From: Schmidtea nova
Taxonomy: Eukaryota
NCBI GenBank assembly: GCA_044892505.1
Contig: CM097882.1
Coordinates: 511,934,001 to 511,998,000 of the forward strand
DNA length: 64,000 bases
Direction of reading: 5' to 3'
Shown: one piece after another, positions 1-64,000 of the stretch
Position numbering within the stretch: position 1 is the stretch's first letter
Layout: each line of letters starts with the position of its first letter
Translations under genes and position numbers: made by a program
The notes under the pieces: model-generated
What the model saw: only the letters and a program-made list of their open reading frames with translations
The model's database searches: none
What the model was told of the DNA's origin: nothing

Positions 1-180
1 ACAAATTCGCAGTTAGCGCGTATTCTACCGGTTGCTGTGTTTTGATTCATCTTCACCTTTTGGCGTTTTCCACTTAATTGTTGGATTTTTAATGGAAGCT
101 AAGGTTAAAAATGGAATCTTGCGCGTTCTCTACCTATGGGGTTATCGCTTTATTAAAACAAATTGCGTTTTGGCCCAACA
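1..180 (-). repeat. LTR copy, partial (3' LTR if the element is minus-sense)
   Basis: No mismatch seen against 17208-17387 over 180 bp; the minus strand begins TGTTGGGCC. Confidence 0.8.
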
Positions 181-766
181 TAAAATACTCGGGGGCCCGC
201 AAAAATTGCGTCCCGCAATTTCTCAGAGGGGTTAAGAACCAAGACTAATCAAAGGTCAAAAGGTTGTACATTATACACGAGCTACTTGGTCGTGATCATG
301 CCGTTCGCGACAATAAAAATAAAAAAAAATTAATAAAATTATACATATACATAAATATGAGTCTACATCGACTCGCAAACAAAAAAAAATTAAATGTAAT
401 ATATGTGCCTACAGCGGCTAATCAAAGTTCAATATGAGTCTACAACGACTCGGATAAAAGTTTTACCAAGTTTATTAAGTTTGTTGAATTATCAATTTTA
501 TTATTGAATTGGTGGGATCTTCGACTGGAATAGTTTGAAGGACTCGTTATTGATCAACGGTTTCTTGTCATCTTCCCTTCGGGATTTCAAATGATTCTTT
601 ATTACATTGTTGATTTGGGTTTAATTGGCCATTTACAGGGGCATTACGATTTTTACACAGGGTCATGATTTAAATGATGCTGAAGTATTGTTAAAGATGA
701 GGATACAAATAGATGGATAGATTAAATGAATGGAAGAAAATACATGAGTTGTCGAATCGAATCGTA

Positions 767-1579
767 TTATTGTTTATAGAAATAATTCATCTGCACCGAG
801 GTTGTAGATGTCTCAGGATTAGGAGGTTCTGGAACTGGATCTTCAAATATTGATCTTAGAAAATTCTCTGACGGGTTGTTGTCTTCATGGGTGATTCGTT
901 TAATGGTATTCAACTGGATTTTTGCTTTCTCTAATTTCATTTTTTCTACTCCGATTGATGCAACAATGCTAAGGATCATTATGACCGTGAAAAGACTGAT
1001 GCCTTGTAGAACGACTGTGATGGCTGCTTCTCGGTCTCTGACGTCTTTGTTGGTTGATCCTTGTTTAGGGATAATCTCCCTTTGCTTTTCGGGTAATATC
1101 AATTGTTTTATAATTCTCTCGGTTTGATGAAGTTGAGTTTTTAGTTTTTGATTTAACTCCTCTGTGAAACTTGATCTTTCCTCATTAACTTCATCTTTAT
1201 TATTTAGAGATTTTTCTATTAACTTGCTCAATTTCTTTAGTTCGGTTGTTAACTGTTTGAAGAATGATTGGCTTTCGAGTTGTTTCTTTAGTTGAAGATT
1301 GTTTCTTTTGGTTAAGGAGATTTGTAATTGGATTAATTGTTGAGTTTCATTTCTCAATTGTTTAAGGATGGTGATTGAATCTTCTCTGGATTGGGGACAT
1401 TGTTGACATTGCAGTTGGATCTGTTGACACTCCTCATTTCTGGTGATACAAATTTCTTGATAGCTTACACATATGCTATCGGCTCTTCTAAATGGATGGC
1501 TTGCATAACATTGACTCAATGCTTCTTCGCTTCGGCAGTTTGTAATTATAAATACCACGATGGTTGTTGTGATCCTCAT
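767..1579 (-). CDS. Predicted type-I membrane protein (signal peptide, Cys-rich segment, coiled coil, TM helix, cytoplasmic tail); last ORF of the cassette
   Basis: 270-aa open ORF. Hydrophobic N-terminus MRITTTIVVFIITNCRS, six Cys in aa 24-61, heptad-rich middle, TM-like AAITVVLQGISLFTVIMILSIVASIGV. Confidence 0.75.
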   Translation of the reverse strand: MRITTTIVVFIITNCRSEEALSQCYASHPFRRADSICVSYQEICITRNEECQQIQLQCQQCPQSREDSITILKQLRNETQQLIQLQISLTKRNNLQLKKQLESQSFFKQLTTELKKLSKLIEKSLNNKDEVNEERSSFTEELNQKLKTQLHQTERIIKQLILPEKQREIIPKQGSTNKDVRDREAAITVVLQGISLFTVIMILSIVASIGVEKMKLEKAKIQLNTIKRITHEDNNPSENFLRSIFEDPVPEPPNPETSTTSVQMNYFYKQ

Positions 1580-1686
1580 TAGATTGCTCTTTTTCTATAG
1601 ATTTATAGATTCAAATTTGTTTAATGATTTGTCAACTTTTCTCTTTTATATTTTTACAGGGATATTTACATGAGTTTAGATATATT

Positions 1687-2262
1687 TTATTCTTTCGTCT
1701 CTTCATTTAGCTTTAGCGGACTTTCTGGCTTCCAGTTACCCATTTTTGCAATCTCGTCTGCTTCTTTTCGCCTTTGTTCTTTGAGGACGTAATTTTCTGC
1801 CGTTTTGATTTCTACAACTTTCTTTGCTTTGAACGTATCAAATTTTGCTTCGATGATTTCACTTTTCAACTTTATTATCTGTTTCTCTCTTTTTATAATC
1901 TTTTTCTGTTTGTTCTTCAATGATCGTTGTAATGACTCGATCGTAATTCTCCTTTTATTATCAGTGTTCTGTTCACTGCTTATTTCCCTTTTGAGTCTGT
2001 CAATCTCTTGCTTCTGTCTGTCGCAATATTTTTGAGTGAGACCATTTTGTTGGCGAAATAGATAATTTTCTCGCTTGATTATTTCCATCGTCTCGCACTC
2101 TTGCTCTATTTGTGCGATATATTTTCTATCTTTGCTCACTACTTCCTTCAATTGGTCTATTTGGTTTTGATAATATTGCTCTGTTGCTCTTTTCCATTTT
2201 TTGAATCTTTCTTTTGATATCGTTTGTTGTTCTGGTTCTGATCTTTGCTTCAATAATCTCAT
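1687..2262 (-). CDS. Coiled-coil protein of unknown function (element cargo)
   Basis: 191-aa open ORF, K/E/Q/I/L heptad composition, acceptor TTATAG 3 nt before the ATG. Confidence 0.7.
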   Translation of the reverse strand: MRLLKQRSEPEQQTISKERFKKWKRATEQYYQNQIDQLKEVVSKDRKYIAQIEQECETMEIIKRENYLFRQQNGLTQKYCDRQKQEIDRLKREISSEQNTDNKRRITIESLQRSLKNKQKKIIKREKQIIKLKSEIIEAKFDTFKAKKVVEIKTAENYVLKEQRRKEADEIAKMGNWKPESPLKLNEETKE

Positions 2263-2526
2263 TTTCTATAATTTGAATTTTCATAACTCTTTTCTACAGT
2301 TTTATTAATTTTGTTTTTGTTTTTATCATTTTTATCATTTTCTAATTTTTATTTGTTTTTCATTTTTTTTTTTTTTCTAATTTTTATTGAATTTTTATTT
2401 TTTCTGCTTTTTATTTAATTTTTTTTGGATATATTTTACAACTTTTGCTTTTTACATTTCTTTACAACGTTTTCTTTTTACACTACCTTTCAATTTCTTT
2501 TTACACTTTACATTCACTTTTATTAT

Positions 2527-3210
2527 TTATACAAACGTCTCTTCAATTTCTCCGAACCCTTCATCTTCGATTTGAGGATTTTCTTGCTCCAAATGTACAG
2601 GTTGTATTGGTGTTGGATATAGTGGCCATAGAATTATTGGAGGTTGATTTTGTAGGCTCTGAACTCTCTCTCGCAAAGTTCTTGAGATTTCTATCTCTTC
2701 ATCTAGCAAATAGGTCATATAATCGAGTTCTTCACTCAGCTGTTCCTTTTCTATCTCGAGCTCTCTCGTATTTTCCATGTTTTTCAACCTTTCAATCTCT
2801 CTTTCATAGTTTTGGCGGTTTTCTTCCAAACTTTGGATAGCCATTTCAATCTCATACTGCGATTGCTGGATCGCTTTCTCACATTCGGCCTTTGTTTCTT
2901 CTATCTGCCGTCGCTGGTGTTGAATGACAATGTCTTTATGCGTATTTGTTCCTCGATATCCGTTGACTTCACGGTTTGCAATAGTCAATTCAATTGTCAA
3001 TTCTTCAATACTTCTATCATCCATGTTTTTCTGTTGATCATATTGCCTGTTTTCAAATTCCAGATATTTGATACGAGCTTCTTGATTCCTGGTAAATTTC
3101 ATTCTCCTTTGATTCCATTCGGTTTTTAATTGAATTTGCCGTCTTAATTCTTTGTTTTCTATCTCTTGCTTTTCTGCATTTTCCCATAATTCTGCTTCAT
3201 TTATTGACAT
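2527..3210 (-). CDS. Coiled-coil protein; reading frame is open upstream to 3372 and overlaps the preceding ORF in the -1 frame
   Basis: 227-aa ORF rich in E/Q/R/N heptads; no stop in this frame between 3372 and 2530. Confidence 0.65.
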   Translation of the reverse strand: MSINEAELWENAEKQEIENKELRRQIQLKTEWNQRRMKFTRNQEARIKYLEFENRQYDQQKNMDDRSIEELTIELTIANREVNGYRGTNTHKDIVIQHQRRQIEETKAECEKAIQQSQYEIEMAIQSLEENRQNYEREIERLKNMENTRELEIEKEQLSEELDYMTYLLDEEIEISRTLRERVQSLQNQPPIILWPLYPTPIQPVHLEQENPQIEDEGFGEIEETFV

Positions 3211-3305
3211 CAGCTTCTTTGGGAATTCGCGTAGTTCGTCTCGAGTTCTTTTCCAGGTCTTTTTCCATGTTCTGGCTTGTTCTATTAGCCACTTTATTTG
3301 ATGCT

Positions 3306-4070
3306 TTATGCTTCTTTCTCTGAACTGTCCGTTTTCAACTGGAATATTTCTTTTCTGAGTTTCTCCGTTTCCTCATGACGTATGTCTGCATACCAATGAC
3401 ATTCCTCTTTCAGAGCGTCGATTTGAACGTCTCTCCGTCTTAGTAATTCTTCCTGTAACATTTTTCTGTGTCGAGCCATTTCCAATAAATCTTGGTGTTC
3501 TTGTTTCCATTTCCTAGCCTCTGCTTTAACTTTTCTAATTATCTTTTCTTGTTCGCTTTCAGGTTCAATGTTTCTTGTTCTGACTTTAAGCTTCTTTTGA
3601 GGTTGTCCTCTCAAGGCAAATGCTTCATCTCGACACTTTTCCCATTTCTTTTTCATGGCTTCATATCTGTTTCTTTCACTTTCGAGTTGTTGCTGATAGA
3701 ATCTTATGGAGTTGTCATACCTTGTTTCGGTATCTCTTTTATAAGTTTCGAGCTCATCTTTTCTTAATCTCGCTTGGTTTTTCAACGGTACCGACTTTCG
3801 TTGTTCGTGCTCGAGTTTTCTCTCCATTTCTTTGTACTCTCGTTTATAATTTTCTAGTTCGGCTTCGATATGCGCCTTGTCGATTATTATCTTTCGTAGT
3901 TCCTCATTTTCCTCTTTTATTTTATTGATCTCTTGGGTTCGTTTTTCAATCATTTTAACGTTCTCTTGGATGGCTTCCATTCTTTGTTCATAATTTCTCA
4001 TTTGATTTAGTTGCTCTTGTCTTTTGGCCATCTCCTGATCTAGGATGTCTATCAATTGTTGTATATTCAT
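3306..4070 (-). CDS. Long coiled-coil (SMC/myosin-tail-like composition) protein
   Basis: 254-aa open ORF of E/K/R/Q heptads, acceptor TTTCAG 1 nt before the ATG. Confidence 0.7.
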   Translation of the reverse strand: MNIQQLIDILDQEMAKRQEQLNQMRNYEQRMEAIQENVKMIEKRTQEINKIKEENEELRKIIIDKAHIEAELENYKREYKEMERKLEHEQRKSVPLKNQARLRKDELETYKRDTETRYDNSIRFYQQQLESERNRYEAMKKKWEKCRDEAFALRGQPQKKLKVRTRNIEPESEQEKIIRKVKAEARKWKQEHQDLLEMARHRKMLQEELLRRRDVQIDALKEECHWYADIRHEETEKLRKEIFQLKTDSSEKEA

Positions 4071-4205
4071 TCTGAAATAATAATAACATGGGTAATTTCC
4101 TTTTGTTTATACATTTTTTTGTTACTCATGCTTATTAAATAATACTTGTATACATCAATTGAAATTAAAATCTTTACAATTTATTTACAAAGTTGCTTAT
4201 TTGGA

Positions 4206-4655
4206 TTATTGATCGGCATAACGGAGATATAATAAATTTCTGTTTACACTTTCTGTTAACAAAGCTTGTTCATTTTTCCATTGTGCATAGGCTTGATTCA
4301 ACATCCTGCTTAATAATTCACATTGCGTTTTCCATGATAACTCTTGCGTCATTGTCTGCTGATAAACCATCGGAGCTGATATTGATTGAGTCTGGCTATT
4401 TGTTAGTTGTTGATTTAATATGAATGTCGTTTGAATTGGGTTCATGGTTTCATCAAATAGTGGAATTTCGACTTGGTATATCAGATTTCTATCATCAATT
4501 GTTGGATTTTGCGTTTCATTTTCGATTACTGGGGTTTGCAGTGACCTTTCTCTTTCTCGTATATTGGTATCTTCTGGAAACTGAATTTGATTTGATGGTT
4601 CATTGAACGTTGGAACTGATGTTTGATAACTTTGACTCTCGTTGTTCGGATTCAT
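4206..4655 (-). CDS. Q/N/T-rich protein with a C-terminal helical segment, unknown function
   Basis: The ORF track starts at a TTG (4664); the first ATG is at 4655, 2 nt after acceptor TTGACAG. About 149 aa. Confidence 0.6.
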   Translation of the reverse strand: MNPNNESQSYQTSVPTFNEPSNQIQFPEDTNIRERERSLQTPVIENETQNPTIDDRNLIYQVEIPLFDETMNPIQTTFILNQQLTNSQTQSISAPMVYQQTMTQELSWKTQCELLSRMLNQAYAQWKNEQALLTESVNRNLLYLRYADQ

Positions 4656-4806
4656 TTCTGTCAATAATTACACAATATTATCATTTGTTTTTCCCAGTTT
4701 TTAGGTATTCAATTTTTTGGATTTTTAAATTTTTATTATACAAATATATTCTACTTTTATAGTACAATATAATTTTATACACTATATACACTGTTCCTTC
4801 CACTGG

Positions 4807-7800
4807 TTACTCTGACAACTTGCGTTTCGACGACATCCTGATGTTCTCATCTGGCTCGTCGGTTAATATGACTTTTATGTCTTCTTGGGTGACTTTTGAA
4901 CCATTATGTGTTACTATCTGACATACGAGTGTTCTAAACATTTCTTGTGCTGCTTTCCTTTTGTAAATCCAGATTTTGTATTTTGCATCCCGCTTCAATC
5001 CATTTATTCGGATTTCTCCTCTTTCTGCTCGTTGGCATTTGACTGGATTATCTCCTTTACTTTGCAAGTTGATGCTACTCCAACATGCTTCTTCATTATC
5101 TGCTCCTGATGTTAATACTTGTACTGGTTTTCCCTTGTCATCAGCTTCCGTTCCTTTCAATGTTGACAGCATCAGTTTCAGCAATATTATGTCTTTTATT
5201 CGAGTTTTATGTAGACATGCTGTTCGTTTTTCATAATTTGAAGTTTCTTGCTTGAGTTCATCACTTTTGTTCCCAATTTCATCGTTATTGCTTTTTCCAT
5301 CATCTTTCTCGTCTTTGTCATTGTTTCTGTTGATACTTTCATTGTCATCTTTCTTTGTTTTGTTGTTGTTATTCCCTTCATCTTCATCGTCAGGCTTATT
5401 GTGATAATCCGAACCACCCTCGGTTTCGTTTAAAATGTCGTCCTCGACATTTATTAGTTTTATTATTTCCTCATATCTTTTCGCTATTTCATCTGCTTCG
5501 GCTTTTATATTTGCTCTCTTGGTTATTTCATCTTTGGCGTTGTTCCAGCTTCGGTGAATTCTGCTTTCTTTTATATTTTCCTTCCATATGATGACTTGCT
5601 GATATAATTCATGTCTTTTAGCTCCAATTCTTTCTTTTTCTTTTTTGTTGTTCGTAAACCTGAAATCAGGTCTTTGCAGCAATGCTTTAATCGTTTTACA
5701 CATTTTCCATTTTCTTTTCATGGCTCTTTTCATTATCATATTTTCACCGTCTTCAAATCTGTCATTGACATTTATCACTCCTTCGTGCGTAACTGGATGT
5801 AACCATTTAATCATTTTTGCTGTTGTTTCGTCGGCATCTTTGTTCACTGCATTTACTAATGGATTTGGATCTGAACTGAGCACTTCAATATCTTCTTCTG
5901 TAGCATTTGACATAATATATTTGATTATTTGATGGTTATTTGCTTGCACTGCATAAGATAACACCGTTTCATTTTTATCATCTCTTTCTTTAAAACTTGA
6001 TCCGGTTCTCATCAGTTCTGCTATGAGTTTCTTGGATCCTCCTTTTTCAATTGCTACCATCAAGGGTGTTTGATCTTTCCAGTTTTTCGTGTTGGTATGT
6101 TGCTTGCACTTTTCCATGAGTTTTATGATTTCAAACATTCTCTGTTCATTCCCACTTTTTATTGCGTGATACAATGGTATCTCATCTTTAAAACTGGCAA
6201 TTGTAAATAATATTGGTAATCTTTCTTTTATGGTATTCATCGCTTCTGTCGTTTCATTTCCTTTAGCATATTCCTCAACCATTAAGCTTACTCCTCCCAA
6301 TATTTCAAATAGATTTTTACTTTTTGACCATTCTGGCATAATTTCTTTGGTAATCTCAATGATCAATTCCATCTTTTTGCGGTGCTCCATTTTTACATCG
6401 TCAACTATCTTAGGTTGTTCAGATATTGTTGTCGGCTGATTTACTTTTCTGCTCGCAGTTAATATACGATGTAGCCAATCGTCATTTTTATTCTCTCGAA
6501 ACATACATACTTGTCCTTTTCTGGTCATTTCTTGATTTGATTGTTCTGTCGCTGTTTCTCTTGTGCAATTTTCTTCAATTTGGTGTTTCAACTTCATCGT
6601 ATTCAAATCAATTACAGATCCTTTTAACAGTTTTGGTATTAAGTCTGTTCCAATAATGCATGATGCACCCAGTTGTTTTATTACTGTCAAATAAGTTGAT
6701 ATTTTTACATTTCTGTATTCGATGTCCGTCCATATTTTTCCAACGATATTGACAGATTCTTTGCTGCATGTTATTACGTCTACTGATGTTTTCTCAATGC
6801 ATGACCATAACAATTCTGGTATCATGTCGATATCTATTGCTGATATATTTGCGCCAGTATCTATCATCGCGTCTACTTTTACGCCATTAACTTCGATGTT
6901 AATTGTAAGTGTTGGTCCAGCTGGAGTTTTCATCATTGCCATTATCGTTGTTTTGGGATTATCTTCACCTGTCGCTTTTCTGGTCAACTCGCTTCCTACA
7001 ATTTTATCAACAGTTAATTTATTACTTGTTTCGATTTGTATCGGGGTTACACCGATTTCTATATCATCATCCAGCGATTCTCCATCATATTTCAAGTGAA
7101 ATGGTAAATTGAATGGTAATCTCTCTTTTATCTCTTTGATCTTTGTTGTTAATGATACATTCATCTCTATTTCTTCTATACTCGGAAACTGAATTTTCAA
7201 TCTGCACATCTGTGGGTCATCGTTTGTTTGTTCCAGTTGTTTCCATTTTCTCATGATGTCATCAAATTGTGTTAAATACCAAGGGCATAAACGTCTGCAT
7301 TTCTCGATTTCTCTCACTATTAATCTCATGTTTGATATATTTGCACTATTTTTTATAACCCATTTTAGTAATTCGGTTGTTGTTTCACATTGATTTCCTG
7401 CACTCTTGCTTAGGTTACTGATTAATCGTTCGGTCTTTGACGTCTCTGTTTGTCTTGGTCTTTCGAGCTTCGCTGATTTCCTCTTTTCCTCCGACTTCTG
7501 ATTCATTTTCGTCATTTCTTCTATGGAAATGGTTAACAATCTTTGTGCCACTTCTTCTAATTTGATTGTCGTAGATTCATCCCATTTCTCGTCCATGCTA
7601 CATGTATCATCATTGCTTCTTCTTTCTCTTCTTTTTCGGTTATATTTCTCCACAAACTTCTTCTTTTCTTCTCCCTCCATATCTTTTACTGAAAATTCAT
7701 ATACATTTCCCTTTCTTTCGATTTCAACGTCTGATAATTCGGTTATCATTTCATTTACTTTTCCTTCGATATTCCGTTGTAGTTGCATTTTCATTGTTAC

Positions 7801-7917
7801 TACTTCTTTTTCTTCTTCCTGTAAATTATCTTCTACTTTTGGACTGGTTAGTCTCTGCTCCTCTTTTAATAAATTATCTTCTGAGTTTACACTGGTAATT
7901 TTCTGATTCTCCTCCAT
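4807..7917 (-). CDS. 1036-aa multidomain protein: ubiquitin-like domain + retropepsin-type aspartic protease + ankyrin repeats + FN3-like C-terminal domain
   Basis: Ubl pattern aa ~237-305 (EIEMNVSLTTKIKEIKERL...HLKYDGESLDDD). Protease aa ~335-445 (IEVNGVKVDAMIDTGANISAI...CIIGTDL). Ankyrin repeats aa ~577-755 (PLYHAIKSGN, DQTPLMVAIEKG, ETVLSYAVQANN, NPLVNAV). IRINGLKRDAKYKIWI resembles the FN3 E-F strands (weakest call). Confidence 0.85.
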   Translation of the reverse strand: MEENQKITSVNSEDNLLKEEQRLTSPKVEDNLQEEEKEVVTMKMQLQRNIEGKVNEMITELSDVEIERKGNVYEFSVKDMEGEEKKKFVEKYNRKRRERRSNDDTCSMDEKWDESTTIKLEEVAQRLLTISIEEMTKMNQKSEEKRKSAKLERPRQTETSKTERLISNLSKSAGNQCETTTELLKWVIKNSANISNMRLIVREIEKCRRLCPWYLTQFDDIMRKWKQLEQTNDDPQMCRLKIQFPSIEEIEMNVSLTTKIKEIKERLPFNLPFHLKYDGESLDDDIEIGVTPIQIETSNKLTVDKIVGSELTRKATGEDNPKTTIMAMMKTPAGPTLTINIEVNGVKVDAMIDTGANISAIDIDMIPELLWSCIEKTSVDVITCSKESVNIVGKIWTDIEYRNVKISTYLTVIKQLGASCIIGTDLIPKLLKGSVIDLNTMKLKHQIEENCTRETATEQSNQEMTRKGQVCMFRENKNDDWLHRILTASRKVNQPTTISEQPKIVDDVKMEHRKKMELIIEITKEIMPEWSKSKNLFEILGGVSLMVEEYAKGNETTEAMNTIKERLPILFTIASFKDEIPLYHAIKSGNEQRMFEIIKLMEKCKQHTNTKNWKDQTPLMVAIEKGGSKKLIAELMRTGSSFKERDDKNETVLSYAVQANNHQIIKYIMSNATEEDIEVLSSDPNPLVNAVNKDADETTAKMIKWLHPVTHEGVINVNDRFEDGENMIMKRAMKRKWKMCKTIKALLQRPDFRFTNNKKEKERIGAKRHELYQQVIIWKENIKESRIHRSWNNAKDEITKRANIKAEADEIAKRYEEIIKLINVEDDILNETEGGSDYHNKPDDEDEGNNNNKTKKDDNESINRNNDKDEKDDGKSNNDEIGNKSDELKQETSNYEKRTACLHKTRIKDIILLKLMLSTLKGTEADDKGKPVQVLTSGADNEEACWSSINLQSKGDNPVKCQRAERGEIRINGLKRDAKYKIWIYKRKAAQEMFRTLVCQIVTHNGSKVTQEDIKVILTDEPDENIRMSSKRKLSE

Positions 7918-8674
7918 TTCTTTCTGAAAATCGGCTACAAACTTTCTAATATTGTGGATTTTACTTCTTTATTTCTCAGTTTTATTTCTTTTTAATTTCC
8001 TCTCGTCGTTTTTAATAGATTTGACTCTTTATCTTTCGACTTTACGAACTTGGTTGGTGTGGTAATATTGTCAATTTGTGTTTAATATCGATTGCTGATC
8101 TTTCTTTTATCTTCAATTGGATCTTCTTCGATTTATTTTCTTTTACTTCTTTCCTTTTCAATTAGACTTCTTTTTCTTCTTTTCTTCTATATATACCTCT
8201 TCAATAACTGATTGATTTGACTGTTTCTTGACTTGTCTTTGATCTGTTGGACAATCTAAATAAAAATATCGCTTCTTCATCGACGCCATTTACCCCCCTT
8301 TTACTCTGAGCTCAGATTTTAAATTATCTATATCTCGTAATAATTATCTATATGGTCGTATCAATTATCTATACCCTGATAATAACAATAATAATAACAA
8401 TAATAATACTATAATAACAATAGGATCCTGTCGACTCGTTTTCATACTCATCTCGGTGTTCGAGGTAATAAAAAAAATGTCTTGTTCATTATCTATTCAT
8501 GGCCATTATTTTATTTCCTAGGTATTTCTCGATATCTTTGTCTGCTCTTGTTAACGGTTTCTCTTACTACATCTTAAGTATTCGCGTTCAACGTTTCTCT
8601 CTATCATAACAAAATTATAACTGCAGTTTTATTTAATTCTATTTCTCAAACGTTTTTCCTAAATTTCTCAACAA

Positions 8675-9296
8675 TATTCACAAACATTGGACTCTCAAAG
8701 TCTCTCACATACATGAACTCTCAAAGTTTCTCAATATTCACAAACATTGGACTCTCAAAGTCTCTCACATACATGAACTCTCAAAGTTTCTCAATTATCT
8801 GGACTCTCAAAGTCTCTCATACATGAACTCTCAAAGTTTCTCAATTATCTGGACTCTCAAAGTCTCTCATACATGAACTCTCAAAGTTTCTCAATTATCT
8901 GGACTCTCAAAGTCTCTCAATTATCTGGACTCTCAAAGTCTCTCCCAGAGCGCTCAATTATCTGGACTCTCAAAGTCTCTAAATTACCTGGACTCTCAAA
9001 GTCTCTCAATTATCTGGACTCTCAAAGTCTCTCAATTATCTGGACTCTCAAAGTCTCTCAATTATCTGGACTCTCAAAGTCTCTCAATTATCTGGACTCT
9101 CAAAGTCTCTCAATTATCTGGACTCTCAAAGTCTCTCAATTATCTGGACTCTCAAAGTCTCTTACATACATGAACTCTCAAAGTTTCTCAATTATCTGGA
9201 CTCTCAAAGTCTCTCACATACATGAACTCTCAAAGTTTCTCAATTATCTGGACTCTCAAAGTCTCTCGCATACATGAACTCTCAAAGTTTCTCAAT
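8675..9296. repeat. Minisatellite array, ~26-bp period, about 23 copies of the core ACTCTCAAAGT with two alternating variants
   Basis: Units TGGACTCTCAAAGTCTCTCAATTATC and CATGAACTCTCAAAGTTTCTCAATTATC read directly from the sequence. Confidence 0.95.
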
Positions 9297-10322
9297 TTTT
9301 CTCGGCCGTCTTCGATTATTCTCTTTATACTATTTAATCACTCGCTTTCCTATTCTCGATTTTTAATTTTTCACAAATAAATTCGCTGTTACTGACTGGT
9401 TTTCTCAAATTGTTCTACTACTTCTCAGTTACGAGTTTCTTAACTACCATGGTAAATTTTTCTACTATAATCGTCGGAATTCACTTTCTACTCTTTCGAC
9501 TTTCTAAAATCTGCAGCATCTTTCTCTTTATTAATGTTACTGTCCTCTACCTCAGTGTACCAATCATGCCTTGGCAAACTGGTGTATAAGACGAACATTA
9601 CGGGTTAAGCCCTTTCACCTAATTCAAAATCGTAAAATAATCGCGTTAACTCGTTTCGCAATTTGTGATGATCAGTCACAAACGAAATTTCGCCAACATA
9701 TGCGATGGATATCCTATTCTACTCTCTTTCCTCAAGGTGATCAAGTTTTTTCCCCGTTTGTTGTCTACTAATTTTTCAACAATAATAAAAAAAATTGGCG
9801 TACTATCTTTTGATAGCTCTGTTAAAATTTGGCGTACTATCTTTTGATAGCTCAGTTATGAATTTGTGTACTATTTTCCTGTTTCCTACTCAGACACTCA
9901 TTTATCGCTCTATTTCAGAAGATTCTCCTTATAAAATCAACTCCTATAACGCTACTTATTGCTCGTCCTAATTCATACATATTTATATATATAATGATCA
10001 GTATAATAATGATAATCAATATAATAATGGTAATAAGAAAGATTATAATAATGAAATTCGGTTCAATATAATAATGATGAGGAGGATTTATAATAATAAT
10101 AATAAAGAAAATTCAAAAAGAAAAGAAAATAACTTTGCCACAAATTCCCATTTTCCTAATGTTTGATTTTTCGGCATTAGCCGTTACTTGTTATGTTTTT
10201 TCACGATTCTCAGTTATTAATTACCTAGTGTTTTTTGTTTATTTAATTTTTATAACGGTTTGTATTACTGGATGATCGACGAAGTTCAACACGACTAAAA
10301 CGTTTATTTCGAACGACATTCT

Positions 10323-10805
10323 TTATGAACAGAATACGACGATTTTGTCATCAATTGTCTGTTTGCAGATTACGCATCGCTTTATTTCTCTAGAGCACGG
10401 CTGGCAATAACACAAATGCCCACATGGCATGAACAAAATGTTCGCTTCTTTTTGTCGACAAATATAGCATCCTTCAAACGAATCGATCTGTTGATTTACC
10501 GATCTCTCTAGCTTGTCCATGATTTTATCGATTTTACCAATCCATTCTTGTATTTTTAGATTAAAATTTGGATTATTCAGTCGCAATCGTTGTAATTCGT
10601 AAATTGTTTCTAACGAAACATCGTTTGTTGTTCCTACAATTCCTGCAATCACTATTAGGTTCTCAGGTTGTGGTCTAGGATTCAACAATAATTCATCTTT
10701 TATTCCATTTACTCGTTCGAGTTTCTCGCTCAACACCTGCAATGGGTCATTTTTAAAATCGAAAAACAACTCGATTCGTAGTAAAATATGCTCAATCGAT
10801 TCCAT
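10323..10805 (-). CDS. RING-HC (C3HC4, IAP/XIAP-like C-terminal type) putative E3 ubiquitin ligase with a helical N-terminus
   Basis: CYICRQKEANILFMPCGHLCYCQPCSREIKRCVICKQTIDDKIVVF at the C-terminus; acceptor TTTTAG directly abuts the ATG. Confidence 0.85.
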   Translation of the reverse strand: MESIEHILLRIELFFDFKNDPLQVLSEKLERVNGIKDELLLNPRPQPENLIVIAGIVGTTNDVSLETIYELQRLRLNNPNFNLKIQEWIGKIDKIMDKLERSVNQQIDSFEGCYICRQKEANILFMPCGHLCYCQPCSREIKRCVICKQTIDDKIVVFCS

Positions 10806-11804
10806 CTAAAATATTCATGATGACTGGTGTTTATAACTTTTTGAATTAACCATTCATTATAATTTGAACGAAAAATAAATAATAAAAACTTCAACAGCTA
10901 TTTACACGAATTTTTATAATTTTTTATATATTTTTGTATTTTTTCAAAACTACTGTTAACAGAATAATCAGCCATTTTTATACATATTTTTTATATTTTT
11001 ATATTTTTATAATTTTCTCCATTCGTCCATATTCGATATTTTTCGAATAAAATATTACAATAATCAGCCATTATGTACATAATTTTTATGATTTTTTAAA
11101 TTTTTAATATACTAATATTTTCTAAATAAAAAAAAATAATTAAACATTTATTTACACAATTTTTTCATGATTTTTGCACTTTTTATCAATTTTAAAATAA
11201 TTATATTTTTTATTTACGGTATTCACAATTTTGGTAATTTTTCGTTTACTGGAAGCAATTTTTGTGTATTCAAAAATTTATTCTCTATGTGGTTCGTGTG
11301 GACTCCATCCCATGGTCATATAACATCTCCTTTTATTGGGGTCCTAATTTTGTGCATCTCAAAATTTTCATATTTGCGTTAAGTCTCACTTTTTTCTGTT
11401 TGATTATATTTGTTTTTAAGTCGTTGCTTGATTTTATTTTATGATTTCATAAGATTTTAGAGTTATTCCCGCTTTCGATTCCCGAATTGAGTCGCGATCA
11501 ACATTCCAATATCACCATGCATCATTCTGACTTCAACAATCTATCTTTTTCAACATTCAAACTTCAAACTCATTAGACTATATCATTCATTCTCTACTTT
11601 TATTATCATATTAATTAAAACAAACAATTCACGCATCGCTCCATTTTCGCCGTTATTTCTTCTAGACCCGATACTTTCCATGTCCTTCCTTGCCAACAAA
11701 ATAAAATTACAGGGGTCATACCTCGGTCATTCTTAATCAAATAGCATAACATTGATATCGCCAGTAATAATAATGACATCTACAGTAACACTCATGATAT
11801 TAAC

Positions 11805-11955
11805 AGTAACAATAATAATATTAATAATAATAATGATAATAATAATAATAATAATAATAATTATACTAAGATGCTTATAATACCACTAGTAATAATAACT
11901 AAAAAGATAATAATAATAGTAATAATAATAATTATAATGATAATAATAATAATGC
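11805..11955. repeat. (AAT)n imperfect microsatellite
   Basis: Long runs of AAT/AATAAT; smaller runs at ~8380-8420 and ~9990-10100. Confidence 0.9.
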
Positions 11956-13099
11956 GCGTTATACGGCAATTTACCCAATATATTTCTTATATATTATTAC
12001 GTAATAATTATAATAAAAATATAATAAATCCGTCTTATTTTTATATTATTTGACCAAATTACTGTTTTTACTGTTAAAAATGGCAATAATAATAATCCTG
12101 ATACCTATACTATCATTATTACTTGGTGTTACTGCTTTCTTGGGTCAAAATTCCAAAATTTCTTCAGTCTTTTAAATTTCTTAGCGGCGATTTTCTACAC
12201 TTTTTGCGGATTCCGGTGTCATATTCTATCTTTCGAGGTATTTTCCACTTGCCAGTGCTGCGTACTCACTTTCTATGCTCTATGGACGTTGTTTGAACAA
12301 TTTTACGATTTTTGGTTGTTTGTGGGATTCATTTGTCGCGGTTTGGTGTTTTTACTATTTTAGCCGTGATTTTCTTAGACTTTTGGCCCATTCCGGCTCA
12401 ACTTTTTATCTTATGCTATGTTTGATGTTTATTTATATTAAAGACACTTATTCTACGCTCTGTTGTTATTATTCATTCTCATTTTCAATCGTTGGCTGTT
12501 CGTGGGGCTTAAAGATCGTTTTTACGGCTTAACTTTTATTCGCTTTCGCGGTGATTTTGATTCGGAACTTTTTATTTTCCAAATTTTTCCAAATCTTAAT
12601 TCAAAATGGTACTTAAAATAATATTCTCTACNNNNNNNNNNNNNNNNNNNNNNNNNNNNNNNNNNNNNNNNNNNNNNNNNNNNNNNNNNNNNNNNNNNNN
12701 NNNNNNNNNNNNNNNNNNNNNNNNNNNNNNNNNNNNNNNNNNNNNNNNNNNNNNNNNNNNNNNNNNNNNNNNNNNNNNNNNNNNNNNNNNNNNNNNNNNN
12801 NNNNNNAATCCTAATAATAATACTTAATATGGTATAAAATAACTATTGTCGTAAAAATAATAATAGTAATATAAATAATATTAATAATCAAGCATAAATT
12901 TTTTCCCATTTTCGTCGAAAATACTCAAATGATTATTGATTTTTATAAAACTTTCACCAAATCTCGTTTTTCTTTAAAATACTTTTATCTTTCCAACGCA
13001 AAAACATTAATAAATTCCCACGTAAAGTCATTTCCATTGATTTTCGCTTCAAACAAAACAAACTAGATGGGATGTATCCCGGCTGAGCCCCCAAATTTT

Positions 13100-13317
13100 T
13101 ATATGGTGGGTTGTTGACCGTCAATATGACCTTGACGTTTCCATGGCTCTCATCGGACAACCCAACACATAAAATATTGAAATTACCACCTTGTTACCCG
13201 TCACTATGTAACGTTGGTACTGTAACAAGTGGGTGGGTATTCGCAATCAGTGAGCGTCGTCAATACGAAACTATGATTGACCGAATATCTCCTGGGTCCA
13301 AGGGCTACCGATAGAAG
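13100..13317 (+). repeat. Copy of a diverged interspersed repeat; homologous to 17520-17737 in inverted orientation
   Basis: GAAACTATGATTGACCGAATATCTCCTGGGTCCAAGGGCTACCGATA aligns with the reverse complement of 17522-17570, and the alignment extends ~220 bp. Confidence 0.75.
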
Positions 13318-16300
13318 GTTTCTTGCCCTTTTTGTCCCCTTCTTCGACGATTTATCTTTAAGCATTCAACAAAATTTTATCGGCAATTCAACATTAATAT
13401 TCTACCTAACTATAAATTTATTATTGCATTCAAATAAATCATTCCGAGCATCAAAACACTAATAAAACATTAAATTTTACTTATATTATAATTTATGTTA
13501 ATTATTAATGAAAGTATTCTAAAATAAAATTTTTAATTTACATTTGCATTTACGATAAAATCAAGACTTTAATTCTTAATTTGTGAAAAATATTTTAATG
13601 CTACATTAGGTTTTTTTCTATTTTCATTTTTATATTTATAACTAATTTACTTTTATAACTAATTGATATTCCGAAACAATTTGTTTCAATCCATCATTCA
13701 ATCAACAACAAGCCGAACACCATTCAAATTCACCAAGCATAATTTTCTACGCAAATCATTTCTCTCTATTGGCAAAACAAGTAAATTTTTAAGTTAAGTG
13801 ATCTGCTGAAATTAATTCTTTTCATAGCCCTCAATTTCAAAACACAGATGGAAACTCAGTTCGGAAATCTTAGCAACAACGTCTTATCACTTTAATCTAT
13901 TTGACAGATTTGAATATCTAACAATTATCCAAACAATTAATCCAATTGACAAATCCCAATTAATCAACAATCCGCGACAATGTCTAATGATCATGACTCC
14001 AATAAACCAGCGTTGTGGTCATCCATGTCAGTGACAAATACTGCTTAACAATATCTTTTCTTAGTGCTGAATTTAATATATGTACTTTATTTGCATTTTT
14101 ACTTTTTATGTAAAATGGTTTTTATCATACAAAAGGGTAACAATTAATTATTTTAATTAAAATACTTAAAGTTTTGCTAGACGAAATATAATAATCTTTG
14201 AATTTCATGTGAAAATAAATTGATTGTCACTAGATGAAATATAATATTATTTTAAAATAATATACCAAATTTTACTTTAAAAGGCACCATAAATTCACAA
14301 TAATACAATTTTTTAACTTAAACATTATTGATTTTAAAGGCAATCTTGAAAACTTCCTAATATCCGTTACAAATAAAAAGGTTCCACACCAAATGTTTGT
14401 GGTGGGTGAATGGATGAAACCTTGGCATTGTCTTTTTGGAGGTATGCATGTTTACGTATGATGTGGGATACTATCATTTCGAGCTTGATTGTTGATACAC
14501 TTTTACAGGTTTATTATGAATTGTTCATTGATAGTACAGGAGATTGTATGTGATTATATGTGTCTGTATGTTGACTTGAATGTTGGATGAGAATAAATAA
14601 TTTATTTGGTGGATGAGGTGTAGTATGATGACTGTGTGTTCTATTGTTACTGTTGGGTTTGTGTGTGATTGTATGATGAGTGATTTAAAACAATTGAGTG
14701 CTTGTGAGTGTGGTTAGACGAACGATTCTAACTAGAATGTCTGTGTGGAATTTTGATAAGGTTTGTTGGTGTGTATGTGATTGTTGGATGTTATTGAATG
14801 GTACTGTGCATGTGTGTGTATTGTATTTTATGTGTATGTTGTTTGTATATTAATATGGATGATGCTATTGAGTGAAAAGGGTGTAAATCTTTGCAATGAG
14901 TGATGTATTATTATTTTAAGATGTCGTGGGGGGTTATATTATAAATTAAATAAATTGTATAAAATATTTTTTAAGTTAAAAATAAAAAAAATTTAAAATT
15001 AAACTAATGGTAATGATTTTTAGATCAAGATAATAATAATAATTTTTAGATCGAAATAATAATAATAATTCTCATAATACTTTTTTACAAATTTTTAAGT
15101 TTTAAAATTTCTACGAAAAACAATTAACGATAAGGTTTATAATTTTTTATAATGTCGATTTGAATTTACAATTTTTATACTTTAAGAATAGATAAAAAAA
15201 ATTTCTATAAAATCTCGAATTCAGATTTTTTATAAAATAATAAAATTTATTAATATAATAATAAAATTTCAATCTAAATTTTCATGGGGTTTAATATAAC
15301 TTTTGATTTTCAAATTCTCGGGAATTTTACGAAATGATAAAATCTTTCATATATTAATAACATTAGGAACTAAATTTGGTTTACAATTTTTCCATATAAA
15401 ATCTTTTCAACATAATAAAAAGCAAATTTCTATTTCTGATCCAAATGAAATGATAATAAATTTTTATCCATAAATTCGAGATCTAAATAAGCATTTAATC
15501 TAAAAAATTTTATATGCTAAATAAAAATAAAATAAAAATAAGTTACAAATTTTTCAGCGAATATTTTTAACCTCAAGCAAAGTAAATTTCGGTTTTGTTG
15601 AGCATGAATTTCCCAATTAAGTGTACGCGAACCTTTCGGGACACTTCACTCAGGAATTTCAGGCTCTCGAAAAACAAGATTCACAGGAAAACTTATTTAG
15701 ACCACAACGAGCTTTAATTCAGATTAAATCAATACTTGTTTCACAATTTATTTCACTTCATGAGCATTATTCTAGACTTTGAGCATTATTTCGAACCATT
15801 TTCTTTTCATCATCAGCATCCATTTTACTTGCATTTTCTTATGAGATGAACGTTGTTGAGAGTGTGAAGGTGAAGGCGAGTACGAGTCGATTTTTTAATC
15901 AATAATATTTCCTATTTTAGATTTCAAGACATGAGTTAGAAATTATTATGTTGTATTACGAAATTGCTTATGTAGATAATAAAAATATGATACTCTATTA
16001 TAATACAAATCATTAGTATAACAAAACCTTGCTCTTGGCCAAACCGCGATTCCCCAGTTGGGATGACGCGAATTTGGATGTATGAGCCTCACCTTAAAGT
16101 GGAAATATGGGCTGGCCGATTACCAATCAGACAACGATCCACCCAGGCTACTAACAGATCCGCACAACCAAGGCTGGACGGATCGTCAGAAGATATGGGA
16201 GAAAAAAAAAAATTTTTTATTTATTTTCATAATTAAATTTAGTTATCGAATTTCAATGAGATCTTTCCTGAATTATTTTGGGAAATTGTGGCTCGTGATA

Positions 16301-16482
16301 ATGATTATGACAACAAAAAAACTAAGTTATTAATCATGAAAATACTTTAATAATATAAAATTGACCATAATAAATAAAATGACAAATAACATATTAAATA
16401 AAAAAAGGGGGGAATGGGATGATCGTCAGGCATGACGGACGACCATTCCAATCCCCAATGAGAATAACCAAAATCAAACAAA

Positions 16483-16491
16483 TCCTTACGT
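16483..16491 (-). promoter_or_regulatory. Candidate major splice donor in the element leader (AC|GTAAGG, GT at 16489-16488)
   Basis: Consensus-like 5' splice site ~280 nt downstream of the putative PBS; use is not demonstrated. Confidence 0.35.
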
Positions 16492-16752
16492 TTGTCCAAT
16501 TAACTTCTGCTACGATTTCTTTCAAACAAATTAATTTTTTCTTAGAAATTTGGAACGATTTTTCCACAAATTTTCTTGGAATCAACTTCTGATAGTAACT
16601 TCTTGGAATCAAATTCTGATATTAGCTTTTCTCTTCTCTTCTTGAAATCAAATTAGCTTTTCTTCTTGCAATCAAATTCTCAAGTTGGATTTCACAAAAG
16701 TTATTTTTCGCAATTTCTCCGTAAATTAATCAAGAAAAATTTTCCACCAAAT

Positions 16753-16770
16753 TCTGTCTGAAATCTGCCA
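16753..16770 (-). promoter_or_regulatory. Putative primer-binding site TGGCAGATTTCAGACAG
   Basis: TGG starts 3 nt (AAA) after the proposed LTR end ...CCATCA; I cannot assign the tRNA. Confidence 0.4.
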
Positions 16771-16773
16771 TTT

Positions 16774-17387
16774 TGATGGCGGTATATATACCATCAAATT
16801 TTTTCTACCTCCGGTAGTGCAATAAAACAAATTGTTCTAGAAGTTTCTCTTAATTTTTTCTAAATTAATTCTAATGATTTTCCGAAAATTAATTCCATAT
16901 TTTTGTATAATAATTTTTTATAAACTATAAATAATTTATTTTAATTAAAAATTTTTATGTTTGAATCGAAATTTGTTCGATTTGATTTAATTTATGATTT
17001 TCGATCCATATTAATTCTTTCTATTGTTATATGTGAAATTTTGTGATAAATTCACAATTTTCCTCTAGAATTGTGTTAATTTTTCTGCACTGAGGATTTT
17101 TATGACAAAATTCTGTTCTTTATGGGCACTTTCAATGGGTTTTCCGCCTATTCTAGCTTCCAAACATTCTGCTTTTAATTTCTCTCGAGATTTCCGTGGA
17201 AATATTTACAAATTCGCAGTTAGCGCGTATTCTACCGGTTGCTGTGTTTTGATTCATCTTCACCTTTTGGCGTTTTCCACTTAATTGTTGGATTTTTAAT
17301 GGAAGCTAAGGTTAAAAATGGAATCTTGCGCGTTCTCTACCTATGGGGTTATCGCTTTATTAAAACAAATTGCGTTTTGGCCCAACA
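16774..17387 (-). repeat. Proposed full 614-bp LTR (5' LTR)
   Basis: TG...CA termini (minus strand TGTTGG...CCATCA). The distal 180 bp are duplicated at 1-180. The right boundary is firm; the left boundary is inferred. Confidence 0.6.
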
Positions 17388-17519
17388 GTTATGTGCATTC
17401 AACATTCATTTATTATTTAACATTGTATTAATAAATTTATATTTTTAATTTTCAAGAGAATTTCAACAAATAACTATAATAAATAGATTTAGCGCGGGAA
17501 TAAAATGGGTATTATACCT

Positions 17520-17737
17520 TTTATCGGTCGCCCTTGGACCCAGTCGAGACATTTAGTCAATTATAGTTTCAACCTAATCAAGCTCACTTTTCACGGATAT
17601 CCACCCACTTATTACATTCCGAACCTTACTAGGTGATGGGTAACAAGATGGTTTAGCAAGGTTTATATATGTGGTTTTTGAGGAATAGAGCCATAGCAAA
17701 AGTTAGGGTTATTTAATTTACCAGAAACCCACCAACA
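17520..17737 (-). repeat. Second, inverted copy of the repeat at 13100-13317
   Basis: Reverse complement reads ...ACCATCTTGTTACCCATCAC...AAGTGGGTGG...CTGGGTCCAAGGGCGACCGATA, matching the 13.1-13.3 kb copy with many substitutions. Confidence 0.75.
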
Positions 17738-19429
17738 ATAATAACTTAAAAACACAGCTTTATAATAATCAACATACTTCAGGCACACAATGTAAAAGTT
17801 CTTAAATTATTGGAAGTGTAAATTTGAAAAATATTTAAAATTGAGTGTATAAGCATTACTATAACTCATTTTATGTAGCTTTTCATTATTAATATTTTTG
17901 AATTTCTATCTTTTATTAAGTACTAGATTTATTTGTTTTCTATTATTCATTGAGAATTGATTAATAGACAAATTCTTAAAATAAAAATGATAAAATCGAA
18001 CTGAAGATTCAAACTTTATTTTTAAATTTCAAATCAGTAATTATTAAATAATCAGAACTAATAAAATATCAATTAGATCAATTAAAATAATTTTTGGTGG
18101 TTATTTTTATAGTATTTGTAAAGTTTGAGATTTTTGTAAAGTTTGAGATTTTGTCAAAATGGCTTCATATGTGAGTATAATAATTAATCATTATATATTT
18201 AAGAAACATATTTAAGCAGTTAAAACTTATTAGGAATACGTAATTAAAGATATTAATATAATAATGTGTTTTAATAATCATAAATAAACGAATATCTTTC
18301 AAATACCAAAATCAACTAATTTTTTAATATTGATGAATTTAGACAGTTTAAACTTCCTTAATAAAAATAAAACGAAAAAGCCGATAGATTTCTCAAATGC
18401 AACTGAGTGTAGGTTCTTTTATTTAAATAAACTTTTTGACATACAATTAGTATTGCAGAATGTGACTGATTTTTTACAATTTTCAACAAATGATGATTTG
18501 ACAGAGCAATCAAATATGGAAAATGTTGACGATGATCAGCAATATATTCAATTAGTAAAAAATAAGCATAATAATCTATTAGTATTACTATAAATAGGAT
18601 GTTATTGTACCAAAACCTAAAAGTCTCGAAGGTATATTTCTTGATGTTGCAAATGAGTTGAATGATCAATGTGAATATGAGGAAATGAGTGCCAGTAGTG
18701 ACAATGAAAGTAGTGATGATGAGAGCAGTGACAGCAGTTCAAATGAATCTGACAGTATAAAAGTGTTACGGACCAAGATCGAATCAAAATTTACCACCAA
18801 ACTGATCGAGGAAATGCCAGATGTGAATAAAGCGTCAAATGAATAATATATTTTTTAATTTTTTTTAATAAATTAATTTTATATTTCATTTCTGTTTTTT
18901 TAGAATTTTAGTTGATAATCAAAATTATTTAAAATTTTCCTCATTCAATATTAATTTGATAAGTCATGAATCCCCATTACAAATATTGATAGGGTATTCA
19001 TTGATAATGGTTCACTTTTTTTCTTAAATACTTTCTGCCGAGAAAAATTAAAATAAGCACATGTAATTGTTCACCAGTGCGTACAGCCGGAACAAAACGC
19101 ACAAGGGGCGTTTACAATACCGGAGCCCTAGACGCAAACATTTTTGGGCCTTTCTAAACATATAGACTAAGAGTCTGAAAATGGTGGTGCCCCGAAAGTT
19201 TCACAAAAATCCACGAAGTTAAACTTGAAGCTATTTTTGTACGTGTTATTGAGTGTAAGTAATTATAGGATAATTATTTATAGGAATTAATTATTCAAGG
19301 AATCTGATGTTATTAGATTCGACTAAAAATATATATGAATAAGTGTATTTGTCTGATGCAATTGTTGTAATTCTATGTTGTATGTTAATGTTATATCGTG
19401 TATAAAAGTACAAAACATTAATTCTTTTA

Positions 19430-20110
19430 GAATGAATCACTGCTACTTTTTTACCAACTAGTAGACACTATTTGCAAATAGCTGAATAGAAATAGAAGAA
19501 AATAGAGGAAGTTTATAGTGTGAAACATGTGAATGAAGAATTACACAAATTTCATTTACCGATTTGTCATCCCAATATAGGGTTTTCTTTCTGCACTTAA
19601 GCCTAGCAAATTTATCATTTTTGTAGTTTCATCATTGTTTTGATACCAAATATAAGCCATGCCTTCTCTATTATGGAGAAATTATCTATAACGACTTTAA
19701 AAATAATTGTTAAGAAATTAAACAATTCAATTTACTGGTTGTATTTATTCTTCGCAGCAACAAATTCCATAATACTGTCATAAGAGATATTTCGTACTGC
19801 TTCATTTTTAAGTTATTGCTTTAGCCTCATCTTTGGCAACTATATTTTGGCTTACATCATCACTTCCGTCAGACCAAGAATTTTTTATACGTTTGTAACT
19901 TTTCTATGAAGTAAGAACAAAATCTTCTCTCGCAAACCAACTGGTGCCAGACACCTTATGGACAGACAAAAATTTTCTTAAGATGTTGTTCCAAAATAGC
20001 CCGTCGATGGGTTGATGCAGAAAACAATGAATTAAACTTTTGCACAAAGTCAAAAAATGTCACTAAAGTAGCACATTGAGTGAGTAGTTACACCTGTTTT
20101 CGTAGTTTAA
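19430..20110 (-). pseudogene. Degenerate hAT transposase fragment
   Basis: The minus strand gives VTFFDFVQKFNSLFSASTHRRAILEQHL...SGTSW, resembling the FFSASTHRW...CATRW segment of the hAT at 25.0-25.1 kb; multiple stops. Confidence 0.55.
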
Positions 20111-20266
20111 AAGTAACTACAATATCATTAGATGTGCACACCTTCCAGGTACTCATAATTATTTTTTTGTTGAATATTATTCATCCATTTTTAAAACGAC
20201 TTTCAGGTAAATTTTTTAAAGATATTTTTTAAAGCTTTTATTTTGATCTCATTATGATATGAGATC

Positions 20267-20659
20267 ATTACACAATTTTTGAAAAATTATCTTTGTTCTA
20301 CAATTTTATTTTTATTAAATTTTTAATTACTTTTTATCAAGTTATGATCTTTTAACATGTTTTGGAAATTTTTTACAATAAAAGTAAGTTAAAAAATTCA
20401 TTTTTAACTAATATTTATTATAAGATTTATTATTAACTAAAAATTTTATCTTTATCTCCGAAATTACACAATTTTTGAAAAATTATCTTTGTTCTACAAT
20501 TTTATTTTTATTAAATTTTTAATTACTTTTTATCAAGTTATGATCTTTTAACATGTTTTGGAAATTTTTTACAATAAAAGTAAGTTAAAAAATTCATTTT
20601 TAACTAATATTTATTATAAGATTTATTATTAACTAAAAATTTTATCTTTATCTCCGAAA
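20267..20659. repeat. Exact tandem duplication with a 196-bp period
   Basis: 20267-20462 is repeated at 20463-20659. Confidence 0.9.
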
Positions 20660-21363
20660 TGTCTTTTTTTGATATTTCTCAGAAATCTTCCAAATCGGAA
20701 CTAGGTTTTGCAATTTAACATGGCTTTGATTATTCTGATTTATTAGATTTCGGAAATTCCATTATAATATTTTATTTTCAACATTGAAATTTCAAGTTTT
20801 ATTTTCTATTTCAAGTATTGCCAAATTTATTTTGTCCTGTATTATCTGAGAGATCATACTGATCTAAATTGCTGTGTAAATATGTTTAATTGTCTATAAA
20901 TTGAAAATAATTAAACTGTATTATCTTTTTGGCTTCTGAAAACAAAAAACATTTGCAAAAACATTTTTCGGAAATATATGAAATTTAATATTAAAATTCA
21001 TTAAAATAAAACTTAAGTCATTATTTATTCATTTATTCGACTACACTCCTAGGAAATATTCCAAATTTTTACAAAAAAAACCCTTTTTTTAAAAATAAAT
21101 AAATTTATTGTAGGTCTTTTAATAGCGTAAAATAATTTACCTTTAAAAGTTTGCATACATTTTTGATTGTGTGTGTTTGTGGGTATAATTTATTTTTTCT
21201 TCCACTTTGTCTATCAGAATAAATCTTTTAAACTATGTGTAGTGCCTTAAATATTAAATTTTTCTTTTTAATTAATTAATTTATTAAATAATTATTGAAT
21301 GGAAGATTTAAATAGCTTTGTTTTAATATTTACTTTTTTTCTCTTTAAAACAATAAATCCAGC

Positions 21364-21783
21364 ATGGTTCTACAAGAACTAATGCAATTTCTTCCAATCA
21401 ACATGAATCAATTTTCCCAATATCGTCAATCAATGATGTCGCCAAACATTGTCATAATGCCGTTAATGAATCCATCAGAAACCACTCAAACTGCTGCGTC
21501 ACAATCTAATCAAATGCTGGCTCGAACCGATCAATCTAACAATCCAATTTCATATATCGTTGGGACACACGTATTTCTCAAAATGCCAAGTAGTGGATCT
21601 AACCAAACAAACTGCTCAACAACGAGTAATGATGCTGGATCTATAATGGATAAAAATAATAAACGGCCTAGACTGTCAAAGATACACTCGATGTTAATTC
21701 AGAATATATTTTATGTCTATCCGGCTTTTATCAAATTAATTGTTTTCTTACACTATGTAAAGTCAAAATTTAACATAACATAA
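21364..21783 (+). CDS. Orphan low-complexity (S/N/Q/M-rich) ORF or isolated exon
   Basis: 139-aa open frame, less AT-rich than its flanks, preceded by TCCAG|C ATG; no recognisable domain. Confidence 0.3.
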   Translation: MVLQELMQFLPINMNQFSQYRQSMMSPNIVIMPLMNPSETTQTAASQSNQMLARTDQSNNPISYIVGTHVFLKMPSSGSNQTNCSTTSNDAGSIMDKNNKRPRLSKIHSMLIQNIFYVYPAFIKLIVFLHYVKSKFNIT

Positions 21784-22322
21784 GTTTTCATTTGATATTG
21801 GTAATTTTTAACTTATATTATAGAATCACTTAATGTATGAATATAGGTGTAAAACGCGGAATTTACTCTGAAATCGGATTGTTAGCTTTAATGTAAATTT
21901 GCAATTCGGTGTATACTCTTGGCATATGGCTCGTGTTGTCGTAGTAATGACGTCTTGATTTTGTAAAATCAATGTTCCATTTCTAAAGTGTCAATGTTGA
22001 CTTGAAAAAATACGCAGCATCATGAGCGTACACATCAATGAAAGAAAAAAATCTTTCTTTGATGTGTCCGTCTAAAAAAACATGTAATGACAAATGTGAG
22101 CTGGTTCATATTCTTAAACCAGATGTTGAATAAAAAAATCAATGCAAAATTCTTGGCCGCTTTTACTTCTTGAATAAATTAAGCTCTTGAATTGTCCCCC
22201 ATTATTGAAATAAATTCATCAAAAATTGAATTGGATAGGTAGTTCACAAATTTTTGCCCAAAATTTGGGAAATTCTTGATATTGTTGGGTTATTAATGAG
22301 TAGTCGGTGGTATCTGACTCAT

Positions 22323-22966
22323 GTGTTCTCGTTTTATCACGACAATAAATTAGACCCAACACAATAATTTTTATTTTTCAATTCAATAACAACACTCTAA
22401 ATCACAGAAAGTTATAAATGTTCTGCACTCTGCGATAAGGTAGAATACCCAGTGGGATATCTCCCTTTCAGGTACGCCAGAAATTGATAGATCGATACTT
22501 TATAACTTATTACCGTTTCAGCTTCCTTTTCCACTTCCCGATTTCTCGCTCAACTCTTTTGAATTTTTCTTCAAACAACTGGCTTCGACAAACTGGCTTT
22601 AACCAACTGGCAATCTCGGCAAAGTACTCTCCGTTTATATAGTGTCTTGTCGTTTGGTCCTATCACCCCTTAATGGATCTGCCAATTCGTTAATTAACTG
22701 GGAGCTGCCGCTAAATGAGCTTTCCCGGGACGTTCTGCTATTAGTCAAATTAATAATGAATTTACTGATACCCCGGGTTTCTTAATAGCTCGGGTTTCCT
22801 ATTAGCTCAGGTTTCCCATTAACTCGGGTTTCCCATTAGGTAATTAATTATTTTAATTAATTTGTATTTTCTTAATATTTCTTTCTGGTGTCCCTTTTTA
22901 ATTTTATATATCTATATTTGAATTCGTCTCATCATTTGGTTTCCTCCCATACCAGTTCCCCCTCTC
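22323..22966 (-). repeat. Probable LTR remnant of another retroelement, with PPT
   Basis: Minus strand GAGAGGGGGAAC|TGGTATGG (22966-22947) resembles PPT+TG. Internal ~16-bp repeats (CTCGGGTTTCC, 22770-22840). The distal CA boundary is uncertain. Confidence 0.35.
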
Positions 22967-23641
22967 AATCTTTATTTTGAATTTTTATAAAATTTTTAAT
23001 TAATGTTTGCATATTAATTATTATTTTTCCAATTTTCGTATTTTTTTTTTGTGCTTTTTAACTTTTTATTTCAAGCATGTTCAAACAACCCCAACAATAT
23101 GATTCGTCAAAAAAGAATCAAATTTAGCAACATAATCCAGAGAAATAAATAGTTACCTTTGGTTGCAGAATATGTGGATTCTCCTTGCCCTGTACACGCC
23201 TCTCATTGAACAGAAATAAATTTCAATGTCACAACTACCCTTTTCAGAACTTTCCTCCAATATTACTGCTGTGTTAAAATTGCTTTACCATTCCTTTTTC
23301 AAAATACTGAAACTTCAAGAAAAATTGATACATTAATATTCTGTGTAAATAGCGTGTTTCAATTAACATGAATGTTGTGAGGTATGTGTGTGTGGTTATA
23401 AAAAGTATAAAAGATTTTTAGGGATTAATACAACCAATACCGCAACATAAACATTAATCAATCTCACTTGCGTACCTATAGTTATTCCTTAACTATCTAG
23501 GTTGGCACTGTACACGGTGGTGAGAATCTAGGGAGCAGGTGAGCTCCGTTGCCGAAACTGCTCCTCACTAATTCTCTCTTTCGGGTTCCCGCTGCCATAA
23601 AAGGACTTACGTATCTACTTACTTTTCGATCCTTTCACATA

Positions 23642-26600
23642 AAATGCCGGCCTTAGACAATTTTGTTTTATAGGCAAGAATAGAAATTCCACCATAACTG
23701 GGTTTAGTTTTCTAAGAAAAATCTTTAATTTCTATTTATTTTGAAGTATAAATCCAAAATATGAAAATGTGAAATTTTTATAATTTTATTACAAGTTTTC
23801 AACACAGATTTTTAAATTTTGGCAACTTTATAAAAGTTGAGAGTTTTTAATAGGCTTATAGGTAGTTGATTTTAAGAAACCTTTTTTTGCATTAAAAAGT
23901 AATGAAAAACCAAAATGTTTGAAATGGTATGTTTATAAAACACTAAAAGTATTTATTAGTTGATTTCATGAAAAATATGCTTTTCTAGCATTTGTAGAAG
24001 CAAACTCCTGAATTATATTGGTCATATCCAACTCTTCTACAATCGTGCTCTCTATAGATATCTTAGCTAAATCTACCAAACGATTCTGAGACATGGTAGA
24101 ACGAAGATATGTTTTTATAAGTTTGAACTTCGAAAAGCTTCTCTTTGCACTCGCAACTGTTATCGGAAGTGTAAGCAAAATTCGCAATGCCACGTACACG
24201 TTTGGAAAAAGAGTAACCAAGCCCATTCCACATACATAGTCTAATATAACTCTGGGGCTTGATTTTTCAGTAATCTTTCTTGATAAAGCAAATAACTCAT
24301 CGCACAGTTCTGTTGCATTAATGTCTGCTGAATCCTCATTTTTAAATGTTAAAGCTAATTGAAGGTCCATGCAATCTTTGAAAATTTCATTTTATCACAT
24401 TTCTCTAGATTTTTAATGTCATACAAATATCCAAATAAGTCACTGTGAGATGTTAACTGCATAAACCGATCATTAACTGATTGAATTGCGGTATCCAATA
24501 TCTGATTAAAAGAATTTACTCTAAAATTCTTTTCTAGCTCAAGAATTGGATTGTCTGGAAATTCATAGTCTAATTGTCTCTTTCTTCGTCGAGATCTTAT
24601 CTGTATTTCCTTAGGGAAAGTGTATTCAATACCAAGTTCTTCTGCCAATGAATTAGCGATTGTAATTGCTTTAGAAAAAATTTTAATTTGTTCTGTAATT
24701 CTGGGGTATAGTTTTAGTAGCATTCAATTGTTGAATTGATTTTTTTAAATCAAGATCTGTTTCTTGAAACATTTTGCTAGATATGTTGATCTCAAATAAA
24801 ATATCATACCAAATCACTATTGAACAAACAAATTTGAAATCGAGCATTTTTGTGAAATTCTCTTAGCTTCTGCACGTGACTGGGTTTCATATTGTCCAGT
24901 AAGTGAAACGTCATCAGAAATTGAAACGAGTACATCGTAAATTTCAACTGTTTGGTATCGAATTACCTTCACAGCATTAACTAGACTTTCCCAACGTGTT
25001 GCGCATAACTTTTTAACATTTAAACCTGCAGCTTCTTTGTTTTTGACATGTTCTAACAATACATTCCAGCGATGTGTTGATGCAGAAAAAAAGTGTATAT
25101 ATTTTGAATTAAATCAAAAAACGTTACTTTTTTAAACAACAGTTTATGGCATCATTAACTACCAAATTCAATGAATGTGCATTACATGGGACAAAAAGGT
25201 TCTTCGATTTAGTTCTCTAACTCTTGCTTGGACACCATTATGCATTGCCCGCATGTTCGCTTATCATAGCCTTGTCTTCTCATATCATCTAGAAAAATTC
25301 CTGAATCTGATAAATCTTTAAGTAAAATTTCCACCATACTTGCACCTGTAAATTTTTCAAGTTCTACGAATCAAATAAAATGCTCATTGATAGAAACTTC
25401 TGAAGGTTTGTCAGTAGTTGCTTTATTTTCTGTAACAAATCTAACGAACATTGTCATCTATTCTTTATGACTGACTTCTGGTGTGCAATCTATTATTATA
25501 GAGTAATATTTTGCATCTGTAAAATCATTAATCACTTTCTTTTTTACTTTTTTACTAAAAAGTTAATAATCTCATTCTGAATATTTTTTCCTAAATAATG
25601 GTCGTAAATTTTATCTGATTTTCTACGTCTTATATGTTCTTTCATTATCAGATCAGATTAAGCAATAACTTTAACAAATGTCAAAAAGTTACCATTATGA
25701 GGCGTATATAACCGACCAGACTGTTCTCTCAAGGACAAATTTTGAACTCCATGTACTCTGACCAAAGATATTATTCTTTCTAATACATTTTTCCAATGTT
25801 TGGCTTCACGATTTATAAGGCACTAATTCAGGTCATCAATGGTTTTATTATTTGCAATCCTCATTTTTTGTTTTTTCCAATCATGATAATTGCTTAAATG
25901 ATCTGGTGATTTTTCATGGTGCTTCAATATACTTGACATATTTTCCCAGTCACAACTGTCATGTTTTGCTAAGGCAGATATACTCCTGTTATGTACTTTG
26001 CAGCAAAAACAATATACCTTATTCACTGACGTGGAATACATCAACCATGGTCTTTTTAAAGTTTCTCCGTTAGCCAGTTTGCGTGTATAGTGGTAATTAG
26101 AAAATTGTCTTCCACCTTCATCTTTTGGATAACCAGACTCTAATTTGATCTGCTTTGGATCATGCTGAATAAGAAAACAACGAATATTATCATTTATATC
26201 TGGCCATTTACCGGGATCCTCCATTATATCTGAATCTAATTTTGTTAAATTCAGACTTGCATTCCCATGTTCATAAGTATGATCTTCAATTTCTTGCACT
26301 GCCTGAGGTTCTATCATTTCAGTAACATCAATGTCGTCAATCTCACCTTTTGTTGAAAATATCTGAGGAATGAATTGAGACTATGAAACTGCTGCGGAAG
26401 AACACGGCATGTTGTAATAAACATCACTTACATTTGATTCCGATAGTGATATGCATTTTCTATTGGTTACTTTGTTAGAAACTGAGTTATTGTAGAGCTC
26501 TGACTCTTTATCACTATTACGCAATTCATTCCATTTTTAAAAAAATTTGAAAATAGATCCTTTCTGTGTTTCTATGAACGAATTTTTTGCATTTATTTTC

Positions 26601-26740
26601 TTCATATACTGTGCTGCAGTTAAACGGCTGCGCTTTCCCGTGTTAGCCTTGCCCATGATGGGTAAAAACTGTAAAATTAGAAAATAAATAATGCCACTAT
26701 AGACAGTCGCTTATGTCGCCTATGCCTAAAGCCAGCGCTG
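23642..26740 (-). mobile_element. hAT DNA transposon (ZMYM1-like/DUF4371 transposase), defective
   Basis: Imperfect 15-bp TIRs (AAATGCCGGCCTTAG / CAGCGCTGGCTTTAG). 8-bp TSD TTCACATA (23634-41) vs CTCACATA (26741-48). Confidence 0.85.
23966..26657 (-). pseudogene. hAT transposase: TTF-type Zn finger, DUF4371-like region, hAT C-terminal dimerisation domain; frameshifted
   Basis: WLMYSTSVNKVYCFCCK; LCATRWES; LRILLTLPITVASAKRSFSKFKLIKTYLRSTMSQNRL, spread over several frames. Confidence 0.9.
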
Positions 26741-27514
26741 CTCACATAAGTGCATCTTAATTATCTATTACCCTATGCTATCACATATCTATCTTAATTC
26801 CTTCAAAAGTAATTCACCAAAATGATAAATACTCCTTTGTAATCCCCTTTTCTCCCGTCCAAATATGGTTCAAAGTCGCTGCATCGGCCCAACCCCCGAA
26901 GGAGTCACAGCTGAGGGGCTTTTCACCTCGGGGTCAACAACCACCGAGGCGCAATTTATGGATTTTACCCCTGATATTATGAGGGTTTACACACAAATGC
27001 ATAGAACAAAATTTCACTTCAAAATTTTATTATAAACTACCAAAAATGATAATGACAAAATATTACAATCAAATCAAATACAAAATCATACTTGCGAACT
27101 CAACTGGCTGACGAAATACAAAATTGTACTCACTGCAAAATTAATGCCAAGTAAGTTTAGATTGTGATTTTTCAGCGTCTATTTATACTAAATCTATTGA
27201 AGCTTATATGTTATTATTTAAATCATGATTTTAACGATTCAACTTACTTATTGTTTTTAATAAGTGATTATTTATTTATAAATTTAATTTTATAATTCTA
27301 TTTATTTATTTTCTAAAATATTTGTTTTTAATTCCATTAAATAATATGTATATCCAGTTTTTGTACGTTAATTGATTAATTAAAACAATCAAATTTAATT
27401 TAAATAATAAAAAAACTTGGCAATGATTTAATAATAGAAAAACTAAGTAAATTCAACATAAACGCGATATATTTTGATTGTATAACAATCTTCTTCAGGC
27501 AGCAATCAGGACAA

Positions 27515-30184
27515 CAGTAGCGGACTGGCAAATTTGAGCGGCCCGGGAAACCCCAAGTGGACCGGCCTCAAAAAAAAAACAATATAATATAAAATAACAT
27601 TTTAATATAATATTACATATAAATACATACTTAATTAAAAATAAATAAACAAAAGATTCTTAACCATTTAAATATTTACTAATACCAGGAGCATTTTCTC
27701 TTATTTTCTCTATTATTGTATAATTATTTAAATTAACCAAAATATCCTTCTCTATCGCCATAAGCATCAAAAACTGCAAATTATCTTGTGACAAGGAAGA
27801 TCTGAGTCTATTTTTTATAATTTTTAATTTGGAAAAACTACGTTCACAAGCTACTTGCGTCGAAGATAATGTAAAAATAAATTTATATGCAAAATAAACA
27901 TTGCTGTATACTTTGCTATATAAATTATATTTAGCCAAGAAATTAAAACAGCAATAAATACAATTTTTGCAACTCTTTTTGTTTTTGAGACATACTTCAC
28001 TTATTATTTCTGAATCTGAATCAGTTAATTCATCGGTGTTATATATATCTTGCATAGATATTTTAAAGTCGTCCCATTTTGTCATTAAATCAGTTAATTC
28101 CTTCCTTAAATTTGACGCTGTAGCTGTTTTATGATATTTTACTAGTAATTTACTGAGCTCTTCTAAACTGTTTTCTGAACATTTATTGTCGGTAAATTTT
28201 TAGGGTCTAATATTGCCATGTCTGCATATAATTTTCCATGATTTTTAAAACGGTTTTCTATAGTATTTATTGTGGTATCCATAATTACGTTAAACGTGGT
28301 TATTTTATATTTTTCGATTGGGTTTTGAAATTCATGATCTTCGGTTATTTCGTCGGGCATTCTCTTTCGTCGTCTAAATCTCTCTTCTGGTATATCTTCT
28401 TCGACAATTATTTCACAATTTTCCTCTTCAAGTAGTGTATTCGCACGTTTAGCAAATGAATTTGCCTTTTCTTTTACATTACTAAAATCACGTGAAAATT
28501 TTTTTAAAGATGTTTTTTAAGCATGTTTGCTGCTCCGTCTGTCGAATTACCGATACAATTTTTAATATTTAATCCACTGTTTTTAATAAAAGTACTAATT
28601 AAATTGCACATGTCTTTCCCTGTAGACGATTTGCAATTTAAAACAGCTACTACACGTTCATAAATATTTCCCTTTACATATCGGACAACAATTGAGCACT
28701 GATCCTTTTGTGTTATGTCCTGTGTGGTGTCAATTTTCAAAGAAAAAATACCTGCTTCCTGTATATCTAACAAAATGCTATCTTGAATTAATTTTACACT
28801 GGCCAAAATTACCTGGTTAATAGAAGATTTTGAAATTAATGAAATGAAACTGCCTCTACCTTTAGTTCCCGCAGATGTTTCATTATTTTTCTTCTTTTCT
28901 TTGATGACTCTTGATAAATGTAATTTTAAAACAGCGTCATATTTAGAGAGTAGCAATATTATTTCTAAAAAATTACCATGGCCTTCTTGATTATTTTCAA
29001 GTGAAAGTGAAGAAACAGATTCAGATCGGTGAGCGCGAAAAGCTAATCCTCTTTTTCCAATTAATTTTACAACATCTATAATTCTTTCCAATACTTGCTT
29101 TCGTTCAATAATATATTTCTGATGTATGCTTCCTTCATTTGTGAACATTAAATTATAAATATCTTTGCCTTTAGATTTGAGCATATGACAATTTACACAA
29201 TTTTCATGAGTTTTACTATTTTCATGTTCTTTAACACGTTGCAAAGTGTGCCTCCAGTCCGTCATTCCACGATTTACAAACGAACTCTCGTTTGTAATAT
29301 CACTGTAAGCCAAACACATGGTACAAAATAGAGCATTTATTTCCAAACTATATGATAGCCAACGCCTATTTACTTTATCTTCTCTATAAAATATTAAATT
29401 TGGTTTAAAAGGTAAATTAGTAATGTCATCAATGGTTGGTTGGCATTGATGTTTTTTAAAAAACTCTTCATAATTTTGATTTCCTGGCCTTATGAAAAAT
29501 TATCTGATAAGAAATTAAACATTTTGTTTGTTGGTGTTATCACTTAATTATTGGTCTGGGTGGAAGTTGAAACTGAAGTTATTTCTTCGAGAATTGATGT
29601 TTCAACTTTATCTTCGCCAATGGGACACAAAATAGTATCATCATTCCTCGAAACTGATGAACTTAAATCCAAATCCTTATTCAAATTTTCAATATCAAAT
29701 GCATTGATCTTAGAAGTTGAAGCAAACATATCACTTAATTTAAAAGTATATTTAGCAGCTTCTTGCATGATTTTTTGTCGCTTTTCTCTCTCTTTTTGAG
29801 CGCCTCCTTTAAATTTTTTTTTTCCATTTTTTCTAAATAATAAACGTAAATAATTTAACAATATAATACAATAAGTATTTATTTAACCCATTAACGCCTA
29901 AATAGAAATTAATCGATAATTTATTCTTAAAGTTTACATTGATAATTGCATTGATAATTAGAATAATTGATTCATTATACGGCTTTTCGCTTTGTGGCCA
30001 AGTTTCGTAGAACGTATCTAGGCCGTAAAGCGAGGTATGGGTCTATTGTATATTGTTTCATTTATTTATTTTTTTCAATCAGAAGAAATAATTTAATAGT
30101 TTACATATCGCCGGCCTCGCGGCCTCTAATTCGACCGGCCCACCGGGAAATGTCCCGGTGTCCCGCCAGCCCAGTCCGCCACTG
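27515..30184 (-). mobile_element. Second hAT DNA transposon (ZMYM1-like), defective
   Basis: TIRs CAGTAGCGGACTGG / CAGTGGCGGACTGG (13/14). Perfect 8-bp TSD CAGGACAA (27507-14 and 30185-92). Confidence 0.95.
27660..29827 (-). pseudogene. hAT transposase, frameshifted and internally deleted
   Basis: LFCTMC, GHGNFLEIILLLSKYD, FSLKIDTTQDITQKDQCSIVVRYV, STDGAANM, LSSTQVACERSFSKLKIIKNRLRSSL. Confidence 0.9.
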
Positions 30185-30497
30185 CAGGACAATCAATAAT
30201 AAAATAGAAAATATGCAATATCTAAACAAATTAATTAATAATAATCATCTCCATATTATATCAAAATTTAATTTAAAATTTAATTTAATTTTTTTATTAC
30301 ATAAAATTTTAAAAATTAATTAATAAGCAAACAACACTTTTCATATTTCAACATACATTTAAAAAAAAATAAAATTTAATAAAATTTTAAAATTTAACAT
30401 TCAATTTACAAATTTTTAAAAAATATTAAAATGTTCACAAAAACAAACATAATTATACCACAAACACAATTCGCAACATTCAACATTCAACATTCAG

Positions 30498-32100
30498 TTA
30501 CTTAAACACATTCAAAATATCCGTGGAACGGGCAACTTGATCATTTATTTTTGGATTTAAATATCTAATCAACACTGACTCACAAATTACTCGTTCCCAA
30601 TAATTACTTAAACCTTTTAAAATTATTTTAAAATCAGAGATACCTATTTTTTACTGACACATTTCCTAAAATGATCACTAATATTAGTCAGTCCTTTTTG
30701 TCGGCAATGCTCAAGAACTCGGGTGCAGAGATGACGGGCAGTCTCTCCAATGTATGTGGCATTACACCCATTACATGAAAATTGATACACGAGCTCAGAA
30801 CACAAACCAATTGGCGTTGGACATTTACTAGTGAACATACTGCTAGCTTTGCAAGACGTGGAAACAATCCTTAATTGATCCTTGTCTACATGTTTGAGAA
30901 TCTTATGCTTAAATTCTCTGAAGCCCTCAGAATAAAGAAATTCCAATACATATTTCGGCTTAGTGCGATTAGATCGATTTTTGTCACTTTCCGAAATTAA
31001 CAATGTACTTTTATCATAATCAAAAAGTACCTCAGATTCAGACACACCCATACCAAAATTATTAGAATTCAACATTAACTTATCCAAGGTCACTTTTGTC
31101 ATTTTCGCAAGAAAAGATTTAGAGTAACCATTTTAAGTAACAACTCAAACAATACATCAATACTTTTTACTGAATTAACAAACGTAAAAGATAGTGACCA
31201 AGCACGAAACACCAATCCTCTCACCATACTCCTTTTATATTTAAATTCACAAAACCTCTCAGACGTTGTATACAGACCAGTATCAGTCGACTTTCTATAT
31301 ATTTCAGTCTCATAATGTTTCGACTTGCGTTGGACGAGTAAATCTGAAAATGCAATCGACGACATTTTTTCTTCTTCACAAGTGAATTTAATATTCTCAT
31401 GCAAATTATTCATATAATTCAAAAAAGACATTACATGTTCAGGACTCTCAAACACCAATAACATATCATCCACATACCGTTTGTATGTGGTTGGTTTAAC
31501 AAGATGGCATGAAGACATTTTCCTTTCCAAACTAGATATAAAAAGGGAATCCATATTTGGGGTAATGGAGAACCCATAGCAACTTCATCCACTTGTTTAT
31601 ACCATTCATTGTTAAACAAAATATTAACATTCGACGTTGCAAATTCAAGGAATTTTCGAAACGCAATTTTATCAACATTCTTATGTTTGACATAAACATA
31701 AATCATTCGTTTCCGCCAACGGAACATCAGTAAAAAGACTACAAACATCAAACGAAACCATAATTCCATCATCAGAATTTTTCTTCAACGCAGCAATGAC
31801 TGAAGCAAATTCAAAGCTATCCTTACATTCAAACTCAGAAATAATTAAAGGTTTTAATAATCCATCCAAAAATTTGGTTATTTTATATTGAGCAGTTCCT
31901 ACCATCGATAACACTGGTCTCATGGGTTTACCTACTTTATGTACTTTTGGAAATCCATAAAGCTTTGCTGGTTGAGATCCTTTCGGTTTTAGGGATTTAA
32001 CCAAATCTATATCAATATTTTATCACCAGACAGTTTATTCAACAGTTCATCCTTTTATATAAAATTTTGTCAAATTGGACACTATTTTTGGAACGGAAGA
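30498..32100 (-). mobile_element. Penelope-like retroelement (RT + GIY-YIG endonuclease), 5'-truncated and frameshifted
   Basis: KLYGFPKVHK..PMRPVLS, VSFDVCSLFT, VAMGSPL, YKRYVDDML, IYRKSTDTG; GIY-YIG VYQFSCNGCNATYIGETARHLCTRVLEH. Stop codon at 30500-30498, followed by (CAACATT)n. Confidence 0.92.
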
Positions 32101-32499
32101 AGTATATACTAAAGGTTAAAAGAATATATTGATGTATATTTTAAACAAGCACCAAATAAGAAAAATAATTCAATAAAAATTAAGAAAATATTTCTAAAAA
32201 TCTATCGTAGAATAAAAAAATAAATTATGAATGAAATTAAAAGTATAATCTTATTTGTTTAAATTAGCAAATTAAATCGAGCGATAAAAGCTGATTTTAA
32301 AAATTGACGGATACATAGATCGTGCAATCATAAATAAACTAAACTAGTTATTAAAAACCGTCTAAATATTAAGCCCATTAAATAAAGTTAAAATTAAATA
32401 ATTTGAATAAATAACGTATATTTCATTTTCACTTTTCCATAATTTGTAACAATAAAATACAACTATTCCATGATATTTGTAATAACTTTTTTTTTATAA

Positions 32500-35400
32500 C
32501 TAGTTTACCCGTCGCGTTGCTGCGGTTTCAGAAGAAAGGAAATTCAAGGAAACTCGTTATTATAACATTCAATTTACATCGTGTCATTTTTATTGAAACT
32601 TATTTTAGTATGAAAAACATTTTAAAGTGTTGTTTTAATTCTATTTATTTATTCGAGTACTTATGGATACATGATATTTTTTTGTTTTCCGTCTGATGAA
32701 TAAACAAATAAATCAAAGCGTTTTCCAATGCTCGAGCTGGTCACATACAGTGGTACATGTGAGAAATACGGATTCTTCAAATCTAGTCAACATACTTGCA
32801 GCGATTGTCTTTGTGGTTTGTCGATGGTCATTGCAATAGCGAGTCACACGGGAAACTGAAAACGTTTGAATTCAAATGGCATATCTGTTGGGATCATTGG
32901 AATACGTGGCAACAGTACATCTTCCCCCTTGAATTTCCCATTCAAAATTGTACCTTCCATGATATTGTTCATCATCTTTTTCACTGAATGTTTTGTATCG
33001 TTGCAAAGTCGTGTTGGATTGATGTTTCGGAGAAGGATTATAGGCACGCCAATTTTCAATGTTAAAATGTGTGGTGGTATACCTGGAAAATTCAAGAATT
33101 CCGATGGTCAATTGACAACTTCGCATTGATTCATCACAGTATTAATGGACATATACGTTGTCGCTTCACCTGATATTCCGTTTACAATGCTGAAACTGAT
33201 GGTATTGACATCGTTGTTCATAGCTGCTAATATAGGACATGCAGTGAACCACTGATGCTTTTTGTAATTCCACGCAATATTTAAGAAAACCCTTTGAACC
33301 AATTCGTCTTTGGTTGATTTCATCTTACAAAGTTTGTTGGTAATGTGATACATTGTGTAAATCTATCAATTGTCATCTTCCCATTCCCAATTTGGTTTGA
33401 GAAACGTTCGGCGGATGCATCATTTTGAAGTTGAACACGCATATTGATTTCTTTTTCTGTCAATTTCTTTACATGTCGCCATAGAACGGATGATTTGAGA
33501 CATGTATTAAGTTCCTCAGCCGGTGTTACATCCAAATCATCGACACTGAAGTGTGTTTTACGTTGATAAGCGTCATTTGCAGATCTATTATTTGCACACA
33601 TTACCAATTGCAACAACCCTTTGCTAGCGATTGCCAAACATATATCCTCGATCGAAACCAACGCCTCATTATACACGTTTGGTGTGAATTGCATGCCTAG
33701 ATGCTTTGCTCGCAAACGACGTAGGATGTCTTCACTCTTGTAATCTTTGTATTTTTCATAAAGATCTTTCGGATTGGATGGAAAACACGTTGTCAATATT
33801 ATCTCAAATAACGTGAGTATTTGCTGTGGTTGAGCAGTATTCGATGCATCAGCGAGTGTCTTGTCCCAATGAGCATCGTTTCCAAGAAGATTTAATTCTT
33901 GACAAGTTTCTCAATAGATCGCACGTACTTCACCATTAATCGTTCTTTGTAGGATTTCGGTCCACGTACGTTAACTAGCAGTAATCGCAAGTAAAAATAT
34001 TCTTGATTGTTTGGATGAACTGTATAGAGACGGCCTAACGGGTCGGGTGAATATAAATACTGATGTTCTTCAACTGGTTTACCATGTTTACATAGTTGAA
34101 ACCGTTTCGCAGATGCATTCCATGTGTAGAATTTTGGAACTTCTGAGTAAAGAAGCGTTCTTGCGAACAAATCATCCATGCACAATGAGAAGAACGCAGT
34201 TAATGTTGTTTGCGGTGACGAAAATGCTTTTGGATATACATTTCCGTTGTAAAATACACGCGCTGTCCATTTTCAAGACGCACTGCCAAATGAGCAACTG
34301 TTGGATGAGGTTCATGAATTGGAAATAAGAAAATACGCCAAAGAGCGTCATTGTTACTATTTTAGCGCCCAAATTGATATCCTCCGATTTCATGGGTTGG
34401 TGCAGATGTGTTCGCCTTTCCAAAAACTGACATACCGCTTCCTTTGCTGACATATTTGCAAATGTATTTGACCGATTTTACTGAATTGCAATGGTCGAAA
34501 TTGATGTCTGCTTTGAACGTCTTAGAGAGTAATGGTGAATATGGCACAACACAACGATTATCGACTTCAATGTCATTGTTGTGCACTTTTAGAGTGATGA
34601 ACTTGCTACGATCTTTAGTTGATCGTCGATGATATTGTGGATATCCATCATTTCCAGAGATAGTTTCGGCGCATAAGTCTTTTGGATAGGGTTTCGTGTA
34701 TTTTCAATCCTTAATGTACGAACAATTGTTGTTGATCACTGCACATTAACCATGAATCATGTTTTTGGTAATGACTTCGAATCAGCCTGGATCAAAGTCG
34801 ACATCTGGTATTTCTGCTGAGACGACTTCATCAATTTTGTCTGGTGGCAAACATACAGGAACGTATCTCCCAAAAACATTATGTTTGACAATGGAATCCA
34901 TCATAGCTTTCAATTTTTGTCTGAACACGCGTGTCATGGCGATCCGAAGATGATCATCCAGATAACAGAAGTTCTTTAATTTCATCCCACGTAGGACTGC
35001 ACGTGAATGTTATGAAAAAGATCTGGACGACCGTATGCGCGAATAAAAGTCATTGTATCTTGTGCGTATTCATATAAGGGCCATGAAGCCTAGGAATGTA
35101 GCCGGCAGTATGCCATTTACCCAAGTTCACTGGGGTTGTCATCTGTAGCGATTGCGTCGAGCAAATGAATATATTCTTGTTAGCACAGTTTGGTTTGATT
35201 CAATAGAATAAAGAGAAGTCGTTCGGTCTCTATGTTTGCATATATATATATCGATAATATATCGATGGAGCAATTGCCGACATTTCAAAATGTGATTGTA
35301 TTGGTTCTCACGAATCGTCAATCGATATGAATGGCAATTCATAGGATGATTTTCATATTGGTCTCCTCATGTGTTCGTGGATTTCTCATTTTGATATTGA

Positions 35401-36480
35401 AATGATATCCATTTTCTCCTTGCCAGAATAAAATTGGATGTTGCAATGCATCGTATGAGCGATCAGTTTCGGAGACTCGCTGAATATTTCCATCTTTGCA
35501 ATAAAGAACTATCTCAGGGCAGTTAAATTCTTCGCCAACTATGACAATCACCACTTCATTAATTGTTGGTGCATTGTATTATATTTTGTGTTGGCGGGCT
35601 GGTGTTTTGTCAGCCTTAATGACAACAACGCAATCATCAGATGGCATTTGCTCGAGGATGTGTCCTGAACAGTTGAACTAATTTGTTGTGCTGATCGAAT
35701 AAATTTTGCAATGCAGCAACAATTTCTCGATTAATGCTGGTTAACTTGTTCATCAGGGGTTCCCATGAAATAAGTTTGGAGAAATCCGGCAGTGGTAGAA
35801 TTGATCCAGCACAATGATAAATTTGTCCTTTGACTTTGAACGTTGACCTGTAACTGTCACTTATGATTTCTGTTGCACCGAACGATGTCATTTGGAAACA
35901 TGAATTGTACTTGCGTATGTTTGCCAAGAATTGTTTCGACTGGCTTGTGTCACTTAATACCAACATCGATAATGACTTGGGTGATAAATGCAATTCTGGC
36001 AATTTCAATTTTCCACATGCGCAGCACATTCCTGGAATTTCATTCTTGAATTGAAATGCACAGTACAATTCGCATAACTTGTCCATTTTTCCAATAACGA
36101 CACTTCGATGAAGACTGTTATCATAATCAGCATCGTAATGGAACGCAGCAAGATTCAAATCAGCGTGCAGTGTTCGCCTGGATCGAAAATTGCGTTCTTG
36201 ATTGGTTCAAAGTCTTGCTCTCCATTGGTAAATTGTTGCATTAGAACCGGGTTGAGCAGTGCTTAATTGATCGGTTTTTAATCTTGATTCTTGTTGCTCG
36301 TTCGTTTGAGGAGAATGTGTTTGAGCAGTTTGTATTCGAACACCTTCTAATCTTGCTTCCCGTTGCTCTTCTGTTTCTGAAGTAGGTAATGTTTTTTTCT
36401 TTGGTGCTTCAAATGTAGATCGACCAATCGATATTTCGGTTGACTCTGCATCTATGGCGTAACATAACTATATCATCTTT
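32500..36480 (-). mobile_element. Helitron (Rep + PIF1-like helicase), degenerate with internal deletions
   Basis: 3' terminus CCGCAGCAACGCGACGG hairpin + GTAAA + CTAG|T at 32500. Rep motifs LFFITFTCSPTW and KYICKYVSKG. Helicase C-terminus PPHILTLKIGVPIILLRNINP. N-terminal ETEEQREARL repeats. The HUH motif and helicase core appear deleted; the 5' end is approximate. Confidence 0.92.
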
Positions 36481-36654
36481 AACGTTTAGGCTTATTTTCA
36501 ACTGCATACAAAGCATTATAATTTTGAAAATTAACACTATGGAAGAACGAAGTTGTCATTTTTTAGTTCAAAAGCCTTTTGAACAATAAAAATTTACAGT
36601 TAATCTAAATATTTTTCTTTTTTCTCTTCTTAATTTGTTTTTTACTCTCTCTAG

Positions 36655-36850
36655 ATTGACTTGGCGTTTGATTGATTGATTGTGCCACGCAAATTTTGCG
36701 ACGACAAATTATCCAACTTTCTGTGATAGAATCAAGCTGAAATTTGGCAAGTAGATTTGATATCAAAAATACTGCATGCTGTCAAAATTTCCGATTGATC
36801 CGATCGCGGAAAGTGGGTTAATTAAAAAAATATTGATATGTCAAATCTAG
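36655..36850. repeat. Short non-autonomous Helentron/HINE-like repeat; related copy at ~52940-53185
   Basis: Shared motif AAATTT..GAT.GAT..GATA.CGGGAAGTGGGTTAA at ~36785-36822 and ~53085-53122. Confidence 0.4.
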
Positions 36851-39169
36851 TGTCAAATCCTTATTTCAATATAAATTCTTTTCTATTAATTAACTTCGGA
36901 TTAAAAAGATAAAATAATTATATCTAAAATATGTTATATAAGTTTGAATAAATATTTCATAGCATTGAGAACGCATATTGAAATTTCAGTTTTGATAAAA
37001 ATTAAGAGAGTTAAATATAGAGAGAGGTTTAAAAACTATGTTTTTACGGTTAAATTATTAGTCATTAACTATGGAAAACTACAATTTTAAAGGATGGGTC
37101 ACATTTTATACTTAGAAAAACAGAGATATTGATTCTTTGTCACTGGAATTTGATTCGTTGCTAGATGGTTCTCTTAGATTTCTGGTAGATGCGCTTTCAT
37201 TTCACACAGAGGACTGAAAATGAAATATTAGGTATATTTTGAATAAGGTATAAATTAATTCTCATTTGCATATCTCACTTCCTCGTTACTTGATTCATTA
37301 GGATTTATTATGCTGATCGCATCAAGAAATGCTTTTTGTCTCTGTGTTTACATTTTTATTAGATCTAAGTTGCAACTTTATCTGCAAAGATAAAATATCA
37401 CCCCATCAAGTCAGTACACAAAACAAATAATGTATAAGTGTAATAATGAGTTTATGATAAATTTAACTATACTTACCTGACAGTTGTTAAACTTTATTTA
37501 ATTCTCAAACAAGCAATAATTTAAAATATCTATTTAGAAAACAGCTTGAATAATTTCATGATTATTGTTTATTAGCATTCGAATTAGCAAATCTCATTAA
37601 ATTATAACCCAATACAAGTTTACAATTGAGTTAATGTTAGGAATATTTAAAATTGATACCGTGTTAAACTAATGAAACAACATATGCTAAGTATAGCATA
37701 CCTTCAATTCTAGGGAACAATAATTTCAAATGAGAAAACGCCTATAACTGCAAGCATTAAAACAAAAAACTTCTGCTTGATATTTTACAATGAATAAATA
37801 GTATATACAAATAAATTCACATCATCAAATATAGCTTATAGAAAATTCTGATGATTTAAGTAAGGTTAAAAAACAGCAGCTCTATCTTTTAGGTATTTTA
37901 ATTTTCCCGTCCTTCTAGCGCGTAAAGAAATCAGTATAATTCGGAGGGAGAAAGTGGAAATATAATTGTAAAAATACTATTTGTAGCGAAACAAAACATT
38001 ACATTTTTATGTTGTACTTTATTCTATGCAAATGATATTAGTGCTTCATGGTATGTTATTAAACGTATCTACTTCAGATAAGACAGAATTTATTTTTAAC
38101 AACAATAAATGTATTAGGTTAACAAATATTCGCATTTAAGTTTCGAACCTGCGATATCAGAAGTAGAGATATTTATATATATTTTAATTTTAGTCAAAAT
38201 AATGTATTTGGTATACTAATTAAATTTTTTTTAAAAGTCAAAATTTTCGGATTGTCCATGCAGTATACGTTAGCATTGTAATTGGCACTCTACGGTTTTT
38301 AAGAAATAACTTGAATAATGAAAAGAATAGGATTTAAATAATGCAATTGTTACACGTGGAAGAAATTAACAACAATTTTGCCCCGTCCAAATGAAAGCAA
38401 GGCAGACTTTAATCTCAGTTCTAGTCATTTCAATTGAAAATATGTGTAAATCCTTTTTTGTCTTTTATTTATTCATAGTTCTGTTTAATGTTTATAAGTA
38501 GAGTATATTATTTTTGTTTTATACTGATCAGTAGACTGCTCTTTTTCTTGACTATTAAATTTAGATGGCCAAACAAAAATTAAAACTTCAATAGTCTCTA
38601 AATGCCTACAAACATAAACAAACAATTTTCGCAAGAAAAGATACAAAGCATGAATTTTTCATAATTTACAGGGAAATATTTTATCGAAATCTTTATAAGT
38701 TATTTTTTACATCTTTGCAACATTTCCCTTGTAAACTACTTTAGCATTCTTTTAAGGTATGCGTTCTTCTTTTGTTAAGTTTTTTAATATTTTAAAATTC
38801 ATTTGAATCTCCATTCTGAATTCTATGTCAACATAAAAGACGATTTTATCAGTAACTTACCATAATACTTTATCCATTTAGGATATTTTTGTCAAGATAT
38901 TTCGCTAAACCATTGCTACTAAAGTGTTTCTTGCATAACTATTACACATGCATATTATAACACGGATTCTGACAATTGATGCTATTGCTATTTTTAATTT
39001 TAATAATACTGTTCTTTTGACTTTTTTTAAAACAATTTTCCTATATTAACCACAGCAATAGGGTTACAGAAAGACAGACGGAAAAAAGAAGGCTAAAGTA
39101 TTTTATATGTAGAATAGAATATATTTTACTTATAATGAGGCTAACAGAATTTGCTTATAAATAAAACTA

Positions 39170-39469
39170 CAGTAATCACTCCTATAACACGGTACTTCTA
39201 AAACGCGATTTCATATCCATCTTATAACACGTCGTTTACCCCCATATAAATTAATACATAATAATTTGAACAGTTCATAACTGATTTCGCGTCTATGTAA
39301 AACCTTTGTACATTGTGTCATTTGTATTGTTATTAAATCAACATAATTTATTAAAATTGTTAACGTTAAACTTGAATCCTTTGACCATAGCGCGTTATAC
39401 GAAAGTACTCCTACAACGCATTTTCCTATAACACAGAACGAATCTACCGTGCTATTAGATGGATTACTG
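39170..39469. mobile_element. Tc1/mariner-pogo type MITE
   Basis: TA|CAGTAATCACTCCTATAACACGGT ... ACCGTGCTATTAGATGGATTACTG|TA; imperfect ~24-bp TIR with TA TSD. Confidence 0.8.
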
Positions 39470-41689
39470 TATTAATTACTTTTATTATAATCTGTAGACG
39501 TTTTTCTTGGAGTGACGAATGACTTTATAGAAGAATAAACAAAAGAAAATAAAAGCAATTTTATATGCATAATATTTAAATGTATTACTTATAAAAGCGA
39601 CTCAGCTGATATATTAGTCATTAGAATGCACTGTGCATCTGTGTATATTATTGATTAATAGCCCTAATAAATGGAAGATCCTAAATGGAGCGATTGATTG
39701 AAAATATCTCGAATTCACTTGGTAAATTGCGATAAATCGTCAGAATGAAAGGGGGAGGGGAGGGGAGGAGGGGGGGGGTTATAACGAGATATGCATATTA
39801 AAATCGAATTTCACCGAGGTAAACAGGAATAATTATTGATTTATTCACACAGTATTAATATAATTGGCGATGCAGGACACTTTGTCGAGTATCTGAGCTG
39901 AAAGAAATGAAGCAAATAATCTAATGAAACACTAAAATCAACGTTATCAGTCGCAGTTGCCTATATACAGCCCAAATCACAAAAAGAAGAGAATTATTGG
40001 AATTGTCCTCGTCACAAGCACGGGATGAGCTAATTAACTGATTTCTTTTGGAACATTTCCATAATTCGCTTGAACTCTGAAATTTCAAATTAACTCAATT
40101 ACAATTGCTAATAAAATAACTTTAAAAAAAGAAAATATAATATAACTAAATTTCGTCTCACTGTGAAGTAGTCGAAAAAAATTAATTGTCAGATTTCTCT
40201 ATTGAATAAAATCTTTGACAATTCCTCAGGGCAATGCAATTTTTTCCCGTAGCAATATTGGCGAAATTTTCAAGTGCATTTCAAGGAATATTTACTTATC
40301 TTGAGCAAAGAGAATTTCATCCACTCAATTTGAGAATTATTGAGGAAATTTTGCGGATGGCTGCAGTTCATTGTGGCATCCGAGACTGACACAGGCTGTG
40401 AGGATATTTGCAATAAACGTTTCAATCGACATTTACCAGCTGACGTTTGTTCCTCACTTGTCACAGTTAAATGTCAATTGAGGTTAGGAAATCTTTCGAT
40501 TAATTTGGGCTTTAGCTGTTATTCTTTTCAACAAATCTTTGTATATTCAGTTACCGGGTCCTGGAATATAGGGATAATAAATTTGAGGTTTGGAAATGAC
40601 CTCCTTGATCTTGATACCCAATAAGTCATTAGAAGTTTCATGTGAAAACTGTTTCACAAAATATTAATGAAATCCGGAACGAATGAAATAGTAGTCTGTC
40701 AATTTTCCATTTTGCAAGTTAAAATATAAAATATTTCATTAACTTTTTTGTACGCTTCCAAACAAATCTCATAATCATGTCTGTTGGTTTTAATTTATCA
40801 GAGATATTTTTGTGTTATCATTTAAATATTAAATAATTACTAAATTTGCAGCAAAAGCTTATCTTGTTATTTATTAATTGTTTAACACTAGAACCACCAG
40901 GGGCGTCATTTTGCCATTCTGTGAGATAGTTTACGCTATTCAAAAAGTGGCTGATTACGCATTGAAATTCTATGAATTTTTATTAATGATTGTTTACATT
41001 TAATTTTGAAAATCTGAAGCAAAAACCACTTTCCATAAAGCTACAAAAGTTTTTTTTCCAAGAACTGTCTCGCAGTAAAATTGTTTCACCTTTTAAAAAA
41101 ACTTGTTTAATCGAGAGTAATTTTATTCTGTGATTTCAAAATGATTTTATATTTAAGTAAAAAGTGTTTTACCTTGCCAGGACCTGTTAGAATTACTGCC
41201 AGGGAAGTTCTATGTCAAATTTGAAACGTCAACAGCGATGAATAGAGATGAAGATGATGAAAATATTGAAGAAAATGTATCAGAAGTTAATCAAATAAAC
41301 AAAGTTACTAGAACACGCTAAGGTGCTTCTTATCTGTGGTCATGCGATTTCACTTTTCACTTTATTTTTTACATTCACGTATTTTAGAGAAGAAATTTAG
41401 AAAGTGACACCAGCAACAGTTTATGTGAAAATGGTAGCAATGTTGATAATCAGAGTGAAGTAATATAGTGACTATGTTATGCATTTATTGCTGTTAGCTA
41501 ACGTGTGAGTCATCAACGATTTATTTATTAAAACAAAAACTCTTCTTGAGGAGTGTAGTGCCTCAGACTTTTCAATTCCATTATGACATTAATTTAATAA
41601 TTAAATTATTAATGTAATATTATAGTAAATGATTTATTTTGTTATAAATTAATCAAAAAAATACACTTTTTCAACTTTTAAACAAAATC

Positions 41690-41935
41690 ATGGCCGAAAC
41701 ATTCCAAATTATTCCAATTATCGAATCTGCTCTACAACTCGGTACAATCACCGATAAAGTCAGGGGAAATGAAAGATTAGTCAGCCTGAAATCAAACTTC
41801 GCTAATTTCAACATAAAAGTCGATAGTCCATTTCACACGTGCGATGTAGTAATGGAGAACAAAAGCAATCGTACTAAACTAGAGTTACTATTAGCTCTTG
41901 TTTACAGTAAAAAACAGTCAACATTTTTGTTTTGA
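41690..41935 (+). CDS. Orphan ORF inside the piggyBac-like element
   Basis: 81-aa ORF with protein-like composition; no recognised domain. Confidence 0.35.
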   Translation: MAETFQIIPIIESALQLGTITDKVRGNERLVSLKSNFANFNIKVDSPFHTCDVVMENKSNRTKLELLLALVYSKKQSTFLF

Positions 41936-41963
41936 CTGAAGACGACTGTTTATTATATTAAAA

Positions 41964-42419
41964 ATGCACCTAGGCGAAGATGCTGAAAACTTTACAATCA
42001 ACAATGTGGAAATATCGATACAATTGCCAACTACAATTTTGAAGAATTCAAAAGAATATTTCCAAATGATCCATATTGTTTTTAACAATATTCAGATATA
42101 TATAAGACAAGAAAATATTAAGAGACAGTTTTTTATGGGCTCAAACTCAGAAAGTGAAGGGATCAGAGTTGTACTGAGCTTTCCAAAAATGAACAACTTC
42201 GAGAGATTAGGAGGATATTCTACTACAATTTCGAGAGGAACAAACGAGAATGGAACCGCATCAACTTTGCTCTACCGTGCAAGAATTAACCATGTTCTCA
42301 ATGAAAACAGTTTCATGTCAGTTTATAGACTAGATCAAATCAATATATTGATTGGAAGAGCTATCGTAACGAAATGTAACAACAAGACGACGAAATATGC
42401 AGATTGGAATATAATGTAA
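41964..42419 (+). CDS. Orphan ORF inside the piggyBac-like element (beta-strand-like pattern)
   Basis: 151-aa open frame starting 28 nt after the previous ORF; does not resemble piggyBac transposase. Confidence 0.45.
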   Translation: MHLGEDAENFTINNVEISIQLPTTILKNSKEYFQMIHIVFNNIQIYIRQENIKRQFFMGSNSESEGIRVVLSFPKMNNFERLGGYSTTISRGTNENGTASTLLYRARINHVLNENSFMSVYRLDQINILIGRAIVTKCNNKTTKYADWNIM

Positions 42420-44278
42420 TGTATACTTAAATAATTAATACTATGAACAATCACAGTACACCCAACATACAAACATACTTATGTAATAATTTTAATATAG
42501 TATAGTTGTCAGGTCAAATTACCTTTGAACCCTAACTACTATTATATAATGCTTTTATAATCATGCCAAATACTTGACATTACTATATCTCATAATTGCA
42601 ATCTATGAAATATACTTTTTATTGTAGAATAATAACGGAATATATCAAGACAAAGATGCTTCTTTAATTTACTATGGAAAAGAAGAAATTGTTTAAAGAT
42701 TCGTAGCTCAAAATGTATTCAGAGGAGGACCAGGTGTGTCTTTACTGGCAAATTATGAAAAAGGAGTCATGATCTGATGCCAAATATCGAGTCAGAACAG
42801 ATAAAACAGATTGAAATACTTCGAAAGAAAAGCTGTTTATTTTTATAGTTTTGTTATTTATTAGAGCAGTAACATCAGCTTCTATATCTGAGCTCGAATT
42901 TCGATGGTCTTAGACATAGGGTCTTCAAACGTTTAATGACACGATCTCTCGGAATAGGGTTTAAGAAAGCATTAAGTATTTTAGTTTTAATGATAATTCG
43001 ATCATAAGCCAGCGAACTGTGAGCGGCAAATTCTACATGTTATCTGATACATGGAATAGTATGATATCAAACGATCAAATTTATCTTTCTCCGTCCTCTT
43101 ATTATAGTGCTAAGGAACAATAATTACCACCCAAAATTCGCTGTTTATAAACTCTATACATTCCCAAAAACATACAAGTTTGAAATAATATTCATGGCTC
43201 TGTGACAAAGATACAAATATATCATCAATACGAAACCATATTTTGGAAAAGACAATAATCGGCGCAAAAATATAGAACTAAAAACACAGGTAATGGTGGA
43301 TTTAATAACACCTTACTATAAAGAATGTTACAACGTTACTTGTTACAACGTTACTTGTGACAACTTCCATTTCACAAAATTAGGGGTGGAATTGCGAAAA
43401 GAAAAGTGCAACATGGTGGGCACCATCCATAAAAGATCGTCGTGAGGTACCAAAAAACAATTGAAAGAAATTCTACATAAACAAACACGATATAAAAGCA
43501 AGCTTTTGTTGTGTGATGAAAAGAACTTCTCCTTGAAAATTTATAAAAATAAACCTACGAAAGGAGTATGCATTATTATGTAAGTATTTCTGGTCATTCT
43601 CCTAAGAAAGTTCCTGAAACTGTTCAATTTTATAACAAAATCAAGTATGGAGTGTTTCCACAAATTTTGTTCGCTGTATTAGTCAAACTACAAGAATTAA
43701 TAGCAGACGCCAAAATGACGCCGTTTAGCGGTTTTAGTAGTGAAATGTTTTGGTAGTTATAATGTTAACATTTAATTTATGCTAAATCCGTCATCTAGAT
43801 ACTTAAACAATGAATAAACTTTTGATATCATAGTTATCCCTTAAGGTCACACCAATTCGTTCGCTGCGTTTGATTAATCAAATTTCAAAAATACAACAGA
43901 AAACGGACTCTAGTGGCTCAATTGGTGCAATGTCACTATTTCCTACATGAAATGATAAAATTTGGTGTTCAATTGATGAATGTACTAGAAATAACCTTCT
44001 ATAAATATAGCATCTCATGATGATACCGATTGCTAAGCATGTCTTTTCTAGGACAAAATTTGTACAATTTGACAAAAATTAAATATAAGATAAAGTTTCA
44101 TAAAGATTAGGAATTAACGAAATATTATATATTTATCCACTTTTAGTGATTTGCGATTCTCAAATACAAATAATTTCATTTTTTCATATTTTTTTAATTC
44201 CTCAATTTTCTGCGAAATTATTTTGGATTTTCTATAAGAGTACCCGAAACCTTTTATTTCAAATATAATTATATAGCC

Positions 44279-44490
44279 CAGAGGTTCTCAACCTTTTCAA
44301 CGCTAAAAAACCAAATTTAAAGTTTAGTCTTTAATATTGTAAATATTCTTAGAAAATAATAGTAGGCCAATTTTTGTTCTGACATGCATTATTAATTTAT
44401 ATAGTGCGCGATATTATGCAAAAGAAGTTCTTATTTGAGATATTTCATGTTTAAAACCATATTCTAGCGGACCCCAGGATTAGAACACTG
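44279..44490. mobile_element. hAT (Buster/Charlie-type) MITE
   Basis: CAGAGGTTCTCAACC ... GGATTAGAACACTG; decayed 8-bp TSD ATATAGCC / AGATGGCC. Confidence 0.55.
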
Positions 44491-44987
44491 AGATGGCCAA
44501 TAGCACCAATATAATTTTAAAATCGAAATTATGGCACCCGATTGTAGTACACAACAAAGGGTGAATAAAAGAGAACTTCCGAGTATAATTCACAATCTAC
44601 ACACTAAACTCGATCATATGAGGTACGTTCATTAGGTTCCTGGTCTAATATAGAATAAAAACTAATAAATAAGTCATTTTAATCTTAAAGTAGCCATATA
44701 AATATAGATGAAGAAAATGAAGTTCTGTTTACGCTAGTATTTTCTTTATCATAGTAACGCAGGGTGTTTAAAAATTTTCAAAGTCATGATTTCACTAATA
44801 GAATGTCGAAGTGCTATAAAATTCTTTGTTTTTATATAAGAAAACCGTCAGTAAAATAAACGAGTTGTTACAGTCTACTTATCAAAAGAATACATCATCT
44901 TCATCAACTGTGAATAACCGGGTAAATGCATTCATAGGTGGTTGCACATCAGTTTTCGATGATGACTGAGAGACTAGAAATTGGAGA

Positions 44988-47514
44988 CTAGAAATTGCTG
45001 AAAATATGGAAGAAAGAGCGAAAAATCAGCCTTCTCACACTATTCACAGCTTTCAACACGACTGAAGACTTCTTGTGTGCGAAATTGTTTTCACAAAGCT
45101 TATTGTCACAACTTGATCCTATTAATTCGATTGTTCTTTTAAATCGAAGTTCATCACTCGTTCTTTTCTCAAAGTTGGCTTCAATGTTACATATTTCTAT
45201 ATTATCATTATATTCGGTTGCAATTTTGCTCTTATTTTCTATAACTTTCACTAATTTTATGTCAAATCTACGTAATAAATCGATTCCTCCTATTATCGAT
45301 GGAGATACATTTTCAACTACTACAAAAACAATATTTTCTTCTCTATTTCCTATATTTATTTTAACTTTGATCCTTCCCAAAGTATTTAATGGACTACCAT
45401 TTGCGCACTAAATTTTGTCACCCTGTTCATTTAAAATCGGATTTTCTATCTCTTTTATAATCGAACTATCCATCACATTCATTCTTGCCCCTGTATCCAA
45501 CAAACAATTCTTAAAATAATTATTTATGCCTATAATGACACTTGGACGTCCACTCATTATATCATAAACAATATTATACTGATCCTTCTTAGAATATGTT
45601 TCATTTCTATATTGTATTTTACAGTCACATGTATCAAATATTCTATTTTTTTCATTATGTGCATGAATCATATTTTTTTCTTTTTTTAAAAGTTTTACGT
45701 CATCTATCGATAAAATTTGGGTACAATTATTTCCGCATACTTTTTTATTATCGTCATCAATTTTAAAATGATTGTCATTCCGCACATTTAAAATAATTGC
45801 ATCATCAATATCCGTAAATTTATTTTTTATTGACTTTTTATTTTTAAAATTTTTTATTACATCACATTGATTCACTTTTTTAAAATTTGTTTTCAGCTCA
45901 TTATTTTTTTCAACTCTATCGATGTTTCCTACAGCTTTACTAGCAACTTTATTCACGATTTCATTATTCTCATCCAAAATTTGATTACTTACTTTATTTA
46001 AATTATCTACTAAAGGACTTAAACTATTCACGTTATTATTACTATTCTTTATATTATTTAAATTATTTACAAAAGGAATTATACTATTCACTTTATTATT
46101 ACTACTATTTATATATTTATATCTACTTATACATTTATACTGGCATACACAATCATCATTATTACCCATTAATTCATTGCTCCGATCATCTCGCCTAAAG
46201 ATGGAGCTTCTCGTTTAGGTAGTCTTCGTCTTGACATGAGTTATTTTCATAACTTTCGTTTCGATCGGTCTGAAACGCGGGTACCTGTGTTCGTCTCTGT
46301 GGTCCACGCTCGTCTGTGTATCTTCTTCTGCCTGTCTGGTTCCAGCATTGAAATCGCAAATGGCCTCTTCTACCGCATCCTGAGCAAGATATTGATGGAC
46401 ATTCTCTTTTATTATGTCCGATATCTTTACACGCAAAACATCTCATCTCTGCATTCAATGCTCTCTGATTGCACTCTCTGGATTTGTGCCCTTCTTTTCC
46501 ACATTGAAAACATTTCTGAATCCTTGGTTTCCGACATCCTCGACTCATGACCCACTTCCTGGCAATTCCAACATGTAATAACTGGTCTGTTTCTAGCAGG
46601 CATTTCTCTTTGTTGGAAGTTATTCTGGGAGTTATCTGCTTTTATCCTCGGTCTTGAATAATATCTTTGTTCAATCCTTTGTGTATTTGTAAAAGTTCTG
46701 CTTTGGTTCTGTTTATCGGCAAATCCCTGTCTTGCCTTGACAATATTCGCAAATGTTTCTTTCCTTCTATTTAAAACTGAAATTCCCGACACTTCAATAT
46801 TTATATCATCGACCTTCTTTATCACTCCTTTTATTTCTTCGACGCTTATCGCATTTCTCATCTTTATTTCTTTCTGTGTATCTTTGCCTTTGATACAATG
46901 GACCAAAAAATATGAGATCAATTCTTTCATGTCCCATTTGTGTTTTAGAACTTGGTCAACCATCTTTTCTATTTTTTCAAAATATACTGGGGCATTATCC
47001 TCGTTTTTTCGTAATTGCGTAGGGTTAAAAAATCCCCTATCAACGTCGTTGGTTTCTTGAAAGCCTTTTTCAATCTGTCTTCAAAGCAAGTTTCATTTTC
47101 TTCTATTGCTTCATACATTGGTAACAATTCTCTTGCGATCAAACATTTGATCATTATATTTTGGTTGGACTATTCTAGTCCACATAATTGGAAATACCTC
47201 TTGCATTATCCAATAAATATTTCTACATCGACGCTGCCGTCGTAAATATCTGGGATCATTTTATTGATCATTGTCAGGGTCGCCATGTTAATAATTGAAG
47301 ATTAATTACTGTTAAATTATATTCAAATAAAACTGATTGTGTAATAATTTGTCTTATTCGAACAAATTTAAAATAGCGAATTAATCAATTAAATAATAAT
47401 GACAATTATGCGTGCCATCATTTATACTTATAATACTTTGACTGTATAATAATATTGATTACTTATAATACAATATATGTTATTTATAAATTAGTTTATT
47501 AAATATCCCTAACA
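44988..47514 (-). mobile_element. 3'-truncated Ty3/Gypsy retrotransposon: 5' LTR, PBS, gag with four CCHC knuckles, protease
   Basis: Knuckles CWNCQEVGH, CFQCGKEGHKSREC, CFACKDIGHNKREC, CSGCGRRGHLRFQC. Protease LLDTGARMNVM...IIGGIDLL. Stops and frameshifts present; no RT. Confidence 0.9.
47286..47514 (-). repeat. 229-bp 5' LTR of the Gypsy element
   Basis: TGTTAGGG...TTATTAACA (TGTTA/TAACA inverted termini), immediately followed by PBS TGGCGACCCTGAC. Confidence 0.85.
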
Positions 47515-47519
47515 ACCTG

Positions 47520-47990
47520 TAAAACAACATCGACATCTAGAAGAAGCATTGGACAAGTTCTGGAGGAATATTCTCACAGAGAATGAAACCACACTTAGTA
47601 CATATATTTCTGAGTCCAAGAGGGATTCTACCGAGTGAAAGTCACCTAGTAAGAAGCAAGCATTTCCTAAACCATAAATGAGGAGACTGGCTTGAAGCTT
47701 TTTGAGTACCCTCTTTATAATCCTGATCTCATGCCCAGCAACTACTACTTCTTAAGATATTTGAGATATTCTGAGATGGAAATCATTTACAAGCACCGAA
47801 AATCTACAAATAGCGAAAAAAAAATCTTCAAGGAATACACTTTGAATTTCTTCAAAAATGCATTCCTAAAACTCCTACAGTGCTGACAGAAATTTGTTCA
47901 CATACGTCTACAAGTGTTATCATATGTTTAAAAAATAAAAGTTATACTATTTTCATTCCCACCTTTAACCAGACAAACATTAAAGGCACC
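47520..47990 (+). pseudogene. Mariner transposase remnant
   Basis: FWRNILTENET...SKRDSTEW (DETW region) and LFEYPLYNPDLMPSNYYFL (HPPYSPDLAPSDY motif), heavily deleted. Confidence 0.75.
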
Positions 47991-48432
47991 ATGTATTATG
48001 CCAAAATTCGAGACAGCGCATCAATCACGCACTGATAATTACAGCTTGTAATGCATTTATATATGAAAAAAATACAGTATTTATTAGATAAAGATACTCT
48101 TATCCGTTATTTATAATGAATATAAATTGTATATTTTTTCTTGATAGCGTTAAAAATATTTTTAGAATTGATGAAATGAGAGTTGCCAATACGGTTAGAA
48201 TCACATACTTAAGAATTCATACTTTACTTAGAAATACTTTAAATATACTATAACAGAGATCAGCAAGATCTTTAGAACGATATTGAAAAAACCTTGAAGA
48301 ATAATATGAAGAATAAGTCGATTAAAGATATTTATTTCCGAGATTTCTGGCATTATTTGAACATTTATTTAATAGAACATAACAAAATCTGAGTAAGAAT
48401 TAATCTTTCCATAAACTTTCAAGATTCTAAAG

Positions 48433-50720
48433 CAGTGTCGGGTAACCCGTGTGCCGCTAGAAGTTTTGAAAAATATTTAGAATTGCTAGGGTGTTTCAAA
48501 AATTTCAAAATGATTTAAAATTGCTACATTTTTCAAAAATATTATTATTGATAAACGGTTATTTGATATTGAATTGTGTATATAAAGTGTTTTTATTTTA
48601 AATATTACTTAGATGGACAGATTTGTTATTCGGAAAGACGCAAGTGAGAAGAAGGATAAGCCAGGTGAGAAAAACGATGATAAGGCGATTGAATCATCAA
48701 AAGTAAAAAAGCGAAAGTATCAGGACAAATATCTGCAATATGGATTTATTGCATTAGAAAACAATCCCTCGCTGCCTCTTTGTCTCATTTGTGCAAAAGG
48801 TTTCAGCAATGAATCGATGAATCCAAGCAAACTAATTTGACATCTCGAAGCAAACCATCGTGAACAAAAGAACAATCCAATCAGTTATTTCGAGAACTTA
48901 AGATCGAATCTTCAAAGCCAAGCAAATAAATTCAAAAAATACATAACTACATCCGATCAAGCACAAATCACAAGCTATCGTATTGCTAAACTCTTTGCAA
49001 AGAAAAAAAAAGACCCACGCTAAAGCAGAGGAAATAGTTTTGCCAGCTTTAAAAATTGCTGCTGAATGCATGCTAAAGAATGATGCTGTTGAAAATTTTA
49101 AGAATATTCCACTGTCGTCAAAAACGATTGCGAGACGAATTGAAGATTTGTCCGATGACATTGAGTTACAGTTGAATGAATGTTTCAATGATCCATCAAG
49201 AAAATGGGCGATCCAGCTTGACGAAAGCACTGATATCAGCAATAAACTCAGTTACTGCCATTTTTGAGATTTGTTCGAGGAGGAATGATTGTGAGTGATT
49301 ATTTCTTTTGTCAAGAATTGAAACAAACAACAACTGGCGAGGAAAATTTTGAAATAGTCGATGCAAATGTGAAAAAACCCATTTGAAATGGGAAAATTGT
49401 GTGAGTGTATGCACAGATGGAGTGTTACCATGCAAGGCAGCAAAAAAAAATTCGTTTCTCAAGTTGTCAAGAAAAATAAAAGCGTCAAAATTGTTCATTG
49501 CAAGATTCACAGAGAAGTTCTGGTTTCAAAAGCTCTTCCTTCGATTCTCAAAGATACTCTTAATGAAGTCGTCAGCGTGGTCAATTCTAAAAAAGCGAAT
49601 GCTCTTCGATCAAGAATCTTTGCAGCTTTATGTGAAGCAATGGATTCGGATTACAAAACTTTGCTTTATCACACCGAAGTACGATGGCTGTCAAAAGGAA
49701 AAGTTTTGAATCGATTTCTGTTAATAAAAGTTGAAATTGTTTCATTCATCGATACCGAAGAAGTTGATTTTTCATTCCTGAAAGAAGATATTTGGTGGTT
49801 ACGAGTTTCTTTTTTGAGCGATATTTTCGACAAATGTAATAATTTAAATTTGAAATTGCAAGGAGCTCAAGAAAACTTCATCATTCCTGATTTTTCATTC
49901 CTGAAAGAAGATATTTGGTGGTTACGAGTTTCTTTTTTGAGCGATATTTTCGACAAATGTAATAATTTAAATTTGAAATTGCAAGGAGCTCAAGAAAACT
50001 TCATCACTATCTCCGGCAAGTTGAAAGGATTTGAGGAAAAACTGAGATTGTGGAGTCTAAAAGTCGGCAAATCAATCTTTGGATCCTTTCCGACTGTTGA
50101 CTCGATTCCTTCAAAGATTCATATCAAGCAAGAAATCGGAGATACTTTGAAATCTTTGTCAGAATCATTTCTTAAGTAATTTTCCAATGTTAACGTTACT
50201 GAAATGGAATGGGTTGTCAACCCATTTGCGGAATATGAAGCCATCAATCTTGAAGAGGAGCTTGAGGAAAACCTGATTGATTTGAGAAACTATTTGGTTT
50301 TCAAAAGAATCTTTGCAGAAAAAGAGCTGCATGAGTTCTGGATATCTTTAAACAACAAATTTCCAGAATTGAGCAGCAAAGCAATAGAATTATTGTTGCC
50401 ATTTGAAAGCTCTTATCTTTGTGAGCAGGGCTTTTCGGCACTCACAGAAATGAAGTAAAAAAAACGTGAGAGACTACAAATGATCGATAAAGAAATGCGT
50501 GTTTGTCTTTCGAAAATTGAGCCTCGCATCAACCATATTTGCGCGAAAAAGCAATCTCAAATTTCGCATTGAACAAAAATAAAATTTAATTGTATTCAAT
50601 TCATTACTTCTAAATAAAAATTTATTCTAAGATTTTCAACTGCTGATCTTTTATATAGGGGTGTCTCGAGAAAAAAATTAGCTTAGGGTGCCGCGATGCG
50701 AAAAAAGTTGCCCGACACTG
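48433..50720 (+). mobile_element. hAT Buster/Charlie-family transposon, defective
   Basis: TIRs CAGTGTCGGGTAAC / CAGTGTCGGGCAAC. TSD TTCTAAAG / TTCTAAGG with the central TA typical of Buster elements. Confidence 0.93.
48613..50571 (+). pseudogene. Buster-type transposase (BED-like Zn finger, DDE, dimerisation domain), frameshifted
   Basis: KRKYQDKYLQYGF, PLCLIC..MNPSKL, AIQLDESTDIS, CTDG, HCKIHREVL, LLYHTEVRWLSKG, LLLPFESSYLCEQGFS. Confidence 0.92.
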
Positions 50721-51726
50721 TTCTAAGGGTAGCTATTTTGAGTTAATTGCAACATTTCTGAAGGCTTTTTCAAGTATCGAAAATAATTCGATCTTCTTCT
50801 CGGCACTTTCTAGATTTTCTAATTCACCTAACAAAGCAAAAATTTTAAAAGACCAAAGTTTTTAGGTTCTTAGATCTGTACATTGTATTCCAAATTGAGA
50901 TTGGTAATTATTGAAATGGTGAAAAGTAAATGTTGTTGGTATTTGCCTCCTTCGATTTGCTCAAAAACATACCGGAAGATATACTTACTTCCAGATAAAT
51001 AAAATGACTTATGATTAATTTCTTCTTTCAAATTATAAATAAAGCTTAAAAATGTCTTCATGTTTAACATGATAAAGAGCCGCAAGCCTGGAGCCAAAAA
51101 TTCGGAGTTGGCTTGCAAGCCGCTGGTTGCCAACTTCTGCATTAAAGCTATAATATCAGGATTTTCATTGGTTAAATATTTATACGGATTCATTCTATTT
51201 TAAAGAAAGTACCTTGAAAAGGATAAATGGAGATTTAAATAATTTTCAACGTCAGAATGAATGATCTATCTATTTGACCAATAATTAATTCGTGTATAGA
51301 AGTATTAGTTCGAGTTACGGAACTAATTGCAGCTCGGAATTGTTTTATTTGATATAAAAACACCTAATAAACTCATAAATGATTTTCCCCATTCCTTTTT
51401 TCCATCTTATTGTGCACATATTGCACATTGAAGACCATTTGTCACAGAACTACCGGGCAATGATTCCAAAAAGCTAATAACTATCATCAATTGATTCCGA
51501 TATGGCAACAACAGAGCAACGAAATAGTAAAATAGTACTTTAATTAGTTGTAAATAATTCCCCATGCCAGTATTCATTGTGTTAATATAAAATGGAATTG
51601 ATCTCTTCATTCAGGCTTTTATGGAAAATTTTATTCTTTTAATATTAATAGCACATGGTATTTATTGATTGGTCTAATCCGGTCCAGTGATCAATTACAA
51701 ACTTGGTTGATTATTGATTGCCGCAC

Positions 51727-54700
51727 TCAATATCCACTTGTGCCGATCATACTGGTTGAACGGATTGCTCGGCGCGCCCGAGAAGTGACAATCGACAGCG
51801 CTTGAACGAAAACTTTTCGTTAATCATAAAAGGCACAGTAAAATTTCTGATTTATTTAGAATCTTTAAAAAAATCAATTTCTAACTACATAAAAAGACCA
51901 TTTTCAATTAATAAAATTTGAAGCATTTAATAAAGTGCAATTCTTATAGGAAGTGTATAATGAACTATCAATATTTATATAAATATTATTCCAACCTAGG
52001 AAATCTATTTTGCCATCTCTATCAAGGTCAGCCTCAATTATCATTGCTCGGACATCATCATCAGTAACTCTTTCTCCAAGAGCGATCATTGTGCTCTTTA
52101 TCTCATTGAAATCTAAAAGATCATCGCCATTATGATCGAATGCCTACAATAAAAATCGCAAGTTGCAAAATGAATTGTTTTAGTTTTTGAATATGATAAA
52201 CACATTATTATTATACGGTTTCTCAGAAATCCGCATTTCANNNNNNNNNNNNNNNNNNNNNNNNNNNNNNNNNNNNNNNNNNNNNNNNNNNNNNNNNNNN
52301 NNNNNNNNNNNNNNNNNNNNNNNNNNNNNNNNNNNNNNNNNNNNNNNNNNNNNNNNNNNNNNNNNNNNNNNNNNNNNNNNNNNNNNNNNNNNNNNNNNNN
52401 NNNNNNNNNNNNNNNNNNNNNNNNNNNGAAAACAAAAAATTCGGTAAAGTAAATATCGATATATTATCAGTATGCATAAACAATCTTAGAGTGTAATTCA
52501 ATATTTCAAAAATTTTCAGATTTTCAGACAATAAATCAAGGTTTTCTCTTATTCAACACAAATTTTCGGCACTGCCTCTTTTATGAGTTATCTCTAAATG
52601 TCACGCACCTAATAAATATCATTTAAACAAATATCGCTTCGTACCATTTTTGAATCACAACTCTAGCCACAAAAATCTTGTTTCCATTATTTAAATGCAC
52701 AAAAACAGTTTTGAGCAATGAAGAAAATAATAAAAGATTGAAAGTGTGGTTTTCTTCTTGGATAAGTTGTAGCAAAAATATTTCAATACTTATATGTCAA
52801 GGCCTAGATACGTTTTTAAAATGGAGAGGTATTTGGTACTGAGGTCGATCAGAACTGTGTGTCACGTGATTTATATAATATCATTGAAAGATATTTATAC
52901 ATCTTTTAAAAAAGGAACCCATAAAAACAAGTTTTTAATGTAACTCTTTTTTTTTCTCATGTTTTCGGTTAATTTTATTGTTGTTTCATTGTTTGGTAGT
53001 TTGTTGGCAACAGTAAATTAAAAAATCACATCGTTTCAAAATATTTCAATGGAATAATTTGTGGGCCACCACAAGTCTGCTCGCAAATTTTCAGATCGAT
53101 TGGATATCGGGAAGTGGGTTAAAAATCGATCCAAAGTTTGACAAGAAAACAAACAGAAATTGGAAGTTAATAGAAAGAGTTAAAAAAATCATATACCATA
53201 AGTGACCCATCTGAAATGTGGATGATTATGAATAATAAAGTTCCATATCGTGGAAGTAAAGCGTTGTGTGATTATAAAGTTGAAGTTATTATAAATAATT
53301 ATATTAGAAAATAATAAATATCTTTGATATTAATAAACAAAATGGCAGTTTTCATGGGAAATACTGCATATGAATTTTAAAAGAAAAAAAAGTGTAAATC
53401 TGAAATAATCGAAACCTTTTCAATTCCGGTTTATTAGATTAGCAAAATTACATAAAATCTATCAGAAATAATTATTTCAGTGCAAATGTTCCGTGAAACT
53501 ATAATATAGTCCCATGGTAAAAGAAACTAAAAATTATTATTCGGCGGATAGTTCATAAAGAATTTTTGTTAAAAAATAAAATTCCCTGTATAATGTCAAT
53601 AATAAGAAGTGGTGAAAATGTAACATAAATGTAAGGGAAAATTTTAATTTTTAATTGTGGAATTCTTAAAAAGGCGAAGCGGCAGGTCTTCAAATAATTA
53701 ATTGGGTGAGTTGTGGCAAATCTTTTAGTAAAATTGTTTTGTTCCCACAAGTCAACATAATTCCATAAAGGCGGGGGAAAATAACATATCTATGATACTT
53801 AAGCACTTCATCTTTAAAAAGCCAATTAATTCTCGAAAAATTCTAAATCATTCTTTTTAAAAGTGCCATTTAGTAAGAAGTGACAGTTATAGAACTTTAA
53901 TAAATCATTTGTAGATGACTTAATTTATCCAGTAAAATAGTTATTCAGTAAGAAACTTATCAAGTATGACCCGATTTAGCTTTTTCGTCGCCCGGACAAA
54001 AAGACAAATTTCCGCCTCCTTAAACATGTTCTTTAAACAATTATATCTTTATCTTAAATAAAAATCAGATGGTTTTAAATTATAATAAAAACATATTTAG
54101 AAAGATAAATATAACAAAAAATTAACAGTCAAGTAGTAAAAATAGTAGAAATAAAAAAATACCTCTTAAATGCGTTGTTGTTAAAATGGCCCAGTGGAAC
54201 ATTTTGCACAGAAAAAAAGGGTTTAATTTTTTATCTAACCAAACTTGTTTCAAGAAATGGATAAGAAATAAGAAATTTAAAATAAAAATAGCCACTATGT
54301 TTTTACGTTCACAGGATTATGTCAAAGAAGTGTTTGTTTTGCTCCGTGAAAAATCACCAGAAGCTTTTTTTAAGGAAAAATATTTTTAAAAATAAAAGAA
54401 CTCTGTCTTAACTATGATAAATATTATGAATTGTCATTTCTGAGACCAATAACTATGATTTATGATTTGTCTTTTGTTGAGTAGGTGTTCCATACTGCTA
54501 AAATTCTTTTCTACAATAAAAGTATTTCATTCCCTTCAAAATTGTTTCTGGAAACGGGTAATTAAAAAATAAAGACCTATTTATTTTGTGAAAAAAGCTC
54601 TTACGAGACATTTTGCACCCAACCATTTAGAAAAATACATATTTTATAATAAGAGGATATAAACAAATCAATGCATGAATAAACAAGCAAGCCGAATACC

Positions 54701-57700
54701 TCGCGCGGAACTAGCGTCAGCTTGCTTATAAGCTAGAACGCGATGCACATAAGATGGTCACTTATGGGGCACAACATTCCTTCGCATTCCTTTTTAAACA
54801 AGTTTACGCAGCACCCTGCGTATTGTTCTATGAGGTGCACGACATAGATACCTAGCCTTTTTTTGTTATTTTTAAATAAAATTTTAAACACTGTACTAAA
54901 TCAAAAGAATCAATGAAAATATTGCTATCTCGATTTTGATTGGTTGATTCGGATAAAAATAATATCATCGACAATGAACTTTACATACTACTTAATCAAA
55001 AACCAAGTACTGATTAACTATCCACTAACAAAATAAGCAAGTACTAATCAAATAAAATACATAATTCGTTAAATTATTATAAATTCTTATAAGAAAAGTT
55101 AAGTCACTTTTTAAATAAATTCGTCGTATTTAGACAACATATATTAAGTTCTGGATAAAGGTAAATGATCCTCAATTAAATTTAATAAGAATAAAAATTT
55201 CAAAGATAATTAAAACACTCTTATTAATGTGAAAAAATAGGAATAATTAGAAGAAAATTGAGTAGATGGTGAAAAATTGATCTTTGTAATTAAATTATTT
55301 CTTAATGAACTATTTCTTTTAAATAATTAAAATTTTAAGAATTAATTATATTTTTCGGTACTTGGAATAAATTTTTAAAACTAAATTTAATTAATTTGCT
55401 AGATCTTAAGATGGAGTGGTTAGATTAAAAATTAATTGTTAAGATTTAAATTATTTTGCTAGCACTTAGAATAGAATGAAATATTTTTTTAAAATAAAAC
55501 TTTGAATAAATTTTAAAGAAAGCGGTAGATTTCAGACAAAAATAATAAAAAGAAATGCTTTTTATTAAACTTGGATCATAAATGTGTTTGTATTTGCACG
55601 ATTATTTAAAGATATTTTTATTCGATTAGTAAATAATCTCCATAAAAATAATACAAAATGCTTTTTAATATAAAAAATGCAAGTAAATATTTTAAATTTT
55701 ATATTCACAGTAAATATTATAAAACAATGTCAAATAGTTCAAATGCATGCTTGTTATTACTAAGAATAATATTTAAAATAAATCTTTTTCTTAAAATAGA
55801 AGTTGTTCTTATAACAAAAAATATCTTAGCATCACAAGTTGATTGGTTACCTATGCCATATTCATTTAAATGGATGAAATCTTTGTGTAAATATTCCATG
55901 AACCAAAACGGATACTGAGTTTTACTTGGATAATTCATGGTTAATGCCGAATGAAACTATACATATATACTGCTAATTAAAAGAAATTCTATTACAGTGA
56001 AAAAACTAAAATTTAATACCAGTCAATGAATTATTTACGCTTATTACTCTCTTACAAATATTAAGCTAATTTAATGACTTAAGTATCCCATAAAAATTCC
56101 TTATAAGTACTATAATTTAATGACAATCAACTAAAACCAATCGAAATTCACATAATTCATATGGTTAGATACACTTAAATTTTCACAAAAATTATATATT
56201 TTATGGCATTCGACTAAAACTCACTTAAAACCCCCTAAATAGATATACAACTCAATAATTCATTATTAAATGTCGTTTCCCCTTTAAATTCTCCTCTTTC
56301 TAGCGAGATCTCTCTTTTATTGGATTTCCCATTAAAATTAATATATATGAATGAATAAGCTCTATGGATAAACCCTTTTTGAATCGAATTTCCTTCTAAG
56401 AGTTCCACCTTTTAATGAATTTTGTCTTTAAAGATTTTCCACATATTTTGGTATTGAATTCATATGTAATTGAAATTATTTATGTGAATTTTTAATATTC
56501 TCAAAGAAAATAATTTCTCGGTGGGTTTATTGTAATTTTAAATTTCATTTAAATTTTAACTAATTTATTTACCTATTCATTTAATTTCAGTGTTATCCTT
56601 CAGTTGTGTATCATTGATAATTATTGGGGAAAACAAATTTAAGGATGAATAATGGTGAATACATGGACAGAGTAAATACATTGAAAAAACATAATTCCAT
56701 TAAAAAGAGTAAATTCAGGTGGGAAATTCCATTGAAATATGGTAAATTCAGTAAAAGGGGGTAAATACGTTGAAAATTGTAATTTTTTTGAAAGGGAATA
56801 ATTATTATTGGGAAATTCGATTCATGACTAAGAATCTTAAAAGGAGAAATAATATGAAAATGGGAAATTATCACTTTAAAGAACAGGTTTTATCATAATT
56901 TTACTAAATGATTTATATTTTAAAATGAGAAGTTAATTTATCGATATTGATTTAAACAAGACAAATGATTTTGTTATTATAACAGAATTATGTATATTAA
57001 ATGTGAACAAAATTTTTAAGCATTATATTTGTTATTTAATGATACAAGATTTTGTGCTTTATGTATACTAAATTTTATTGGAAATCTCAAATTTTCATTC
57101 AAATGAGGAAATTATTAAAGAAATATCATTCAGATCAGGAATTCCTTAAGTGGAAAATTCATTAAAAGGGTAAATCCGTTCAAATTAGAAGTCCATTGAA
57201 AGAGTGATAACTCATTCATGGAGAAGAATTTCAAATATAAAAATCCATTCAAAAGAGGAATTGAAGGGAAAATTCCATTCAGGTGGGAAATTTCTTTGAA
57301 AAATCTAAAAATACATTAAAAAGAATTGAATTGAAAGGGGAAATCTATTCAAAGGGTGAATTACATTCAGATGAGAAAATTATGCAAAGAAAATTCACTA
57401 AATGTGAAAAAATTTAAAAAAAACTTAAAGGGTAAAATACATTAAAAGATGGAAATATCATTCAGATGGAAAATTTATTTGAAGAAAGTTCACTAAAAAG
57501 GTTAATTTCATTCATTTTGGAAATTAATGAAGAAAAATACCAATCAGAAAAATTTATAATGGGGAAATGGTAAGTGGAAAATGACTTTTAAAATTTAAAT
57601 ATCGAATTGTATATCGACTTGTGAGGTTTTCAATGAGTTTTAGTCGATTACCGTTAAATTATTGATTTTAATGAAATAATTAATCATTTGTATCTAATCA

Positions 57701-60700
57701 TTTGATTTCAGGATATTTCTATAGGTTTTATCCGATTAAAAGTAAATTGATGATTTTTAGAATTGACGGAATTTAAAGTATAACCATCTGATTTAGGGGA
57801 ATTTCGATTGGTTTTAGTCGATTGTCATTAAATTTGATGAAAATAGTAGGGTATTAAATAATTTGAATATCAGTAATAGGGGGTGTGGTAATTAAAATAA
57901 ATAAATCACTGGCTGATATTAAATATTAGTTTATTAACTGCGGTAAAATTTTCTAATTTGTAGTATATAGCTTCATTCGGTTTTGTCAATCAAATATCTC
58001 AGTAAAATTCACTATCAGTTTTGATTCATAACATAATTACATTAAGATTCCATCAATTTAAATAAAAATTTCATTACTAACCAATCGAAATTGGGTCATT
58101 TTACATATGATGCTTTTTTTATTACGAACAACTTATCTAAAAACGAATATTTATTTTTAATATTATTCTAAGTAACGGCAAACATGTATTTGGACTATTT
58201 TACTATGAATTATTGATATAATTCTAAAATATTTGTATTTTTAATATTAACAAGCATTTTTTATTATTTTAAATATTTTTAGAAAATCATGCAAACACAT
58301 TTCTATTAATGTTTTCGTCTAATGTCTACCGCTTTCTTAAAACTTCATTCAAGTTTTATAAAAAATAAATTAAAAATAATTTAAAACTTAACAATTAATT
58401 TTTAATCTAACCAATCCATCTTAAGATCTAGCAAATTAATTAAATTTAGTTTTAAAAATTTATTCCAAGTACCGCAAAATATAATTAATTCTTAAAATTT
58501 TAATAATTTTAAAGAAATAGTTCATTAAGCAATAATTTAATTACAAAGATCAATTTTTCACTATCTACTCAATTTTATTCTAATTATCCCTATTTTTACA
58601 CATTAATATGAGTGTTTTCATTATCTTTTAAATTTTTATTCTTATTAAATTTAATTGAGGATCATTTACCTTTATCCAGAACTTAATATATGTAGTCTAA
58701 ATCCGACGAATTTATTTAAAAAGTTACTTAACTTTTCTTATAAGAATTTATAATAATTTAACGAATTATGTATTTTATTTGATTAGTACTTGCTTATTTT
58801 GTTAGTGGATAGTTAATCAGTACTTGGTTTTTGATTAAGAAGTATGTAAAGTTAATTGTCGATGATATTATTTTTATCCGAATCAACCAATCAAAATCGA
58901 GATATCAATATTTTCATTGATTCTTTTGATTTAGTACAGTGTTAAAAATTTTATTCAATATTTGTCATTTTAATCTAAGTAGTCAACTTTATCCGAAGAT
59001 TTTTATAAAATAATTTAAAACTTGTAAGATGTGTAAAATATTTTAAATATTAATTGAGAAAATCTTTGTAAATTTTTTTTCAAATAAAAATTTAATTAAT
59101 AATTTGCTTGAGTGTATTAGTAATTGATTTAATGTTTTTTTCTAAATTATTCATATTTTCACTTTAAGAAAGAATCTATTTATTTTCTTATGATAATTTA
59201 TTTCAATTTAACTTTATTAGATGTTGACCATCTAATACATGAAAATATAGTAGTACTCAGTTAATAATATTTCTAATGTGGTGGCTTTAGAGCATCAAAA
59301 ATTATGCCAGTTTGTATTAATACCCACATATTGAGAGAGTATATGCTTGAATTAATCAAGAATCTAGTTAGTTTCGTAGCTGTTTTGTTGGTATTGATTT
59401 TTAGTTATTTGATTAGTAGTTGCTTATTTAATGATTTGGTATTGGTTGATAATTGGGTATTTTATTTGTAACTGGTTATGATAATGAAAAATTAACAATT
59501 ATATAGAGTGAATTGTTGGTTTGTTGGTTGGATGGTTTAAGGTTAATGAGTAGAACTAACTGATTAATGTGAAGAACTGGTTGGTAAAGTGTAGAAATAA
59601 TTGTTTAATGTGAAGAACTACTTGACTAATGTGTACTTGGTTGCTGACTTGGCAGTTTGTATAGTGTAAATTGATAGTTTGTTGGTTGATTGGTATATGC
59701 TTTATGAGTAGAACTAGTTGGCTGATGTGTAGATCTAGTTGGTTAATTTGAAGAACTAGTTGCTTAATGTGAAAAACTAGTTGTTTAATGTGAAGAACTA
59801 GTTGGTTAGTAAGTGCTTGGTTTCTATGTGGTTAATGGACATAGAGCAAATTGTTAGTTTGTTGGTTAAATGATATAAGATTAATGTGTAGAAGTAGTTG
59901 ATTAATGAGTACTTGGTTACTTTGTTAATTGACTGGGAGCTATTAGTTTGCTATTTGAATTAAGTAGTTGTTAATTATTTAGTAGGTCTATAATTTTTGG
60001 ATTTATTGTTTAGAAAGCAATAAGTAAAGGAAGTTAAATATTTCGGATAATTTGTCGGAATAATTTAAAAATAGTTTGAAATTAAAAATTAAAATTAAAA
60101 TAAGTTTTTATTATAAAGCAGTTAAAAAATAATTAATCTTTTTAGATTTTAAATGTTAAATCCTTTATATAAATATTTTAAAGTTAGTTAAGTAATGGTA
60201 ACTAAAAATAAGTTTTTAAATTTTAAAAATATAATTAAAAAAAATAATTCGATTTGAATTTTTGATATTGAATTCTTCTAAAAAATTGTTTTGAAATTGT
60301 TTGATTCAATGCCGAAAAGTTTGTTTAAATATTAAACATTATTGTGGTATTAATAAATTTTGGAATATGAATTAAGTTCAAAGAACTTAGAAGATGTTCT
60401 CGTGACATCTAACAGTCTACAAAATACATTCATCCTATTTTCTTTGTAATTTAATAGTTATTTATTATTATTATTAAATGATTAAAAAACGTGGCAATAA
60501 TTTAATAATAGATAAACGCCAACTAATTATATTGCACATAAACGAGATGTATTTCGACCAAATAACAGTCATCTTCAGGGAAGCATCAGGATAATCAATA
60601 ATAAATAGAAAATACTAACTGTTAATACTGTTAAACGGTGCATATATAGAAAAAATTTCTACTAAAAATTCATTTTTGAAGATGTTTAAGGAGGCATTAG

Positions 60701-61899
60701 TATGTGAATAAATGAACATTGCTCGTGTCTGATTAAAAAAGAAAAGCGTGATTCAAAATGTAAAAAAGGAATAAATCAAATTGATAATTAACATTGTTCT
60801 ATTATGTATATTGCAGGGTGATCTCATATCACATAAATAATGCACTCTGAAGATTAACTGTTACATTAACTGTTACTACGCGTTTGCGGTAGGCCATCAA
60901 GTCGTATACTTCATAACTTAATCTTTCATGATCCTTGAAACTTGAATTAAGATAAAATTTTATAATAAAATATAACAAAGATTGATAATATATCCGAATG
61001 TAAGTAGATTGAAAAAAAAAAAAAAAAGTTCCAAAATTAAAAAAAATTTTATCAAGCATAAATATATCAGTTAATATATATATATATATATAATTTTAGA
61101 TATAAAAATTTTTTCTTTGCAAAAATTTTCAAAATTTTATTTTAAAGAATAAATCAAATTATTTTTTCAAATTATGTTATTTGCAAATTCACAAATATAA
61201 TAATAATAATAATATCATAATCTTCTTTTTTTCACCTTTGATCTTTTTTTTTTATTATTATCAATAATTCTCATAATGATGACTATAGATCAAAATGTTT
61301 TTTTAAACAATACCACAATATTTCGGCAGTCTTTATCAAGTGTGTATTTCAAGTGTACACACTTGATAAAGACTGCCGAAATATTGTGGTATTGTTTAAA
61401 AAAAATTTTGATCTATAGTCATCNNNNNNNNNNNNNNNNNNNNNNNNNNNNNNNNNNNNNNNNNNNNNNNNNNNNNNNNNNNNNNNNNNNNNNNNNNNNN
61501 NNNNNNNNNNNNNNNNNNNNNNNNNNNNNNNNNNNNNNNNNNNNNNNNNNNNNNNNNNNNNNNNNNNNNNNNNNNNNNNNNNNNNNNNNNNCATAGGCTT
61601 CTGTGTCGGTACTTTTAATTTGCTTTGATTTGATTGAACGAAAACGTTTCATGAGCTCAACAAATTCCTCATACTCAACAGTTCCGTTATCTGATATGAT
61701 ACGAAATAAATTAATATTAAAAATTCTGCTTGATATACTCACTATCTAAATCAGCACCCTGAATCATCTTTTGAACATCATCCTCTGTCACAGAATGTCC
61801 CAGTTTCTCAAAGGCTTCTTTCAACTCTATCATTGTAATTCGACCATCAAAATTAGCATCAACAGAATTAAAAGCTTCACGATAATCTATAAAATCCAT
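51727..61899 (-). CDS. Calmodulin-like four-EF-hand protein; exons 61899-61743, 61690-(into gap at 61591), 52143-51996, last exon uncertain (51812-51727 or 51846-51824)
   Basis: EF loops DANFDGRITMIE, DLDNNGTVEYEE (assembled across a 52-nt GT-AG intron), DHNGDDLLDFNE, DLDRDGKIDFL. Splice sites GTGAGT, ATCAG, TGTAG and GTTGG keep the frame. Confidence 0.85.
54889..58941. mobile_element. ~4-kb foldback element with long TIRs, in the calmodulin-like intron
   Basis: CACTGTACTAAATC... at 54889 and its reverse complement ending at 58941. Arms are highly similar for several hundred bp and recognisable for ~1 kb, with further nested inverted segments inward. No ORF. Confidence 0.85.
59480..59930. 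repeat. Degenerate ~20-bp tandem repeat (TTAATGTGAAGAACTAGTTGG-like), GT-biased
   Basis: Motif AATGTGAAGAACTA(G)TTG recurs many times with variation. Confidence 0.65.
61278..61423. repeat. Near-perfect 146-bp palindrome abutting an assembly gap
   Basis: GATGACTATAGATCAAAA...CAAGTGTGTA | TTTCAAGTG | TACACACTTG...TTTTGATCTATAGTCATC. Confidence 0.9.
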
Positions 61900-62611
61900 C
61901 CGGAAATGTATTTGTTGTCGTAAATTATAAAAGAAATGGTAAATAAATTTTTATGAGATGCAGATTTTGTACCGAATGATTGATGGAAAGCAAAAGCTAC
62001 CCCAAGAGAAATTATGACCACATAACAAAGCGCTATTCCAAAGATAAAATTAAAATAAAATAAATACCGTATAATTAAGATGGAAGGGTGCCTATTTCAA
62101 CCAGCAAAATATTGCGATTTGTTTTAATGATAAATGTAATCACAGAAATGTATTGACCTCAAATCATACCACACGTAGCATGGCCAATGAATTGCTTCAA
62201 GGGGTTACAGAATCCGAAACTAGATTATATTAATAATTGTTTTTGATTGAGTTTAAAAATTTCATTGTCCCTAGGTTGCAGTGACAGTTGAAGATCTTTA
62301 ATTTATTATACAATGAATCATTAAAAGAACAAAAAATTGCAGGAAAATATAATTCATTTGTGAATGAATAGACCACATAAAAAGGAGCAATTAAAAAAAT
62401 TGACTAAAAAGTATTTATAAAGCAAATAATAATAAAAGTGCAACAAAAACGTACAAAAAGTAAATGCTACTTCAGTCATTTTCAATGAATAAAACCATTT
62501 TAATAGATTAATTGCGTGTTGTACTGAGCATGTAATTCAAATATAATTATATCTATAATAAAGTAAAACTTTTAATCATAACTATATTTACTAACATTAT
62601 GCTAGATTTTA

Positions 62612-62772
62612 AATAATTAACAAATAACAAAATATGCCTTTGCTGCAAATTTTTATTAGGTGAAAATTTTCGATTATAAAATAATCGTTATCAATAAAGA
62701 TTATTTTATAATAAAAAAATTTCACCTAACAAAACTTTGCAGCAAAGGTTTATTTTGTTTTTTTAATTATAT
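62612..62772. repeat. ~160-bp imperfect palindrome (MITE-like)
   Basis: CCTTTGCTGCAAATTTTATTAGGTGAAA ... TTTCACCTAACAAAACTTTGCAGCAAAGG, with an inner TTATAAAATAATC/GATTATTTTATAA pair. Confidence 0.8.
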
Positions 62773-62783
62773 AATATTTAATT

Positions 62784-64000
62784 AGTAGAAGGAAGTGTGG
62801 ACGGGGGAACAAAGACATATGACGTCATCGTATGTTTGCATCCAATCAAAATCAAGTGACCCCCCGGGGGTACTTTTTTTTTGCGACCCCCTTCCCAAAA
62901 AAACTTTTACACACACAAACGATGAGTCATAAATTTTTAAAGGACAATTTAACGTCAATTTTTAAGGACACTTTGGGGTCAATTTTTAGGTCACTTTAAG
63001 GACAAGTTAAGGTCAAGCTCATCATGAGGTCAAGGTCATGCTAAGGTCAATTTTTAAAAATTTTCAAAAATTTTTCCTAAAACAAAAAAAACTTAAAATT
63101 TTTTTAAAAAACATAAAATTTTACAAAACATTTGTCAAAAACACCAAGTGAGAATTTATCAACATTTATTAATAAATACACACATACACACACATATATA
63201 TATATATGACAACAATGTTATTCCATCTATGCAATTCTTGCGCTTTTTATCTTCCAAATTGGAGACATTGATTATTTTGGATCGATTTTATATCCTTGGA
63301 TGGATATATCAATAAACCAATTTTCATTATCCGTATATTCAACTGATTGAAATGAATCATCAAATTCGGTGTTGCTGTTGTTGATGAATATTGTTTCATT
63401 GCAAGATAATTTCTTGTTGATTTTCGTCAACACTTTATTGATTGCAACAACATCTTCTTTATAAATCTGACCAATTAAGTTGAAATATTGCAAGGTTTTT
63501 TATAAGGTATTTTTTCTTAAAACGTACCGAGTTATAGAAGATGTTTTGTAGTTAAAATTATTTTTTATAAAATGTTGATGCTGAATATTTATTGAAAATA
63601 ATAATGGAAAATAATTTTNNNNNNNNNNNNNNNNNNNNNNNNNNNNNNNNNNNNNNNNNNNNNNNNNNNNNNNNNNNNNNNNNNNNNNNNNNNNNNNNNN
63701 NNNNNNNNNNNNNNNNNNNNNNNNNNNNNNNNNNNNNNNNNNNNNNNNNNNNNNNNNNNNNNNNNNNNNNNNNNNNNNTTGCGATAGACAATAAAATTGC
63801 GATAGATATGTAAATAACTTACAATATATATAGAAAGAAATTGCAGTAGATAATCATTAACATGCATACAAAGTCAATTATTAATACATATCCAATCGAT
63901 TAGCAAGACATGTGCAATTAATTTACAAGACATGTGCAAGAATCTGATTGGCTACACACAGACGATGACGAGTACAAATAAGAAAACAAAAATAGTATTG
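62784..64000. mobile_element. Probable Polinton/Maverick terminal region
   Basis: Begins AGTAG. GC-rich CCCCCCGGGG block and repeated AAGGTCAA/AAGGACA motifs typical of Polinton TIRs. A small orphan minus-strand ORF follows (63272-63493). No polB or integrase is visible. Confidence 0.45.

Follow-up and report, generated by a model that had tools for sequence, protein, structure and literature searches.

An abundant, gene-carrying LTR family in Schmidtea nova, a probable satellite of a giant retrotransposon of the Burro type

Non-autonomous LTR elements are usually regarded as non-coding passengers. A window of 64,000 nucleotides from Schmidtea nova (contig CM097882.1, positions 511,934,001 to 511,998,000) raises the question of what to make of one that is full of genes. 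An initial annotation, made from the letters of the window, described a giant LTR-bounded element with seven intact minus-strand ORFs and no reverse transcriptase (RT), RNase H (RH) or integrase (IN), and proposed that it had dropped its replication genes and kept only accessory ones. As set out below, the family is very abundant, codes for proteins and is probably a satellite of a giant retrotransposon of the Burro type; the window holds a real, young copy.

The identical 180-bp termini first reported are indeed a 100% identical repeat (1-180 and 17208-17387), and the TG..CA ends described with them belong to LTRs of 4,284 bp, both of the same sequence. Neighbouring sequence fetched from the left places the start of the twin LTR 4,104 bases outside the window, which rules out the 614-bp LTR expected to begin near position -433; the whole element is 21,491 bp, most of it inside the window. 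The predicted GTTA flank was recovered as a 4-bp target-site duplication (TSD). The primer-binding site (PBS) matches host tRNA-Pro(TGG) genes, so the sense strand of the element is the minus strand (Table 1). No polypurine tract was found before the 3′ LTR at 181..200, and since the non-purine sequence there is identical in two copies of the autonomous partner described below (the helper), an atypical plus-strand primer is likely. The stretch of Ns is crossed at equal length by a sister copy, c7, so gag-pol cannot be hidden beneath it. Elsewhere in the window only short ORF fragments occur, in line with the earlier view that its other transposable elements are broken. Long TG..CA repeats, a TSD, a tRNA PBS and the absence of RT and IN, together with an autonomous partner carrying common cis-signals, make this a non-autonomous LTR retrotransposon.

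Table 1. Features of the window element (positions within the window).
Feature	Position	Strand	Remarks
3′ LTR, inner end	1..180	-	full 4,284-bp LTR begins at G000:C1:511929897, left of the window
Expected polypurine tract position	181..200	-	non-purine sequence, same in helper copies
Ninth-ORF remnant	504..620	-	elsewhere a 264-aa signal peptide/coiled-coil/TM protein
Predicted type I membrane protein, 270 aa	767..1579	-	N-terminal 6-Cys domain
Coiled-coil-like ORF, 191 aa	1687..2262	-	
515-aa coiled-coil-like gene, broken into 254-aa and 227-aa ORFs	2527..4070	-	
149-aa shortened form of the 211-aa ORF	4206..4655	-	deletion junction near 4225
Mini-polyprotein, 1036 aa	4807..7917	-	post-Gag linker, ubiquitin-like region, aspartic protease (DTG), ankyrin repeats; four helper blocks align to it in the same order
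26-bp tandem array in leader	8672..9349	.	helper has the array too
RING protein, IAP-type, 160 aa	10323..10805	-	common to helper; 99.2% DNA identity to helper c21
Primer-binding site	13076..13093	-	18 nt complementary to the 3′ end of host tRNA-Pro(TGG), 10 nt from the LTR
5′ LTR	13104..17387	-	4,284 bp, TG..CA, same sequence as 3′ LTR
Target-site duplication GTTA	17388..17391	+	4 bp

The seven minus-strand ORFs (149-1036 aa) are present as described, but they represent six genes, of which one is split and another is cut by a deletion. Of the 13 other copies scored, 12 have the split gene as one uninterrupted ORF of 515 aa and the remaining one has it at 482 aa. A deletion of 3.07 kb has taken out TRAF (485 aa) and IAP (389 aa) and shortened the 211-aa ORF to 149 aa. 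The copy in the window is thus a reduced form, in a deletion subfamily with copies c4 and c6. A tblastn search of the window element with the helper polyprotein found no remnants of gag, env, RT, RNase H or integrase, upholding the reported lack of RT, integrase and CCHC-gag motifs; it matched four non-replicative or protease blocks only. In the 1036-aa ORF a retroviral aspartic protease with its DTG motif was identified (Pfam RVP, E 2.7e-5), next to a weak ubiquitin-like match (E 0.04). A retroviral protease is a replication gene, and the retained genes are therefore not all accessory, contrary to what had been proposed.

Sister copies, a check suggested by the initial annotation, proved plentiful. 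An LTR probe listed 40 matches, from which 15 paired sisters were taken for comparison: 13 have the window layout, and two encode polyproteins of 4,892 and 4,707 aa. Six further satellites and six further helpers were chosen by position from probe lists. Full satellites contain 8-9 ORFs, one or two of them for membrane proteins, in the sense order RING (160 aa), 1036 aa, 211 aa, TRAF (485), IAP (389), two coiled-coil-like ORFs (515 and 191) and a 274-aa membrane protein; the last ORF, for a membrane protein of 264 aa, is full length in three of six position-picked copies. No gag, env, RT, RH or IN lies inside any of 20 full copies, the one match in copy n4 falling outside its LTR. The TSD is a perfect 4-mer in all 15 copies with both ends called, as well as in n5 (13 others lack a called end), and LTR pairs differ by 0-2 substitutions in 13 cleanly resolved copies (99.9-100% identical). 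Identical LTRs, the absence of RT from the 20 copies and a Burro1-like helper agree with the original description of a young, non-autonomous, Burro-related LTR element. Exact matches across the whole genome, which vary with the choice and conservation of the probe, numbered 2,097 for the PBS-LTR junction, 1,495 and 1,759 for two probes from the 1036-aa ORF, 983 for IAP, 387 for the junction of the TRAF/IAP deletion and 176 for the helper RT. If most of these are full-length, the family would occupy an estimated 30-40 Mb, or 2-3% of the genome. Its intronless TRAF, IAP and RING copies could inflate apparent gene-family expansions in annotation.

The autonomous partner anticipated by the initial annotation and the satellite have their LTR ends and tRNA-Pro primer site in common. 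The ORF of the partner encodes a Burro1-like polyprotein of 4,892 aa in the order gag-MATH-env-PR-RT-RH-IN-ankyrin; Pfam places retrotrans_gag, CCHC, MATH, a fusion glycoprotein of Monjiviricetes type (E 2e-70), protease, RT, RNase H, integrase and ankyrin in this one frame, and in six of eight helpers the ORF runs without a break for 4,700 aa or more. Such a single gag-env-pol polyprotein of ~4,900 aa is found in the helper and not in the window family.

How the two are related depends on the part compared. Four helper blocks have counterparts, in the same order, in the 1036-aa protein, at 43-63% protein identity and with Gag, env and RT-RH-IN left out in frame, and synonymous differences between helper and satellite proteases are near-saturated (0.63-0.71). 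On a protease tree (8 helpers, 20 satellites, DNA) one change explains the helper and satellite labels, with support of 100/100. The tree of LTR ends (last 600 bp, 26 rows; a3 and n2, with no complete LTR called, left out) needs six label changes, although an AU test in which identical rows were left free did not reject helper monophyly (p 0.19). LTR ends of helper c15 are identical to those of four satellites, and those of helper c21 to one; c21 also matches the window copy over the whole LTR (97.7%) and carries the closest relative of its RING gene. Clean protease clades, near-saturated synonymous sites and intermixed LTR ends point to an old split with ongoing recombination. Co-packaging together with template switching would be expected to leave coding parts long diverged and ends in common. 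A fresh deletion of the present-day helper is excluded, the coding blocks common to both being just 43-63% identical in protein. The proposal that the element dropped its replication genes thus stands for gag, env, RT, RH and IN, but not for the protease, nor as a recent loss from today's helper.

Comparison of codons among 14 copies ranked by similarity (10 copies in the case of TRAF and IAP, 13 in that of the 211-aa ORF), another check proposed at the outset, gave pairwise dN/dS of 0.09-0.34 in all eight ORFs tested. After correction for mutation bias with the four-fold-site spectrum the values were 0.16-0.51, with p no greater than 1.1e-4 in every one of the eight ORFs, in a test whose variants are not fully independent. 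Judged by these ratios, the eight ORFs evolve under purifying selection. Constraint in the 1036-aa ORF falls on the protease (dN/dS about 0.25) and ankyrin (0.23) parts; its acidic and C-terminal parts are near neutral (about 1.0). The DTG motif is present in 20 of 20 copies. Some copies have broken ORFs.

The reading that we favour, at a probability of roughly 80%, is that of a non-autonomous LTR family which is probably packaged and copied by a rarer Burro1-like partner and which has retained a protease along with as many as eight other genes, probably for its own spread by way of cell-survival and ubiquitin signalling. It draws together the structure, counts, common cis-signals, LTR mosaicism and selection observed here; mobilisation in trans by the helper is suggested by the TSDs and common ends. 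Satellite RNA would be co-packaged by helper Gag and primed by helper RT at the common PBS, with template switching homogenising LTRs and leader, and helper integrase would make the 4-bp TSD. The ORFs might be expressed from spliced or trans-spliced RNAs, the retained protease would cleave the mini-polyprotein, and TRAF, IAP and RING would work in trans on cell death or immune signalling, copies without TRAF and IAP, such as that in the window, riding along. A bolder and more doubtful version, which we hold only tentatively, is an old and stable two-component system in which a rare env-bearing helper replicates, a satellite about ten times commoner provides a receptor-TRAF-IAP-RING module and a protease in trans, and TRAF/IAP-deleted cheaters spread within the satellite. 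If true, this would be a division of labour like that of a segmented virus, within the genome of an animal.

The part played by the cargo is suggested by its domains, which point to a putative role in host manipulation, cell survival or immune signalling. The TRAF ORF has the complete TRAF2/3/5-like layout of RING, zinc finger and MATH, and the IAP ORF a cIAP-like BIR-RING layout, with cIAP1 as its best PDB sequence match; at the level of the family, MATH/TRAF, BIR, ankyrin and ubiquitin-like accessory domains are all present, TRAF and BIR being deleted in the window copy. TRAF2-cIAP is the signalling module of TNF receptors, and the adjacent TRAF and IAP genes of the satellite are like it by sequence, although the window copy lacks both and the receptor-like ORF is putative. 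These full layouts could also indicate that the cargo is retained for the benefit of the host, as a multicopy source of TRAF/IAP-type proteins, and planarian TRAF genes are expanded according to the part of PMC6109357 drawn on here. We consider this improbable, as differences among copies with identical LTR pairs date from replication cycles and not from fixed host loci, the retroviral protease has been retained as well, and deletion forms spread freely. TRAF and IAP have been lost again and again, through deletions with four or more distinct breakpoints, of which one form has reached 387 matches, so neither gene is required in cis. Such losses alongside constraint fit action in trans.

By probe counts the satellite outnumbers the helper by ~8-10 to 1, and it has kept a diverged protease of its own, 63% identical to that of the helper. 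Both facts would suit an interfering element that uses its protease and other products to hold back the helper or to exploit it; however, most of the cargo (TRAF, IAP, membrane proteins) suggests host signalling and not helper proteins as the target, and helper copies are young too and mostly unbroken, which leaves interference with an equally small chance.

Less probable still is that the copies are deletion products of an autonomous family, so far unseen and equipped with the same cargo, and owe the selection signal to it. In Burro relatives TRAF and BIR do occur, as accessory domains or as ORFs (PMC6431247, section 7), and although 1,476 of the 1,759 protease-probe matches show the exact protease-to-ankyrin junction pattern, 283 do not. 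Yet among 20 of these exceptions, taken from the first 100 matches listed, none had RT: 19 were protease joined straight to ankyrin and one was truncated. Moreover, a single junction spacing is found in all 20 full copies, and another spacer in just 16 PBS matches.

Least credible is a carrier of neutral captured DNA, similar to a LARD, with ORFs open merely through the youth of the copies: LTR pairs are 99.9-100% identical and ORFs are broken in several copies, but copies differ at 6-12% of synonymous and 0.7-2.7% of non-synonymous sites, with changes concentrated at third positions, which refutes it unless the alignments are biased. LARDs are defined by an interior without maintained coding capacity. 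Like them, the satellite retains LTRs and a PBS, has lost its replication genes and is probably moved in trans; unlike them, it has an interior of 12-17 kb with eight ORFs under apparent purifying selection and, on this substitution pattern, lies outside the definition. Single-copy host genes as the source of the ORFs are rejected.

Helper-dependent genomes with cell-fate genes, recombining at their ends with the helper, are familiar from replication-defective transducing retroviruses and helper-dependent satellite viruses. The satellite resembles these in its presumed helper dependence, its cell-fate genes and recombination at its ends, and differs in being germline-fixed, in its very high copy number, in its long diverged coding sequence and in having its own protease. 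Among LTR elements, non-autonomous derivatives have interiors that are not necessarily coding and are rarely > 10 kb, in the portions of PMC6431247 drawn on here. Those portions describe Burro1/GYPSM1 as about 30 kb, with retrotrans_gag, CCHC knuckles, MATH and a fusion glycoprotein in frame before PR, RT, RH, IN and ankyrin, which is the layout of the helper (4,892 aa against 4,873 aa in Burro1), and list a Burro accessory set that corresponds to the TRAF, BIR, RING and ankyrin domains of the satellite (PMC6431247). In contrast to Burro1, the window family lacks gag, env, RT, RH and IN and distributes its cargo over 8-9 separate ORFs. No description of a non-autonomous Burro appears in section 7 of PMC6431247 or elsewhere in the literature searched; a similar family may already be included in Grohme 2018, which defines Burro-2/-3/-4, or in repeat libraries. 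What the satellite offers is a multi-gene cassette apparently kept under selection long after its split from the helper, while LTR swapping continues, and the puzzling apoptosis and ubiquitin domains of Burro separated from the replication genes and testable ORF by ORF.

Several searches bear on individual proteins. The six cysteines of the 270-aa membrane protein are conserved in two distant homologues, and an Atlas search gave weak Grindelwald/TACI leads (0.75-0.77). The model of the cysteine-rich part (pLDDT 54-69) matched only through its coiled-coil helix in a fold search, and a PDB profile search found no meaningful match; likeness of the predicted protein to TNF receptors is only a lead. 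For the 515-aa ORF the Atlas search returned only coiled-coil clusters that were generic or had no name. No homologues were retrieved for the 1036-aa protein or for TRAF, and since even TRAF went unmatched the search was insensitive and its outcome is no sign of novelty. Four contig sets of unidentified kind covered all bins and contained no informative joints. Under rules fixed post hoc, after inspection of the data, acceptor-like signals precede the ORFs, and repeated I-x-M-M-R-like motifs resembling protease sites lie at domain borders of the helper, nine against 1.8 in shuffles, with one match in the satellite.

The 18-nt primer-binding site of the satellite element matches host tRNA-Pro(TGG), whose T-arm/acceptor sequence has 899 exact matches in the whole genome. 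Genes for this tRNA form a tandem array with a period of 308 bp on the window's contig, and the arrayed tRNA-Pro(TGG) is the element's primer tRNA. Junctions of this site with the LTR also occur as same-strand pairs spaced 21–26 kb apart (examples in the table), which suggests tandem LTR-interior-LTR-interior-LTR units.

Under a rule set post hoc, a T-rich, YAG acceptor-like signal lies within 20 nt upstream of the first ATG in 4–6 of 7–9 satellite ORFs, compared with ~6% of other ATGs; by the same rule, none was found ahead of the gag ATG of the autonomous helper. RING160, the 160-aa IAP-type RING gene common to satellite and helper, is incomplete in five of the eight helper copies (a1, a2, a4, a5, and a6), where ~320 of 483 nt are present.

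Compared with LTRs of sister copies, the window's 5′ LTR is 94–98% alike at its ends, unlike the middles, which are block mosaics of several haplotypes. Immediately outside the element lies an inverted match (75%) to the LTR inner end. Elsewhere in the window, terminal inverted repeats of 586 bp (96% complementary) enclose 2.9 kb, likely constituting a TIR/foldback element, and a further region holds ORF fragments, all short, resembling proteins of the hAT, Helitron, non-LTR, and gypsy types.

Locations of the features described
Feature	Sequence	Position
5′ LTR	Window	13104-17387
Inverted match	Window	~17496-17650
ORF fragments	Window	25823-50179
Inverted repeats	Window	54872-58958
tRNA-Pro(TGG) array	Window's contig (C1)	from ~459.61 Mb
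Junction pair	C1	523318595, 523339765
Junction pair	Another contig (C2)	136232422, 136253119

What the first reader, a model, noticed from the sequence alone, without database searches (positions are those of the whole stretch)
1577..10812. Operon-like cassette: six of seven ORFs have a 3' splice acceptor right before their ATG
Seen on the minus strand: TATTTTAG|ATG (RING, 0 nt), GATTTTCAG|aaagaaATG (1036-aa ORF, 6 nt), TATTGACAG|aaATG (4655, 2 nt), TATTTCAG|aATG (4070, 1 nt), AATTATAG|aaaATG (2262, 3 nt), ATCTATAG|15 nt|ATG (1579). The only ORF lacking one (3210) looks like a frameshifted continuation of its neighbour. Spacers within the 767-7917 block are only ~90-260 nt. Known: acceptors adjacent to start codons mark spliced-leader trans-spliced operons (nematodes, flatworms) or alternative splicing from a shared leader, as in complex retroviruses. 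Inference: one LTR-driven precursor is resolved into separate mRNAs, a polycistronic expression strategy unusual for a retrotransposon.
Basis: partly seen in the sequence, partly recalled or inferred. Interest (0 to 1): 0.87.

Follow-up and report, generated by a model that had tools for sequence, protein, structure and literature searches.

The report
Giant retrotransposon with retrovirus-style spliced cassette
A giant flatworm retrotransposon keeps a splice-acceptor motif just before almost every extra gene it carries and a donor motif behind its promoter box, so it likely splices one short leader onto up to nine genes, as complex retroviruses do, though no RNA data were available to show the splicing.

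Summary
The window holds a young, non-autonomous 21.5-kb copy of a Burro-type giant LTR element in a planarian-type genome. Full copies carry eight or nine ORFs, including a whole TRAF and an IAP, under purifying selection. The YAG before each ATG is kept in nearly all sister copies and in homologous ORFs of three families only 24-36% alike in protein (TNYAG within 6 nt: 20 of 31 accessory ORFs, against 2.5-5.5% of other ATGs). Behind the LTR TATA box all families have an AUG-free leader (0 ATG against 55 expected) ending in a donor motif; GTAAG holds its column in 13 of 16 LTR subtypes. This favours cis-splicing from one LTR leader (about 0.55) over spliced-leader operons (about 0.28). The host does trans-splice: 2,206 genomic SL copies, mostly joined to mRNA starts, none to this element's ORFs. 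New: a TGTAAATA-type motif sits 14-21 nt behind the stop in 16 of 17 spacers. No RNA run was available, so splicing itself is inferred. New variant of a known kind.

The parts
13104..17387 (-). 5' LTR, 4,284 bp, TG...CA; 100% identical to the 3' LTR; 4-bp target duplication TAAC
16781..16792 (-). TATA-like box GGTATATATACC; GTATAWATAC/G form shared by five families
16490..16763 (-). predicted AUG-free leader exon (start inferred about 28 nt behind the TATA box)
   Evidence: 0 ATG, 6.2 expected here; 0 against 55 over 13 leaders
16483..16489 (-). predicted major splice donor AAC|GTAAGGA followed by T-rich sequence
   Evidence: GTAAG at this alignment column in 13 of 16 LTR subtypes
13076..13093 (-). 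primer-binding site complementary to the 3' end of tRNA-Pro(TGG)
10806..10813 (-). acceptor motif TATTTTAG, 0 nt before the RING ATG
   Evidence: AG in 20 of 20 copies (15 TAG, 5 CAG)
10323..10805 (-). 160-aa RING (C3HC4_3, IAP-type) ORF
   Evidence: pN/pS 0.22; homologues 24-30% in three other families
8678..9297 (-). 26-bp tandem array rich in AGATAA (GATA-type word, recalled)
8318..8372 (-). triple AGATAA block conserved in four families; enhancer or internal promoter candidate
   Evidence: (23 of 23 copies)
7924..7932 (-). acceptor motif GATTTTCAG, 6 nt before ATG 7917
   Evidence: 19 of 22 copies
4807..7917 (-). 1,036-aa ORF: mosaic of internal pieces of the family's polyprotein (weak SUMO-like hit, aspartic protease, ankyrin); no Gag, RT or integrase hit
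   Evidence: pN/pS 0.29
4778..4790 (-). post-stop motif TGTATATA + second TGTA (16 and 25 nt behind the stop)
4658..4666 (-). acceptor motif TATTGACAG, 2 nt before ATG 4655
   Evidence: 19 of 19
4206..4655 (-). 149-aa ORF: 5' part of a 211-aa ORF cut by a 3.07-kb deletion at about 4225 that removes the TRAF and IAP ORFs
4175..4189 (-). post-stop motif TGTAAATA + second TGTA
4072..4079 (-). acceptor motif TATTTCAG, 1 nt before ATG 4070
   Evidence: 22 of 22 (20 CAG, 2 TAG)
2527..4070 (-). one 515-aa coiled-coil-like ORF in sister copies, broken here into 254-aa and 227-aa pieces
   Evidence: pN/pS 0.09; homologues 28-31% in three families
2502..2512 (-). post-stop TGTA pair (14 and 21 nt behind the stop)
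2266..2273 (-). acceptor motif AATTATAG, 3 nt before ATG 2262
   Evidence: 21 of 22
1687..2262 (-). 191-aa coiled-coil-like ORF, no family hit over cut-off
   Evidence: pN/pS 0.10
1655..1670 (-). post-stop motif TGTAAATA + second TGTA
1595..1602 (-). acceptor motif ATCTATAG, 15 nt before ATG 1579 (3-4 nt before an earlier ATG in 16 of 22 copies)
   Evidence: AG in 22 of 22
767..1579 (-). 270-aa ORF with hydrophobic N-terminus and a later hydrophobic stretch (by eye), no Pfam hit
   Evidence: pN/pS 0.19 for the 274-aa form
1..180 (-). start of the 3' LTR (continues 4.1 kb beyond the window)

Best explanation
The cassette belongs to a non-autonomous Burro-type LTR retrotransposon, and its ORFs are likely expressed by alternative cis-splicing of one short AUG-free leader from the 5' LTR onto an acceptor placed just before each ORF. 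Shown: the LTRs, PBS, ORFs and their purifying selection; a conserved YAG 0-6 nt before most accessory ATGs; a TATA box, AUG-free leader and conserved donor motif in the LTR; a TGTA pair 14-21 nt behind internal stop codons. Inferred: transcription starts about 28 nt behind the TATA box; the donor at 16489 is joined to one acceptor per transcript (RING, 8256 or 7924, 4658, [TRAF, IAP], 4072, 2266, 1595), giving a nested set of mRNAs whose first AUG opens the chosen ORF; unspliced RNA keeps the PBS and is copied by an autonomous relative; in autonomous families Gag-Pol too would come from a spliced mRNA, because other ORFs and 6-10 kb of leader lie before it. The donor lies before the PBS, so spliced RNAs could not be reverse-transcribed as elements, and it may also shield the 5' LTR from early polyadenylation as in foamy viruses. 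The post-stop motif would be an RNA-protein site (Pumilio-type by recalled consensus) acting on these long-3'UTR mRNAs. Some SL trans-splicing at the same acceptors is expected in a flatworm and is not excluded.
For: Homologous ORFs at 24-36% protein identity keep it; copies switch CAG/TAG but keep AG; distances of 1, 2, 4 and 5 nt and CAG forms exclude an in-frame-stop artefact. Donor: GTAAG at one column in 13 of 16 LTR subtypes, 14 of the 15 others only 48-65% like the window's; donor-like sites at +89 to +142 in four more families; 0 ATG in 2,545 nt of 13 leaders against 55 expected, and 55 ATG in the same lengths behind the donor. Gag-Pol: acceptor 338-652 nt upstream in 5 of 6 elements, AUG-free to the start in 6 of 6. 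ORFs are constrained, pN/pS 0.06-0.29 for nine, 0.48 for one. Precedent for a donor in R before the poly(A) signal and a spliced pol mRNA: foamy virus (PMC3694450, abstract and Background).
Against: No junction is seen. The donor would have to skip up to 15 kb here and about 25 kb in autonomous families past several nearer acceptors. I picked donor positions by eye in families A, B, C and F, one family-B acceptor before Gag-Pol is atypical, and in family G the candidate is GTAAC. A conserved donor could serve only the nearest ORFs or only poly(A) suppression. Six of 31 accessory ORFs have no YAG within 6 nt of the first ATG (two have it before their second Met); the last ORF of each cassette has weak or distant sites. 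Flatworm SL acceptors have the same UUNYAG form (PMC12582326 passages), so the acceptors alone do not choose between cis and trans.
Confidence: 0.55

Rival explanations
1. Spliced-leader operon: the LTR donor serves only the nearest ORFs or poly(A) control, and the downstream cassette is cut into single mRNAs mainly by SL trans-splicing at donor-less acceptors, from the LTR transcript or from an internal promoter just before 8256.
For: The host trans-splices: the planarian SL exon occurs 2,206 times, in the 30 loci sampled joined to varied mRNA-like starts. Spacers of 69-273 nt (three of about 570) fit the <=300 bp operon criterion and 4 of 6 window acceptors are UUNYAG (PMC12582326 passages). 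The post-stop motif marks spacers that have an ORF right behind them and is mostly absent behind last ORFs, as a processing signal would be. The triple AGATAA block lies 74-143 nt before the Gag-Pol acceptor, an outron-like layout.
Against: Conserved donor and AUG-free leader. AATAAA in spacers 27 against 25.8 by shuffling, absent from 6 of 17, and spacers are A-rich, not U-rich; planarian poly(A) sites lack an upstream UGUA signal (PMC5068929 passages). No SL joined to any of this family's ORF starts among the genomic SL copies (64 pattern hits in all, some repeated between calls; the 55 loci fetched from them showed no blastn or tblastn match to the element); weak, because that library comes from another element and may hold only some hundreds of mRNAs.
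Confidence: 0.28
2. Separate promoters or ribosome re-initiation: ORFs are expressed from internal start sites (as env in some Oikopleura Tor elements) or by re-initiation helped by the motif 15 nt behind each stop; the AGs are used rarely.
For: Conserved AGATAA block and array upstream of the main ORF; the motif is tied to the stop codon, not to the AG; precedent for internal promoters in Tor3b/4b (PMC4402516 passages).
Against: Spacers of 69-135 nt leave little room for promoter, exon and intron, and hold no GTRAG (0 against 9, weak control); this reading does not explain why YAG is kept before unrelated ORFs and across 24-36% divergence, nor why the AUG-free leader ends at the donor.
Confidence: 0.12
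3. Chance or relic: AG before ATG reflects A-rich composition or was carried in with captured host genes and has no present role.
For: YAG within 20 nt of any ATG is common (39-47%); sister copies are 93-97% identical, so conservation among them alone is weak.
Confidence: 0.05

Closest known systems
Burro/GYPSM1 giant Gypsy-like LTR retrotransposons of planarians (PMC6431247, passages of the Burro section; the original genome paper was not held)
   Same: Family member c133 (30.1 kb, same LTR at 97%) has one 4,707-aa frame with gag, CCHC, MATH, fusion-type Env, PR, RT, RNase H, integrase and ankyrin hits; other families in this genome have frames of about 5,100 codons; accessory ORFs and BIR/RING/MATH domains are present.
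   Different: The window copy and most sisters are non-autonomous: the polyprotein is reduced to a 1,036-aa mosaic and followed by up to seven separate ORFs with a whole TRAF and an IAP. The passages I saw describe accessory ORFs but no way of expressing them.
Foamy virus gene expression (PMC3694450, abstract and Background)
   Same: Donor inside the LTR, before the PBS and (4 of 5 families) before the first AATAAA; main enzyme ORF predicted to need a spliced mRNA; possible second promoter.
   Different: Gypsy-type element with one giant polyprotein; up to nine or ten acceptors; no transactivator identified; LTR U5 part itself carries ORFs with acceptors.
HIV-1-type alternative acceptor use (recalled, no call)
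   Same: One leader, many weak acceptors each just before an accessory start codon, nested mRNAs.
   Different: Donor lies before the PBS, not behind it; no Rev/RRE-like system was looked for; distances are several times longer.
Flatworm and nematode SL operons (PMC12582326 passages)
   Same: Same-strand ORFs under 300 nt apart, UUNYAG acceptors next to start codons, host with SL.
   Different: Lies in a mobile element with a conserved upstream donor; no enrichment of poly(A) signals in the spacers; SL use not shown.
Oikopleura Tor elements (PMC4402516 passages)
   Same: LTR elements of an SL-using animal that express a downstream gene by cis-splicing from the LTR or from an internal promoter.
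   Different: One downstream gene (env) there; eight or more here.

Membership tests
Burro-type giant LTR retrotransposon | Gypsy-like LTR element with TG..CA LTRs, PBS and target duplication | tested here: met
Burro-type giant LTR retrotransposon | Single giant polyprotein Gag-CCHC-MATH-Env-PR-RT-RH-IN-ankyrin | tested here: met
   met by family member c133; the window copy itself keeps only PR and ankyrin pieces, so it is filed as a non-autonomous derivative. BCL2 and dUTPase were not hit by Pfam at E 0.01; no profile-profile search was run
Burro-type giant LTR retrotransposon | Total length over 30 kb | tested here: inconclusive
   30.1 kb for c133, about 28-29 kb for families A and B, about 24.6 kb for full non-autonomous copies, 21.5 kb for the window copy
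Burro-type giant LTR retrotransposon | Accessory ORFs with apoptosis/ubiquitin domains (BIR, RING, MATH) | tested here: met
Burro-type giant LTR retrotransposon | Sequence identity to the published Burro1-4/GYPSM1 | not testable with these tools
   published sequences not held; protein search of the 1,036-aa ORF found only ankyrin proteins
SL-resolved operon | Host has SL trans-splicing | tested here: met
   2,206 copies of the SL exon, joined to mRNA-like starts in sampled loci; an intact SL-RNA gene was not located
SL-resolved operon | Same-strand cistrons <=300 nt apart with UUNYAG acceptors | tested here: met
SL-resolved operon | 3'-end signals between cistrons | tested here: inconclusive
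   AATAAA not enriched; TGTA strongly enriched but not a known planarian poly(A) element
SL-resolved operon | SL joined to downstream cistrons in RNA | not testable with these tools
   no RNA holder listed; genomic fossil test negative
Complex-retrovirus-type shared-leader splicing (works like) | AUG-free leader ending in a conserved major donor | tested here: met
Complex-retrovirus-type shared-leader splicing (works like) | Several acceptors, each directly before an accessory start codon | tested here: met
Complex-retrovirus-type shared-leader splicing (works like) | Leader-to-acceptor junctions in RNA | not testable with these tools
   no RNA holder listed; no genomic junction copy
Complex-retrovirus-type shared-leader splicing (works like) | Dedicated export or splicing regulator for unspliced RNA | not tested
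   several cassette ORFs have no family hit; no structure work done

The most novel reading that the evidence does not exclude
Burro elements are the first retrotransposons that run true operons: after a cis-spliced LTR leader serves the proximal genes, the host's spliced leader resolves a TRAF/IAP-bearing cassette of up to seven genes, with a Pumilio-type site fixed at the edge of each terminating ribosome controlling the cistron just read.
Probability: 0.22. Interest if true: 0.85.

Novelty: new variant of a known kind. Interest (0 to 1): 0.64.

Why it matters
Burro elements are the largest known LTR retrotransposons and fill much of planarian genomes (3,272 PBS matches here, 19 of 30 sampled from this family), and how their accessory ORFs are expressed was not described in the papers I could see. 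The sequence gives exact, cheap-to-test junctions. If right, a Gypsy-type element has reached or passed the splicing complexity of HIV-like and foamy viruses independently, and expresses whole TRAF and IAP genes as separate proteins. That bears on anti-apoptotic and immune tinkering in a regeneration model and may account for part of the reported planarian TRAF expansion (PMC6109357 passages; the link is my inference). The stop-anchored TGTA pair is an unexplained, sharply placed RNA signal. If the SL reading holds, it would be a mobile operon.

Tried and rejected
RNA evidence: no RNA holder listed. The four runs of unrecorded kind covered LTR, spacers and ORFs evenly, like DNA; 15 of 163 joints and 24 of 4,451 loose ends were shown, none at a predicted junction; no evidence either way. 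Genomic fossils of leader-to-ORF junctions: 2 hits, neither a junction, and 0 hits for the leader end followed by a non-G (no denominator taken, so not used as a conservation test). SL-to-ORF fossils: none; other families were covered only partly. Frame of a possible SL AUG: about 10 of 25 acceptors in frame, as by chance, and homologues change frame; host SL copies 7 of 21 in frame; uninformative. Donor-word depletion in ORFs (GTAAG 25 against 54) rejected as evidence, since ATAAG and TTAAG are depleted as much. Cryptic acceptors are not depleted in ORFs. An in-frame short ORF between the upstream acceptor and Gag in two families is not kept in the window. Rfam: one chance-level hit. Protein search of the 1,036-aa ORF: ankyrin proteins only. 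My first label of the SL-capturing element as Penelope-like was dropped after a DUF1759 hit. Earlier scan notes: nothing. Literature: searches listed no paper on splicing of Burro accessory ORFs or SL operons in LTR elements; the Burro discovery paper, its supplement and the planarian SL papers were not held and could already note spliced transcripts. PMC6880638 (densovirus in tapeworms) gave no SL precedent in the passages seen.


Full report
Setting. The finding lies on the minus strand inside one LTR element: 5' LTR 17387-13104, 3' LTR from 180 on into the neighbouring stretch, the two 100% identical over 4.28 kb, ends TG...CA, 4-bp target duplication. Ten bases behind the LTR stands an 18-nt site complementary to the 3' end of a tRNA-Pro(TGG) of this genome. 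The family is abundant: 2,466 and 6,548 first-look candidates for two probes, 3,272 matches to the PBS pattern, 19 of 30 sampled loci from this family. The genome carries the published planarian spliced-leader exon exactly and giant Gypsy-type frames of about 5,100 codons, so I treat it as a planarian-type genome.

What the element is. I examined 25 stretches of this family. Fifteen carry the full run RING, 1,036-aa ORF, 211, TRAF, IAP, 515, 191, 270/274, some with a further 264-aa ORF or an LTR-borne 190-aa ORF. The two missing ORFs are a complete TRAF (RING, zf-TRAF, MATH; 93-98% coverage by several fish TRAF3/5 proteins from its second Met) and an IAP (BIR + RING). One copy with the same LTR carries a 4,707-aa frame with gag, CCHC, MATH, fusion glycoprotein, protease, RT, RNase H, integrase and ankyrin hits, the layout described for Burro (PMC6431247 passages). 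The 1,036-aa ORF is a mosaic of four internal pieces of that polyprotein at 41-63% identity. All ten ORFs tested are under purifying selection among whole natural copies, pN/pS 0.06-0.29, one 0.48 (whole copies only, so biased to young ones).

The acceptors. The six sites are as stated. Among copies the AG is kept in 20/20, 19/22, 19/19, 22/22, 21/22 and 22/22; the TRAF (second Met) and IAP ORFs have it in 16/16 each; -3 switches between C and T. Because copies are 93-97% alike, the stronger test is other families. Three autonomous families found through the integrase domain, and a fourth through the PBS, have homologues of the RING (24-30%), TRAF (35%) and 515-aa ORF (28-31%) whose spacers no longer align to the window's, yet YAG stands 1-3 nt before the ATG. 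Misses: six ORFs have no YAG within 6 nt, two of which have it before the second Met; last ORFs are weak. Gag-Pol starts have no adjacent site (0 of 4), but a T-rich AG lies 338-652 nt upstream in 5 of 6 elements (window 8256), with no ATG from there to the start in 6 of 6 (about 44 expected in all).

The donor. In every family a TATA-like GTATAWATAC/G is followed by an AUG-free stretch, a donor-like site and T-rich sequence. Within the window's family the LTR 5' part comes in many subtypes; GTAAG holds the column of 16489 in 13 of 16 aligned subtypes, 14 of the 15 others being only 48-65% like the window, with leaders of about 80-330 nt. Over 13 leaders there are 0 ATG in 2,545 nt against 55 expected, and 55 in equal lengths behind the donor. 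An AUG-free stretch that ends at the donor and not at the first ORF is what a spliced leader exon predicts. The donor lies before the PBS and, in 4 of 5 families, before the first AATAAA, the foamy-virus arrangement in which the donor also blocks early polyadenylation (PMC3694450 abstract and Background); so the donor alone does not prove long-range splicing. Donor positions outside the window's family were chosen by eye.

A second signal. In 16 of 17 internal spacers a TGTA starts 14-21 nt behind the stop codon, with a second one 7-12 nt further. Over all 39 ORF ends, 21 have TGTA in that window (shuffles: mean 2.5, maximum 8 of 2,000 runs; unrelated ORFs in the flanks 1 of 27) and 17 have TGTAHATA. 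It is mostly absent behind RING, LTR-borne and last ORFs. It is tied to the stop, not to the AG. TGTAHATA is the Pumilio element and about 15 nt is the reach of a terminating ribosome (both recalled). Planarian poly(A) sites are reported to lack upstream UGUA (PMC5068929 passages), and AATAAA is not enriched in the spacers (27 against 25.8), so a cleavage signal is less likely than a site that acts on translated mRNAs with long 3' UTRs, in the manner of the Rous sarcoma virus stability element (PMC5580461, search listing only). Its function is untested.

Cis or trans. The host trans-splices: the SL exon occurs 2,206 times (reversed control 1), and in the 30 loci sampled it is followed by 24 different mRNA-like starts, captured mostly by another element. 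I used this as a fossil library: four junction patterns for this family's ORF starts gave 64 hits, and the 55 loci fetched from them, which look like host mRNA starts, showed no match to the element. That is weak evidence against SL use. Leader-to-ORF fossils were not found either, as expected for RNAs without a PBS. Flatworm acceptors are often shared by cis- and trans-splicing (PMC12582326 passages), and a transcript spliced at its first acceptor leaves the later ones without a donor, so mixed use is plausible. A triple AGATAA block conserved in four families, 74-143 nt before the Gag-Pol acceptor, and the AGATAA-rich array at 8678-9297 fit the gut-enriched expression reported for BURRO1 (PMC8532177 passages) and may be an enhancer or a second promoter. 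No RNA data could be had.

Verdict. Observation confirmed and extended. Functional acceptors about 0.9; shared-leader cis-splicing as the main route 0.55, SL operon 0.28, internal promoters or re-initiation 0.12, chance 0.05. The element kind is known; the expression layout, the non-autonomous TRAF/IAP cassette and the stop-anchored motif were not found in ten literature searches, but the Burro discovery paper and its supplement were not available to me. New variant of a known kind, interest 0.64.

Noticed in passing
G000, 2,206 sites; e.g. L116-L145, L201-L209: The spliced-leader exon sits behind a common 120-nt element end in (AAT)n tracts and in front of intron-less host mRNA 5' ends (HECTD1-like, kelch-like and others by eye), often as direct repeats 4.5-5 kb apart around a 1,040-1,340-aa ORF with DUF1759, ubiquitin and HSP90 pieces: an LTR-like element that captures SL-capped mRNAs into its repeats, a fossil library of trans-spliced genes.
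   Followed up: partly
window 181-225 (minus strand) and all families: No purine-rich tract before the 3' LTR; instead a conserved GGGACGCAATTTT..GGG.CCCCGAGT block whose reverse complement loosely mirrors the PBS side. Plus-strand priming is unexplained.
   Followed up: no
L091-L110, L051-L052: Gag-Pol frames are open without Met for 100-153 codons upstream of the first ATG (153 in four elements of two families), behind the upstream acceptor; possible non-AUG start.
   Followed up: partly
LTR U5 part in c432, c588, c430, c224 and families A, B, C, G: LTRs carry one or two ORFs of 158-204 aa, most with an acceptor motif; the 190-aa one has pN/pS 0.06.
   Followed up: partly
L264-L266: A copy with an extra 865-aa ORF right behind the PBS, again with TCTATAG 5 nt before its ATG.
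   Followed up: partly
L249-L254: A second non-autonomous family keeping only a Gag-derived ORF between 1.4-1.7-kb LTRs, with the same PBS, TATA, donor and post-stop motif.
   Followed up: partly
L269-L272 (G000:C1 near 459.61 Mb): Tandem array of tRNA-Pro(TGG) genes with a 308-bp period; 1,191 pattern matches genome-wide.
   Followed up: no
window 16768-16781 and 8289-8295: AAAATGGC/AAATGGCG words (YY1-type, recalled) directly behind the TATA box and behind the AGATAA block.
   Followed up: no
window 10735-10768: One contig of run X1 skips 34 nt with GT..AG ends on the minus strand inside the RING ORF; could be a deletion variant or a copied splice.
   Followed up: no
window 23966-29319, 30644-31772, 45408-46963, 49388-50179, 54872-58958: Fragments of other mobile elements (transposase-like, RT-like and gag-protease-like ORFs by eye) and a 586-nt inverted repeat pair at 96%.
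   Followed up: no

Follow-up and report, generated by a model that had tools for sequence, protein, structure and literature searches.

ORF1 of a Schmidtea nova LTR element: probably an internally deleted Burro-type polyprotein that has kept its retropepsin

Within the window, i.e., the 64,000 nucleotides of Schmidtea nova DNA analysed here, an open reading frame (ORF1) was found that probably represents an internally deleted version of a giant Burro-type polyprotein, whereby the element carrying it is likely copied in trans and its retained protease (PR) is predicted to cut ORF1 itself. The frame occupies positions 4807-7968 of the minus strand, on which all features given below reside unless stated otherwise, and comprises 1,053 uninterrupted codons. 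Counted from the first methionine at 7917, the mini-polyprotein (4807..7917) has 1,036 amino acids and consists of four blocks collinear with a Burro-type polyprotein. The original prediction, made from the letters of the window, had given this ORF together with its coordinates and domain order, and these were confirmed, with the catalytic aspartate of the DTG motif being located at 6861 (D370 of the frame, D353 when counted from the methionine). The domain order is real, the retropepsin and the ankyrin repeats being firm and the FN3-like domain being supported.

The retropepsin (6586..6921), which besides the DTG possesses an IIGTD motif, is matched by Pfam RVP above the cut-off (ORF1 residues 356-447, E 2.8e-5) and yielded a confident model (pLDDT blocks 71-91) whose fold matches are retropepsins, with the Ddi1 RVP domains ranking first; the retropepsin claim is thereby substantiated. 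Likewise, the proposed ankyrin repeats (about five, 5661..6189) were recovered as a Pfam Ank_2 match above the cut-off (residues 599-689, E 4.7e-10) and are homologous to the post-integrase ankyrins of a full-length polyprotein encoded in the same genome (47% identity including the linker), which is referred to as the helper in the following. Ankyrin-like anchors at 6180, 6069, 5967, 5865 and 5745 were chosen by eye, the Pfam match spanning the first ones only. For the tail, a single FN3-like domain (4912..5184) was identified as a remnant of the helper tail, which holds several FN3-like repeats and a transmembrane segment. No Pfam fn3 match was obtained in ORF1 itself, and in this respect the FN3-like call fell short; it stands as regards the fold, as the tail was modelled as a beta-sandwich (mean pLDDT 57) and most of its best fold matches are FN3 domains, the best of them being moderate (Z 7.9, rmsd 3.0, 79 aligned residues). 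In addition, a profile that includes the helper repeats matches fibronectin (E 7e-5, summed across three short stretches), and the helper tail is matched by Pfam fn3 (E 2e-5). The SUMO/ubiquitin-like domain (Ubl, 6996..7212), devoid of a C-terminal di-Gly, is the weakest domain call of ORF1. Its match to Rad60-SLD (SUMO-like, PF11976; residues 256-304) is below the Pfam cut-off, with E 0.04 for ORF1 and E 0.0011 for the isolated segment, which makes the predicted ubiquitin-like domain a putatively SUMO-like one, whereas its model is of low confidence (pLDDT mostly <50) and its profile gave no match below E 0.4 against the PDB.

ORF1 is the first ORF of a 21.5-kb LTR element with identical LTRs of 4,284 bp. 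The 5' LTR (13104..17387) is bounded by TG...CA, shows zero mismatches to the 3' LTR and is part of an insertion flanked on both sides by the 4-bp target site duplication (TSD) TAAC, while of the 3' LTR the start lies at 1..180, the remainder being located to the left of the window. Ten nucleotides after the LTR follows the primer-binding site (PBS, 13076..13093), an 18-nt complement of the 3' end plus CCA of the host tRNA-Pro(TGG). With paired TG...CA LTRs, TSD and tRNA PBS, the window element is a recent LTR-retroelement insertion. Its long 5' leader contains 26/52-bp tandem repeats (8678..9297, unstranded), which are common to helper copies, and an upstream ORF of 160 residues with a C-terminal C3HC4 RING (10323..10805; zf-C3HC4_3, E 1e-13) is found upstream in helper copies as well (62-73% identity). 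Downstream of ORF1, a remnant of ORF2 (4206..4667) ends at a deletion of ~3 kb (joint near 4225), which removed the TRAF and IAP genes of fuller copies. It is followed by a coiled-coil ORF (2527..4106), which has 527 residues in other copies and is split here into two frames (3306-4106 and 2527-3372), by a further coiled-coil ORF (1687-2265) and by an ORF of 275 residues (767-1594) with a signal-peptide-like start and a TM-like segment, both recognized by eye. Between the LTRs of the window element, no Gag, Env, RT, RNase H or integrase was found, the matching helper blocks being deleted. An RT-sized frame between the LTRs is absent from the window copy and from three further loci that were read completely, and no Gag match was obtained in the other scanned ORFs of the window element and related loci. 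The window element is not an autonomous Gypsy/Burro element, as it encodes none of the Gag, RT, RNase H and integrase by which such an element is defined.

The replication genes missing here are present elsewhere in the same genome, which encodes a polyprotein of ~5,000 residues with the order Gag-CCHC-MATH-Ubl-Env-PR-RT-RH-IN-ANK-FN3s-TM behind an identical LTR/PBS junction. The ORF of this helper, an element of ~25 kb, was read as two adjoining stretches of 2,833 and 2,173 codons. Pfam identified Retrotrans_gag, zf-CCHC, MATH, a viral fusion glycoprotein and PR in the first, and RT, RNase H, integrase, Ank and fn3 in the second, which contains the terminal transmembrane segment; RT and RNase H matches were obtained in all six helper copies. 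The Gag/CCHC portion (residues 155-444) has no counterpart in ORF1. The helper Ubl segment follows MATH, as in Burro, and is 64% identical to the domain of ORF1, while it is itself without Pfam match. A genome-wide RVT_1 search had returned other Gypsy families and not the helper, which was revealed by sampling LTR-PBS junctions. Two other env-bearing giant families (~3,450 and ~3,390 residues) were considered as parents and rejected, their PR being 26-28% identical and their sequences giving no Ubl/ANK match.

Burro1/GYPSM1 and Burro2-4 are giant Gypsy-like LTR elements of dugesiid planarians, for which the accessible part of the published description reports SUMO-like (Ubi2), MATH, ankyrin and BIR domains, an Env in frame before the protease, ORFs of 4,873 and 5,140 residues and a dUTPase found by HHpred (PMC6431247). 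Judged by comparing its layout with that description, the helper would be classified as Burro-type: it shares Gag-CCHC, MATH, a putative SUMO-like domain, an in-frame Env between gag and pol, PR-RT-RH-IN and ankyrins within one ORF of ~5,000 residues, while long LTRs, tandem repeats and a BIR gene within the family add to the likeness. It differs from Burro, as far as described there, in its length (~25 kb as compared to >30 kb). BCL2-like and dUTPase-like motifs gave no Pfam match in the expected helper segments, the published dUTPase call having been made by HHpred.

In the AT-rich genome of 1.25 Gb, 2,111 exact matches to the LTR-PBS junction pattern were counted. The first 41 junctions, minus one already known, were taken in listed order as a sample of 40 copies, and for each of them 10 kb were read (3.5-13.5 kb after the PBS). 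This sample comprises 29 short copies (with ORF1), six helper copies, one different deletion form and four copies that are neither. The ratio of 29:6, hence about 5 to 1 in favour of the short form, agrees with the counts of two markers, i.e., the 22-mer of the PR-linker joint for the short form (1,286 occurrences) and an RT 22-mer for the helper (231 occurrences), which are exact-match counts (of the copies checked, 29 of 32 short ones and 6 of 6 helpers contain their marker) and not curated copy numbers. The Ubl-protease segment gave at least 150 genome matches with 94-100% identity, and none of the 29 short copies yielded an RT/RNase H probe match within its 10 kb. In each of five copies checked, three short and two helper, a 4-bp TSD was found and the LTR pairs differ by 0-7 bases over ~4.1-4.4 kb. 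As LTR pairs are near-identical in both families, mobilisation of the short element in trans is inferred. By a rough estimate (>1,200 copies, each of ~20 kb at most), the short element could fill about 2% of the genome.

The origin of ORF1 was deduced from its alignment with the helper polyprotein, in which four blocks are collinear: ORF1 49-161 with helper 541-653 (43% identity), ORF1 173-331, i.e., Ubl and the preceding helical segment, with 1424-1582 (54%), ORF1 335-461 (PR) with 2749-2875 (65-76%) and ORF1 471-850 with about 3899-4281 (47%). Owing to this collinearity, the Ubl-PR and PR-ANK adjacencies are explained as in-frame deletion joints, and all deletion joints of ORF1 are in frame. 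Between Ubl and PR, ~1,160 helper residues including Env are absent; near 6586, where the protease end is joined directly to the post-integrase linker, ~1,000 residues with RT-RH-IN are absent between PR and the ankyrin linker; Gag-CCHC, the MATH region and most of the FN3-TM tail are absent as well. The original prediction had seen a retroelement protease lacking its pol partners, which is borne out by the absence of the helper RT-RH-IN blocks; its further claim that pol had been replaced by new interaction domains has to be abandoned, as Ubl, ankyrins and FN3 are native to the parent and were joined by deletions. Given the common LTR ends and PBS and the collinear ORF remnants, the short element would be a non-autonomous derivative of the helper. 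Between ORF1 and helper, dN/dS ranges from 0.08 to 0.30 by block, with the lowest values in PR (0.08-0.14). The corresponding dS amounts to 1.4-1.7 while the LTR ends are 88-95% identical, which points to an old split of the coding sequences with cis ends that were kept in step, probably by recombination or selection. For the same reason, ORF1 may be related to the helper family as a sister instead of descending from it directly; a rarer, closer autonomous family is possible, as a share of up to about 10% would be compatible with 0 of 29.

A protein in which a Ubl immediately precedes a retropepsin recalls DDI1/DDI2, where a ubiquitin-like fold is likewise N-terminal to a protease of like fold. 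In DDI1/DDI2 the layout is Ubl-HDD-RVP-UBA, with a helical domain between Ubl and RVP and a UBA/UIM tail. It was considered whether ORF1 mimics DDI1/2, meaning that selection favoured the Ubl-PR fusion as an enzyme that attacks host proteins and is targeted to the proteasome or to SUMO. Such a reading would profit from the order of the two domains, from the finding that they share a single frame in 28 of 29 short copies and from the closest solved structures, as these are Ddi1 RVP domains (sequence E 0.08, fold E 1e-7). However, both Ubl and PR derive from the helper polyprotein, and the domain scores as SUMO-like, not ubiquitin; the spacing of ~25 residues between Ubl and PR leaves no space for the DDI helical domain, and no UBA was matched by Pfam in ORF1. 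Moreover, the host genome possesses a DDI1-like gene (E 8e-41) to which the ORF1 PR is 19% identical, as opposed to 68-69% for the helper PR. The protease phylogeny that the original prediction had proposed as a check was calculated with 23 rows, using 14 of the 25 proteins from a HMMER library search in which ORF1 gave only these 25 weak matches, nearly all in the protease region. Therein, the ORF1 PR groups with the helper (an open group with support 88/86 that includes one long-branch row) and not with host DDI1, and a clade of ORF1 and host DDI1 is rejected by the AU test (p 0.025). The DDI mimic initially envisaged finds no support in ancestry, given these identities and the AU test, and a mimic by selection is considered very improbable. 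The likeness to Ddi1 structures is taken as common fold, while a convergent DDI-like function of ORF1 is possible. ORF1 further differs from DDI1/DDI2 in its separate origin, its SUMO-like domain, the lack of HDD and UBA, its ankyrin/FN3 tail and its occurrence in >1,000 mobile copies.

The deleted polyprotein appears to have been maintained as a coding unit. All 33 copies compared (the window copy, the 29 sampled ones and three picked by similarity) have an intact DTG, and 16 of the 29 short copies have an open frame reaching 1,036 codons or more. For ORF1 variants common to at least two copies, pN/pS was 0.29 (binomial p 2e-27) as compared to 0.73 and 0.89 in the shifted frames, with no stop codons common to copies and a third-position excess of 175/353. 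All pN/pS values were computed without a mutation-bias model, and the split into common and private variants is imperfect, as private ORF1 variants gave a pN/pS of 0.5 as well. Among the cargo genes, pN/pS was 0.10 for TRAF, 0.18 for IAP and 0.09 for the coiled coil. These values show that ORF1 and the cargo (TRAF, IAP and coiled coil) evolve under purifying selection. TRAF and BIR-RING IAP genes were found in 17 of the 29 short copies, a membrane-type ORF of 484 residues in six and neither in the remaining six; the window copy lacks all of them. In the helper stretches read (upstream regions for two of six helpers), no match to the BIR-RING IAP or to the full RING-zf-MATH TRAF was obtained.

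Two alternatives bear on what was selected. ORF1 could be a relic that spread by means of LTR and primer site alone, with its selection signal inherited from an autonomous ancestor, in which lineage the dS to the helper could have accrued; 13 of 29 copies without full-length frame fit this idea, as does a cargo that is dispensable for single insertions, given that the window copy has lost TRAF/IAP yet possesses identical LTRs. Against it, the signal was obtained within the short family, from common variants free of common stops, and every deletion joint is in frame with the DTG kept throughout. The relic reading is regarded as very improbable. Secondly, the kept PR might work mainly on the helper, whereby it would assist or interfere with helper particle maturation and tilt packaging towards the short RNA. 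PR being the block most conserved towards the helper would be expected if substrates were common, and the excess of short copies over helpers would fit; ORF1 is, however, devoid of a Gag for entry into particles, and a comparison of the short copies with one another shows the strongest constraint in the ankyrin block (pN/pS 0.11 as compared to 0.31 for PR). A PR directed mainly at the helper is hence regarded as unlikely.

The preferred reading, i.e., an internally deleted polyprotein on a trans-mobilised carrier, leads to the following model. The short RNA would be primed by tRNA-Pro and would be packaged, reverse-transcribed and integrated in trans by helper proteins. ORF1, when expressed, would provide a PR that is predicted to dimerise and to cleave ORF1 into SUMO-like, protease and ankyrin/FN3 products, self-processing with release of an ankyrin piece being plausible. 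The released ankyrin piece, together with the TRAF/IAP cargo, may then act on apoptosis and ubiquitin signalling of the host, whereby the carrying cell would survive and the element would spread.

Non-autonomous LTR elements usually retain Gag or nothing. In plants, elements with a retained Gag or Gag-protease have been described, and according to the accessible part of PMC13570524 the TR-GAG/GAG-PROT elements and LARDs resemble the short element in that LTRs, PBS and TSD are kept, RT/RH/IN are lost, the length exceeds 4 kb, a partner is needed and some have a protease. As given there, TR-GAG/GAG-PROT keep Gag (with or without protease) and LARDs are non-coding, whereas the short element is Gag-less, with a protease, non-canonical domains and several host-like cargo ORFs under selection; the Gag ORF that defines TR-GAG was not found in it. 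Helper-dependent transducing retroviruses have surrendered replication genes for cell-regulatory cargo and need a helper to spread. Unlike these, the short element is endogenous, invertebrate, long under purifying selection, Gag-less and multi-ORF. From Burro itself, ORF1 differs in lacking Gag, MATH, Env, RT, RNase H and integrase, and the short element in carrying BIR-RING and RING-zf-MATH TRAF genes that were not seen in the helper stretches read. The initial remark, that the domain order was not recognized from any named family, holds in part: SUMO-like, MATH, ankyrin and BIR domains of Burro are already published, and the shortened order is absent from the accessible part of that description (PMC6431247). 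Word-index protein searches returned no ORF1 relative of near or greater length, a weak result since the organism's own genome encodes the parent. The short form was not found described in the Burro and non-autonomous LTR literature searched, including supplements of PMC11410931, a coverage outside of which key Burro genome and Burro1 papers lie, and Burro2-4 or repeat libraries may already include it. Within that literature, the Gag-less, protease-keeping, cargo-rich Burro satellite would be new, while each of its domains is known from Burro.

The short element is notable for an intact PR and cell-regulatory cargo that are under purifying selection without Gag, on a form that outnumbers its helper. 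With ORF1, the puzzling SUMO-like and ankyrin domains of Burro are isolated in a protein of 1,000 residues without Env and RT, which makes their function testable. As far as the accessible parts of the respective reports go, BURRO1 is expressed and PIWI-controlled (PMC8532177), and PMC13465017 relays a finding by others that a RING-BIR gene of Burro1 shields planarian stem cells against apoptosis. A tentative extension, to be read as speculative, is that a Burro lineage has split in two, whereby less numerous helpers see to replication and more numerous cargo satellites, devoid of replication genes, divide the labour with them in a host-transposon mutualism: the kept PR would process a SUMO-like/ankyrin mini-polyprotein, the Ubl-PR joint possibly forming a new SUMO-directed protease, and it would be mainly on the satellite that TRAF, IAP and membrane-protein modules sustaining host stem cells are carried. 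If protective cargo of the RING-BIR type does sit on the helper-dependent form, host benefit and replication would be divided between two elements.

Among the 29 short copies within the sample of 40 LTR-PBS copies, 17 were found to carry two intronless cargo genes, which in stretch L017 are located on the + strand and encode a TRAF protein of 492 aa (5523-6998; RING, zf-TRAF and MATH) and an IAP of 399 aa (7192-8388; BIR and RING). Both genes are under purifying selection in the short copies, and in the window copy they were lost by a deletion at ~4225. The MATH domain of the cargo TRAF shares merely 35-37% identity with that of the helper, the full-length Burro-type element. In place of TRAF and IAP, 6 of the 29 short copies possess an ORF of 484 aa (L033:5091-6542, + strand; of equal length in L036, L038, L058, L059 and L060), for which comparison with Pfam gave no firm match; by eye, a signal-peptide-like start, an EGF-like cysteine pattern and a TM-like end were noted.

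One of the 40 sampled copies represents another deletion form, whose ORF (L050:1567-4914, + strand) is near the helper in sequence, begins within the integrase and retains the linker, ankyrins and FN3 repeats; this form arose as a deletion independent of the short copies. In the helper polyprotein itself, the region following the integrase (L065:4585-6519, + strand) opens with a signal-like hydrophobic stretch, which is followed by several FN3-like repeats and then by a transmembrane segment with a short tail behind it. This order resembles that of a type I membrane protein, and such an ending is not mentioned in the Burro section of PMC6431247.

Two additional high-copy Gypsy families (L089:2-9667 and L093:60-9998, + strand) possess ORFs of ~3,400 aa with a fusion glycoprotein in-frame, N-terminal to PR, and in one of them a weak Bcl-2 match (E 0.034) was obtained. 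Within the window, broken transposon-like frames (23966-29499, 30644-31584, 33320-36206, 44988-47080 and 49373-50179) were likened, by eye only, to hAT transposases, Penelope-like RT/endonuclease, Helitron and Gypsy gag-protease.

The primer tRNA of the window's element is tRNA-Pro(TGG), whose genes form a 308-bp tandem array at L021 (G000:C1:459.6 Mb) and whose pattern has 1,106 matches across the genome. Element units were found in tandem, separated by LTR sequence, in L005-L010 and L075-L077; among these units is a helper copy with a short copy after it, and such an arrangement is a possible route for LTR exchange.
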